Assembly: GCA_964016885.1 (NCBI GenBank)
Contig: OZ024741.1
Coordinates: 323,640,001-323,704,000 of the forward strand
Source: Eledone cirrhosa
Taxonomy: Eukaryota
Length of the DNA: 64,000 nucleotides
Reading direction: 5' to 3'
Positions 1-64,000 of the stretch are shown piece by piece; the stretch's first letter is position 1, and every line of letters begins with the position of its first letter. Both the position numbers and the translations under genes were made by a program. The notes below the pieces were generated by a model, which saw only the letters and a program-made list of their open reading frames with translations, searched no databases and was not told the DNA's origin.

Positions 1-17
1 GAGAAGGTGAAGTAGTT

Positions 18-137
18 AGTCTACGATCGTTTCAGAGAGCACAATAATCGATATGTTAACCGATCAGTAGCAATTATTAGCTCCATATTATTAGCTTTGA
101 GAAAATACATTCATTTTGCCGTCCATCTTCAGAAACC
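18..137 (-). ncRNA. Degenerate type I hammerhead-like motif (Penelope pLTR type)
   Basis: Minus strand: CUGAAGA (132-126), about 90 nt, then GAAAC-GAUC-GUA (33-22) with a palindromic minimal stem III. Stems I and II are imperfect. Confidence 0.4.
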
Positions 138-247
138 ACAACTCAACCTTGTCTTATTCTTTAATGGTTTAACATTACATATCACACTCAGTAGCTTTCA
201 ATACACAACGGCATAACAGATTTCATATATATATATATATGTGTGTA

Positions 248-282
<35 letters not shown>

Positions 283-296
283 ATATATATATATAT

Positions 297-468
297 AGTG
301 GTGGAACACTGGAAGGTAATATCCGTAGTGATAGAGCACTCAGTCCATGGGACGTGTTAGGTAGAAGTGGTTACACAACAGTTAGTTCACCAGTTAGTTT
401 CCGAGCTGAGGATCCGCTAAGGTGAAACAATTCTTCTCGGTATGGTGAACTAACTGTTGTGTAACCAC

Positions 469-473
<5 letters not shown>
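297..473 (+). mobile_element. Penelope-like pLTR fold-back module in (TA)n
   Basis: Perfect 31-bp inverted repeat 362-392/443-473 enclosing CCGAG-CTGAGGA-...-GAAAC-AATT-CTT-CTCGG (decayed hammerhead). Related sequence at 13790-13830 (rc) and 54848-54888. (TA)n on both sides. Confidence 0.55.
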
Positions 474-543
<70 letters not shown>

Positions 544-544
544 G

Positions 545-629
<85 letters not shown>

Positions 630-855
630 CAAATATAAATTCAGCGAGAATCGCATTTCGGCGGGTAGAAAAAGGGAAACGAAACGCAAAAATCAGAGTT
701 TGGCTGCCAAGCGTTCCCTAGTTAAAAAAACCAGAGCTAAACAATATTTTAAAACGCTATACAAACTGAGAAGTGGTCAAGAAGGCATTAACCACCTAAG
801 CCAAAAAGCAAATCAAGCTAAACAGGTCAAAACAAAATTAATGATAAAGAAATAG

Positions 856-990
856 ACCTGGACCTATTGGAATTGATGGTAAAATCCAAATGCAGGGTTT
901 CTATGACACCTTAATCAATAATACTGTCTGCTTAAAACTATAAGCTTTAGGTATAATGATCGAACAAGGTATATCACGTTATCAACAGGT
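856..990 (-). ncRNA. Type I hammerhead ribozyme, U3-A8 core variant, long stems II and III
   Basis: Minus strand: ACCUG-UUGAUAA-c-GUGA(UA)UACCUU...AAGGUG-UCAU-a-GAA-ACC..UUGGA...UCCAA..GGU-C-CAGGU. Stem I is ACCUG/CAGGU; GUC triplet at 863-861. Confidence 0.65.
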
Positions 991-1018
991 ATTTTTCTCT
1001 GTACCAAGTTTGTGAATG

Positions 1019-1376
<358 letters not shown>

Positions 1377-1429
1377 ATTTATATATATATATATATGTAT
1401 ATATGTATATATATATATGTATATATGTA

Positions 1430-1468
<39 letters not shown>

Positions 1469-1734
1469 GTTTATATATATATACATATATATATAGTGTA
1501 GATGATTCAGTGAATTACTGGTGTTGGTACCATTCTATGCACAGGTAGAGTGTATGTTTTTTAGTCATATGGCATTTCAGATCGATAGTGGAGTCGGGTC
1601 CATAACTCCTATGGGTGACTTTGAGCCAATCCTCTGCGGGACGCGCGTAACAGGTCGATACACAATAAATATCATATACATGTAAACGAAACTTGCTCGT
1701 TTTTTTCTTCTAATATATATATATATATATGGCA

Positions 1735-1915
1735 TCAAAAAGCGTGGTTGGCCCAACGGGAGTGAGAGTAGTTCACGTTAGGACCCCATTCGAGAAGAAA
1801 ATCTCTGCGACTCGATGGCAGTCAATGATGTTGACCAGTTCTTCTTTTTGAATACCCGTCACCGTTGTTCAGACAGTGAGATTGGTACAGTGCAAGCTTC
1901 AAGCACAGGCATAAC
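1735..1915 (+). mobile_element. Decayed RTE-type 5' UTR fragment
   Basis: AATGATGTTGAC..TTCTTCTTTTTG..AGTGAGATTGG block shared with 32425-32490 and 49292-49360. Confidence 0.45.
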
Positions 1916-2121
1916 CTGATCTAAACGACTTTCATGAGTGTTGAGTGAACATCGCCTTTTCTTTTTTCTTTCGCTGCAACATACGTAGAAAGGACTCTAA
2001 GTCTTTGAAAGGGCTAAACAGTCACGTTTGTGCCGCCCATGTAAAGAAAAAGGTCAAGAGATGACACTTCGTGCAACTGGGATGCAGCAACTATATATCT
2101 ATGACGGCTGAGAGATAGAGA

Positions 2122-2199
<78 letters not shown>

Positions 2200-2329
2200 A
2201 GTACTCAATACCGAAGTAGAGTTTTAATATTCATTTTTATTAAGGCTAAAAAGTGAGTCTTGTTACTCCGGAGTTTCGCCTGTTTACGAGAAAAATTTTT
2301 GTCTGATGACCTTGTTATATATATACATA

Positions 2330-3640
2330 TAGGAAAAGAGTCAGGACCCAGAGGGCTGAGCTCCGGCCGTTTCGTCTGCTAGATCCGAACTAACTCCATG
2401 TACACCCCTATGTACACCACCCACTCCACACACCCAACCACCACTAACCCCCACTTACACACCCGCTTTCCACCTTTTCTCCATCACATGTAATACTAAA
2501 ACCCACTAACACCTCCTTTACCACACACACACTCATCCAAACACGCACACACACCAGTACACTACACTCCCTCCTCCGTCCCAAACACCTCTTCTCTCCC
2601 CTCTCTATCTCTCCCTCTCCCCGCTCCACCCACTCCCCTTCACGCACACACACCCCACTAACACCTCTACTAATATACACCTCATCGCCCCACTTCACCA
2701 CATTCTCCCTCCACCCTTCACACCTACCCATCCTCTCTCCTGTCCACCGCACCTTCGCACACACAGACACACACACAGTCCTCACCTCACTCCACCTGTC
2801 ATCCCACTCTACTGCTGTCTCTACACCCTATCTTGACCCTCTGACCACTTCCTGTTGCGCGCGCACTCCACTTCCCTCCACTTCCTACCACCACCAACAT
2901 TGGCTTCTACACTTTCGGTCATCTCTCCAACCATCCTCTCCATATCTTTAAAAATATCCAGCAACTCTCACCACATCTGACGGAACTACCTCAGGACCTT
3001 ACCCACGAATATACACTCACACATTCTTTTCGCACCACGCCACCCACATCTACACCACATATAAACACAAACACACACGTGCGTACCCCCACATATACGC
3101 AACCTCCGAATCCACACGCCACCTCCCCCACCCTCTGACCCCTCTCCTTCCACACGCACGCACACACCGACTTACATCCCACCCCACGCATACACCTTTT
3201 CCTGAACATGGAACCTTGTTCTTCCTCAAACTCTCACATACACACGCACACACACTCACGTACACCTACACACATACACAAACACCACCTTCAGCGTTCC
3301 TGGCTTCGACCCCCCGCCTCCCTCGCCTAATTCCAGCCGCCACCACCCTTACAGGCCTCACACCCTTACAGGCCTCACACCCTTCCACAACTTGTCCATC
3401 TTATTGTTTATTCTTATGTTTATTTTTACGTTTACTTTTGTTTTTATTCTTATTCGTTCTCCTTCCCCCTTTTTTCTAAATGTATTTCCACACACTCTCT
3501 GAACTCTCTTCCTAACCTATTTACTCCTGAAGAAGGGCTTATGCCCGAAACGCCCCCCCCCAAACTCTCAAAAGCGTGAACCTAATAAACCTTTATTTGT
3601 CTGCCTCTCTGTTTTGTTCCCGTATAAATTTGCACTATAT
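2330..3640. mobile_element. Penelope-like remnant(s): half-hammerhead at left end, minimal hammerhead core at 3527-3551
   Basis: CTGAAGA-A-GGGC-TTAT-GCCC-GAAAC at 3527-3551 (stem III lost to a C-run), followed by AATAAA and (TA)n. 2330-2390 resembles the 34200 family on the minus strand. Confidence 0.5.
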
Positions 3641-3651
3641 ATATACATGAA

Positions 3652-3718
<67 letters not shown>

Positions 3719-3779
3719 ACACACACAGAGATAAGTATGATGATGATAATGATGATGATGGTACTAGAGCCTCTGTCGA

Positions 3780-4085
3780 CTTCTCTGATCAAATGAACTA
3801 CCACCTCGTTGAATTAACGTACAATATTCCATAGACATGTGTTACTTTAACGTAATTCTCAGACGAAATTGACTGCGATGTAATATATTACATGTCTTGA
3901 TTATGAATTTTAAATAACACTCCATTTGATATGCTTTCACACAGTTTCCAACTATCAACTTTCACTTACAAGGCTTCTGTCGACCCGGAGGCTCAGATAA
4001 AATACATTTGTCCAAAATGTTACGCACTGTGATTAAATCGGGTGTTGTCTTCATTATGAAGCGAACCTTTTAACCACTCAGTCAC
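3780..4085 (-). mobile_element. Decayed SINE(s), second family group
   Basis: Shares blocks with 8310-8620, 12240-12520, 14165-14315 and 15925-16030. Confidence 0.55.
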
Positions 4086-4250
4086 ACAAACACCTATACA
4101 CACACTCACACATGCACACACACATACACACACACACACACACACACGTAGACGCAAACATTCCTATGGATCAATACACGCGCCTACTGAAACAGGTCAA
4201 CAACGTATGAAATACATCATGACATGAACACATACATGTATACACTCACA

Positions 4251-4381
4251 CACATTAATACCAGACCAATACATATACACATTAATACCAGACCAACACG
4301 TATACACATTAATACCAGACCAACACATATACACATTAATACCAGACCAACACATACACATATTAATACCAGACCAACACA
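4251..4381. repeat. 27-bp minisatellite, about 5 copies
   Basis: Unit CACATTAATACCAGACCAACACATATA, running into (CA)n. Confidence 0.9.
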
Positions 4382-5399
4382 CACACACACACACACATAC
4401 TTATACACACTCACATGTCTGTCTACGTGGCTATCAGGAAATTGTTTGAGCAAATATTTGAAGTCAGCTATTTATACAGGACCTGTTGCTAATTTAATGC
4501 TTTCAGCTTTCTTGTTAATTGGAACAGTAGGAGTGAAGTGATAAATTGTCATATGTTATAGTTTGACATCCGTTGATATTTAGAGCGAGTATAATAATAA
4601 TGGGAAGGCGGCCAGGTGAACGAACCCTTACAAAGTCGTACAGAATGAATCGTAGTATTCGTTCCATCACTATACGCTCCAAATTAAAATATCATCGAAC
4701 TTTGGCTTTCATCTTTTGGGGGCCAATAAATAAAGTACCAGTCAAGTACTAGGAGTCGATTCTTTCTGTATTTCCCTTCCATACTTTCTCTTTTTCTGAA
4801 AGAAACCGATGTGTTGGAGAGGAATGAGATCTGCCAGGCTTAAGTGTCTATGACTGTCAGGACGGCACCAATACGACTCCATCAGAAGTTCAAGACACCA
4901 GAGTTAACGATGGAAGTAGTATGGGAGGGATTGTGGAGAGACTGGAGGAATAGTGTAATGTGGATGGATCTTGGAGAGAGACATTGAAGAATACTGTATC
5001 ATGTCGTATGTAGTAGCAAAGATCGAGGAACCATAAGGACAAGAGTTATTACGACAATGCAAAGATAAGGAGCGTAAATAGTAGGGCAATGTTTATGGGA
5101 ACGTCTATCTGATTTTCGTGAGCGAGGACGAAACGAAAAGATATGCAGAGCTAGTGCGCAAAACAATCGGTCACAGGTTTGTACCTCAGGGCGATGACAC
5201 GCAAAAGTAACACTCAGGGCCACACCAAACGGTATTAAATCCTGGGTCATTGTCTTTTCGTCTTTCTAAAGCAATAAGTGCCAAAGTAAGGAGAAAGGAC
5301 ATGTGGTAGGGAGCGGTCAGTATGGAGCTGCAACTTATCACGACCTTTCAGCATTACAAAGCCATTCCAAACTGCCGTTATGGGCGCAGAATCAAAAGC

Positions 5400-5590
5400 A
5401 ATAATAATGATTTCTACTTTAGGCACAAGGCCAGTAATTTGAAGGGGAGGGGAAAATCGATTAAATCGACCCCAGTGCATTACTAGTGCTTTATTTTATC
5501 GAGCCCGTAAGGATGAAAGGCAAAGTTAACCTCGGCGGGATTTGAATTCAGAATGTAAAGGGCCGTGACTCTATGCCACGAAGCATGTTG
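5400..5590 (-). mobile_element. tRNA-derived SINE (family 1)
   Basis: Reverse complement of the 6851-7028 copy, with a longer 3' part. Confidence 0.8.
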
Positions 5591-5619
5591 TTCGATGCTC
5601 CACCGATTCTGCCAATTCA

Positions 5620-6755
5620 CCGCCACTCATTCTTGGATAACCAAAAGCCTAGAGATCTTCAAGGTGGCAGACAACACCAGACAGTTATTAAGTAAAAGTA
5701 TGAAGTCCTGGGAAACTGCTAACATCGGGTGGAGAATCCGTGGGAGGAGCGAAGATCAAGAGAGGTATCTTCCAAGGAGATAGTTTGTCCTCTTTGTTGT
5801 TTGTCCTTACCCTCATACCATTGTCCCTCATATTGCGAAAAGTGAAAGCAGGATACAAGCGGAGAAGAGGAGAGCTTACCATTAACCACCTCCTTTTCAT
5901 AGACGATCTAAAACTCTTTGGGAAAAGCGAAAAGGAGTTGGATGTACTTGTTAACACTGTCCGTATTTTCAGCAATGATATATGTATGGAATTTGGTGTT
6001 AATAAGTGTGGAGTCCTAGTGATGAAGAGGGGTAAATTGAGCAGAAGCAACGGAATCTAGGTACCAACAGGTGAGATGATAAAGGAAATCGACACTGAAG
6101 AGAGATACAAATATTTGGGTGTTCTGGAGGCAGATGATATCAAGAACAATAAAATGAAGGAATTGATATGATCTGAATACACAAGGAACATGCTAAAATC
6201 ACATCTAAATAGTAGGAATGACGTAAGTGCAGTAAATTCCCGAGCTGTGTCTATCATTAGGTACAGTGCAGGAATTCTGAAATGGAATGTTACTGAACAA
6301 AAAGAAATGGATAGAAAGAGTAGGAAGCTAATGACTACCTACAGCATGTTCCACAAGAGGAGTGATGTTGATAGACTCTACTTAAAGAGATCTGAAAATG
6401 GAAGATGTCTTATCAGCATAGAGGACTGTGTTCAGATCGAGAAAAGCAGTCTGCACAAATATGTGTCCGAGAGTAGGGAGCCAATGCTCAAAGTTGTACT
6501 GAAGGAGAAGACAATAGATCAGGGGATGTCCTAGGAAGAAATAACAACAAAGAGGAAGAGCAACCTTCATGAAAAGTCCCTTCATAGCACCTTTTTTAAG
6601 AAAACGGAATTCAGAGATCCACAGACATGGAGGTGGTTAAAAAGAGGATACATTAAAAGAGCTACAGAAGGAGTGCTGCATGAATGGCTGCACAAGAGCA
6701 GGCTCTCAAAACGAAGTGGGTGAAAGACCACATTAACACGGATCTGTAGGTTCTG

Positions 6756-6825
<70 letters not shown>

Positions 6826-6852
6826 GGCTCACATCGTATCCGAGTGTAAACA
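5620..6852 (+). pseudogene. Decayed R4/Dong-type non-LTR retrotransposon fragment (family C): RT to CCHC knuckle
   Basis: RGIFQGDSLS, HLLFIDDLKL, MEFGVNKC, DVDRLYLKR; CRFCG..TVAHIVSEC split by (GA)n. Contains stops and frameshifts. Confidence 0.9.
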
Positions 6853-7028
6853 GTATCGGTAGAGGGTCGGACGCCATGCTTTCCAGCATAGTTACGTCCC
6901 TTTACGATCTGAGTTCAAATCCCGCCGAAGTTGACTTTGCCTTTCATCCTTACGGGGTCGATAAAATAAAGTACCAGTAATGCACTGGGTAATTGCTGGC
7001 CTTGTGCCTAAAGTAGAAACAATTATTA
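6851..7028 (+). mobile_element. tRNA-derived SINE (family 1)
   Basis: B-box-like GAGTTCAAATCCC, 3' ATT tail, about 10 copies in the window. Confidence 0.9.
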
Positions 7029-7291
7029 GATTGTATTCTATAATTATGTTAGTTGTAAATAATTGAGCACCTTTATATGATTGAATATCATCCTGTTGTA
7101 AATATGTAAAGTACATGACGTGCGCAATCTGGTGTGCTTATTTTGTATTCAGAGAAACTCACTGCATACATTGGAAGCATATTGTATGCAATGAGTTTCT
7201 CTGCCTTAGGTGTCGGGAAGAGACTCAGAAAGAAATGGAAACAAAACTAAAGGAAGAGGAAAAGCATAAACAATAATAATGGTATACACAT

Positions 7292-7347
<56 letters not shown>

Positions 7348-7409
7348 GTTAGAATAAAAAAAAAAATAGTAAAATATTAAAATATTAGGTGGATGAACGC
7401 TCAATACTT

Positions 7410-7521
<112 letters not shown>

Positions 7522-8004
7522 TGTACCATCAATTGTATCTGCATCTTGTGAGATCTGCTTGTGCCCTAGCATTTAACTGTGGTGCTTAACAACCCCAGCG
7601 TGTACTCTCTCCTTATTCGCCATCTCCGATCTCCCTATCTTTACCCTCTATTGTATTCCGATTGTTCGTGTGACTAAGCTTGGTAGAGCTTATACTCAGC
7701 ACTGTATTTATTAAGCTCTGATGATCCCTACCCAACGGTATGGATGAAGCATTGTAAGCAAATAAAAACTGTTTGAGTATGTAAGCGTTCTTTGGTTTCT
7801 TCTACATATATATATATATATATACAGAGAGAGAGAGAGAGAGAGAGAAAGATTTATAAATTCACACTGCTTTAAAAAAAAAGAATGTGTGTTTAATGTT
7901 TTTTTTTAACATCACTTCATCTCTGACATAACGATGTTCAATAGTGACGATATTGTGGATGGTTTAAATTATTAAATCGATGATGTCAAGAAGGATGTGC
8001 TTAC

Positions 8005-8096
8005 TTTCTGTAGGTTACTCTCTAGATTCAGTTCTTGCTTTTTCAGACTTATCGTCCTCTCCATTGAAATACTGCTAAGACGATACAAAGTGAATG
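8005..8096 (-). CDS. Candidate internal exon of an unidentified host gene
   Basis: tttatatcttcttag|...aaa|gtaagc; 92 nt; open frame (A)FTLYRLSSISMERTISLKKQELNLESNLQK; phase 1 to 0. Confidence 0.5.
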
Positions 8097-8309
8097 CTAA
8101 GAAGATATAAAGTTATAAATAAATTATTGTTTCTCGTTCTTTTAAAAACCTATTTGACAAAAGCATCTCAATAATTGTGAAAACGGACGACGTACCAATA
8201 CATAATTAATTATGCGATTAACAACATCTTGTCGGGATACAGCTATTGTAATTTATGAGTTAACACTGGAATGTAATGTAGCGATATCGGTTTCGACCAT
8301 GAGTTTTGA

Positions 8310-8620
8310 TGTTGTTTATTCAACAGAACAGTCTGCTCGTGAATTTAGCGTGTAAGAAGCTGAGCATTCAACAGACATGTGTCTCCTTAAGGTAATTCTC
8401 GAAGTAGAGTCAATGTGAAACAATGATACAGTGTGACAAAGCTGCCCTCTGTGAATTACAGACACAATCCACCCAACAGGCTTCCAAACAGTTTTTGTCG
8501 ATCCAAATTATTTTACAAGGCTTGCGTCGACTAGAAGCTACGTTAAATGACACTGGCCCAAGATATCACGCTGTAAGATCGAACTAAATGTTTCCGAAGC
8601 GAACTCCTTAACCATTCGAC
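8310..8620 (-). mobile_element. Decayed SINE, second family group
   Basis: Colinear similarity to 3780-4085 and 12240-12520. Confidence 0.55.
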
Positions 8621-8883
8621 CAAACTGAATCTTCAATTTAACATTGAAGCATAATAGCGAGATTTTTTAAATAGATGACATGGCTGAGTGGACCAGGTAT
8701 GATAAATCATGCCAGTAGTTGGCAGGATAAAATCCATAGTAAGGATATTGTTGCTTTTCAGAGAAGTTAAGAAACGAGAGCAAAGTTAACCTCGGCAAGA
8801 TAGTAACTCTGATCATAAAGAACCAAAACTAGCACCTTTCCAACGTTCTAAACATTTCGCTAAAACACCGCATATTGCTTTCT

Positions 8884-9295
8884 AATAATTGTTTCTACTT
8901 TTGGCACAAGGCCAGTAATTACCCCAGTGCATTACTGGTACTTTATTTTATCTACCCCGTAAGGATGAAAGGCAAAGTTAACCTCGGCAGGATTTGAACT
9001 CAGATCGTAAAGGGACGTAACTATGCTGGAAAGCATGGCGTCCGACCCTCTACCGATATTGCCAGGTTTCTAATAATGGTTTCTAATACTGGTACAAGGT
9101 CAGCAATTTTTGAGGGAAAGGGAAAGTTGATTACATTGATCCCAATACTAGACTGGCACTTTATTTTATCAAACTTCAGTGGATGAAAGGCAAAGTTGAC
9201 CTCGGTGGAATTCGAGCTCAGAACGTATAGAGCTGGAACAAATATCACAAACCTTTCTTCCGACGCTCTAAAGACTCCAGAAACCACTACCAATA
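8884..9295 (-). mobile_element. Two tandem family-1 SINEs (8884-9064 young; 9072-9295 older)
   Basis: Reverse-complement match to 6851-7028. Confidence 0.85.
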
Positions 9296-9325
9296 GAATT
9301 CGTAACATAAATCTAAATATATTAC

Positions 9326-9411
9326 CTATGTACAACTGTGCCCGTCTATTACTGATCTGAAATTTGAGGGCCGTTGGAGAATATGAAAGTATAACTTTTC
9401 GTGCCATATAT
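9326..9411 (-). CDS. Candidate internal exon of an unidentified host gene
   Basis: tatatttctaag|...atag|gtaata; 86 nt; open frame YMARKVILSYSPTALKFQISNRRAQLYI; ends in phase 1, matching the 8005-8096 exon. Confidence 0.45.
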
Positions 9412-9601
9412 CTTAGAAATATATATACTCAGAGTTTCATGATGGTATCAGATATTTTCATGAAACTTTGAGTACTGACGAAAATATGTGCTTAATTGTC
9501 ATGTATTTTCAGTAATATATGTAGATAGATATATAGATAGATATATAGATAGATACGTAGATAGGTAGAGAGAGAGAGAAAGTGTGTGTGTGTGTGAGAG
9601 A

Positions 9602-9662
<61 letters not shown>

Positions 9663-10029
9663 GAGCATTTGAAACATCTGAGCCAGTCTTCTATTCTATA
9701 TATAATTACATGGTTCTCTGGTTGTATATGGATAAATTGATGATATAGATCTAGAAGCAAGACATATTGTTACATGTTCATATTGTTGCAGAGATATCTC
9801 AGTTGATTAGGTATATTGAAACAAAAATAAATAAACATACATGTAGCCTTAACTAAATAACGGTAATATAACATGGATTTTTAAAGTAAATGAATTTTTA
9901 TGTCTATATTTTTCAACAGAAACAGCAGCAACAACAACAAAAACAAAAGCGACGACCACGCTAAAGAGTACAACAACTACGATGTCTCTCCACGCCGCTT
10001 ATGTTGTCCAAAGGAAAAGTAAAGTTCTT

Positions 10030-12000
10030 TTTTTCCGTATGAGACAGCAATCACATGGAATCCCCGAAAGCGCTGCAACATCGGCAGAGTAACGTCAAGC
10101 GGTGTTGGTCTAGTAGCTGAGAATGCTCTACCATATTGTAGAACGGATGTCTTGGGTCTATTGAGGCTTCAGTTATCGACCTGTATGTGATGCTCTATAC
10201 GAAGGGTTGCAGGAGCAAAAGTAGCTATTTAGTTAGTGTAGGACGGAGACATCCAGTAATGAGCCATAAGGTGTTGATCAGGGCTGTATCTAGCTTCTTA
10301 GTATGGGAGCTCCTGCACGATACAGGGGAGCCTACTCTACAGCAAATCAGACCAAGGCTAGGGCACTGGTATGTAGGGTGGATGTGCCCCATAATGAGCC
10401 TGCCGAACGGCTTAGAAAGTTGTTACCCGTGGACACTTTTACACTTAAAAACTCGAGGTGTTGTTTGTAGGTCATCTGTCGGCCCAATTTCATTCAGAGG
10501 CAGGTTGGTGTGACGTTATATGAGAGGGGTGTGCTATCGAGGTTAATGGTGAACTGACGATTGACCTTGGTATTCAGATGGGTTGTTGTTCAATTGTCTT
10601 CAATCTCCAGGTCTTGAAATATGTTATCAGTTGGGTCTACGTTAGCCCAGACTCTATCGGAGATGGAAAGGGCGAGGTCATCTGCTTAGTCATAATCTTG
10701 TGATGTTGTTTGGGGTATGTCACTGATGCACTGGTTGAAGAACATGTGGTATAGTACCGAGCCTAGAGTGACTCCATTACGAAGGCCGTACAGTTTGCTG
10801 GTCTGTCCATCACTAGTTTTCAGGACAAAGCTTCATTTGGCTAGGGTGTTGCAGATAAACCACACCATGTGACAGACAGTAATTGTTCTTGGCAACTTCA
10901 GAGTTAGGCTCTGGTATCACAGCATCATAGGCTGCGATGAAGTCTACCAAGATTGGGGTCCTATTAGAAGCTGTCTTCAATGTAATTGGTCAGCTTGACG
11001 ATCTGTTGTACTCTGTTCCGGCCACGGTGAAAACCCGTTTGCAGAAATTTGAGTAGGCGTAGTCAAAGTTAGATAGGTTTTGTGTAGGAAGACTTCAGTA
11101 TCTGTCAGTTTTGCAAACAGTTTCCAGTTGGCCTTGCGGAAATTCTATCGTTTAGCTGGTTTGATTGGAGTTGGTCCTATTGAATTATCTGGAATGATCA
11201 GAGAAGGTCTATGCTGGGGTTTTGGAAAAGGTTTCAGGATTATGCAATGAGGGGATGAGTCTTTCAGATTGGTGAAAGTGAGGTCAAGAATTAAGGTTGT
11301 ATTCCATGCTGGTTTCTTAGGTTCTTTGTAGTCCAGCTATCGAGGACTAGTCCTCTAGTGTAGCACTATTTGAAATGGTGATCCTGAAGCCCCACGTGAT
11401 GCTGTAGCTGTTGAAATCATCAGCGTAAATGTAAGGTGTGTTAAAGCCAGAGAGAGAATCTGTCTGAAATCGAGATGAATGGAGTCTGTTGACATTCAAG
11501 ACAGTACGCCCTTCAATTTTAGTTGCCACCCATTTCGCAGTTGAGTTTGATGTGGAGGAGGCTAATGCTTTGCATTCGACTGTATTTTTGATGAAGGGGA
11601 CCGTTAAGGTGAAGCCAAGGATCTTTATTCGTCAATTATTAGTTGTATGCTTCTATTGAAGGAGAACTGCTGTGACTTTATATGTCCGTAGAAGGTATTC
11701 AATGATGTTCATCTTAGCTTTCGTAGGACCTTCAGCATTTAGTTGCAGCACAGTCATGCTTTCCATTAAGACATCACGTGATTCCTGCTCTGAAGAAGCT
11801 ACGTGCTTGCAGTTGTAGAGGATGAATTACCAGACTTGTAAAAATTGCGGGGATATGTATAATGTTGAGTATCTGCTGCTGTCTCAGGTTGTTGTCGCTC
11901 AGTTGATAACTGATCAGTTTCCATGGACAGGCTCTCGATGAGGTCGACAATCCTGGGGCCTAAAGTAAATGCCGACACAGTGCGGCACCTGTGTTCTCGC
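10030..12000 (-). pseudogene. Heavily decayed Ingi-like LINE (APE + RT)
   Basis: MTVLQLNAEGPTKAKMNII at about 11757; YIYADDFNS..TWG; RT NGVTLGSVL..FFN..ISDIP..*ADDLAL at about 10670-10790. Confidence 0.7.
11892..11961 (-). ncRNA. Degenerate HDV-like ribozyme upstream of the Ingi-like ORF
   Basis: P1 AGGCCCC/AGAGCCU (2 mismatches), P2 UUGUCG/CGACAA, J4/2-like CUGAG, pseudoknot order correct. P3/L3 is too short. Confidence 0.45.
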
Positions 12001-13475
12001 AATACACATTTTTAGCCTGATTTGGCCATAGCAGCGCGAAATATAATGCCTTTATCAAAGATACAACGCGTCACTGAGTCCGAAAATTGAACTCACATTA
12101 TGGCCATGATTCCAGTACTCAAACCACTGGGCTATGCGTTATCACTAACCTCTCGAAGTAGATGTGTTATAATCAAGTCACCGAAGCAGTGGAACTCACG
12201 TTTCTGTTGTTGGATCTCCATCGGCGGGGACGATGTATATTTTAGTTGTTCGTCCAGATGAACAGACTGCTCATGAAAGTAACGAGCAATTGACTGAGCA
12301 TTCCATAGACACGTATACTTTTAAGATAATTCCCAGGGAGATTCAGTGTGTCACTGTGTGTGACAAGGTCGATTCTTTTGAATTACAGATAGGACTCATT
12401 TTCCCCCAGCCAAGTGTAAGGGAGCAATGCGAAATATGGTGTATTACTTGAAGACATAATATGCTGCCGGGAGTGGAATTTACGACCTAACCTTACGATC
12501 ATGAACCGAACACACTAACTCACGTGAACACGTGAATAAACTAAAAACAATTGTACAGTATTTGACTACAGAAAAGAACTGCAGTTGACTGGAGTGGTGA
12601 GAATTTTAGAAGAGGAACGCTCCGGTTATTCTGACAGCGGTAAATCTTACAGTTGATTTGGTCATGGATGGAACGTCATTCTAGGATAATAAGTAGGTCT
12701 GTTAGAATAAGCTCTGATCTCCAGCTAAATATCATCAACGTTACCAACAAAAAACATCACCACCACCACTTCCCCCAACGATTCCCACTACGACTACCTT
12801 CACTACCAGTACTGCCAACCCCAGCAACAGTAACAGCATCACCATCACCACAATCACCACCATGACCATTTTCCTGTTTATCCCATTCTCCCTCAAGCGG
12901 CCCCTACCCCACCTTGTATATTCTCTATCCTCAACAAAAATAGATTCTTCCCCTCCCATCCCTCCGAAAAAATATCGATCTTTTTACAATTTAATTGATG
13001 CAACAAAGAAAAAGAAACATGACCCCCCCCCCCCTTTAATCAATATTCGCCATTGTTCTTTCTTTATATTTCATTCACTTTCTTCTTTTTTCTTTTTTCT
13101 TCAAAATGTTTTCGTTGTTGCTTTATTTGCAATTTTCTTTTATCTTTCGTGAGGGCGCATGGCTTAGCTCAGTAGTTAGCATGTTCGGTTAACAATGGGA
13201 AGGTCACATGTTCAACAGAAACACAAGCATTGAGACAAACAGACATTCCCCCCCCCTCACACACAGTATGGAACTGTATTAACGACAAGATCGCAGACAA
13301 TGCGACGAAGATTTTGATGTTAAGAACTATAAAATGTTAACAGTTTTTGCATGTTTTTTGAATGACAAAAGTGACTCTTTCATGGTTTCACACACACACA
13401 CACACAGACACTGGCACACACATACACGCACACAACAGACACGCACACGCACACAAACACAAGCTCACACACACA

Positions 13476-13514
<39 letters not shown>

Positions 13515-13642
13515 GATGATGATTCTGTGAGTGCACAGGTGAAACGCTAGAGTAACAATGTTCACCAGTTACCCATAATAAATTGATATTTAAACTCTAC
13601 GTCGGTACTGAGTACCCATTCTCACACCTGCCAAAAATCCAC

Positions 13643-14082
<440 letters not shown>

Positions 14083-14843
14083 TATATATATTTTCGTGTC
14101 TATGTATGTATATATTTATGAATTTATGTATGTCTGTGCGCATGTGCATATATATACGACTATAATTTCTTTCTACCAAATTATATTAATAGAGCATTGG
14201 TCAACCCAAGGCTATAACAGAAGACCCCTGCTTTACCCAAAGTTGCCCGGCAGCAGTACTGAGCTGAGGACCATGTGGTTGCGAAGTAAAATTCTTAACC
14301 ACTCAACCCCGCCTGCGTCTTTATTTTGATTTTTCTTCTTTTTCATTTTTCTTTTCAAAATGTCTTAGCCGTTGCTTTTACCAGCCATTTTTTTAAAAAT
14401 TCCATCTTGTAATTTTTCTTCCTTCCATTTTAATTATTTCCTTCAATTATATTGTCTTCATTCTTCCGCTTTTTTTCTCTTTAAGAGATAATGTCGATAT
14501 ATATATTTTTTTATTTAGACTACATTTTCCTTCTTAAGGTTTTATCTTTGTTGAAGTCTTGTTAAAATTTATTTATATATTTGTTGTATTTCTAAATTAC
14601 ACACACACACGCACACACACGCACACACACCCGCACACACACGCACACACGCACACACACCCGCACACACACGCACACATGCGCACACACACACACGCGC
14701 GCACACATACACACGTGCGGACACACACACACGCGCGCACACCCACATGTATGTATTCTTTTACTGTCTTGTTATTTGCGTTATATCTTTCACATCTATT
14801 TTCTTATTTTACTCTCTTTCTCTCCATTTATCTATCAATATTT

Positions 14844-14880
<37 letters not shown>

Positions 14881-14936
14881 GTTTTGCGAGGTTTTTGATA
14901 TGAAATCGTGTGTCGAAACAAATATTGTTATACTTG

Positions 14937-15722
14937 GGGAGGGTCATATTTGTGTAATAATATTGCCAGAATTAATAACAGAACACACTCACTCTTTGGT
15001 TGGTTTTCGCTTCTGTGTCTTTTATATCGGTTAATTTAATTTATTCGATCCTCAATGTTACCATTGACTGACCAACGGTAAACAATACCGATATAATATA
15101 GACACAAACACATATATATAGTCTAACAAAGTTCTTTCGTTGCACATCTGCAACATCGTCAGTGGTGCTATTATGTTTCCTCCTGTTGTATTGTATGCCT
15201 ACGCCATCTTTATTTAGTCTGTTTATTTATTTATTTATTTATTTTTGCCTTCTTCTCTGCGCATGCGTTTGCGTGTGTGTATTGTGTTTGGGTGATTGTG
15301 TAACAACAAACACATATAAACACACACTAGTAAACTAAGATAGAATACAATAACCAATACACAGTCACCCAAACAATACACACACGCAAACGCATGCGCA
15401 GAGAAGAAGGCAAAAATAAATAAATAAATAAATAAATAAATAAACAGACTAAATAAAGATGGCGTAGGCATACAATACAACAGGAGGAAACATAATAGCA
15501 CCACTGACGATGTTGCAGATGTGCAACGAAAGAACTTTGTTAGACTATATATATGTGTTTGTGTCTAAATTATATCTGTATTTTTGACCGTTGGTCAGTC
15601 AATGGCATCATTGAGGACCGAATAAATTAAATTAACCGATATAAAAGACACAGAAGCGAAAACCAACCAAACAGTCTGTTCTGTTATTAATTCTGCAATA
15701 TTATTACACAAATATGACCCTC

Positions 15723-15724
<2 letters not shown>
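14937..15724. repeat. Long inverted repeat (about 365-bp arms, about 56-bp spacer) containing a hammerhead-like core
   Basis: Arms 14937-15301/15358-15724; CTGACGA-T-GTTGCA-GATG-TGCAAC-GAAA at 15504-15531. Confidence 0.9.
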
Positions 15725-15774
<50 letters not shown>

Positions 15775-16366
15775 GTGTAAATATACATATATGTGTGTGA
15801 CGTGTATATATGCATGTATGTATAGAAACAGATACCCTTATACACATTTGTACATAACACGTTGCCACAATGTGTGGCAAGGCTGGGCGTTTCAATTAAA
15901 GGTAAATTGCGTCTATCGGGCTACTGTATAGTTTCCGCATTCCCAATTTCATTCACAAGACATACATATGCTAAATAGCAATACAAAAAACCCGGTACTT
16001 CATGATTACCAAACTGACTTTTTAACCACTAAAAGTGGATAGATATCCAGTAAATTTATCGTCCCTTCGAACCATAACACAGATATAAATTTAATATGAG
16101 CGAATTTAAAAGGTTAAGCCTGTTGGAAGGTGTGTGACAAAAAGGTGGAACGTACAATACACCAAGAAGCAAATGGATATACTGTTACAATGGAGGAGTA
16201 TTTGGGGAATAAGAAAAAGGTGTAATGATATAGAGGACAGAGTTAAAACGCCAGAAGTGGATGCTGGTGACATATTTGCAAATACATATGCTAAATAGAT
16301 ATACAATTATTTGTGCGCACACAAGTCTATACACCATTATTCCACATAATTTAGAAATCGAAGCTA

Positions 16367-16570
16367 TGGTGTTCAACTGGGCACCAGATGGACTCTATTA
16401 AATGTACCCAATGACGAGAGGGTGGTGGTGGTGTACAACGGAACAACAGACTGTACTCTACTAAAGATACTCAAAGACCAGGTGGTGGTGTTACACTGGA
16501 CACAAGGTAGGCTCTACTACAAGTACCAAAGGACTAGGTGGTGGTGTTAAACTGTACAACAGAGGGATTC
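16367..16570. repeat. Inverted copy of about 3.5 units of the 57-bp minisatellite
   Basis: Reverse complement of 19540-19742 with unit order preserved. Confidence 0.85.
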
Positions 16571-16619
16571 CCAAAAGATTTTATTGTGGAAGGACTAAAA
16601 TAGTACTGAAGAATAACTA

Positions 16620-16720
16620 CTTTTTGTTGGTCAACAATTTTTATTTACATATAAAAAGGACAGCTAGCGGACAGAAAGGTAGCCCCAACATATGCAACAG
16701 TCGTTGCCTTCTATAAAAAC
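16620..16720 (+). pseudogene. Penelope-like RT fragment
   Basis: With frameshifts reads YLHIK-GTA..-KVAPTYATVV (compare PLE motif GTAMGTKxAPxYA). Confidence 0.55.
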
Positions 16721-17076
16721 GATATTCAACAAACTACTTCATCTTTAGGAACAAACTGGAATAGGAATCCAAAGGATCTGGAAATATTCCTTCTCCTTTT
16801 AAACAAGTTCTATGAGTCGATAAGATTCACAATGGAAGGTGAATTTAAAAACATGATGGAATAAACAAAATAAAACGAGAAAGAAGAGGAGGCACAAAGG
16901 AAGCACAAAGGAAAGCATAGAGAGTGAGGAGGTCAAAGAATGTGTGATGAAAGAACTTTGACGAACTCACTAATAAGTAATAATAAACCTGAAGTGAAAA
17001 TCGAATAGCAAATGTGCTTTTAAAAAGGCAACATTGGCAACATGGCCTTCCCCAAATAACACAATATATATAATAT

Positions 17077-17178
<102 letters not shown>

Positions 17179-17322
17179 TAATATACCGACCGCGGCGCCG
17201 CGATTGGGATTTTGCATATCCCTATAGCCGCTCTGCATCTTCCCATGCATTGACTACTCCCATGATTAGTGGTCTTCCCGGTCTCAACACCGCAGACTCT
17301 CTCTGTCTCCCCTCTCTCTCTG

Positions 17323-17443
<121 letters not shown>

Positions 17444-17484
17444 GTGTATGTGTGGTGGGAGTGTACACACACACACACACAAAT

Positions 17485-17521
<37 letters not shown>

Positions 17522-17599
17522 TCTATTTTAGGCACAAGGCCAGCAAATATCCAGTACATTACTGGTACTTTATTTTATCGATATATATATATATATATA

Positions 17600-18110
17600 T
17601 ATTATAAAATATCAGGAGGCTGGACTGGTGTAATTCCTTAAAAGGTTTATTATACTATGATTATTTCAATGACCGGGTTCATTGAAATAATCATAGTATA
17701 ATAAACCTTTTAAATAATCGGCGACCGAACATTTAGCAGCTTCTACCCCGGCCGGCCGAGGTAGAAGCTGCTAAATGTTCGGTCGCCGCCATGTCTCTGA
17801 TTTTCAACCCCATGGATTTTGTCTATTATATTCCTTTGTTATATTTCGAATACCTGATGATGTCACCGGATTCATACTGAACCCGGTCATTGAAATAATC
17901 ATAGTATAATAAACCTTTTAATGAATTACACCAGTCCAGCCTCCTGTTATTTTATAATAATTAACTCCGTACTCGCACCACCAACTACACGAATGAAGAC
18001 GGGTGAGTTGCATTACGTTGAGTGCTCTCCATAATATTACATCGAGGTTGACCATATCGAATGACCAGTTCTATCCAGTGGTGAACCAACAAACCGAAAT
18101 AATATATAGA
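17600..18110 (+). mobile_element. Penelope-like pLTR with nested inverted repeats
   Basis: IR 17600-17681/17878-17959; hairpins 17639-17713 and 17719-17788; contains a hammerhead; starts at (TA)n. Confidence 0.7.
17850..17907 (+). ncRNA. Type I hammerhead ribozyme (minimal stem III)
   Basis: AUAC-CUGAUGA-[ACCGG.UUCA-UAC-UGAA.CCGGU]-GAAAU-AAUC-AUA-GUAU; stem I AUAC/GUAU; AUA triplet at 17901-17903. Confidence 0.7.
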
Positions 18111-19399
18111 TAGATAGATAGATATACAAAGTGAGATAAAGGTGCGTAAGGAATAGAAAGGGATAGAAGCATGTGCATGTAAATATAAAAAGAAATATAT
18201 AAATATGTAGATGGATATGTGTTAACATATGCATATATTTGCATGTATATATATGTATTCTTGTATGTATGGGTTTGTATGAACGTAAATGTATATAAAT
18301 ATGTATTTAAGTAAGTAAGTATGTATTTATGTATGTATATATGTATATATGTATGAGTGTATGCATATATGTATTTATGTATGTATGTATGTATGTATGT
18401 ATGTATGTATGTTTGTATATGAATGAGTATGAATGAATGCACCTATGAATATGTATGAATGTAAGTATGTATGAACGTGTATACAGTTATGCTTCGTTGA
18501 GATGCGTTTTATCGTTGAATAACGAATCAGTTAAGTAAGATTGATAATGATATATTAGTGAATATCCATCCAAACATATTGTTTTTTTTCTTCTGTTACA
18601 TTCTACTTTGTGTCTTTCGAAGCACAATAAGCCATTTTGTAAAATGGCGGCTTATGGATAGTTGAAGTGGGACGTGAAGGGAAGTATTGTTCTTGGTGAA
18701 ATTATGTTCGATGCTCAATGTTTGTCTTACATACAATTTATGAGGTTAAGAGGAAAAATACGCAATCTGCACTGCACAAATGTTTGATGCAGAGTAGCAC
18801 AGAATAACATCAGTTAATGATAACTCTACTTTCGAATTACTGCCAACTATATTGACAACCAGCTACACGTGTTTTTCATAATTTTTTCTCTGATTTATTA
18901 TTTTTCATATTGTTTTCATTTTCCTTCTCTCTTCAAAACATCGTCTCGCTTCTCTCCTTGTTATATCGTTCTTCCTATGAAGATGGATACAGCGTATATA
19001 ACGAAACTTAGGTTTTAGGAGATACCGAGAGAAAAGAAGATAAATGGAGAAATGGGAAGAACTGTCATAGAGCACTTTTATACTAATACCACCACCATTT
19101 TTGTTTATAAAAGTAGGAAGGACAGACATATGTCACTTCATACTAACAACATACCATTTTTATAAAAATAAAAAAATTATATAATATAGAAATATATAAA
19201 ATAAAATAAAATATAAACCATTGGGTTTCTGTATAATAAATTACCAGCCCAGGGATATTGATTGACCGTATTGTTTGAGCATCAGAAAAGATACCTTGCA
19301 GTACTGATTTCGGCTCTTTCACTTTTGACTTCTTAGTTACTTGCCTCAATTCGTCGCATGGTTTAACATCACCGCCTATTCTTCGGTTAAATATAGGAA

Positions 19400-19895
19400 A
19401 GTCCACTCTGTTGTCCAGTTTAGCACCACTACCTGACCCTTGGCTATATTTACTAGAGTCCACTCTGTTGTTCAGTGTAACACTATTACCAGGCCCTTAG
19501 GTACCTTTAGAAGAGTCTGGTCATTGGGTACATCTAGTAGGATCCACTCTGATGTACAGTTTAACACCACCACCTAGTCCTTTGGTACCTGTAGTAGAGC
19601 CTACCTTGTGTCCAGTGTAACACCACCACCTGGTCTTTGAGTATCTTTAGTAGCCTACAGTCTGTTGTTCAGATGTACACCACCACCCTCTCGTCATTGG
19701 GTACATTTAGTAGAGTCCATCTGGTGCCCAGTTGAACACCATTACCTGGTGATTGGGTGCCTTTAGTAGAGTCCACTCTGTTGCCCTGTTTAACACCATT
19801 ACCTGGTACTAGGTATCTTTTGTATAGTCCATTCCGTTGTCCAGTTTAACACCCACAGCTGCTCTGTGGGTACCCTTAGTAGAATCCACTCTGCT
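19400..19895. repeat. About 57-bp degenerate minisatellite, about 9 units
   Basis: Unit approx GTCCACTCTGTTGTCCAGTTTAACACCACTACCTGGTCCTTGGGTACCTTTAGTAGA (starts at 19401 and 19458). Confidence 0.9.
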
Positions 19896-20200
19896 GCAAG
19901 TATTCGGGCTAGTTCTACTGTCCGGCGATATATCCCAACCATACTCCTATTTTCTAGGAAGACCTAAAAAGATAAAGTCGCACGGGTTGCCCTTCCACTC
20001 CTTGTAGAAATTGCAAAACAAGCTTATAAATTATTGTTAAGCAAATGGATGGTTCGGTGGTGAAGTCTAGGGAAAACAGCAGGAAAAATTATAATTTTGA
20101 GTAACTAAAAACACATTAATACAGAACTGTCTTTTTTAATATTCTGGACAGATATACAAACAAACATTGAGGAGATAGACAGTTAGATAGATGTATAGAA

Positions 20201-20231
<31 letters not shown>

Positions 20232-20699
20232 CACAGATATACAGGTAGATAGATAGATAGATAGGTAGATAGATAGGTATATAGATAAATAGATAGATAG
20301 ATTCATACGTACATAGCTATACATTTGTCTATATAGCTCGATGCTCGATAGATAGATACATGGATATATATATCTGTAAAATGTTAACATATATAAAATT
20401 CAGACAACGTCTGAAAAAAGAAAATGTTTTTGATGTGTTCGGAAAATAAAATGTAAAGAAATTTCACTTGTCAATATTTCACAGAGAAAAAACAAACAAA
20501 CAAACAAATCATAACAAAACAAAACAAAAAACACCGCAAAAACAAAATAAAAAAAAGCAACAACAAAAATAAAGAGTTATAAACTTTAAACTTATATTAG
20601 TTCTGCTGGTGTTGTTTAGGAAACGCAATACTTACAGATAAAAACAGTGACACACACACACCAACCGATTGACATACATAATTGTATATATTTCAGATT

Positions 20700-20771
<72 letters not shown>

Positions 20772-21490
20772 GTGTGTATGTGTGTAGGTGTGTGTGTGTA
20801 TGTACGTATGTATGTTTGGGTGTATGTGTACATTTTCTGTATTTATATTTATGCACCCACGCATATACATTCGTATATATATATACATATATATATACAC
20901 ACACAGACACAAGCACATATATATATATACACACACACACACACACCCATATATATATATATAAATATGTTTCTGCCTTTACATGTATATAACCGTATAA
21001 ACACATACCCCTGCATGTATATGTATATATATATAAACGTATATACATATGTTTATATATATAGATATACATATACATATACATACATGCGTATGTATAT
21101 GCGCGTGTATATAAATATATAAAGGCATATATATACGAGTATACCTATATAAATACATGTATATGAATATATATATATGCTTATATATATATATATATAT
21201 ATATACATATGTGCATGCGTATGTATGTGAATAGAAATACAACCTCATATATATATATATATATATATATTCTTGTGTATATGTAAGAACAACACTTCAA
21301 TATACACGAAAACATATTGAATACTTAAAAAAGTAAAGTAGCTTTCATTTATATTAGATTGGCAGAATCGGTAGAGTGTCGGACGCCATGCTTTGCAGCA
21401 TAGAATCTCATCTATATTAAAACTTTTATACTCTGCTATGTATTGAGTACCTTACTTACTGTGGTTACCTCCGATTCAACCCTGAATAAC

Positions 21491-21530
<40 letters not shown>

Positions 21531-21657
21531 TTCAGTTATTAGGAGTATTCCAAAGCTTGGTAGAACAAGTTGTGAGGAAAGTTCTCAACATACGTTAAGG
21601 TGACTCGACAGGTTGGTAGGGATTCTGTAGTGGAAACACGAACAAACGAGGAGTGTA

Positions 21658-21970
21658 ATCAAAGAAGAGAAATAGGACGAAGGTAAACAATTACAAAAGA
21701 ATTTAATCCACGTATTAACAATTGTTTCATCAGAATTTCAGTCCATTATTGCTACACTATGCAATAGGCAATCAAGAAAGATACTGTGGCATCCGAATTT
21801 TCAAAATACAAAGTTGTATTTTGAAAATTCGGATGCCACAGTATCTTTCTTGATTGCCTATTATAACATAGTGTAGCAATAATGGACTGAAATTCTGATG
21901 AAACAATTGTTAATACGTGGATTAAATTCTTTTGTAATTGTTTACCTTCGTCCTATTTCTCTTCTTTGAT
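21658..21970. repeat. Near-perfect palindrome (about 155-bp arms, 2-nt centre), pLTR fold-back type
   Basis: Centre at 21812-21813; contains GAAAC-AATT-GTT (3' half of a hammerhead); ends in (TA)n. Confidence 0.9.
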
Positions 21971-22482
21971 ATATATATATATATATACAATACATTCATA
22001 CATTCATACATACAATATACATACATACATTCATTCATACATACATAAGTATATAAAAGATCATCTATATTTGTTTCACTGGATTCGATATTTATCCGTT
22101 TGCTGTATAAGAATTCTAAGCTGTAGATTCTTCATGTGAAGACATTTTTCGCAAGATTAACCTATTTCTCCAGTCTACTGTCATAGTTTCATACACAAGA
22201 CGTTTACCATTTTCTTCACTCGACCTTCAATAATATTTCCATATACTATTTTCTATTACTATTTTCTATAGAATATAATATATATTTGGTCTACTTTACC
22301 GTAATGGAATTTCTGTTAATAATCACTTATCACTGATAAATGACTACCTTAACTTCCAATAGAATCATTGGGCGCCGTTATTCGGCGGGTCTTTGGCATT
22401 TTTGACCTGGCGGTTCACCACCCTTCTTCTTGTTTTTACCACAGCTTATATCTTCCAAATAAAGAGAGAGAAAAAGAGAGAA

Positions 22483-22517
<35 letters not shown>

Positions 22518-22519
22518 AA

Positions 22520-22580
<61 letters not shown>

Positions 22581-22660
22581 AGAGTGAGAAAGACAGAGAG
22601 AAAGGGAAAGCAACGGAATGTGATTTGAGAGACAAATAGATAAAGATTGAGATAGAGAGG

Positions 22661-22692
<32 letters not shown>

Positions 22693-23127
22693 GAAACATC
22701 GATGCAAGTACTGGATTGGTATTATTTATCGACCCCAAAAGGATGAAAGACAAATTTTATTTTAGTGCATTTTGAATTCAGAGCGCATCTAACCGGAAAT
22801 AACACCACAAAACATTTTATCTGACGCCATAATGCCTTATTCATAAATAAAGCCAGCAATTTTTTGAGTAGTTTATTATATCAATCTTTGAAGGACAAAA
22901 TGTAAAGTTAATCTCAATGAGATTTGAGCTACGCATGTAAAAGGCCATCCGATGTTCTAATTATCCTGCCAATCCACCACTCTTTATAAATAGTAATATA
23001 AAAAGCCATAAAAATGCGACAAAATATTTTGTCAAAAGGCAATGACGAAACCACTGCCTTATGTATGTATGTATGTATGTATGTATGTATGTATGTATGT
23101 ATGTATGTATGTATGTATGTATGTATG

Positions 23128-26100
23128 TTATCTTTTTCTCTTAATTTCGAGTATATTTTTTTGACCGGCCACCTTCCTGGTGGCAAGGTTGTAAAAGAAA
23201 ATAAATTGTCATCCCTTGAATCGCAAGAATGTTTTGCAAATTTTGAAGGTGCCAGCTATCGCATCCATTTGTAGACTATGAATTAGGGAGCTGCGCTCTT
23301 TGTCCGCAAATCCAAGTTCAGTCATACTTTGGTCCAAGCGGGTTGGTATAAAACCCGTAGCTCCAATAATGATGGGTATGAAGCTAAAGGTGTATCTTGG
23401 ATACTGGATTTGTAAACTCCTCATCAATGGTCCGTAGATGTCCTCCTTCTGACAACGTTTACATGAAGTGGGCAGCTGATCTCCACAACAGAACACGTTT
23501 TCAATGTGTGGTCCCAAACAAGAATATCAGGCCGGTTGTGCTTTAATTTGATGGCAGTTTTTATTTTCAGTTTCCACCAGTATTCCTTAGTGCCATCTGT
23601 CTCAATATATTCTTCCTCGTTTGTTGCTAATTTTGTTTTCCGAAGTGCGTTCCAGATGGTTCTAGCTATCCCATCGTGTCTCATGGGGAGGTAGTAGCGA
23701 GATGACATTCTTTCGCAGCTGGCAACAATGTGGCTTACATCCTCGATCTTTGTTTTACATAGCCTACATTTATTGTCAGCTGATGGCCCTCCCCTTTTGT
23801 GCAGCAGATATTTGGTAGGGAGTTCTTTTTCCTGTATTGCATAGAGATATCCCTCAAGGTGTGATGTCATAAACTTGTCGGAACTCCATGCCAGGCTTTT
23901 TGAGTGGTTTATCCTCTCTATGGTCTGTGTTTTTACGTCTCAAGTATCCATGCACAACTTTTTCTGTAAATTGGTCAATTTTTTCATCTTCTTTGAACAT
24001 TGAATAGGATCTTCCGATTTCTCTGGGTGATAGATTTATATCAGTCTTTATTCCATATCTCTCCTCCAGATCAGTGGCTATTCTAATGATATGGTCTTTT
24101 TCATGCTCATAAACCTGGGCAAGATGGTTGCCAACCTTTTTTCTCTGTTGAAGATGTTGCTTCAGTGTTACTTTCCGGGTCTCATATGATGTTAATATGG
24201 ATTTTAGACCCCGGCCACCTTCTTTGCGTGAGAAGTATAGCCTATCCACATCACCATTGATGTTAAAGTTCCCAGTAACACTGAGAAGTTTGCGAGTTCT
24301 AACATCCATCTCACTTAGTTCTTGCAATGACCAGTTCAGCAGGCCAAATGTTGGCGTTAGAATTGGCACAGCATAAGTATTGTGCGCAATGTATTTGTTG
24401 TACGCTGATAGTTCTGATGACCATATTTTTTTTACTCTTCTGAGATATTCAGTTCTGGTTCTCTACGTATTTATGGGTCCATCATATCTGACATTCTCAT
24501 CCTGTCCAATATATCTGTAGTTGTCACCTGACTGTAGAGGTTGTATTGTCAGGCCGTTCATCTCTAGATTTCACGTTTTACTGCCAAATATGCACACTTG
24601 GACTCACCAAATTTCATTTTAATGTCTGTTGAAAATTGTGTAATGAGGTCCAATTGTTTCTTGATGTCATTGATATTTGGCCCATACAACTTCAGGTTAT
24701 CAACAAAGAAAAGATGGGAGATACTTCAGGACCCACTTCTTTGTCCACCTTGTTTCCTGAGTAGGTAAGATAGTGGATTTAGTGAGAGAACGAAGAGTAG
24801 CACCGAGTAGCCCTGAAAGATGCCCTTCTGGTAATGTATCTTATCAGTCTTAACTTGCTCCTTCTCACCTCTAAGGATCGAATTGGTGTACCAGTTCTTA
24901 GTCAGACGTTCAACAGCAGCTACCAGAGGTTGTGGGACTTTGGCTAACTGTAAAGCCTTAACAATCCACCCATGAGGTACACTATCAAATGATTTTTGAT
25001 AGTCCAGCCGCACCACAGTCATGTTTCTGCGATTCTTTGTTGTTTTTTCTTGAATCATTTTATTAGTTAGTAGGTAATCTATGCAACCCCACACCTCCCT
25101 CTTTCCACCAGCTTGTTCAGGTGTTATGATGTTGTTGGTAGCACAGTGATCCTGTAAGAACAGGTTAAGGCACCCACTATATAATTTATACATGATGTTT
25201 TGGCAGGCTATTGGGCGGTAATTTTTAGTAAGGGTGGTTTGGCTATTTTGGGGAATGAGGAGAGTAGTGGCAGTTGATAACAATCTGGGCAGTTCCTGTG
25301 GTAAACAGCCGTATGAGATATTACCGATAGAAAGTGAAATACTTCAACCAGTATCCTGTAATGAGGTCTGGGCCTAGTGATTTCCTATTCGACATTTTCT
25401 GTAGAGCTGTTTCCAGTATTGACCCATCTATGTCATATTGTTTTGTCTGGAAATTTTGGCAGTAGTCCTGTTCCAGTTCTTTTAGCCAATTAGTTTGTCT
25501 GTTGAATCCGTCATCCGTTTCCCATACAGATCTCCAGTAGCTCTCAACCTGTTCTTTTGAAGGGGTATCATTTACAGAGATTGAGCTTTTGCCACCGAAG
25601 CTGCGATAAACTGATTTAGGATCTCTGGCAAATAATCTATTTAGCACTTGTCGTTTTTGTGCTGTTGACTTATATTTTAGTATTTCTGTTGTAGCTGTGA
25701 GTTGTTGTTTCAACTGGTGTAATTTGGAGTTTAAAGTTTTAAATTTTGTATCTCCAAATCGTCTCTCTAACCTTTTTTAGGTCTTCCTGGTGTCGTGTGA
25801 AGTTGCTCTCTATGCTGCATTTCATAACGACTGCGATGTGTGAGATACTTCGTCGCAGGGACAACATTTTGCTTTTTAAATTTCGCATCCACGCTGGTTC
25901 AGGCTTTTTGTTTGTATCTTGATTGCGTGGTTTTAGATGTTTGTTATATGATAGCAATGTGACAGCTGAAACATATAACAAAATGTTAAGCGCTTCAAAT
26001 GTCGTTTCTACACCTTTAGATCGTATAGCCTTCAGATAATTGTCAGCTATTTCGTTCACCGCTTCCAATTCCAATTTAGTGGGTTCTTTACTGATTCTGG

Positions 26101-27285
26101 TGTTGTATGGTCTGTCAATCACAATGAGGCTGTGTATCTCTTGAAACATATCGTCCCATATCACTTGTAAGGTGTCCACAAGTTTTTTGGTGTTCTGCTT
26201 GTACAGTAGAGTCATGAATTTCAGCCTCGTTGTTGATGTGGTGACAATTACTACTAGAGTTAGCTGACCATTCTCGCTATTCTTCAGTGGAAGTGGGATG
26301 GATTTCTGCAAAATTGTTGGTGAGCTGTTCACTGTTAGATTTAGCTGGCCATTCTCTTTGTCTGTCAGTGGAGGTGGGGTGGTTGTCTACAAGAGCTGTA
26401 TTTGTAGTATCACTCAATTCCGTTAGATGTATCAATTTACATCTAATGATACGTTTTGCCTGTTCATTTAAATGCTTTGGAGAAAAGTCTAATTCTGGGT
26501 GTTTGGAGTTCCATAAAGTTTTTAGCCTTTGCATAAATCCGAACTTTTGGGGTTCAGATTGTTTGTATGCGTCATATAATTCTTTGTTAAGCTTGTAGCA
26601 CCACTACGATTGTAATTGCGATTTGGTCGAAGGAGACTTGTACGTTTTACCATGATGAGTTCGTCTATTCTCTAATATTTTGTATTTATTTTTCAAAAAA
26701 GTCGATGATCTTCTTTAAAAGTTTCAACAAAGTTCTGTCAGAATCAAATTTAAAGTTATTCACAGCTTGGGTATTATTTCTTTTCAGTTAGTTTTTAATT
26801 CTACAACTGTGTTTTAAACGTTGTTCTTGAATCGTTTGAATCGAGAACAAAAAAAAACGTTACTTAGTATATTTCTTTATGAATGTAATATAATATAACA
26901 ACGCTGTATTTATATGTTAAAGTTTATGTATCATTCATATAAATAGGTGTTCTACAGCTTATTCACAACATATTCACAGTTCAAACACTTATGTTTTTGT
27001 TTCTGAATCGAAAACGTTACTTGCATATTTCTTTACAAATGTAATATAACAACGTTGCTTTTATATGTGAAAGTGTATGTATCGTTCATATATCATAAGT
27101 GTATGTATCGTTCATATAAATAGGTGTTTTACAACACACTTACAGTTCAAACACTTATGTAGAATTATTGTATGTAATCTTACCGCGTAATGTAGCTCAA
27201 CTTTTTCCAATATATGGTATGTTGCCTTCATGTAAGCCGTAATTACACACGTCCGATTATCGGACACTGAGCACAGCGGTCGCCA
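23128..27285 (-). mobile_element. Near-full-length R4/Dong-type non-LTR retrotransposon, family A (disrupted ORF about 26650-23209)
   Basis: NYRPIAC, LDYQKSFDSVPH, KGIFQG, FVDNLKL, CRLC..HIVASC, HNRPDILVWD..VEISCP (REL endonuclease). (TATG)n at 23060-23127 and from 27287. 5' boundary uncertain. Confidence 0.92.
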
Positions 27286-27466
27286 TTGTATGTATGTATA
27301 TATGCATGTATGTATATATGTATGTATGTTGTATAAGTATGTATGTATGCATATATTTATAGTAGTAATAGGTAAAAAAACAAGACCGTAGGGTGAGTTT
27401 GAATATGATTATTCAGTTGGCGCCTGAATAATTATATATATATTATATGTATAAACCCACACACAC

Positions 27467-27587
<121 letters not shown>

Positions 27588-27985
27588 AACAAGAGGTGTA
27601 AGTCAAGAGGTTAAAATTAACTTCGTTTATTCATATTCGCTGTTACATATATTTCTGTGATAACAATTAGTCAACAGCTATGACATGATCGGACAGCTAG
27701 TACTTGAACAGAAAAAACAGAAAAACATAATGATGGAAAAAGGTATACTTAAATATATATATATATATATATATGAATGAAAATAAGAATACACAACATG
27801 AAGGTATGGGAAATGAATGGTTTTGTTGTTATTGTTGATGTTACTGTTATAATTATTGTTGTTGTTGTTGGTGTAGGTGTTGTTGTGTTGTTGATCTGCA
27901 TTGATGTTGCTGTTATGATTACTGCTGTTGTTTAAACCCAGGCCAGGCTTCATCAAACGCACAGACGTATGATTGGAGGTATCTT

Positions 27986-28086
27986 ACTGACCTCTACCAA
28001 CAAGTTCTTAAGGGAGATACACTTATACCAGAATGGTTGACATTAGCACAAACATTACTGGTCCCCAAGGACAAAGACACCCATTT
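27986..28086 (+). mobile_element. Inverted internal fragment of R4 family B
   Basis: Reverse-complement match to about 30260-30362. Confidence 0.85.
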
Positions 28087-31000
28087 GTATGTTTTGAGTT
28101 GTATGTGTGCATGTGTATATGCTTTGTATCTTTATATGCAGTTATTAGATGCAAAATTTTTGGAATGTTTTACATATTTTTACTGTTCCATTAATGGATT
28201 GTACTTGTAATTTCCTAACTAGTTGTGTTCTTTCTGTTCCTGTGAAGCCTAGCTTCTCAAGATTTGTATTGAGGCAGTTACTAACATATCCCAGTGCCCC
28301 AATAATCACAGGCATAAATCTGAAGGTGTAATCAGGGTGGAGTATCTGCAGATTTCTCATCAGTTCTGCATAAATATTCTCCTTTTCGCTAATCTTTGAT
28401 ATTATATTGGCATCTGCTGGGCAGCAAATTTCCACTACTGTGCATGTTTTCTTCTCCCTGTCCCATATCATAATATCTGGTCTGTTATGCCTGCATTTTA
28501 TTGGGTTTTTACTGGAACATTCCACCAGTACTCTTTCATATTATGTACATGGATGTCTTTCACATTGTTGTAGCTTTTAATGTGTTTATTATCGGGGCTA
28601 TCTTTTTTACTAACTGCATTGTACAGTGTTTTGGCCACTACATCATGCCTCATAGGTAGATAGTACCGCGATGACATCTTTGGACAGCTGCTGATAACAT
28701 GGGTGATATCCTCGATGTTAGTTCTGCAGAGTCTGCACTTGTTATCACATCTAGGTGTTTTGCCTGCGTCTCTATCTCTTTTGTGAATCAGGTATTTCCT
28801 GCTAATCTCCTGTTCTTGGATTGCAAAAGCGTATCCTTCAAAGTGGGAGCCAATATAGCGGTTGTTGGTCCAAGATAGACTACTTTCCTTATCTATATTA
28901 CTCTCACTCTGGAACTTCCTGGCAACATATCCATGCATGATTTATGCTGATAGGCATGCAGTTTTTCATCCATGGATTCACTGCGATACTGCTGAGCGAC
29001 ATCCCTGGGTGTGAGCTTTTGATTATCACACAGGAAATATCTCTCAAGGAGTTCCTTCCCAACTCTCATGATCTTATCTGTTTCATGCAGATAGACTTGC
29101 TCGAGAAGCGGGCTCCTACGCTTCGAGGTTCGTAGATGTTGTCGGAGAGATATGATGCGACATTCAAATATTGTCTGGACTGATGTTAGACCTCTGCCTC
29201 CCTGCTTACGTTTCAAGTAAAGGCGGTCTATGTCACTGTTAATGTGGAAGTTTCCGGTGTTGTTCAGTATTTTTCGAGTTCCAACATCAACTGCTCGGAT
29301 TTCATCTATCGTCCAATTGAGTATTCCAAACGTTGGTGTTAGGACAGGCACAGCAAACACATTGTGAGCCACTGTTTTGTTTTGCGCAGAGAGTTCCGAT
29401 GACCAGATCTTTCTTAATCGGGTGTAGTATTCCCTGGTTACGCGTTCTTTATTACAGATACCATTATAGGATATGTTCTCATCTATCCCCAGGTATCTGT
29501 AGCAGTCCTCATCAGATATCCGTGAAACAGTTAGACCATTGATAACAATGTTGCTAGATTGGGTTGTTGTTTTTTTTCCGCTTTACAGTCATGTATGAGC
29601 ATTTATCCTGGCTAAACTCCATTCCTATATCCTTTGAGAACGTTGTAACCAGGTCAAGATTTTTCTTCATCCCATCCATGTTCTTGGCATAGAGTTTCAG
29701 ATCGTCCACAATGAAGTTATGGGTTAGGTTCGTATTTCTGTCCTCCTGTGAGCCAATGATGTATCCCTCACATTTCTTGAGCAGAAAGGACAAGGGGTTT
29801 AATGACAAGATGAACAATATCACAGAGAGACTGTCCCCCTGAAATATACCCCTGCAATATTTTATTTCATCAGTGAAAATAGAGTCCTCCCTCTCTGTCT
29901 TTAACCTTAGGATAGTAGCCCAAGAAGAAGACAGCCTCTCTATGGCTCTGACAATAATGGCTGGGACTTTAGCAAGTTGGAAGGCCTCTATCATCCAAGA
30001 GTGGGGAACAGAATCGAAAGCTTTCTTGTAGTCCAGCCAGACTGTAGTCATATTCCTCCTAAGTTGTCGCACCTCCGACATCGCAGTTTTGTTGATTAGG
30101 GGTTGTTCAGCACATCCCCAAACCCTTTTCTTTCCAGCTGCTTGTTCATCTGTGATGATGTTATTATTTTCACAGTGATCTTGGAGGAATAAGTTCGGGC
30201 AGGCTGTATACATCTTATACGTCAGGTTCTTGCATGCAATGGGTCGGTAGTTTTTTGCCAAGTGGGTGTCTTTGTTCTTGGGGACCAGTAACGTTTGTGC
30301 TAATGTGAACCATTCTGGTATAAGTGTATCTCCCTTAAGAACTTGTTGGTAGAGGTCAGTAAGATACCTCCGATAGAATATCAGTTTTTTGTACCAGTAG
30401 CCGACAATCATGTCTCTTCCTGGTGTTTTCTTATCTTGGAGTTTTCCTATCACAGTTTCAAGGGTACCCTCACTTATTTCATATGTTTTTGTTGTAGTGT
30501 AGGAGCAATAGTTCTTTCGGATTTCTCTTAGCCACACTGCATCTTGGTTGAAATTCTTCTTTTCACCCCATATTTTTCTCCAAAAGGAATCTATGTCTTT
30601 CTGGGATGGGGCCTCAGTGACACTTATTATTTTGCCCTTCATATCTCTATAGACTGATGTTTGGTTTCGTCTGAATCTTTTATTTAGCATTTTTCTCTCA
30701 TCTAGCTTCTTCAGGTATCGGCGTTTTTCGCTAACAGCTCTCAATTCTTGTTTGAGGGTGATCAGCTTATATTGGAGAGTTCTGGTTCTACTGTTACCAA
30801 ACATCGTCTCTATTTTATTTTTCACTCTTTGTTGGTGAGGAGTGAGTTTTTTTGTGTTTGTTTGCATGTAAGGAGCATTACCACATGTCCTATGTTTTTT
30901 CGTAGGTCAGCACTCTTTTTTTTTATTTTAGTTATATATGATGGTATTTTTGGTGGTGTTTTGTTCTTGTTAATATCTCTGCTATCATCAAGATACTGCT

Positions 31001-32040
31001 TCACTGTCATTGCTAAGGCATATAAACAAACGTTGATTTGCCAAAATGTTGGGGTTTTTATCCGTCGTAAATATTCATCCCCTATTTCGTCAATAACACG
31101 TAGTATTTCATTATTTGGCTTTTTATTCACCATTGTCATTTTAACACGTTCAACCAGAGAGATATTCATACATGAGTTAATTTCTCTCTGGAAGATTTCG
31201 TTGAGGGAAATTTTCAATTGTTTATACTTTTGATTATCATTATCGATAGTATTTTCCACAACAGTCGAGATAGACTCGGATGGTATACGTGGTGTCACAT
31301 TTATTCGATTATTATCATTATTTCCTCGATTATTATTATTATCGATAGTGTTTTCACCAGCATTCGAGGTAGACTTAGATGGTACACGTGGTGTCAAATT
31401 TCTTACAGGCATAGTTGTTTCAAGGCGCTGTTCGACCTGGCTGCTAGGAAGTCTAGTAGCATGGCGATCTGTAGCACGTGTTGTTGATTCCATGTTTGTT
31501 GTGGGGGACTTACAATTAATCATATTTATCTTATTTTTACGTTCAACAAACGTCGCTTGTTGGCGTAATTGTTTCGCTGTGAAATAATTTAGCTCTGGGT
31601 GCATTTCGTCCCAGTGTAGCTTCATTCTATTCATATAGCCAATGGAGGGATTGGTTTTTGCCATTTTATAACAATTAAATAAATCATTATTAAGTTCGCA
31701 ACTCCAAGAGAAATGCGATTTATAATTTCGCTTTCTTCTGTAGCTACAACTGAATAAAGTTTGATTACCTTCTTTGTTATTTGTCTTCGATACTTCCTTA
31801 ATTTTCTTGTTGATGTTGTGTTCAGCCATGCCGTTTGTAGCAAATCCTTGTAAAATGAATTATGTATTTAGTCGGATATCTCTACGAATTCGAATAAAAG
31901 GTGTCTTCAGAAGGGATAGTTAGAAGAATAACCAATTATTCAACCAGGCTGTAGTTGTGGCATTACTGTCGGAGATAGTATTCATCTTAAATTTAATAAA
32001 TAGTCTCCCACGGCAAAATATGCGACTGATCGCGTTGACT
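28087..32040 (-). mobile_element. R4/Dong-type retrotransposon family B, copy 1 (frameshifted ORF 31829-28145)
   Basis: WLDYKKAFDSVPH, RGIFQGDSLS, IVDDLKLY, CRLC..HVISSC, RHNRPDIMIWD. 5' end abuts (TATG)n at 32045-32124; distal 3' UTR missing. Confidence 0.95.
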
Positions 32041-32138
32041 GACTTATGTATGTATGTATGTATGTATGTATGTATGTATGTATGTATGTATGTATGTATG
32101 TATGTATGTATGTATGTATGTATGTGTGTATGTATTTA

Positions 32139-32747
32139 TGTCAGGTCACCAGTTGGTGCTACTGGTAACATGTATCCCAGTACAACCTGTCTCATGGTCG
32201 GGTCGTTGGCGACTAAACTGGCAACCCCACCAAGGTTTCTTGGTGAGGAGGGTGACTTTGGACATCCTGCAGGACTAAAAACAAAACCTGTCAAAGAGCA
32301 AAGGAGCTCTTAAGAGTCAATGGCCATCCAAAATCACCGGGAGAGATGACCCTTTAGCCTTTGTCAAGGCAGAATTCTAGGAGAAGGAAAATTCTGATAT
32401 AACACCTGCAACCCTGATGGTATCCAATGATGTTGACTTGTTCTTCTTTTTGGTAAATGTCATCTTGGTTAAGAGAGTGGGACTGGCTTTGTGCAGTTCC
32501 TTTGCTCACTATAAAAGCTTCACGGCACAGTCATTGCTTTATATCTGGAGATCTCTCTGCACTTGTCAACACATGGTTCCATGGGCCCAGCACTATGTGT
32601 CAATAATTGTCACAAGTGTAGCATTTGTACCAGAGTTTTCAAGTGGTTGGCTGGACTAAAAATCACACTCGTTCAGCGCATCGGTAGGGGTTCTCCTACA
32701 TGGATATAAAGTAGTGGCCGTACTCGAAAACGAGTTGGCAGCCACCA
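32139..32747 (+). mobile_element. Bipartite non-autonomous RTE-derived element with (TGTA)n tail
   Basis: RTE-type 5' UTR motif TCTAGGAGAAGGAAAATTCTGA, no ORF, terminal hairpin ACTCG-AAAA-CGAGT then TGTA repeats. Confidence 0.6.
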
Positions 32748-33195
32748 TGTATGTATATATGTATGTATGTATGCAAGTACGTACATGCATACATGCATAT
32801 GAAAAAAAGACGGTAGATTTATCTTCAAAGAAATTCTAAGAACCATAAGAAGCTAGAAATAATGTCTAAATACATGTCTGAATGAAAGAAATTTGCCATT
32901 ATATAGAATGATGTCTTGCTTGGAGCAATTGAAGAACTGTACTATGGATGATCTTCAACTATTCATTGATTAGACTGATTAAACTATTGGAAAGTTTGCC
33001 ATAAGTAATGTATATATTCTCACATTTATGATAATTTTATCTTCCAGCTTTTCTTTCATATTTGTGAGTGTGTTTCTGCATGTATGCATAAATATGTACT
33101 TGTACACACACACACCCACATATATATACTCTCTCTCTCACACACACGCACACATATATATGTATATGTATGTATATGTATATATATATATGTGC

Positions 33196-33278
<83 letters not shown>

Positions 33279-34074
33279 AAGTGGAATTGGAAATAGCACG
33301 GAAAATATATTTAAAGATCTGTCTTTCTTTTTTATTCTTTGATTCGTCAAAGTGACATTATTGAAACAATGAGATGAACAATTCTTAAAAAAAAAGGACT
33401 TTCATAATGTATATAAAATATACATTATAAAACTACTTTATATAATAATAAAGAAACACTTGGGAAGAACACTATAGTGAAGAATATCAGGTCTACGAAA
33501 CGTATGATAAATACATAATAATTAAAAGGTTAAATTAAAATTTACAGACCCTCCTTTATAATTATAAAACACTTAGACAAACTCAAAGAGGAGAATGTTT
33601 CGCCATAAACAGTGTCGGTACCATAAACTCTCAGGGCTCATCGGCAGATCTAAAGACGATATGGTCGAGACTTCAGACAATTGATATATCGCACATGGTG
33701 AGAGAAGAAACGAAAACATGCACGCCAGACAGTACATACTGGCTTGAATGTATAAAAAAACCCGCTGGAAATAGCAGCCTATAACCATTCAAATTAAAAA
33801 GCTTAACTAACTTAAAGAAATGTGTTAGGAGCCAAAATATCAAATGAAAAACGGAGTTAAATATACACGTTAATCCCCTGTAATTTAATGAGTTCAAGGA
33901 ATAAGTACCGAACTCTTCATAATACACTCTAGTGGTTCTATATTCCTCGTAATTGAAAAGATACCTCTTTTTTCTGTTTTCTTCTCTATACTGTATATGT
34001 ATGTCGAGAATCAATCGACTTTCGTCAAATCTGACCCAGCAAACAACGTTTCCATTGGTCTTTCAAATTGCTAA

Positions 34075-34110
<36 letters not shown>

Positions 34111-34114
<4 letters not shown>

Positions 34115-35824
34115 CGAAGGAATGTGGTAAGGAACCAGGTGGACCATAACGCACCAAAGTACTCAATACTTAGGGTAGTAGAGTGGGTAATAGGAACGAA
34201 TAGGGCCCCGACGGCTGAGCTCAAGCCGTTTCGACGGCTAATTCTGTACTGAATAAACATTTATTCTGGTATTTAAATAGCCGAGCTTATCAAGGGGTAA
34301 TTCCATATATGGTCGAAGAGATAATGACCAGGATTGGTCACATCACAGGTTAGTAGTAAATCTGTGATGGCAAATTGGTGGGGGATGGGGTAGCTAAACC
34401 TGCCGGTAGGAGAAAAAGGGAGAGGGGTGGAGTAGACCCATTCATGCGTTGGTAGTGCCAGCTACAGCTGGGCGTGAGGTCAAAGAAGATACTGGGGAGG
34501 GGGAGGGGGAGGAAGTCGAAACGGTAAGTAGAACAATGAAAGGTAAAACTATAAAAGGTACTGGGAGAGAAAAAAATAAAATAAGCAAAATCTGGTTACT
34601 AAGACTTAAGTCTCTCGCTATTGCTAGGCTAAAGAAATACATAAATAAATAAACAAATAAGTGAATAAAAGAATAGATAAATAAATTTTAAAAAAAAATA
34701 TATATATAATGAAGAATAAAAAAATAAATAATAATAATAATAAAAATAAACTAGGTGGGACGGAAATAAAGGGACCCTTATACGAGGTATAAGTGCGTGT
34801 ATCGTACGGTGACGGGTCAACAAAGGGGGGGGGGGGGCAAAATACTAAAGAGACCACCACGAAATAATAAAGGTTTCTACCCCAATCACAGGGCCAGCAA
34901 CCACCCAGTGCAAGAAAGTAAACTAGTACGAGAATATAATTCAGGGTCCCGCAAAAAAATACTAGTGCTAACTCTAAGGGTACCGCCACGGAACAAAAAG
35001 TCTTATACAAGCTACATGAAAGATCGTAAGAAGTAAAAGTAAAGAACGGAAATTTAATACAGAAACACCCCCCCCCCCAAAAAAAAAAAAGGAAAAAGAA
35101 GAAAGAAATACTGGATAAACGAGAAATTAAAGCAAAGATGCCACTAAGAAATATAGAAGGCACGGAAAAGAGTGACGGCGGTCGGAGAAGGGGGCGAGTA
35201 TCCAAAGTCTAACACCTCTGCTATAAAAAGCGGAGTCAGCCAAATCTATCATAGAATAGGGGAGGGGGTGGGGGTGCTGAAGCTACAAGGGACCGAGGGG
35301 CTACCTCGGGTGGGCGAGAAAAAGACGACGACAAAGAAAAAGAAACTGCGGTAGAAGGACTAGGGAGGGATGGGGGTAAGGAGGAAATATAGAGGAAGCG
35401 ATAAAAGAATGTAAAAGAAGATCTTACGTCTCCATTGGCAAGCAGGGGTTACCCATTACAAAATAGGCAAGTGGGGTGTTATAGCCCTAGTCTACCCCCC
35501 CCCCCCCCCCCCCCGGGTCATTATGGGGTTTGAGGGCGAGGTAGGTCCTACGTAATCGGTGTTTACATGCACTAACCAGTTCATCTTTCTTGTTTAGGAG
35601 TTGGTCCGTCGAAAACAGCATTTGTAAAGTTTCCTCCGAGCATAAATTGCACGGACGGCGTCCTCCCGTGTAAGAGTTGGCTCTGGACAGTAATTTCCAA
35701 GTGAGATCATAATTGATGTTGTTGTCCTTGAGGTCCCATATGTGGCCCGAAAGTGTAGTGGCGTGACGCCGGGCCGGGTTTCGGAAGCTATGTCTGTGTT
35801 GGTATAGCCGGGTCTTGAAGTCGC
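34111..35824 (-). mobile_element. 5'-truncated Penelope-like element: GIY-YIG endonuclease C-terminus, long 3' UTR, hammerhead
   Basis: FKTRLYQHRHSF..TTLSGHIWDLK..WKLL..CNLCSEE..LLNKKDELVSACKH (35824-35487); (TA)n at both ends. Confidence 0.85.
34205..34298 (-). ncRNA. Type I hammerhead ribozyme, U3-A8 core variant
   Basis: CCCC-UUGAUAA-G..CGGCUA..GAAUAA-AUGU-UUAUUC..UAGCCG.C-GAA-ACGGCU-ugagcuc-AGCCGU-C-GGGG; GUC at 34212-34210. Confidence 0.8.
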
Positions 35825-35837
35825 TATATATATATAT

Positions 35838-36636
35838 CTTCTCTGACTTCTTAATATTCTCTACCAGATATTTCGTCTTAATCTCATTCATTCTCATCCC
35901 CACGCTCATCGACACAGTCTCTACCCCCTGCATCAAATCTTCTGCCTCCTTCACTGTGTTTGACACCAAAACTATGTAGTCGGCAAATTGAGCATCCGAT
36001 ATCTTTTTCGCCTTAACTCTCCTGCTCTGAACCGGTGTTACAGTAAAGCCAGAGTCCTGGTGTTTCTCCAACGCAAAGCGCATACAATAGTCCACTGCGA
36101 TGATAAAAAAGGTAGGGAACCAATGTATATCCCTGGAGCACTCCAACCAGTATCTCAAAGAACTCATCCCATGACTTCCTGTATTTGGGAGCAAAGATTG
36201 GGAATATGGATGATGATGTAGTCGAGAGGAAGAGCAAAGCCTGGGCGGCTTGCCACAGCTTGTGATCGGTGTGGAAGTCGGATCTTCGTGAAGGACCTGA
36301 AGATCCGCCTCTTCGTTGCTGTAGTGGAGTCTGTGCTGCTGTAGATGTCTGAGACTTGGACACTGACCAAGAAACTCACTCAGATGCTGGATGTGTGCTA
36401 CACGAGAATGCTGAGGATGGCTCTGAACATTAATCAGGATATACCGAGGAAGAACTCTGAGCTGTACGGGAGCCTCCCAAAAGTGAGCTCAAAAGTGACA
36501 CAGAGGAGACTGAGGTTAACATATGTTGATGCCCTAAGGACAGACACTGGTCTCTTGAAGACGCAGGACATCGCAGCGATAATGAGGGACTGAGACTGCT
36601 GGGGAGAACTCGTCCATGGATCTCGAGAATTTGACC

Positions 36637-36638
<2 letters not shown>
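35838..36638 (+). mobile_element. 5'-truncated RTE-type LINE with 5' inversion
   Basis: 35838-36169 minus: GVLQGYTLVPYLF, FADYIVL, KTKYL. 36171-36638 plus: DFLYLG, KAWAACHSL, ESVLL, ETWTLT. (CT)n tail. Confidence 0.85.
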
Positions 36639-36701
<63 letters not shown>

Positions 36702-36754
36702 GTGAAAGAGTAAAGAATAGCATGGTCGGCTGTACAAAAAGGGTTTTATTTACT

Positions 36755-37045
36755 ATAAAAGTAAAGGAGAGAAGAGGGCTCTATGTATAGTACAGAGCTA
36801 TTTAAATATGTAATAAACAACACAATATAATTATCCCATTATCCAAGGTTTCACGAAGACAGGCGACCCCAACAGAGGCTTCCGAAGTCGTTCATCGGAA
36901 GGAAAATTCTGACGAACGACTCTGTTGGGGGTCACATTACTTCGTTAAACCTTGGGTATTGGAATAATTATATTGCGTTGTTTATTACATAATTAAATAG
37001 TTCTGTACTATACATAGAACACTCTTCTTTCCTTCACCTTTTCTA
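36755..37045. repeat. Imperfect inverted repeat (about 120-bp arms) with decayed hammerhead motifs, in (TA)n
   Basis: CTGACGA at 36909-36915; arms carry (G/T)AAACCTTGG(G/A)TA. Confidence 0.7.
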
Positions 37046-37051
37046 CGGAAA

Positions 37052-37113
<62 letters not shown>

Positions 37114-37387
37114 TGTGTGTGTATATTTGTGTATGTGTATGTATATGTACTAACGTCATCACTCTGAAGGGATTTTGATGTCGATGTAGTCGCCAGAAGA
37201 TACAGAACCCCGTCCGGCACCATTCCTTTGATCAAACGGAACATTCAGAATGTAAAAGCTGGAAGGAGAGAGGGATGAATCAACATTGGATTGGTACTTA
37301 GTTTATTCTCAAACCACTCCGCCACACGCCTACACACACACACACACACACAATAATAATAATGATAATAATAATAACAATAATAAT

Positions 37388-40300
37388 GTTTTCTTTATTA
37401 ACCACAAGGGTTTACATAAAGTAGACATTAAGGACAGTACAGGACAATACAGGACGGTACAAATGGGCATTTCTGCGTGTAAAAAAACAGAGGATGTAAT
37501 AAAATAACAAAGAAAAATTCCCCAATAGGGGGGAGATTTCCGAGGGACATTTGTGGAGAAAGCACATTAAAAGACCACAGTGACGCTGACCACCAGGGCA
37601 AGTGCCCTCTCCCAGTTTTCCACCTTTAATTTACAGACACATACTCAGAGTAGGCCCATTCACTCGGGCCATACCTGCTTCTCTCACCCATCTTTCAACA
37701 AAATGCTGGGAAGAGAGCACTTCCCTCTCTACCCTGATTTTCCTTTTCAAATGAAATTTGAAAAAGTTAATCAGGGCATCACCGAAGAGGTAAGTGCTCG
37801 TCTTCAGCCCTTTCAAATGTGTCCACCATACTATCTCTTTCGCCATGGCCACCAGACAGATAAAAACTGCCTGCCCTTCCCGGCTAAAGGAAGGGGGCGG
37901 GGCAATCCTCACGATGGACTCAGCTGATAGCTGGATTCGTCCTACACGTGACAGCAGGTGTTCGACATAAACCCACAAGTCAGCAATGCTCGGACACTGG
38001 ACGAGTGCGTGCAGGACGGTTTCGTCGCCCTGCGCGCATCTCGGACATGCCCGGCTGACGGCACCTCCATGTCTGTAGAGTTTATCCCGAACTGGCAAAG
38101 CTCCCCGGTAGCACTGCCAGGCCAGGGATTTCTGGAAGTTGTCCATAGGCCCCGACCCGAAAGTCCGTCCGAAGAGATTGGCTAGTTGATTTTCGTCGAC
38201 GCCTAGAATTTCTCCAAGTGCGTCGTCGCTCTTCCCCTCCACTAATCCTCTATAGAACGCCAAGGTGGAGTTTCCACCGATCACATTTCCCGATTGGTCG
38301 AGGGCTGTGAGCGCCTGAAGAGATTCCAGTCTCCAAGCGCTCCCTCTCGGTCTTCGCTTGACCCAGGACTGCAGCTCCGTCAAGGAGACGAGCTGGGGAA
38401 AGACGTGTCTAGCAAACGGCGACCACACCTGATCACCGTCGAGGAAGAGGTGGATATGTCGTAGCCTGAGCGCGTGTCTGCGCATCATCAGCCACGGCAT
38501 GCCCAGCCCTCCACGTAGCGGGTCTTGACAGCAGATGGACCGCCTGACCATCGGAGCGCGTCCTTTCCACAAAAAGCGAAAGAACAAACGCTCTAGCGCA
38601 GTCAGGAGGGCGGTAGTAGATGACGGACGCGATGTACGCGTTAGCCACCTCCGCTCAACCTTTCAGGGATATCTTCCTCTCCGCCCATTTCTGGGTGAGA
38701 GAAGCCACCCTGCTCGTCACCTCGTCCCAGTTTTTGTCAGTCTGGAGGTCCGGACCGAACCAGACCCCTAGCAATTTAACCGGTCCGTCCGTCCAGCGCC
38801 CGACGACGCTGTTGGACGGCATGGACCTGCCTCTCCAGGTGCCGAGCTGCAAGCCCACTGACTTTTCCTGGTTGATCATTGATCCTGTCACCGCTTCGTA
38901 TTCTCTTAGTCTAGTGCCGATCGCCTCGATGTGTTTGGCGTTCGACACCACTACGGTGACATCGTCCGCATATGCTGACACGGATCTTCCGCATCCTAGA
39001 TCGCGCGGGACCCCCCTCAACGTCTCGAGTTTGTGCAGTAATGGCTCGAGAGTCAATACGTACAAAAGGGACGAGAGGGGACATCCTTGGCGGACCGAGC
39101 GCATGATGTTGAACGGTTCCGAAAGGTGACCGTTCACTCTCACCACAGAGTAGATGTCGTTGTGCATGGCAGCGATCCAGCCTCTGAAGACGGGCCCAAA
39201 GCCTGCCGCCCTCAGGACTGCCGCTAGGTAACGATGGTCGACCCTATCGAAAGCTTTCGACTGATCTAAATTTATCAAGGACCCACCCATGCCAGGTTCC
39301 CTAGCTACCCTCTCTACGATGTATCGCATGAGGTGGAGGTTGTCGTGGATGGATCTGTCGGGAATGACGCATGTCTGCGCCTCTCCGACCAGAACACCAA
39401 CGACAAGCGCCAACTTCTTTGCTAGCACCTTGGCCAAAATCTTGAACTCTGTGTTTAGCAGAGTTATGGGCCTAAAATTATCTATGTTATCCCCCTTGTT
39501 CGGATCCTTTCTCAGCAGCGCCACCGCTCCTCGGCTCACAGAGCTGGGAATTCTCCCGTTCTGTTGTCAGTTGCAGTAGACGTCCGCCAAGAGGCCTCCG
39601 AACAAGTCTGGCATTTGTACGTAAAGTTTATAGGGTAGACCATCCAAACCAGGTAATTTACCCCTTGTGCAGCCAGTCATTGCCTCCCGTACTTCAGCGG
39701 CTGTTATCGGTTTTTTGCAACACTCCGCCTCAGTGGCCGAGAGCCGCGGCAGTCCGTCGAGGTAGACACTAAAGTCCATCCTCGATCCGGCCCGCCGCTG
39801 CCCCGGAACAGTTGAGCGAAGTGTCGCTGAAAAGCTTCACACATTTGCCCGGGATCGAGTAGCATACGCCCGTCGTGGTCCACCAAAGACCGGATCGTGG
39901 CTTTGTTGCCACGACGCGCCTCCGCCACTCGGGCCCATTGAACGGCTTTCGTCCCCTCGTGTCTGCGAGCACGCACCCTAGCTCTGACAACGCAGCCTTC
40001 GTGCTTTGCATTGAAGAATTGGTCAAGGGCCAATTTCGCCGCAAGTACGTCGGTCGCGATGCCTTTGCAAAGCGCCTCGTCTAATTTTCTAACTAATTCT
40101 CCCTCTGCTCTATTTTTCTCTATTGCTAAAGCCTTACTAAACCTAATGGACTCTATTCTAATTGCTCTTTTCAGAGCAAACCACCACTTGTTGTTGACGA
40201 TGGCCCCCGTCAACGCCCGCTTAACTAGTTCGCTAATCCGGTCTCTGTAGGCCTTGCGCGCTGGTAAGGACGTGTTTAGCTTCCAGTAGCCGGGTCCTCG

Positions 40301-43300
40301 TCTATGAAGCCTATCTAAGTCAAGCACACAGATCACGAATTTGTGGTCCGTGTAGCTGACTATCTTGAATTGTGGACAGCCTATGCTAGACCTATCTATT
40401 TCCCTACAAAATACTCTATCTAGATATGATCTGGATGACCCTATGTTGTTTGTCCAAGTCTACATTGGTACATTCGGGAAATCCAATCGGTACCTGTCAG
40501 ACAGTTCAAAACGCCTGAGCAGGTTGGTGAGACTCTTGCACCCTCCTCCCCTATCCACTAATCCCACACAGTCCCTGCGTGCATCTAAGATCCCGTTCCA
40601 GTCGCCCACTAACACTAAAGAGCGGGAAGTTCCAAGAAAGGTCTCCAGACGCCGGAAGAAATCAGGCCGCCCTGCTCCTGTCGTGGCATAGACGGCCACT
40701 AACCTGAAAGTTTGCCCGTCTCCGCTGGTCACGTCCGGCACCACCAACTTACCTTCTGGGTCCAGGAAGATGGCCCGTATGGCAAGATCCAAACCTCTCC
40801 GAAAAAGCACAGCAACTCCACCCCCTGATCCCGGACGGCTGGGAGATGCGTACACATCGTAGCCGCCGAAGATTGGTGCGAAGGCCCGTGCTTCGGAGAT
40901 TCTGGTCTCGCTGATGGCCACTACATCTATGTTTAGTGACCTGAGGTCGATGAGCAGGTGGTCCTGCTTCCATGACGACCCCAAGCCACGCGCATTTATG
41001 CTGCCTATTCTGAGTGAGGTCATGTTGAAAAGGAGTGGAAAAGATGGGAAAGACCACTTACCTTACTTCTCGTAGAGGAAGGACGGTTTTTCCATCCTTT
41101 TAACTGCTTGTGTCCTCCTCAGGAAGGATGTCCTTATAAATCCTCCTGGAGAGTGCTTGTCGGAAGTCTCAGAAGTCTTTGGGGAATTTTTGTTTTAGTG
41201 TCATGTACGTTTTCTGTGTGATGCGAGTGATTTGTATGTGTGGAGGTGGTGTGAATTTTTGGTTTGTTGTGTAGTCTTTTTCTGTGATGCTGGTGTTGTG
41301 TTGGATGTAGTGTAATAATTGGTTGTTGTTCAAATTTAATTGTTTCTACTTTAGGCACAAGGTCAGCAATTACCCAGTGCATTACTGGTACTTTATTTTA
41401 TCGACCCCGTAAGGATGAAAGGCAAAGTTAACCTTGGCGGGATTTGAACTCAGTCCGTAAAGGGACGTAACTATGCTGCAAAGCATGGCGTCCGACCCTC
41501 TACCGATACTGCCATGTTCAAATTTAATGCTGTGTAGTGTGTATCGTTTTGGTTGTTTTGTTTGCGTTTGCGTTTGTTGTGGGTTTGTTTCTGTTTCGCA
41601 TTTTGGTGACTTTTGTGGTGTAGGTGATGGTGGTGTTGGGGTTAATGATGGTGATGGTGTTGGTGTTTGGGGTGATGGGGTTGGTTTTGCTGGTGTGGAT
41701 GGTGGAATATCTGTCCTAACTTTTTTGTTTGTTAATTTATTTGTTTCCCTCTGTATTTTGTTTTTGGAGGGGGAAGGAGAGAATTTTTTCTTTTTTGGTT
41801 TCTTTCTTTTTTTTTCCTGATACCGTTTCCCACTCCTCGTCGTCACAATCTGTCTCCAGTTGCGATAAGCCGGGGAGTGGAAAATCCTCCACAGGCGTTG
41901 GTTTTGATTGTGGCGTGGTGGATGGTGTAGGCGCTGGTGCTAGTTCTGGCGCGTTGGGTGGTGGTGGTGTTGATTTTGCTACTGTTGCCGCGGTTGTTGC
42001 TGTTATAGTTGCTTCTGTTGTTGCTGCTACAGTTGTTGCTGCCATCTCTGCTACTGGTGGTGTTGATGGTTGAGTCACTGGGGTAGGTAGGAGAGGTGGC
42101 CTCAACCTTTTAGCCTGAGGGCAGAAAGCCCTTAGGTGGGTTCCTTCACCACAAACGACACACCTAGGCCTTCTGCCCTCGATAATTACGGTGAGGTGGC
42201 TGCCGTCAGTGAGGTCTATTACCTCTGGGATCTCCTCAATGCTTTTTTGGTCTGCTTGGATCAGGAGCTCCATCCCAGATCCGGACCAGTTCTCCTGCTT
42301 TTCTTTTGCTATTGCTATTATTTTGGTGTTGGCTTCGATGCCGGCGAGGACGGCCGCTATTAGCCAGGGAATTTCGATGGCCTGTGGAACGTGGGTCACC
42401 CTGATTTTACGAGTCTCTGGCCACAATAGCTTGGGACGAGTGTGAAGTCGTCACTTCTTAATGGGGCCATGGAGTGTTCTCTAGCCTCCTGTGGTGTTTC
42501 AAAGAACACGTCCACGGTTCCATACTTCTGCCCACGTCTGATGTGTGTTTTTCTTGCCCACACATGTCCCAAAGCTTTTTTGATTTGGGACTCGGATGCC
42601 CGTTCCACTCGGCGCGATTTTACATTAATTGTTCGATACGACACGGTGCATAGGCGCCGATTGGTCCATTTTATTAGGTGGGGTGAGGGGGTGGGGGCTG
42701 ACGTTGTACCCATCTTTCTTTACCATTTTTTTTGTCATTTTCTAATTCCTCCTGAGTTATCTGAAATGCTTCGCACTGTTTTGCTACTCTGGCAAAACTC
42801 AGGGTGGTTTTTTTAATGTCATTGTTGCTGTTGTTGTTATCGTTATTTTTGTTATTATTAATTTTAGCTTCAGTTGTGGTGGTGGTGATGTCAGTGGTGT
42901 TCGGTGGGGAAGAGTCCATTTTGGTTGAATTCATTTCGACATCACGAGTTAATTTATTTTTTTATTTTGTTTCTGTTGTCGCGATGGTGGTAGGGGTGGT
43001 GGTTGTCGCGGTGGTGGTGGTGGCGGCTTTAACACCTGCAGTCATTGGTAATGGCGGGAAATGAATGTCTGCCTGAGACAAATTTAAAATATTGCTACTG
43101 CTTATATTTTTTTTAGTGTTGGCAAACGTAGTAACATTTACAATGGTGGTGTCGGTGTGAGGTGTTAGTTTGTGTGGAAGGCTCTCAGCTGCTTGGTGCA
43201 GAGGTGAATTAGCCATTTTTTCTCAAAGAAATTTTTTGATAATCATAAAAGTTTAAATTTTGGGCACAAGGCCCCAATCTTTTTGGGTGTACTTTCTGGA

Positions 43301-43425
43301 AAACAATGTATGTGCGCTTATAAACAGTTAACAATAAAAATTTTCCATAAATGGCAATTTTTAACAAACGGAAATATCAAACCTTTGCAGAGTTCACGAT
43401 GATACGATTTACTACGTAGGTCGCC
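37388..43425 (-). mobile_element. Full-length Tx1-type L1 retrotransposon, copy 1 (ORF1 43216-about 41101; ORF2 41023-37631; disrupted)
   Basis: ORF1 CVVCGEGTHLRAFC knuckle; APE SINARG, ISET, GDWN, SYLDR, YTDH; RT NFRPITLLN, LDQSKAFDRV, VRQGCPLS, YADD; C-terminal CPRC..ETVLHALVQC. (AAT)n on both sides. Confidence 0.95.
41341..41514 (-). mobile_element. Family-1 SINE inserted into Tx1 ORF1
   Basis: 14-bp TSD TGTTCAAATTTAAT (41327-41340, 41515-41528); empty site present in copy 2 at about 59397-59410. Confidence 0.95.
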
Positions 43426-43514
<89 letters not shown>

Positions 43515-43515
43515 C

Positions 43516-43568
<53 letters not shown>

Positions 43569-43600
43569 CAACAACAACAATAATTACAACAACAATAGTA
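43426..43600. repeat. (AAT)n microsatellite
   Basis: Direct reading. Confidence 0.95.
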
Positions 43601-43815
43601 ATGAAGAATAAGGTAGTATATTGGAATTTTCCATCATTTCATGAAATACGTCACTGCTGTTACACGTATTTTGATAGTATCAATTATGGAATATATACGA
43701 TCCCACCAGGTACTTGTTTAGGATTTTATTATATTTATACTGCGATATTTATACAGCGCATATATATATATATATTTATATATATATATATATGTATACA
43801 CACACACACACACAC

Positions 43816-43948
<133 letters not shown>

Positions 43949-43980
43949 AATATATATATATATCGTTTCTGAATTTGTTT

Positions 43981-44085
<105 letters not shown>

Positions 44086-44404
44086 ATGTGTATATATATA
44101 TGTATATATGTGTTTGATTCTCCTTTGCATATTTTACCACTTTTACCATTTTATCACGGTAAAACTGCTTTTCTATTTATTCATATGTACATCGGCATCA
44201 CGAATCTTATAGAATCAACTACAAACTGCAATTTGATGCCAATATTGTTCACTGCACATTGCACATTGTAGACTTCAGCAAATATATTAGATTATGTAAT
44301 CATTGATGCTACCACCATTGCATTGAGATGCAATCATCATCAAATCTTTCTTGGCAGTCATAGAATTTAGCATATACATATGCACACTCACACACACACA
44401 CACA

Positions 44405-44458
<54 letters not shown>

Positions 44459-44462
<4 letters not shown>

Positions 44463-44668
44463 ACGAAGGAAATGTGGTAAGGAACCGGGTGGACCATAAC
44501 ACACCAAAGTACTCAATACTTAGGGTAGTAGAGTGGGTAATAGGAACGAGTAGGACCCCGACGGCTGAGCTCAAGCCGTTTCGATGGCTAATTCTGGACT
44601 CAGTTTATGTCCAGAATTAGCCGTCGAAACGGCTTGAGCTCAGCCGTCGGGGTCCTACTCGTTCCTAT
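44459..44668 (-). mobile_element. Solo Penelope-like pLTR fragment with fold-back
   Basis: Near-identical to 34111-34250; IR about 44541-44599/44609-44667; in (TA)n. Confidence 0.8.
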
Positions 44669-45442
44669 ATATATTTATATATATATATATATGCCATATG
44701 TGTTTATTTATATACATTCATACACACATGCCCACTCACACACACATATATATATATATATATATGTGTGCGCGTTCATTTGTTTGTAAATATATATATA
44801 TATATGTGTGTGTGTGTGTATGTGAGTGTTTGTGTGTGTGAGTGTTTGTGTGTGTATATGTGTGTGTGTGAGTGTGTGTGAGTGTTTGTGTGTGTTTGTG
44901 AGTGTGTGTGTGTGTCTGTGAGTGTGTGTGTGTGAGTGTGTGTGTGTGTGTATGAGTGTGTGTGTGTGAGTGTGTGTGTGTGAATGTGTGTGTATGAGTG
45001 AGTGTGTGTGTGTTTGGGTGTGAGTGTGTGTGTGTGTGTGTGTATTCGTGATGCAATCTTCCCCGAAACACATTTGGCAGTTGTAGTATTTGGCATGTGA
45101 CGAAGAGAGCAATCATGACGACGCCTGAAGAGAGAAAGGGGATGAGGAGGATGAGGAGGAGGAGGAGGAGGAGGAGGAGGGAGTATTCTCATCTATCGTT
45201 TTATTTGTTTCAGCCATTAGACCGCAGCCATGCTGGAGCAGCTGATTGATCACGATCTATTCCTTGTAGAATTATAGGGACGACGACATTTTCTTTCGTG
45301 AATGTGTGTGTGGATATGTGTCTGTGTATGTGTGTGTGTGTGCATGTATGTGCGTGTATGTATGTATATGTATGTATATGTGTGTGCATGTGTATGTGTG
45401 CGTGTATTGCATGTCTATGTGTGTGTGTGTGTGTGGAACGTC

Positions 45443-46051
45443 ATAATCAACAACACCAACAATAACTACAACAAAAACCACAATAACAATATGAACATCA
45501 CCCACAACAACAACAACAGCAGCAGCAACAACAACAACATCATTAACTACAACATTATCAACAACAACAACAACACCATAATCAACAACAACAACAACAC
45601 CATCATCAACAACAACGAAGACAACAACAACAACAACACCATAATCAACAACGACAACACCATAATCAACAACACCACCATCATCAACAACAACGAAGAC
45701 AACAACAACAACAACACCATAATCAACAACAACAACAACACCAACAACAACAACAACATCATAATCAACAACAACAACACCATAATCAACAACAACAACA
45801 ACAACACCATCATCAACAACAACAACAACAACACCATAATCAACAACAACACCATCATCAACAACAACGAAGCCAACAACAACAACACCATAATCAACAA
45901 CAATAACAACAACACCATCATCAACAACAACAACAACACCATCATCAACAACAACAACACCATAATCAACAACAACAACACCATCAACAACAACAACAAC
46001 ACCATCATCAACAACAACGAAGCCAACAACAACACAACACCATAATCAACA
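45443..46051. repeat. Compound (AAC)n repeat with ACCATAATC/ACCATCATC interruptions
   Basis: Direct reading. Confidence 0.95.
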
Positions 46052-46172
46052 AGAGCATCAATTGAATTATTTATGCTACGTTAATGGTTAGTAATGGAGT
46101 GACTTTAGAAGTTGGCTTTAAGTGTTTAATATAGAGACTAGTGTCTAGTTTATAGCTATTTCTTATGGACTG

Positions 46173-47210
46173 ACACACACACACACACACACATACACAC
46201 ACATACACACACACATACACACACACATACACACACACATACACACACACATACACACACATACACGCACACATACACACACATACAGACACACACACAT
46301 ACACACACACATACACACACACACACATACACACACAGGCACACACACACATACACATGCATACACAGGTATATAATTGTATACAGACACATATACACAC
46401 ACGCACAGACGCACACATACACATAAATATGCACAAACAGATATATAATTGTATACACACACATACACACACATACATACAAACACGTACACACAAATAC
46501 ACACACACACATACATACATATACACATACACATGCCTACACAGATATATAATTGTATTCACACACATACACATACATACATACACACAAATACACACAC
46601 ACATACACACACATACATATGCATACACAGATATATAATTGTATACACACACAAATACACACACATACATACACATACACACAAATACACACACACATAC
46701 ATACACATACACATGTACACACAGATTTATAATTGTATACACACACATATGCACACACATACATACACATACACACACATACACATATACACACATACAC
46801 ACAAACATGCACACACACATAATTATATACACACATACACACACACTCACACATACACACACATATACACATACAGACACATACACACACACATACACAC
46901 ATGCGCACTCACACACATAATTATATACACACACATATACACTCACATAGACACACACACACACACACTTACACACACACACGTATACACGCACATATAC
47001 ATGCATACAGGCACATACACACATACACTCACAAATACACACACAAACACGCACACATACATGCATACACGCCATACATACATACACACACATACACACG
47101 CACATACATACACATGCACACATACACACGCACACATATACACACATATACATACATACACATACACTTACACACACTCACACACACACACACAGACACA
47201 TACATATATA
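46173..47210. repeat. Degenerate (CA)/(CATA) array with recurring ACAGATATATAATTGTATACAC motif
   Basis: Motif recurs near 46366, 46437, 46541, 46627 and 46721, with variants near 46820 and 46917. Confidence 0.9.
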
Positions 47211-47297
47211 GATATATTTTTATAGAATTAATGATAAGCTGATTAATCCATGTTTACATTATTAGCTTTCAGTTTGGCGGTGGATATGCAGCGAAGA

Positions 47298-47432
47298 GTT
47301 ACGTCCCTTTACGGTCTGAGTTCAAATCCCGCCGAGGTTAACTTTGCCTTTCATCCTTACGGGGTCGATAAAATAAAGTACCAGTAATGCACTGGGATAA
47401 TTGCTGGCCTTGTGCCAAAGTGGAAACAATTA
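47298..47432 (+). mobile_element. 5'-truncated family-1 SINE
   Basis: Match to 6890-7025. Confidence 0.9.
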
Positions 47433-47635
47433 TGAGCTATCAGTTTACCCTCTCCCGCCTCAATACTGGAATTTCTCTCCTCCATCCAATATATGGTACC
47501 AGAGCCATGGAACTTTACTGAGGAAGCCCTGACTATATCTACCCAGTAACAGCTGGTATTACCCACTTATTCCTGGTTCTTACCTGTAAAGGTTGTATCG
47601 TTCCAGTTGCCAATTTTTAACATTTGCTCCTTTCT
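47433..47635 (-). pseudogene. RTE-type APE endonuclease N-terminal fragment
   Basis: MLKIGNWNDTTFTGKNQE*..VDIVRASSVKFHGSG. Confidence 0.6.
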
Positions 47636-47889
47636 AGACCCTCTTTAGGGCCTAGAAATATGCATCCTTTGCGCGCCCATCTCCCATTTCACAGGTAAGG
47701 TCACTAGCTCATCGCCAGTCTTTTCGGCAGTAAAGAGAAAACACAATATTCATTTTGGAACAGGCACCTCAAGCTAAGGCATGAATGCGTCTCTTGTTAA
47801 CCCGCGCGAAGGATGATACGATAGAGTTGCTGTTATTCAATCTGACCACATAACAGTATTTGCTGGTCATGAAAACCAGGCTTTTGTTT

Positions 47890-48908
47890 TTACTCACAAG
47901 TCTCTTTCATTGGAATTTAGACAACACCAACGAGGTAATTACGTATGTATGTGTCTGTGTGCGTGTGTAGATATGGTGATTATTACATGTATGGATGTGT
48001 ATGTTTTGAATTTTGTGTACACATGTATATGTTTTTGTAATCAGGTATTTTGTTGTTATTTCCTATTCTTGGATTGCTGAAGCATATAATTCAAAGTGAG
48101 AATCAATATAGCGATTGTTGTTCCAAGATAGACTGCTTTGCTTATCTATATTACTCTGAATTTCAGCCTTTCTGGCAACATAGCCATGCATGAATTTTTG
48201 CTGATAAGCATGTAGCTTTTCATCCTTGGATTAGTTGCTGTATTGCTGTGATATTTCGCTGGGTGTAATTTTTTGCTGATCATGCAGGGAGTATTTCTCA
48301 AGGAGCCCCTTCCCAACTCACATAATGTTATATTCCTCTTGTAGACAGACTTGTTCTCTAGATGGGTTGTTACGCACAGTGGTTCGCAGATGTCGGAAGG
48401 ATATGATGCGACACTCGAATATTGTTGGACATGTTAAGCCTCTGCCTCCCTGTTTACCTTTCAGGTAGAGGCGGTCAATGTTACTGCTGACGTAGAACTT
48501 TCCGGTGACGGTTAGAACTTACCGCGTTTTAACACCAATTGCTAGAATCTCATCTAGCCTTCAGTCAAGTAGTCTAAATGTTTGTGTCAGCATAGACATA
48601 GCAAACGTTGTGGACTACTGACTTATTGGGCGCAGAGTGTTCATAATGCCATATTTTTCTTAATCGAGTGTAATATTCTCTGGTTGAATCGCAAGAATGT
48701 TTTGAAAATGTTGAAGGTGCCAGCTATCGCAGCCATTTGTAGTCTATGAATTAGGGATCTGCGCTCTTTGTCCACAAATCCAAGTTCAGTTATATTTTTG
48801 TCCAAGCGGGTTGGTATATAACCTGTAGCTCCAATAATGATGGGTATGAATCTGAAGGTATATCTTGGATACTGGATCTGGAAATTCCTCATCAATGGTC
48901 CGTAGATG
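47890..48908 (-). pseudogene. Composite R4 remnants: family-B-related piece (47890-about 48680) and family A 3' piece (about 48665-48908)
   Basis: Similarity to 49630-49760, 50440-51070 and 23218-23440; followed by (TATG)n. Confidence 0.8.
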
Positions 48909-48923
48909 TATGTATGTATGTAT

Positions 48924-49473
48924 GTCCTGCAGGGTGTTCAAAATCACCCTCCTCACCAAGTAAACTTGGTGGGGTTGCCGGATTAGTCGCCCAAGACCCG
49001 ACAGGTTGTACTGGGTTACATGTTATCAGTAGTACTCAAGAGTGACTTGACAAAGGGCGGAAGAACTCATAAGAGTCAACGGACATCCAAAAATGTGTAA
49101 ATATGTATATACACGGATGCATGTGTATGTATATGCGCGGGAACATAGAAATAATGGGACTGGATACCCGATCGCGCGGTTAAACCACTGGGAGTGAAGG
49201 ATCCCTAGCCTTTGTCAGGGCATTCTTCTAGGTGAAGGCAACTCAGGAAACTGGGATAACTCTGACATAAAACCTGCGGTTCAGTAGTTACAGATGATGT
49301 TGATCTTTTCTTCTTTTGGGGTTATGGCTACTGTCGCTCAGAGAGTGGGATTGGCTCAGTACGCAGTCTCTTCTTACTTAAAAAAAAACTTTTCATGCAC
49401 AGGCATTGCACGATAGCCTTAATTGATAATTATTAATAATGTTATATCGTGCAATGGCCATACTCGATACGAG
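48924..49473 (+). mobile_element. Bipartite RTE-derived element with inverted 5' segment and (TATG)n tail
   Basis: 48924-49052 is the reverse complement of 32139-32275; the rest is colinear; terminal hairpin ACTCG-ATA-CGAGT. Confidence 0.65.
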
Positions 49474-49565
49474 TATGTATGCATGCATGTATGTATGTAT
49501 GTATGTATGTATGTATGTATGTATGTATGTATGTATGTATGTATGTATGTATGTATGTATGTATG

Positions 49566-52500
49566 TTCTTCTGGTTTTATAATTTCACAAAGTTTTACCA
49601 ATAGAGAGAGAGTCGGTTTCTAACATAGACACAAGACTCTTTCATTGGAATTTACACAACATCAACTAGATAGATGTGTATGTATGTCTGCATGCATGCA
49701 TGTGTAGATATGGATGTTATTGTATGTGTGGATGTGTATGTTTTGAGTTGTATGTGTGCATGTGTATATGCTTTGTATCTGTACATGTGTATATGCAGTT
49801 ATTAGATGCAAACTTTTTGGAATGTTTTACATATTTTTACTGTTGCATTAATGGATTGTACGTGTAATTTCCTAACTAGTTGTGTTCTTTCTGTTTCTGT
49901 GAAGCCTAGCTTCTCAAGATTTGTATTGAGGCAGTTACTAACATATCCCAGTGCCCCAATAATCACAGGCATAAATCTGGTGTAATCAGGGTGGAGTATC
50001 TGCAGATTTCTCATCAGTTCTGCATAAATATCCTCCTTTTCACTAATCTTTGATATTATATTGGCATCTGCTGGGCAGCTAATTTCCACTACTGTGCATG
50101 TTTTCTTCTCCCTGTCCCATATCATAATATCTGGTCTGTTATGCCTGCATTTTATTGGGGTTTTTACTGGAACATTCCACCAGTACTCTTTCATATTATG
50201 TACATGGATGTCTTCCACATTGTTGTAGCTTTTAATGTGTTTGTTATCGGGGCTATCTTTTTTACTAACTGCATTGTACAGTGTTTTGGCCACTACATCA
50301 TGCCTCATAGGTAGATAGTACCGCGATGACATCTTTGGACAGCTGCTGATGACATCGGTGATATCCTCGATGTTAGTTCTGTAGAGTCTGCACTTGTTAT
50401 CACATCTATGTGTTTTGCCTGCATCTCTATCTCTTTTGTGAATCAGGTATTTCGTGCTAATCTCCTGTTCTTGGATTGCAAAAGCGTATCCTTCAAAGTG
50501 GGAGCCAATATAGCGGTTGTTGGTCCAAGATAGACTACTTTCCTTATCTATATTACTCTCACTTTGGAGCTTCCTGGCAACATATCCATGCATGATTTTT
50601 TGCTGATAGGCATGCAGTTTTTCATCCATGGATTCACTGCGATACTGCTGAGCGACATCCCTGGGTGTGAGTTTTTGATTATCACACAGGGAATATCTCT
50701 CAAGGAGTTCCTTCCCAACTCTCATGATCTTATCTGTTTCATGCAGATAGACTTGCTCGAGAAGCGGGCTCCTACGCTTCGAGGTTCGTAGATGTTGTCG
50801 GAGAGATATGATGCGACATTCAAATGTCTGGACTGATGTTAGGCCTCTGCCTCCCTGCTTACGTTTCAAGTAAAGGCAGTCTATGTCACTGTTGATGTGG
50901 AAGTTTCCGGTGTTGTTCAGCATTTTTCGAGTTCCAACATCAACTGCTCGGATTTCGTCTATCGTCCAATTGAGTATTCCAAACGTTGGTGTTAGGACAG
51001 GCACAGCAAACACATTGTGAGCCACTGTTTTGTTTTGCGCAGAGAGTTCCGATGACCAGATCTTTCTTAATCGGGTGTAGTATTCCCTGGTTACGCGTTC
51101 TTTATTACAGATGCCATTATAGGATATGTTCTCATCTATCCCCAGGAATCTGTAGCAGTCCTCATCAGATATCAGTGAAACAGTTAGACCATTGATGACA
51201 ATGTTGCTAGATTGGATTGTTGTTTTTCCCCGCTTTACAGTCATGTATGAGCATTTATCCTGGCCAAACTCCATTCCTATATCTTTTGAGAACGTTGTAA
51301 CCAGGTCAAGATTTTTCTTCATCCCATCCATGTTCTTGGCATAGAGTTTCAGATCGTCCACAAAGAAGTTATGGGTTAGGTTCGTATTTCTGTCCTCCTG
51401 TGAGCCAATGATGTATCCCTCACATTTCTTGAGCAGAAAGGACATGGGGTTTAATGACAAGATGAACAATATCACAGAGAGATTGTCTCCCTGAAATATA
51501 CCCCTGCGATATGTTATTTCATCAGTGAAAATAGAGTCCTCGATCTCTGTCTTTAACCTTAGGATAGTAGCCCAAGAAGAAGACAGCTTCTCTATGGCTC
51601 TGACAATAATGTCTGGGACTTTAGCAAGTTGGAGGGCCTCTATCATCCAAGAGTGGGGAACAGAATTGAAAACTTTCTTGTAGTCCAGCCAGACTGTAGT
51701 CATATTCCTCCTAAGTTGTCGCACCTCCGACATCGCAGTTTTGTTGATTAGAAGTTGTTCAGCACATCCCCAAACCCTTTTCTTTCCAGCTGCTTGTTCA
51801 TCTGTGATGATGTTATTATTTTCACAGTGATCTTGGAGGAATAGGTTCAGGCAGGCTGTATACATCTTATACATCAGGTTCTGGCATGCAATGGGTCGGT
51901 TGTTTTTTGCCAAGTGGGTGTCTTTGTTTTTGGGGACCAGTAACGTTTGTGCTAATGTGAACCATTCTGGTATAAGTGTATCTCCCTTAAGAACTTGTTG
52001 GTAGAGGTCAGCAAGATACCTCCGATAGAATATCCGTTTTTTGTACCAGTAGCCGACAATTATGTCTCTTCATGGTGTTTTCTTATCTTGGAGTTTTCCT
52101 TTCACAGTCTCAAGGGTACCCTCACTTACTTCGTATGTTTTTGTTGTAGTGTAGGAGCAATAGTTCTTTCGGATTTCTCTTAGCCACACTGCATCTTGGT
52201 TGAAATTCTTCTTTTCACCCCATATTTTTCTCCAAAAGGAATCTATGTCTTTCTGGGATGGGGCCTCAGTGACACTTATTATTTTGCCCTTCATATCTCT
52301 ATAGACTGATGTTTGGTTTCGTCTGAATCTCTTATTAAGCATTTTTCTCTCACCTACCTTCTTCAGGTATCGGCGTTTTTCGCTAACAGCTCTCAATTCT
52401 TGTTTGAGGGTGATCAGCTTATATTGGAGAGTTCTGGTTCTACTGTTACCAAACATCGTCTCTATTTTATTTTTCACTCTTTGTTGGTGAGGGGTGAGGT

Positions 52501-53873
52501 TTTTTTGTGTTTGTTTGCATGTAAGGAGCAATATCACATGTCCTATGTTTTTTCGTAGGTCAGCACTCTTTTTTTCTATTTTAGTTATATAATTGTTTCT
52601 ACTTTTGGCACAAGGCCATCAATTACCCAATGCATTACTGGTACTTTATTTTATCGACCCCGTAAGGATGAAAGGCAAAGTTAACCTAGGTGGGATTTGA
52701 ACTCAGACCGCAAAGGGACGTAACTATGCTGGAAAGCATGGCGTCCGACCCTCTACCGATACTGCCAAGCCACCACCCTTATAGTTATATAATGATGGTA
52801 TTTTTGGTGGTGTTTTGTTCTTGTTAATATCTCTGCTATCACCAAGATAATGCTTCACTGTCATTGCTAAGGCATATAAACAGGCGTTGATTTGCCAAAA
52901 TGTTGGGGTTTTTATCCGTCGTAAATATTCATCCCCTATTTCATCAATAACACGTAGTATTTCATTATTTGGTTTTTTATTCACCATTGTCATTTTAACA
53001 CGTTCAGCCAGAGAGATATTTATACATGAGTTAATCTCTCTCTGGAAGATTTCTTTGAGGGAAATTTTCAATTGTTTATACTTTTGATTATCATTATCGA
53101 TAGTATTTTCCACAACAGTCGAGGTAGACTCGGATGGTATACGTGGTGTCACATTTATTCGATTATTATTATTATTTCTTCGATTATTATTATTATCGAT
53201 AGTGTTTTCCCCAGTATTCGAGGTAGACTTAGATGGTACAGGCATAGTTGTTTCAAGGCGCTGTTCGACCTGGCTGCTAGGAAGTCTAGTAGCATGGCGA
53301 TCTGTAGCACGTGTTGTTGATTCCATGTTTGTTGTGGGGGACTTACAATTAATCATATTTATCTTATTTTTACGTTCAACAAACGTCGCTTGTTGGCGTA
53401 ATTGTTTCGCTGTGAAATAATTTAGCTCTGGGTGCATTTCGTCCCAGTGTAGCTTCATTCTATTCATATAGCCAATGGAGGGATTGGTTTTTGCCATTTT
53501 ATAACAATTAAATAAATCATTATTAAGTTCGCAACTCCAAGAGAAATGCGATTTATAATTTCGCTTTCTTCTGTAGCTATAACTGAATAAAGTTTGATTA
53601 CCTTCTTTGTTATTTGTCTTCGATACTTCCTTAATTTTCTTGTTGATATTGTGTTCAGCCATGCTGTTTGTAGCAAATCCTTGTAAAATGAATTATGTAT
53701 TTAGTCGGATATCTCTACGAATTCGAATAAAAGGTGTCTTCAGAAGGGATAGTTAGAAGAATAACCAGTTATTCAACCAAGCTGTAGTTCTGGCATTACT
53801 GTCGGAGATAGTATTCATCTTAAATTTAATAAATAGTCTCCCACGGCAAAATATGCGACTGATCGCGTTGACT
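49566..53873 (-). mobile_element. R4/Dong-type retrotransposon family B, copy 2 (near full length)
   Basis: Highly similar to 28087-32040; 703-aa open RT-to-REL segment 51913-49802 (knuckle Cys changed to Tyr); (TATG)n at 49474-49565 and GTATG at 53874. Confidence 0.95.
52594..52781 (-). mobile_element. Full-length family-1 SINE inserted in R4-B copy 2
   Basis: 12-bp TSD TAGTTATATAAT (52582-52593, 52782-52793); 5' GGGTGGTGGCTTGGCAGTATCGGTAGAG (A-box-like); empty site in copy 1 at about 30929. Confidence 0.95.
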
Positions 53874-53878
53874 GTATG

Positions 53879-53987
53879 ATATGTAGTAGTGGCCGTACTC
53901 GAAAACGAGTTGGCAGCCACCATGTATGTATGTATGTATGTATGTATGTATGTATGTATGTATGTATGTATGTATGTATGTATGTAT
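53879..53987 (+). mobile_element. Short hairpin terminus identical to 32711-32747 plus (TGTA)n
   Basis: GTAGTGGCCGTACTCGAAAACGAGTTGGCAGCCACCA shared exactly. Confidence 0.6.
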
Positions 53988-54427
53988 GTGTTTGTTTGAA
54001 GGTATGTACGTATGTAATTACATATCTGTTGCGTACAGCATCATTAGTTTCGCTGATGTTTATTTGATTTGTAAAATATTCTGTTAACATACTCTGTTGT
54101 ATTTGTGGATTTATGTATCTCTGTGATCGTTTAAATGATTCGATGATTGCGCGTTGGCATTCATTTTGAGTATGTGTGTCTCTGTGTCTGTTGAAAAGTT
54201 TCGATGGCAGTGAATATATGTATGTATTAATAGACTTTGTTAGCAATCTGAGTCGTTCTCCGTCGGTTTCGGCGATGAGTGTTCCAATTGTTTGTACAGC
54301 GGAACTAAACGTATAAATAGCTGAGAAACCCACAAACAGGGATATTCAGTATGATACAGCTTGAAACAAGGCTGGTTACTTGAGTTACACATACCAATCT
54401 TTCTTGCCAGCTGTGTGGACTGGAAAA

Positions 54428-54583
54428 ATAATTGTTTCTACTTTTGACACAAGGCCAGCAATTATTCCAGTACATTACTGGTACTTTATTTTATCGATCC
54501 CGTAAGGATGAAAGGCAAAGTTAACCTCGGCGGGATTTGAACTCAGACAGTAAAGGGACGTAACTATGCTAGAAAGCATGGCA
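54428..54583 (-). mobile_element. Family-1 SINE
   Basis: Reverse-complement match to 6874-7028. Confidence 0.9.
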
Positions 54584-54889
54584 ATGTAAAATAAATGTCT
54601 TACTGAAGTACATTATGCGTCACCGAGAAACGATCTTTAGCCGAATGCCTTAAAAAATAAACCATGGGCTTTCTGTCAAACGTATCTATTTTAAGGATAA
54701 ATAATGCAATTTTTTTGAATTACTGTACGTTCATTTTTTGGGGAAAAGTTCAAACACACACACACACACACATACACATATATATATATATTTCCACTTA
54801 ACTTTTACTTCAGTATACATATATATACGTAAGTAAAAGTTAAGTGGAAATATCCAAGAGTAAGAGCACTCAATCCATAGGATGAGCTT

Positions 54890-55068
54890 AGTATAAATTC
54901 CTTTATAACGAAATTCACGGGGTATAAAAAAAAAATCGTTGTAACGAAAACTTCTTTATAACTAGAACGACCTAACACGTCGAGCGTGTGACCGGGGATT
55001 GAAAAAAAATGTTGTTATACTGAAAAATTCTTTATAATAGTATTCGTTATAACGGAATTTTACCTGTA
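54890..55068. mobile_element. Tigger/pogo-like MITE remnant
   Basis: TIR-like AAATTCC(T/G)TTATAACGAA at both ends; right end ...TTTTACCTG-TA; internal ATAACGAA-like repeats. Confidence 0.6.
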
Positions 55069-55096
55069 TATATATATATATCAATAATATTAATAA

Positions 55097-55735
55097 ATGT
55101 ACATAATTTGAAAGAGTACTGGTTGACTGTTCCAGTAAAAAACCCAATAAAATGCAGGCATAACAGACCAGATATGATATGGGACAGGGAGAAGAAAGCA
55201 TGCACAGTAGTGGAAGCTAGATGCCCAGCAGATGCCAATATTATATCAAAGATTAGCGAAAAGGAGAATATTTATGCAGAACTGATGAGAAATCTGCAGA
55301 TACTCCACCCTGATTACACATTCAGATTTATGCCTGTGATTATTGGGGGCACTGGGGTATGTTAGTAACTGCCTCAATACAAATCTTGAGAAGCTAGGCT
55401 TCACAGTGACAGAAAAAACACAACTAGTTAGGAAATTACAAGTACAATCCATTAATAGAACAGTAAAAATATGTAAAACATTCCGAAAATGTTGCATCTA
55501 ATAACAGCATATACACATGTTGCATCTAATAAAAGCATGTACACATGCACACATACAACTCAAAACATACACATCAACACATACAATAACATCCACATCT
55601 ACACATGCATGCATGCAGACATACATAATCTACCTAGTTGATGTGTAAATTCCAATGAGAGAGTCTTGTGTCTATGTTAGAAACCGACTCTCTCTCTGTT
55701 GGGAAAACATTTGTGAAATTATAAAACCAGAAGAA
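55097..55735 (+). mobile_element. 5'-truncated R4 family B copy 3
   Basis: REL domain (RHNRPDMIWD) and 3' UTR ending ...CCAGAAGAA followed by CATA repeats. Confidence 0.92.
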
Positions 55736-55837
55736 CATACATACATACACACACACATAGATACATACATAGACACATACATACACACATACATATATAC
55801 AAACATACATACATTCATACATATATACATACATACA

Positions 55838-55871
<34 letters not shown>

Positions 55872-55907
55872 CTTATATATATATACATACATACATATAT
55901 ACTTATG

Positions 55908-55984
<77 letters not shown>

Positions 55985-56627
55985 ATATATATATATATAT
56001 GAGATATATTGACATTTCTTAGAAACCAGATCTGTGGTCGCAACGTTGTGTGCAAACTTCAACATATATAATTATATTGATATTCTTAAATTTATTAGCA
56101 GTCGTTCCGATATAACCGATGCCTATTTGATTAATATTAGATGTGACGGTGGTTGCGTAGAAAGCGATATTTCCAGGCAATCAATATTGACTGGAATTTT
56201 GTTAGGGGCGAGAACATTTTTATGTTCTCTTTATGTTTGGGTTTTGTATCTGTGTTTATGTTTACGCAATGTAAAATCTTATAGAAGCATTTTGCTAGAA
56301 TATAGACAGATAATATATGTATCATACTGAAATAAATATTTTGGTCGATATGATCGACTAAAACAGTTGAAGTTAGTGCCTCAGCATGAATGAAACCAGT
56401 AAAAGAGTTTACACACACACACAAACAGACACACACACATATATATATATATATATATTGATAATCTGTAGTACTGGGACTGGGAAGACCACTAACCAAA
56501 TAAGTACTCGATTCATGGTATGATGCAAAGCGGATATATTAGTGAATATAGAGGATCGACCGCGAGTTTTTCGGTTTCGGCTAACTATCTCTTCTAGAAG
56601 ATCCTCTATTTTTACTAGTATACACAT

Positions 56628-56691
<64 letters not shown>

Positions 56692-56693
<2 letters not shown>

Positions 56694-56822
56694 GAGGGGA
56701 AACTCGATTAAATCGACCCCAGTGCGTTACTGTTACTTTATTTTATCGACCCCGTAAGGATGAACGGCAACGCTAACCTCGGTGGGATTTGAACTCAGAA
56801 CGTAAAGGGCCTTGACTCTATA
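56692..56822 (-). mobile_element. Family-1 SINE fragment
   Basis: Matches 5440-5575. Confidence 0.85.
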
Positions 56823-57379
56823 CTTCACAATGTGTTTGTGCCCCTAAAAACAAAAGAAAGTAAAGATATTTACTTTGGTAAACAATCTTGTCGAGTGATG
56901 TATGGTTAACATCTTAAATGTTTTTGTTATTTATTAATGTACTAAACAAAAGACTTTTAAAAAAGCCTACCTCCCGCTCTCCCTTCTCCCAGACTTCCAT
57001 TCCTTTCTTATTCATCTCCTCGCCCTCCATTATTATCTATATATTTTTTGTTTCTTCTGTTCCTCCTTCATCCTCTTCTTCCCCTTCTTCTCCCTCATCT
57101 ACTTCATCTTCACTCTATAGTCTTCTACCCCACCCTGTTCTCTTCCTCCACCCGCCATCTATCATCTCTTTTCTTCCCCCATGAATACCCTCCACATCCA
57201 TCTCAAAGGATTTATAAATAACTATACCAACCAATTTTATCTGACTTTCCTGATGATTTTATAGGAATGAAACAATTCTATATAAGATATAGACACCTAT
57301 ACTCTACAAACGTACTGAGTATTTTTTAAAATACACATCGGGAATCCATCCCGTAATTATATATATATATATACAACAG

Positions 57380-57469
57380 GGTCCGACGAGCTTTTGTTTT
57401 GATTCCAGAGTCGGGCCAGATCGATACAGATCGAACCTTGAGCTGACCTATAACGAAACGTGCGTCACC
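57380..57469 (+). ncRNA. Degenerate type I hammerhead
   Basis: GGU-CCGACGA (U4 to C), long insert, GAAAC-GUGC-GUC-ACC; stem I GGU/ACC. Confidence 0.5.
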
Positions 57470-57533
57470 AATCAATAAACGTAATGAAGGCTTAACAAAT
57501 CGTCCTTGTATCATTATTATTATTATTATTATT

Positions 57534-60500
57534 GGCGACCTACGTAGTAAATCGTATCATCGTGAGCTCCGCAAAGATTTGTTATTTTCAGTTGTTCAAA
57601 ATTGCCATTCATGGAAAATTTTATTGTTAATTGTATATAAGTGCACATACATTGTTATCTGAAAAGGACACCCAAAAAGATTGGGGCCTTGAGCCCAAAA
57701 TTTAAATTTTTATAATTATCAAACAAAAAATTTTTCTTTGAAACATCATGGCTGACTCGGAGTCACTCCTTTCTCACAAACTAACACCTCACACCGATAC
57801 CACCATTGTAAATATTACTACGTTTGCCAACACTAAAAAAAATATAAGCAGTAGCAATATTTTAAATTTGTCTCAGGCAGATATTCATTTCCCGCCATTA
57901 CCAATGACTACAGGTGTTAAAGCCGCCACCACCACCACCACCGCCGCGGCGGCCCCCCACCACCACCGCGACAACAGAAACAAAAGAAAAACATAAATTA
58001 ACTCGTGATATCGAAATGAATTCAACCAAAATGAACTCTTCCACACCGAACACCACCACCACAACTGAAACTAAAATTAATAATATCAAAAATAACGATA
58101 ACAACAACAGCAACAATGACATTAAGAAAACCACCCTGAGTTTTGCCAGAGTAGCAAAACAGTGCGAAGCATTTCAGATAACTCAGGAGGAATTAGAAGA
58201 AGCCAAAAAAATGGTAAAGAAAGATGGGTACAGGGTCAGCCTCACCCCCCACCTAATAAAATGGAGCATCGGCGCCTATGCACCGTGTCTTATCGAACAA
58301 TTAATATAAATTCGCGCCGAGTGGAAAGAGCATCCGAGTCCCAAATCCAAAAAGCTTTGGGACATGTGTGGGCAAAAAAACCCCACATCAATCGTGGGCA
58401 GAAGTATGCAACCGTGGACGTGTTCTTTGAAACACCACAGGAGGCTAGAGAACACTCCATGGCCCCATTAAGAAGTGACGACTTCACACTCGTCCCAAAC
58501 TATTGTTGCCAGAGACTCGCAAAGATCAGGGTGACCCACGTTCCACCGGCCATCGAAATTCCCTGGCTAATAGCGGCCGTCCTCGCCGGCATCTAAGCCA
58601 ACACCAAGATAATCGAAATAGCGAAAGAAAAGCAGGAGAACTGGTCCGGATCTGGGATAGAGCTCCTGATCCAAGCGGACCAAAAAAGCATTGAGGAGAC
58701 CCCAGAGGTAATAGACATCACTGACGGCAGCCACCTCACCGTAATTGTCGAGGGCAGAAGGCCTAGGTGTGTCGTTTGTGGTGAAGGAACCCACCTAAGG
58801 GCCTTCTGCCCTCAGGCTAAAAGGTTGAGGCCAGCTCTCCTACCCAACCCAGTGACTCAACCATCAACACCACCAGCAGCAAAGATGGCAGCAACAACTG
58901 TAGCAGCAACAACAGAAGCAACTGTAACAGCAACAACCCCAGCAACGGTAGCAAAACCAACACCACCACCACCCAACGCGCCAGAACTAGCACCAGCGCT
59001 TACACCATCCACCACGCCACAACCAAAACTAACGCCTGTGGAGGATTTTCCACTCCCCGACCTATCACAATTGAAGACAGATTGTGACGACGAGGAGTGG
59101 GAAACGGTATCAGGAAAAAAGAAACCAAAAAAGAAAAAAATTTCTCTTCCTTCCCCCTCCAAAAACAAAATACAGAGGGAAACAAATAAATTAACAAACA
59201 AAAAAGTTAGGACAGATATGCCACTATCCACACCAGCATCACCAACCCCATCACCCCAAACACCAACACCATCACCATCATTAACCCCAACACCACCATC
59301 ACCTACACCACAAAAGTCACCAAAATGCGAAACAGAAACAAACCCACAACAAACGCAAACAAAACAAAACAACCAAAACGATACACACTACACAGCATTA
59401 AATTTGAACAACAAGCAATTATTACACTACATCCAACACAACACCAGCATCACAGAAAAAGACTACACAACAACCCCAAAATTCACACCACCTCCACACA
59501 TACAAATCACTCGCATCACACAGAAAACGTACATGACACTAAAACAAAAATTCCCCAAAGACATCGGAGACTTCCGCCAAGCACTCTCCAGGAGGATTTA
59601 TAAGGACATCCTTCCTGAGGAGGCCACAAGCAGTTAAAAGGATGGAAAAACCGTCCTTCCTCTACGAGGAGTAAGGTAAGTGGTCTTTCCCATCTTTTCC
59701 ACTCCATTTCAATATGACCTCACTCAGAATAGGCAGCATAAATGCGCGTGGCTTGGGGTCGTCATGGAAGCAGGGCCACCTGCTCAACGACCTCAGGTCA
59801 CTAAACATAGATGTAGTGGCCATCAGCGAGACCAGAATCTCCGAAACATGGGCCTTCGCACCGATCTTCGGCGGCTACGATGTGTACGCATCTCCCATCT
59901 GTCCGGGATCGGGAGGTGGAGTTGCTGTGCTTTTTCAGAGAGGTTTGGATATTGCCATACGAGCCATCTTCCTGGACCCAGAAGGTAAGTTGGTGGTGCT
60001 GGACGTGACCAGCGGAGACGGGCAAGCTTTCAGGTTAGTGGCCGTCTATGCCCCGACAGGAGCAGGGCGGCCTGATTTCTTCCGGCGTCTGGAGACCTTT
60101 ATTGGAACGTCCCGCTCTTTAGTGTTAGTGGGCGACTGGAACGGGATCTTAGATGCACACTGGGACTGTGTGGGATTAGTGGATAGGGGAGGAGGGTGCA
60201 AGAGTCTCACCAACCTGCTCAGGCGTTTTGAACTGTCTGACAGGTACCGATTGGATTTCCCGAATGTACCAATGTAGACTTGGACAAACAACATAGGGTC
60301 ATCCAGATCATATCTAGATAGAGTATTTTGTAGGGAAATAGATAGGTCTAGCATAGGCTGTCCACAATTCAAGATAGTCAGCTACACGGACCACAAATTC
60401 GTGATCTGTGTGCTTGACTTAGATAGGCTTCATAGACGAGGACCCGGCTTCTGGAAGCTAAACGCGTACCTACCAGCGCGCAAGGCCTACAGAGACCGGA

Positions 60501-63259
60501 TTAGTTAGAAAATTAGACGAGGCGCTTTGCAAAGGCATCGCGACCGACGTACTTGCGGCGAAATTGGCCCTTGACCAATTCTTCAATGCAAAGCACGAAG
60601 GCTGCGTTGTCAGAGCTAGGGTGCGTGCTCTCAGACACGAGAGGACGAAAGCCGTTCAATGGGCCCGAGTGGCGGAGGCGCATCGTGGCAACAAAGCCAC
60701 GATCCGGTCTTTGGTGGACCACGACGGGCGCATACTACTCGATCCCGGGCAAATGTGTGAAGCTTTTCAGCGACACTTCGCTCAACTGTTCGGGGGCAGC
60801 GGCGTGCCGGATCGAGGGATGGACTTTAGTGTCTACCTCGACGGGCTGCCGCGGCTCTCGGCCACTGAGGCGGAGTGTTGCGAAAAGCCGATTCAGTGGC
60901 TGAAGTACGGGACGCAATGACTGGCTGCACAAGAGTAAATCGCCTGGTTTGGATGGTCTTCCCTATGAACTTTACGTACAAATGCCAGACTTGTTCCGAC
61001 GCCTCTTGGCGGACGTCTACTGCAACTGGCAACATAACGGGAGAATTCCCAGCTCTGTGAGCCGAGGAGCGGTGGCGCTGCTGAGAAAGGATCCGAACAA
61101 GGGGGATAACATAGATAATTTTAGGCTCATAACTCTGCTAAACACAGAGTTCAAGATTTTGGTCAAGGTGCTAGCAAAGAGGTTGGCGCTTGTCGTTGGT
61201 GGTCTGGTGGGAGAGGCGCAGACATGCGCCATTCCCGACAGATCCATCCACGACAACCTTCACCTCATGCGATACATCGTAGAGAGGGTAGCTAGGGAAC
61301 CTGGAACGGGTGGGTCTTTGATAAATTTAGATCAGTCGAAAGCTTTCGATAGGGTCGACCATCGTTACCTAGCGGCAGTCCTGAGGGCGGCTGGCTTTGG
61401 GCCCGTCTTCAGAAGCTGGATCGCTGCCATGCACAGCGACATCTGCTCTGTGATGAGAGTGAATGGTCACCTTTCGGAACCGTTCAACATCATGCGCTCG
61501 GTCCGCCAAGGATGTCCCCTCTCGTCCCTCTTGTACGTATTGACTCTCGAGCCATTACTGCACAAACTGGAGACGTTGAGGGGCGTCCCGCGCGAACTAG
61601 GATGCGGAGGATCCGTGTCAGCATATGCGGACGATGTCACCGTAGTGGTGTCGAACGCCAAACACATCGAGGCGATCGGCACTACACTAAGAGAATACGA
61701 AGCAGTGACAGGAGCAATGATATACCAGGAGAAGTCAGTGGGCCTGCAGCTCGGCACCTGGAGAGGCAGGTCCATGCCGTCCAACAGCATCGTCAGGCGC
61801 TGGACGGACGGACCGGTTAAATTGCTAGGGGTCTGGTTCGGTCCAGACTTCCAGACGCACAAAAACTGGGACGAGGTGACGAGCAGGGTGGCTTCTCTCA
61901 CCCAGAAACGGGCGGAGAGGAAGCTATCCCTGAATGGTCGAGCGGAGGTGGCTAAACGCCTACATCGCGTCCGTCATCTACTACCGCTTGACCGTCGTAC
62001 CTTCTCCTAAGCCCCGCCTGACTGCGCTGGAGCGTTTGCTCTTTCGCTTTTTGTGGAAGGGACGCGTTCCGATGGTCAGGCGGTCCATCTGCTGTCAACA
62101 CCCGCTACGTGGAGGGCTGGGCATGCCGTGGCTGATGATGCGCAGACACGCGCTCAGGCTACGACATCTCCACCTCTTCCTCGACGGTGATCAGGTGTGG
62201 TCGCCGTTTGCTAGACACGTCTTTCCCCAGCTCGTCCCCTTGACGGAGCTGCAGTCCTGGGTCAAGCGAAGACCGAGAGGGAGCGCTTGGTGACTGGAAT
62301 GTCTTCAGGCGCTCACAGCCCTCGACCAATCGGGCAATGTGATCGGTGGAAACTGCACCTTGGCGTTCTATAGAGGATTAGTGGAGGGGAAGAGCGACGA
62401 CGCACTTGGAGAAACTCTAGGCGTCGACGAAAATCAACTAGCCAATCTCTTCGGACGGACTTTCGGGCCGGGGCCTATGGACAACTTCCAGAAATCCCTG
62501 GCCTGGCAGTGCTACCGGGGAGCTTTGCCAGTTCGGGATAAACTCTACAGGCTTGGAGGTGCCGTCAGCCGGGCATGTCCGAGATGCGCGCAGGGCGACG
62601 AAACCGTCCTGCACGCACTCGTCCAGTGTCCTAGCATTGCTGACTTGTGGGTTTATGTCGAACACCTGCTGTCACGTGTAGGACGGATCCGGCTATCAGC
62701 TGAGTCCATCGTGAGGATTGCCCCGCCCTCTTCCTTTAGCCGGGAAGGGCAGGCAGTTTTTATCTGTCTGGTGGCCATGGCGAAGGAGATAGTATGGTGG
62801 ACACGTTTGAAAGGGCTGAAGACGAGCACTTACCTCTTCGGTGATGCCCTGATTAACTTTTTCAAATTATATTTGAAAAGGAAAATCAGGGTAGAGATGG
62901 AAGTGCTCTCTTCCCAGCATTTTGTTGAAAGATGGGTGAGAGAAGCAAGTATGGCCGGAGTGAATGGGTCTTCTTTGAGTATGTGTCTGTAAATTAAAGG
63001 TGGAAAACTGGGAGAGGGCTCTTGCCCTGGTGGTCAGGGTCACTGTGGTCTTTTAATGGGCTTTCTCCACAAATGTCCCTCGGAAATCCCCCCCCCCCCC
63101 TATTGGGGAATCTTTCTTTGTTATTTTATTACATCCTCTGTTTTTTTTACACGCAGAAATGCCCATTTGTACCGTCCTGTATTGTCCTGTACTGTTCTTA
63201 ATGTCTACTTTATGTAAACCCTTGTGGTTAATAAAGAAAACATTATTAATAAAGAAAGC
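57534..63259 (+). mobile_element. Near-full-length Tx1-type L1 retrotransposon, copy 2 (ORF1 57748-59637; ORF2 59714-62992; disrupted)
   Basis: Same motifs as copy 1; same 5' end GGCGACCTACGTAG; (ATT)7 upstream and (ATT)5 downstream; 140-bp ORF2 deletion. Confidence 0.95.
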
Positions 63260-63271
63260 ATTATTATTATT

Positions 63272-63319
<48 letters not shown>

Positions 63320-64000
63320 AAAGGTAAACAAATAACATGTATCTGCTTCATAGTTCTGTCTGTTCGATTAGATTAAGGTTACGAATAACTCTTCTGTTAC
63401 TTCTGGAAAGTTTTTTTTTCCAAGGTGCAAGCCTTGATAGGGTATTTTGTGGAAGACCCACTGTCAGCTATGCAGACTTGTTTGACTTATACACCACGCC
63501 GACACAGCACGGCATCAGCGATGACATAACTCCTTTTCCCAGCTGAGTGAGCTGGAACAACTTCTCATTCTCAAAGGCAAAACGCGCCACAGTGCTATGA
63601 ATCCCGCTCGCGACTCTATCATCGTAAGCCTAGCACCGTAACCAGTAAACCACGCGCTTTCATTACGACTATATAAAAACGACACACTCTCTCTCATAAC
63701 AAAGAATCTGCTATTACTTTAAAATTACATTTCCTACCATACTGTCATTAGGAGAATTCCAAGTAGGCGGAGAAATTTAATGGTTTCAGGCTTCACTGGA
63801 ACAATCGAATATCACTCAACTTTAATAAACAAAAATTAAAAATAATATAGTCATCAATTTAGATGTATGAAGTCATTCTTTACTTTCACAGAGTTCTTGT
63901 ATCTCTTGCCAATTTTGTAATATTGTAATTGTGACGTACGCGGCTCCCACTCTTTTTCCTCTGTGGAGTTGTTCACTAATTTTACCGCGACCATTATCCT

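Follow-up and report, generated by a model that had tools for sequence, protein, structure and literature searches.

A hammerhead-shaped motif with a changing 3-8 core pair in a Penelope-like element: a proposed assisted ribozyme and reverse-transcription landmark

The window analysed here is a 64-kb stretch (G000:C2:323640001-323704000) of a 3.0-Gb genome, and its minus strand carries, at 34304-34193, a hammerhead-shaped motif with a complete type I layout. The motif is carried by Penelope-like elements (PLEs) of one very abundant family, and the pair between core positions 3 and 8 differs between the subfamilies. Copies with a C.A mismatch at this pair were likely parents of younger copies, so that fast self-cutting is probably unneeded for jumping. 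We assign a probability of about 0.55 to the reading that the motif is a slow ribozyme, assisted by dimerization or by protein, and a landmark for reverse transcription, and not a fast stand-alone cutter.

A type I hammerhead had been predicted on this strand, and every element named in the original prediction was found (Table 1). The required type I core (U4 G5 A6 N7 A9, G12 A13 A14, A15.1-U16.1, H17, and G10.1-C11.1) is complete in the window copy, which also has a Watson-Crick 3-8 pair (U-A). Folding of a 101-nt stretch gave the three-way junction in both the minimum free energy (MFE) and the centroid structures (-26.6 kcal/mol, z -2.15, 5 of 200 shuffles equally good). When 117 nt were folded, the same structure was retained, yet z was only -1.26. 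The three-helix junction opens at stem I in both the MFE and the centroid structures. A relaxed descriptor that accepts any Watson-Crick 3-8 pair had a single match on both strands of the 64 kb, namely this motif. The Rfam covariance-model search of positions 32000-37000 returned no hammerhead family among its 47 matches at E<=10, indicating that standard scans miss the motif; the expectation that scans based on CUGANGA would overlook the UUGAUAA core was thus borne out. Two predicted parts required adjustment. The stem I strands CCCC/GGGG are present, but stem I is longer than described and continues through an internal loop into GGAAU/GUUCC pairing; the fifth stem I pair of the family (A-U) is absent from the window copy, which has C at 34205. 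Similarly, the stem II cap GAAUAA/UUAUUC exists in the window copy but is not family-wide, since 5 of the 21 UUGAUAA copies closest to it have this cap and 60 other copies all lack it. Loop 3 is, in addition, a palindrome (UGAGCUCA) that the original prediction left unmentioned.

Table 1 Positions of the motif and of its host element in the window.
Feature	Position	Strand	Basis or remark
Penelope-like element copy, truncated at its 5' end to the last ~1.7 kb of the ~3.6-kb unit, flanked by (TA)n runs	34113..35822	-	
C-terminal part of the GIY-YIG endonuclease and stop codon	35487..35822	-	matches the C-terminus of the 717-719 aa ORFs of locus L202
3' untranslated region	34305..35486	-	in full units, separates the ORF stop from the motif
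Stem I, 5' strand: distal GGAAU, proximal (A)CCCC	34294..34304	-	fold; kept in 10 subfamily majorities
Proximal stem I strands CCCC and GGGG	34297-34294 and 34209-34206	-	sequence
Core U3 U4 G5 A6 U7 A8 A9 (UUGAUAA)	34287..34293	-	sequence; family counts
Stem II	34233..34286	-	G10.1 34286 / C11.1 34233, CU/U internal loop
Stem II helix CGGCUA/UAGCCG and variable ~37-nt distal part	within 34233..34286	-	
Stem II cap GAAUAA/UUAUUC	34266-34251	-	minor branch only
G12 A13 A14 A15.1 (GAAA)	34229..34232	-	invariant in 10/10 subfamily majorities
Stem III: A15.1-U16.1 and CGGCU/AGCCG	34211..34229	-	strands 34229-34224 with 34216-34211
Palindromic loop 3, UGAGCUCA	34223-34216	-	sequence and folding
Predicted cleavage site, after C17 (34210) of GUC	34210/34209	-	hammerhead numbering
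Stem I, 3' strand; its end is +17	34193..34209	-	3'-end counts of scored copies (see text)
80-nt tail; its end is +97	34113..34192	-	3'-end counts of scored copies (see text); window copy ends here

On its sequence features, the host is an endonuclease-bearing (EN+) PLE with the predicted motif in its pLTR. A Penelope-like host with a GIY-YIG nuclease had been proposed, and we found the RT/GIY-YIG ORF, the pLTR, tandem units, the tail, and the microsatellite target. The window copy is 93.7% identical to the unit of locus L035 over 1,723 columns. Full units have a single ORF of 717-719 aa with RT, cysteine linker, and GIY-YIG in this order, as judged from motifs read by eye; the intact ORFs of 717 and 719 aa show, again by eye, a YRDD motif and the nuclease motif VIYQC..C..AYIG, which is preceded by the cysteine linker CNCPDRSICPLDNRC. 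A Pfam search assigned no family to the intact ORF. Among 8,000 scored sequences, 2,018 were homologues of the ORF at E<=1e-20, and none of the 120 matches listed from these was named as a PLE. A cysteine linker between RT and EN has been described for both the Neptune and Nematis clades (PMC8557442; here and below, the cited papers are represented by the available parts of their text). The linker of this protein is of the Neptune/Nematis type, and a resemblance to the Hydra clade, as PMC8557442 describes it, is seen in the DKT and RWR motifs. Full units occur as partial tandems with inverted 5'-truncated partners, an arrangement described for PLEs (PMC8557442).

The motif sits ~1.2 kb past the stop codon and ~190 nt upstream of the ATG of the next unit. 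This position of the ATG, ~190 nt 3' of the predicted site, indicates that the motif is non-coding pLTR/5' UTR. An 801-codon open frame of L035 that spans the 3' half of the motif was rejected as a frameshift artefact, because the ATG of intact copies lies ~190 nt downstream, and an upstream ATG frame over the 5' half of the motif is altered by a 2-nt indel between subfamilies (by eye). Locus L202 (G000:C1:91479000-91488500) is a head-to-tail array of at least four near-identical ~3,543-bp units (C1:91.476-91.487 Mb), two of which have intact ORFs (717 and 719 aa), and it is a candidate active copy.

To count the states of the 3-8 pair, we used an exact pattern in which positions 3, 7, and 8 and two internal-loop bases were left free. 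The genome contained 4,933 matches, counted as motif matches and not as insertions (each inverted pair adds two, and old copies are under-represented with an exact pattern); the reversed control gave 0. U3-A8 was the family majority (3,634/4,933). Position 8 was not A in 59 matches, only 4 of which had C3-G8. A8 was accompanied by a base other than U at position 3 in 1,240 matches, and 97 of the 100 listed from these were C3.A8; the Watson-Crick 3-8 pair is therefore broken in these 1,240 matches and in most of the 59. An older subfamily, which lies mostly outside the pattern, had 654 matches, and among the 100 listed all had U3 and 98 had A8. Since U3-A8 is the majority and C3-G8 occurs in only 4 of 4,933 matches, U3-A8 is not a product of decay, and decay from a C3-G8 core was ruled out. 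The claim that the window copy inherited U3-A8 and did not mutate twice is thus supported, and CUGAUGA was not the family consensus over the 4,933 matches. The proposed 3-8 covariation holds in the sense that U-A is the family majority, but it is not strict: C3.A8 makes up about a quarter of the matches, and U3.G8 is found in an older subfamily.

The remainder of the core was nearly constant. Ten subfamily majorities were built from 219 distinct copies, and U4, G5, A6, A8, A9, G10.1, C11.1, GAAA, and GUC were unchanged across them, while N7 was A, C, G, or U. Variation between the majorities was seen in the two bases that follow G10.1, in loop II, and in the internal loop of stem I, and no covarying contact between loop I and loop II was visible by eye. 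Along ten single representatives, the core changed once (a private change) in 12 columns and N7 changed four times; the 30 stem columns had 8 changes, and the 76 other or loop columns had 91, gaps included. In a 13-row alignment, the proximal stem II helix was 100% paired in the rows with letters, and in subfamily R, the oldest, one of its G-C pairs is replaced by A-U. Of the stem cells, 93.4% were paired and 4 pairs had changed on both sides, a result reached by 0 of 500 shuffles; it is a soft result, because two parts of the alignment are misaligned, namely its retrozyme row and row R at the 3' end.

The tree built from the ORFs of 42 copies (two smaller trees had 35 and 40 rows) formed a ladder in the order Q, P, O, E, D, C, B, and then A and Y. 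The core is UUGAAGA (U3.G8) in Q, UUGAAAA or UUGACAA (U3-A8) in P and O, UUGAGAA (U3-A8) in E, CUGAGAA (C3.A8) in D and C, and UUGAGAA and UUGAUAA (U3-A8) in B, A, and Y. UUGAAGA had 13 exact matches, 10 of them with common flanks, and two more sequences of the Q type have other bases at position 8. Forcing the 16 D and C copies together was rejected (p-AU 1e-57). Therefore, the C.A copies are not monophyletic, and the U-A subfamilies B, A, and Y are nested among them; Q, P, O, and E lie on one side of D/C and B, A, and Y on the other. Private ORF substitutions amounted to 0.035 in Q, 0.021 in P, 0.019 in O, 0.015 in D, 0.012 in E (n=1), and 0.012 in C, and to 0.012 in B1, 0.011 in B2, 0.009 in Y (n=1), and 0.007 in A among the younger groups. 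Because these values drop along the ladder, Q was taken as the oldest. The tree backbone across D and C totals ~0.05 substitutions per site, and full units with C.A at both ends exist (L128). The U3 of B1 is surrounded by C-type loops, which favours a point change over recombination.

The root is less clear. With distant protein outgroups, it fell in or beside the C.A copies, at group D, and formed an open fork; the DNA outgroup gave a similar picture. Dating on the short motif region gave 0.026 for D, 0.023 for C, and 0.021 for O, making D and C as old as or older than O. The more diverged subfamily R was the oldest by tail divergence (0.100); three of its 5' halves were found, two with UUGAUAA and one with UUCAUAA. 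The tail of Q was young (0.019; n=4, picked via the exact pattern), unlike its ORF. R is known without an ORF, and its place therefore rests on shared flanks. The order of 3-8 events given by the ladder is thus likely but not certain; under either root, C.A elements were likely the parents of U-A elements. The succession U.G, U-A, C.A, and U-A along the ladder implies that copies with a mismatch likely acted as masters. The U.G wobble and the protonated C.A wobble are alike in geometry, so that all 3-8 states of the family are pyrimidine-purine pairs.

The C.A phase might be only apparent, either through pairing of C3 with G7 in a core that is shifted (CUGA-GA-A) or because C.A transcripts were cut in trans by older U-A cores in dimers. 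C3 did arise on a G7 background (CUGAGAA in 97 of the 100 C3 matches listed), but C3 has one origin, and the link to G7 is therefore not independent evidence. Mixed dimers would be permitted by the palindromic loop 3 and the near-constant stems I and III. Such an apparent phase would leave the U3.G8 of subfamily Q unexplained, and a core lacking N7 is unsupported in the available parts of the literature examined; we regard it as very improbable.

Five young Y-type matches (C1:204526935, C2:339802752, C3:180627671, C3:311969395, and C4:61517053) read UUGAAGA followed by GAU, two changes from UUGAGAA. They possibly represent a second, recent U3.G8 branch.

Folding predictions, which used nearest-neighbour energies only and left out tertiary contacts, were compared for monomers and dimers. 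Stem III, which at 5-6 bp is long for an animal PLE, had pair probabilities of 0.5-0.8 in the isolated motif. The core-open fraction of the monomer was 0.27 for the window copy and 0.01-0.51 for six subfamily majorities, and a rival hairpin, AGCCGU-CGAA-ACGGCU, is able to bury GAAA. In a 300-nt context, the probability of stem I was 0.08 for the window copy and 0.17-0.57 for four other copies. The predicted dimer, which forms via the palindromic loop, reached -73.5 kcal/mol against 2 x -28.5 kcal/mol, i.e. ~16 below two monomers, and both of its cores were open.

These predictions bear on whether the motif is instead an efficient monomeric ribozyme, the original prediction carried further. The tandem transcript would then be cut to unit length, ligated to a circle, and reverse-transcribed round into arrays, and wobble 3-8 pairs would be active enough. 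Such a circle model, with a tandem transcript and reverse transcription, has already been proposed (PMC4209133), and the head-to-tail array of four units at L202 accords with it, as does the 591-bp retrozyme-like repeat described below, which shares the architecture and shows U3-A8 in 99 of the 100 matches listed. The pair probabilities of stem III also suit a monomer, and the bulged extension of stem I could dock on loop II. However, the low core-open fractions, the competing hairpin, and the weak stem I in context all speak against it, and C.A masters amplified more than 1,200 motif copies. We consider efficient monomeric cutting unlikely.

Insertion ends relative to the predicted site were also examined. 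Among the 197 scored copies, 80 ended at +16/+17 and 77 at +96/+97, immediately next to (TA)n; in 18 cases, a TA run was absent within 200 nt. Position +17 is the last base of stem I. +17 and +97 are likely the first and second starts of reverse transcription. If so, cDNA that was begun at +17 or +97 and contains the core would have read through an uncut or re-ligated predicted site. Many insertions are short fold-backs with 5' ends concentrated 26-50 nt upstream of the predicted site, where loop II and the 3' strand of stem II lie (~150 of 259 short matches, a set with imperfect de-duplication and reference-edge artefacts). Old-subfamily copies chosen by their tail alone contained the core in 1 of 32 cases. 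The same 259 imperfectly de-duplicated matches showed no 5'-end peak at the predicted site (2 at +1, 3 at -1, and 2 at +2), which further weakens the case for efficient monomeric cutting. By eye, exact +1 starts on (TA)n accounted for 3 of ~11 simple junctions among the 100 matches listed; they are a weak hint of cut templates.

Fold-back stubs are apparently what this family produces most often. Two of them lie in the window (1065-1263 and 44460-44668), between (TA)n runs; each joins an inverted arm, with its end at +17, to a forward arm that runs to +97, and both arms of each are broken off inside stem II/loop II.

The coincidence of the +17 end with the end of stem I would also fit a catalytically dead relic, in which the fold is kept only for recognition by protein and the +17 start is set at the foot of stem I. 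The Watson-Crick 3-8 pair was broken twice in successful lineages, and a deep mutational scan of a type III hammerhead found 3-8 rescued by the G-C swap only, U3-A8 giving no rescue (PMC9901934). On the other hand, fixed U4, G5, A6, A9, G12, A13, A14, and GUC with a free N7 are the pattern expected of a catalytic core, and the 3-8 pair is always pyrimidine-purine in the subfamily majorities and returns to U-A. A dead relic therefore appears improbable.

In the slow, assisted ribozyme that we favour, the protein of the element would bind the tandem transcript at the motif, nick the (TA)n DNA, and begin cDNA at +17 and +97. The reverse transcriptase would pass the uncut or re-ligated site, and since this read-through would be needed, fast cutting would abort the insertion. 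Positions 3 and 8 would require only a pyrimidine-purine pair, with wobble tolerated and U-A mildly preferred. Any cutting would likely occur between two motifs that pair via the palindromic loop 3, or with the help of protein. Besides the uncertain root and the weak hint of cut templates, two points count against this explanation: the return to U-A together with the fixed core suggests that catalysis is under selection, and the literature reports U3-A8 swaps to be active in vitro (PMC3088659). Tentatively, and at somewhat less than even odds, we further propose that a master lineage mutagenised its own 3-8 pair (U-A, U.G, U-A, C.A, and U-A) with the other core bases fixed, and that its C.A masters, with more than 1,200 motif copies, founded all younger subfamilies. 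Either the protein would make wobble cores catalytic, or cleavage would be dispensable in vivo and the fold would serve as a start signal and brake for reverse transcription.

The U3-A8 core itself is not new. It has been published by Perreault et al. (2011) and, in Penelope elements, by Cervera and De la Pena (2014). Natural hammerheads with the same compensatory U3-A8 pair were described in PMC3088659, and the available part of that paper reports neither subfamily-wide C.A or U.G nor an ordered series. U3-A8 also occurs in the Cercyon PLEs of Schistosoma mansoni (~1,300 hits), whose motifs include UUGAUAA and UUGAAAA (PMC4209133). The present motif resembles these minimal hammerheads in its type I layout, pLTR location, U3-A8, G10.1-C11.1, palindromic loop 3, and likely use as a dimer; minimal motifs of metazoan PLEs showed low activity in vitro (PMC4209133). 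It differs from the Cercyon hammerheads in having a stem III of 5-6 bp with a loop of 7-9 nt, which is absent or small there, a stem II internal loop after G10.1-C11.1 with a ~37-nt distal part, and whole subfamilies with C3.A8 or U3.G8; unlike the metazoan minimal motifs, it has no extra base between A9 and G10.1 (PMC4209133). PLEs of fungi and protists carry type I hammerheads with a large helix III, and the Serpula motif cuts as a monomer (PMC4209133). These share with our motif the long helix III and the varied sizes of helices I and II, and tertiary contacts have gone unrecognised in those PLE motifs, but they reside in endonuclease-less, telomere-linked PLEs, whereas the motif predicted here has a palindromic loop 3 and belongs to an endonuclease-bearing animal element (PMC4209133).

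The Poseidon element of Anolis carolinensis offers a further comparison. Its catalytic mutants left insertion in vitro unaffected, cutting required protein, and RNA-seq ends were absent at the ribozyme site (PMC11167929; Frangieh et al. 2024, as far as its available part goes). Both elements have a hammerhead at the pLTR-ORF junction, AT-rich targets, and two internal starts of reverse transcription that bound a tail (PMC11167929). Poseidon has a C3-G8 core, an ORF start inside the ribozyme, and a tail of 30-40 nt (PMC11167929), whereas the element here has its ATG ~190 nt downstream, an 80-nt tail, and a cysteine linker of the Neptune/Nematis type. In the literature searched, in which subscription papers and supplements were covered in part, we did not find subfamily-wide C3.A8 or U3.G8 cores. 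What is likely new is C3.A8 in about a quarter of the matches, U3.G8 in an older subfamily, and the mismatch masters; the long stems of a motif in an animal PLE with an endonuclease are a further addition.

The reason for hammerheads in PLEs has been stated as unclear (PMC8557442). A U3-A8 core alone would merely add one more host. The family described here combines a natural 3-8 series in an otherwise constant RNA with an intact ORF (L202) and mapped starts, and the role of PLE hammerheads thereby becomes directly testable.

A 591-bp non-coding, retrozyme-like tandem repeat was found on G000:C1 (e.g. L180:1490-2100 and L165-L184), in arrays of up to 8 units. Its core gave 5,951 exact matches, and 99 of the 100 listed read UUGAUAA. 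Its stems differ (UCCUC/GAGGA, GGCA/UGCC, and palindromic UACGUA), its palindromic stem III is shorter, and outside the core it shares only short DNA matches at chance level with the PLE. Animal non-LTR retrozymes have been described as PLE derivatives, and the shared motif architecture is expected if retrozymes derive from PLE pLTRs (bioRxiv 10.64898/2026.07.22.740005, available part). Unlike retrozymes, the motif at 34205-34298 is part of an autonomous element with an ORF. Canonical CUGANGA hammerhead-like motifs were seen in neighbouring repeats (L032, L031, L036, L052, L070, L076, L112, L146, and L159). In L146 and L159, the motif precedes a related ORF motif by ~290 nt, suggesting that sister Penelope families use C3-G8.

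The repeat search of the window was dominated by microsatellites. Other elements in the window include a broken non-LTR retrotransposon at 27678-31859 (-) and 25739-26603 (-), with an RT domain at 29554-30906 (RVT_1, E 2e-21) and a cysteine-rich, nuclease-like region downstream. An inverted LINE-like pair with endonuclease and RT frames occupies 37528-42661 and 58268-63095, its members being 90-97% alike over ~5 kb. The (TA)n run that hosts the Penelope copy adjoins, at 35823-36600, fragments of another RT-encoding element (RVT_1, a weak match with E 0.016), and short fold-back elements of other families lie beside (TA)n runs at 36820-37040 and 14991-15675.
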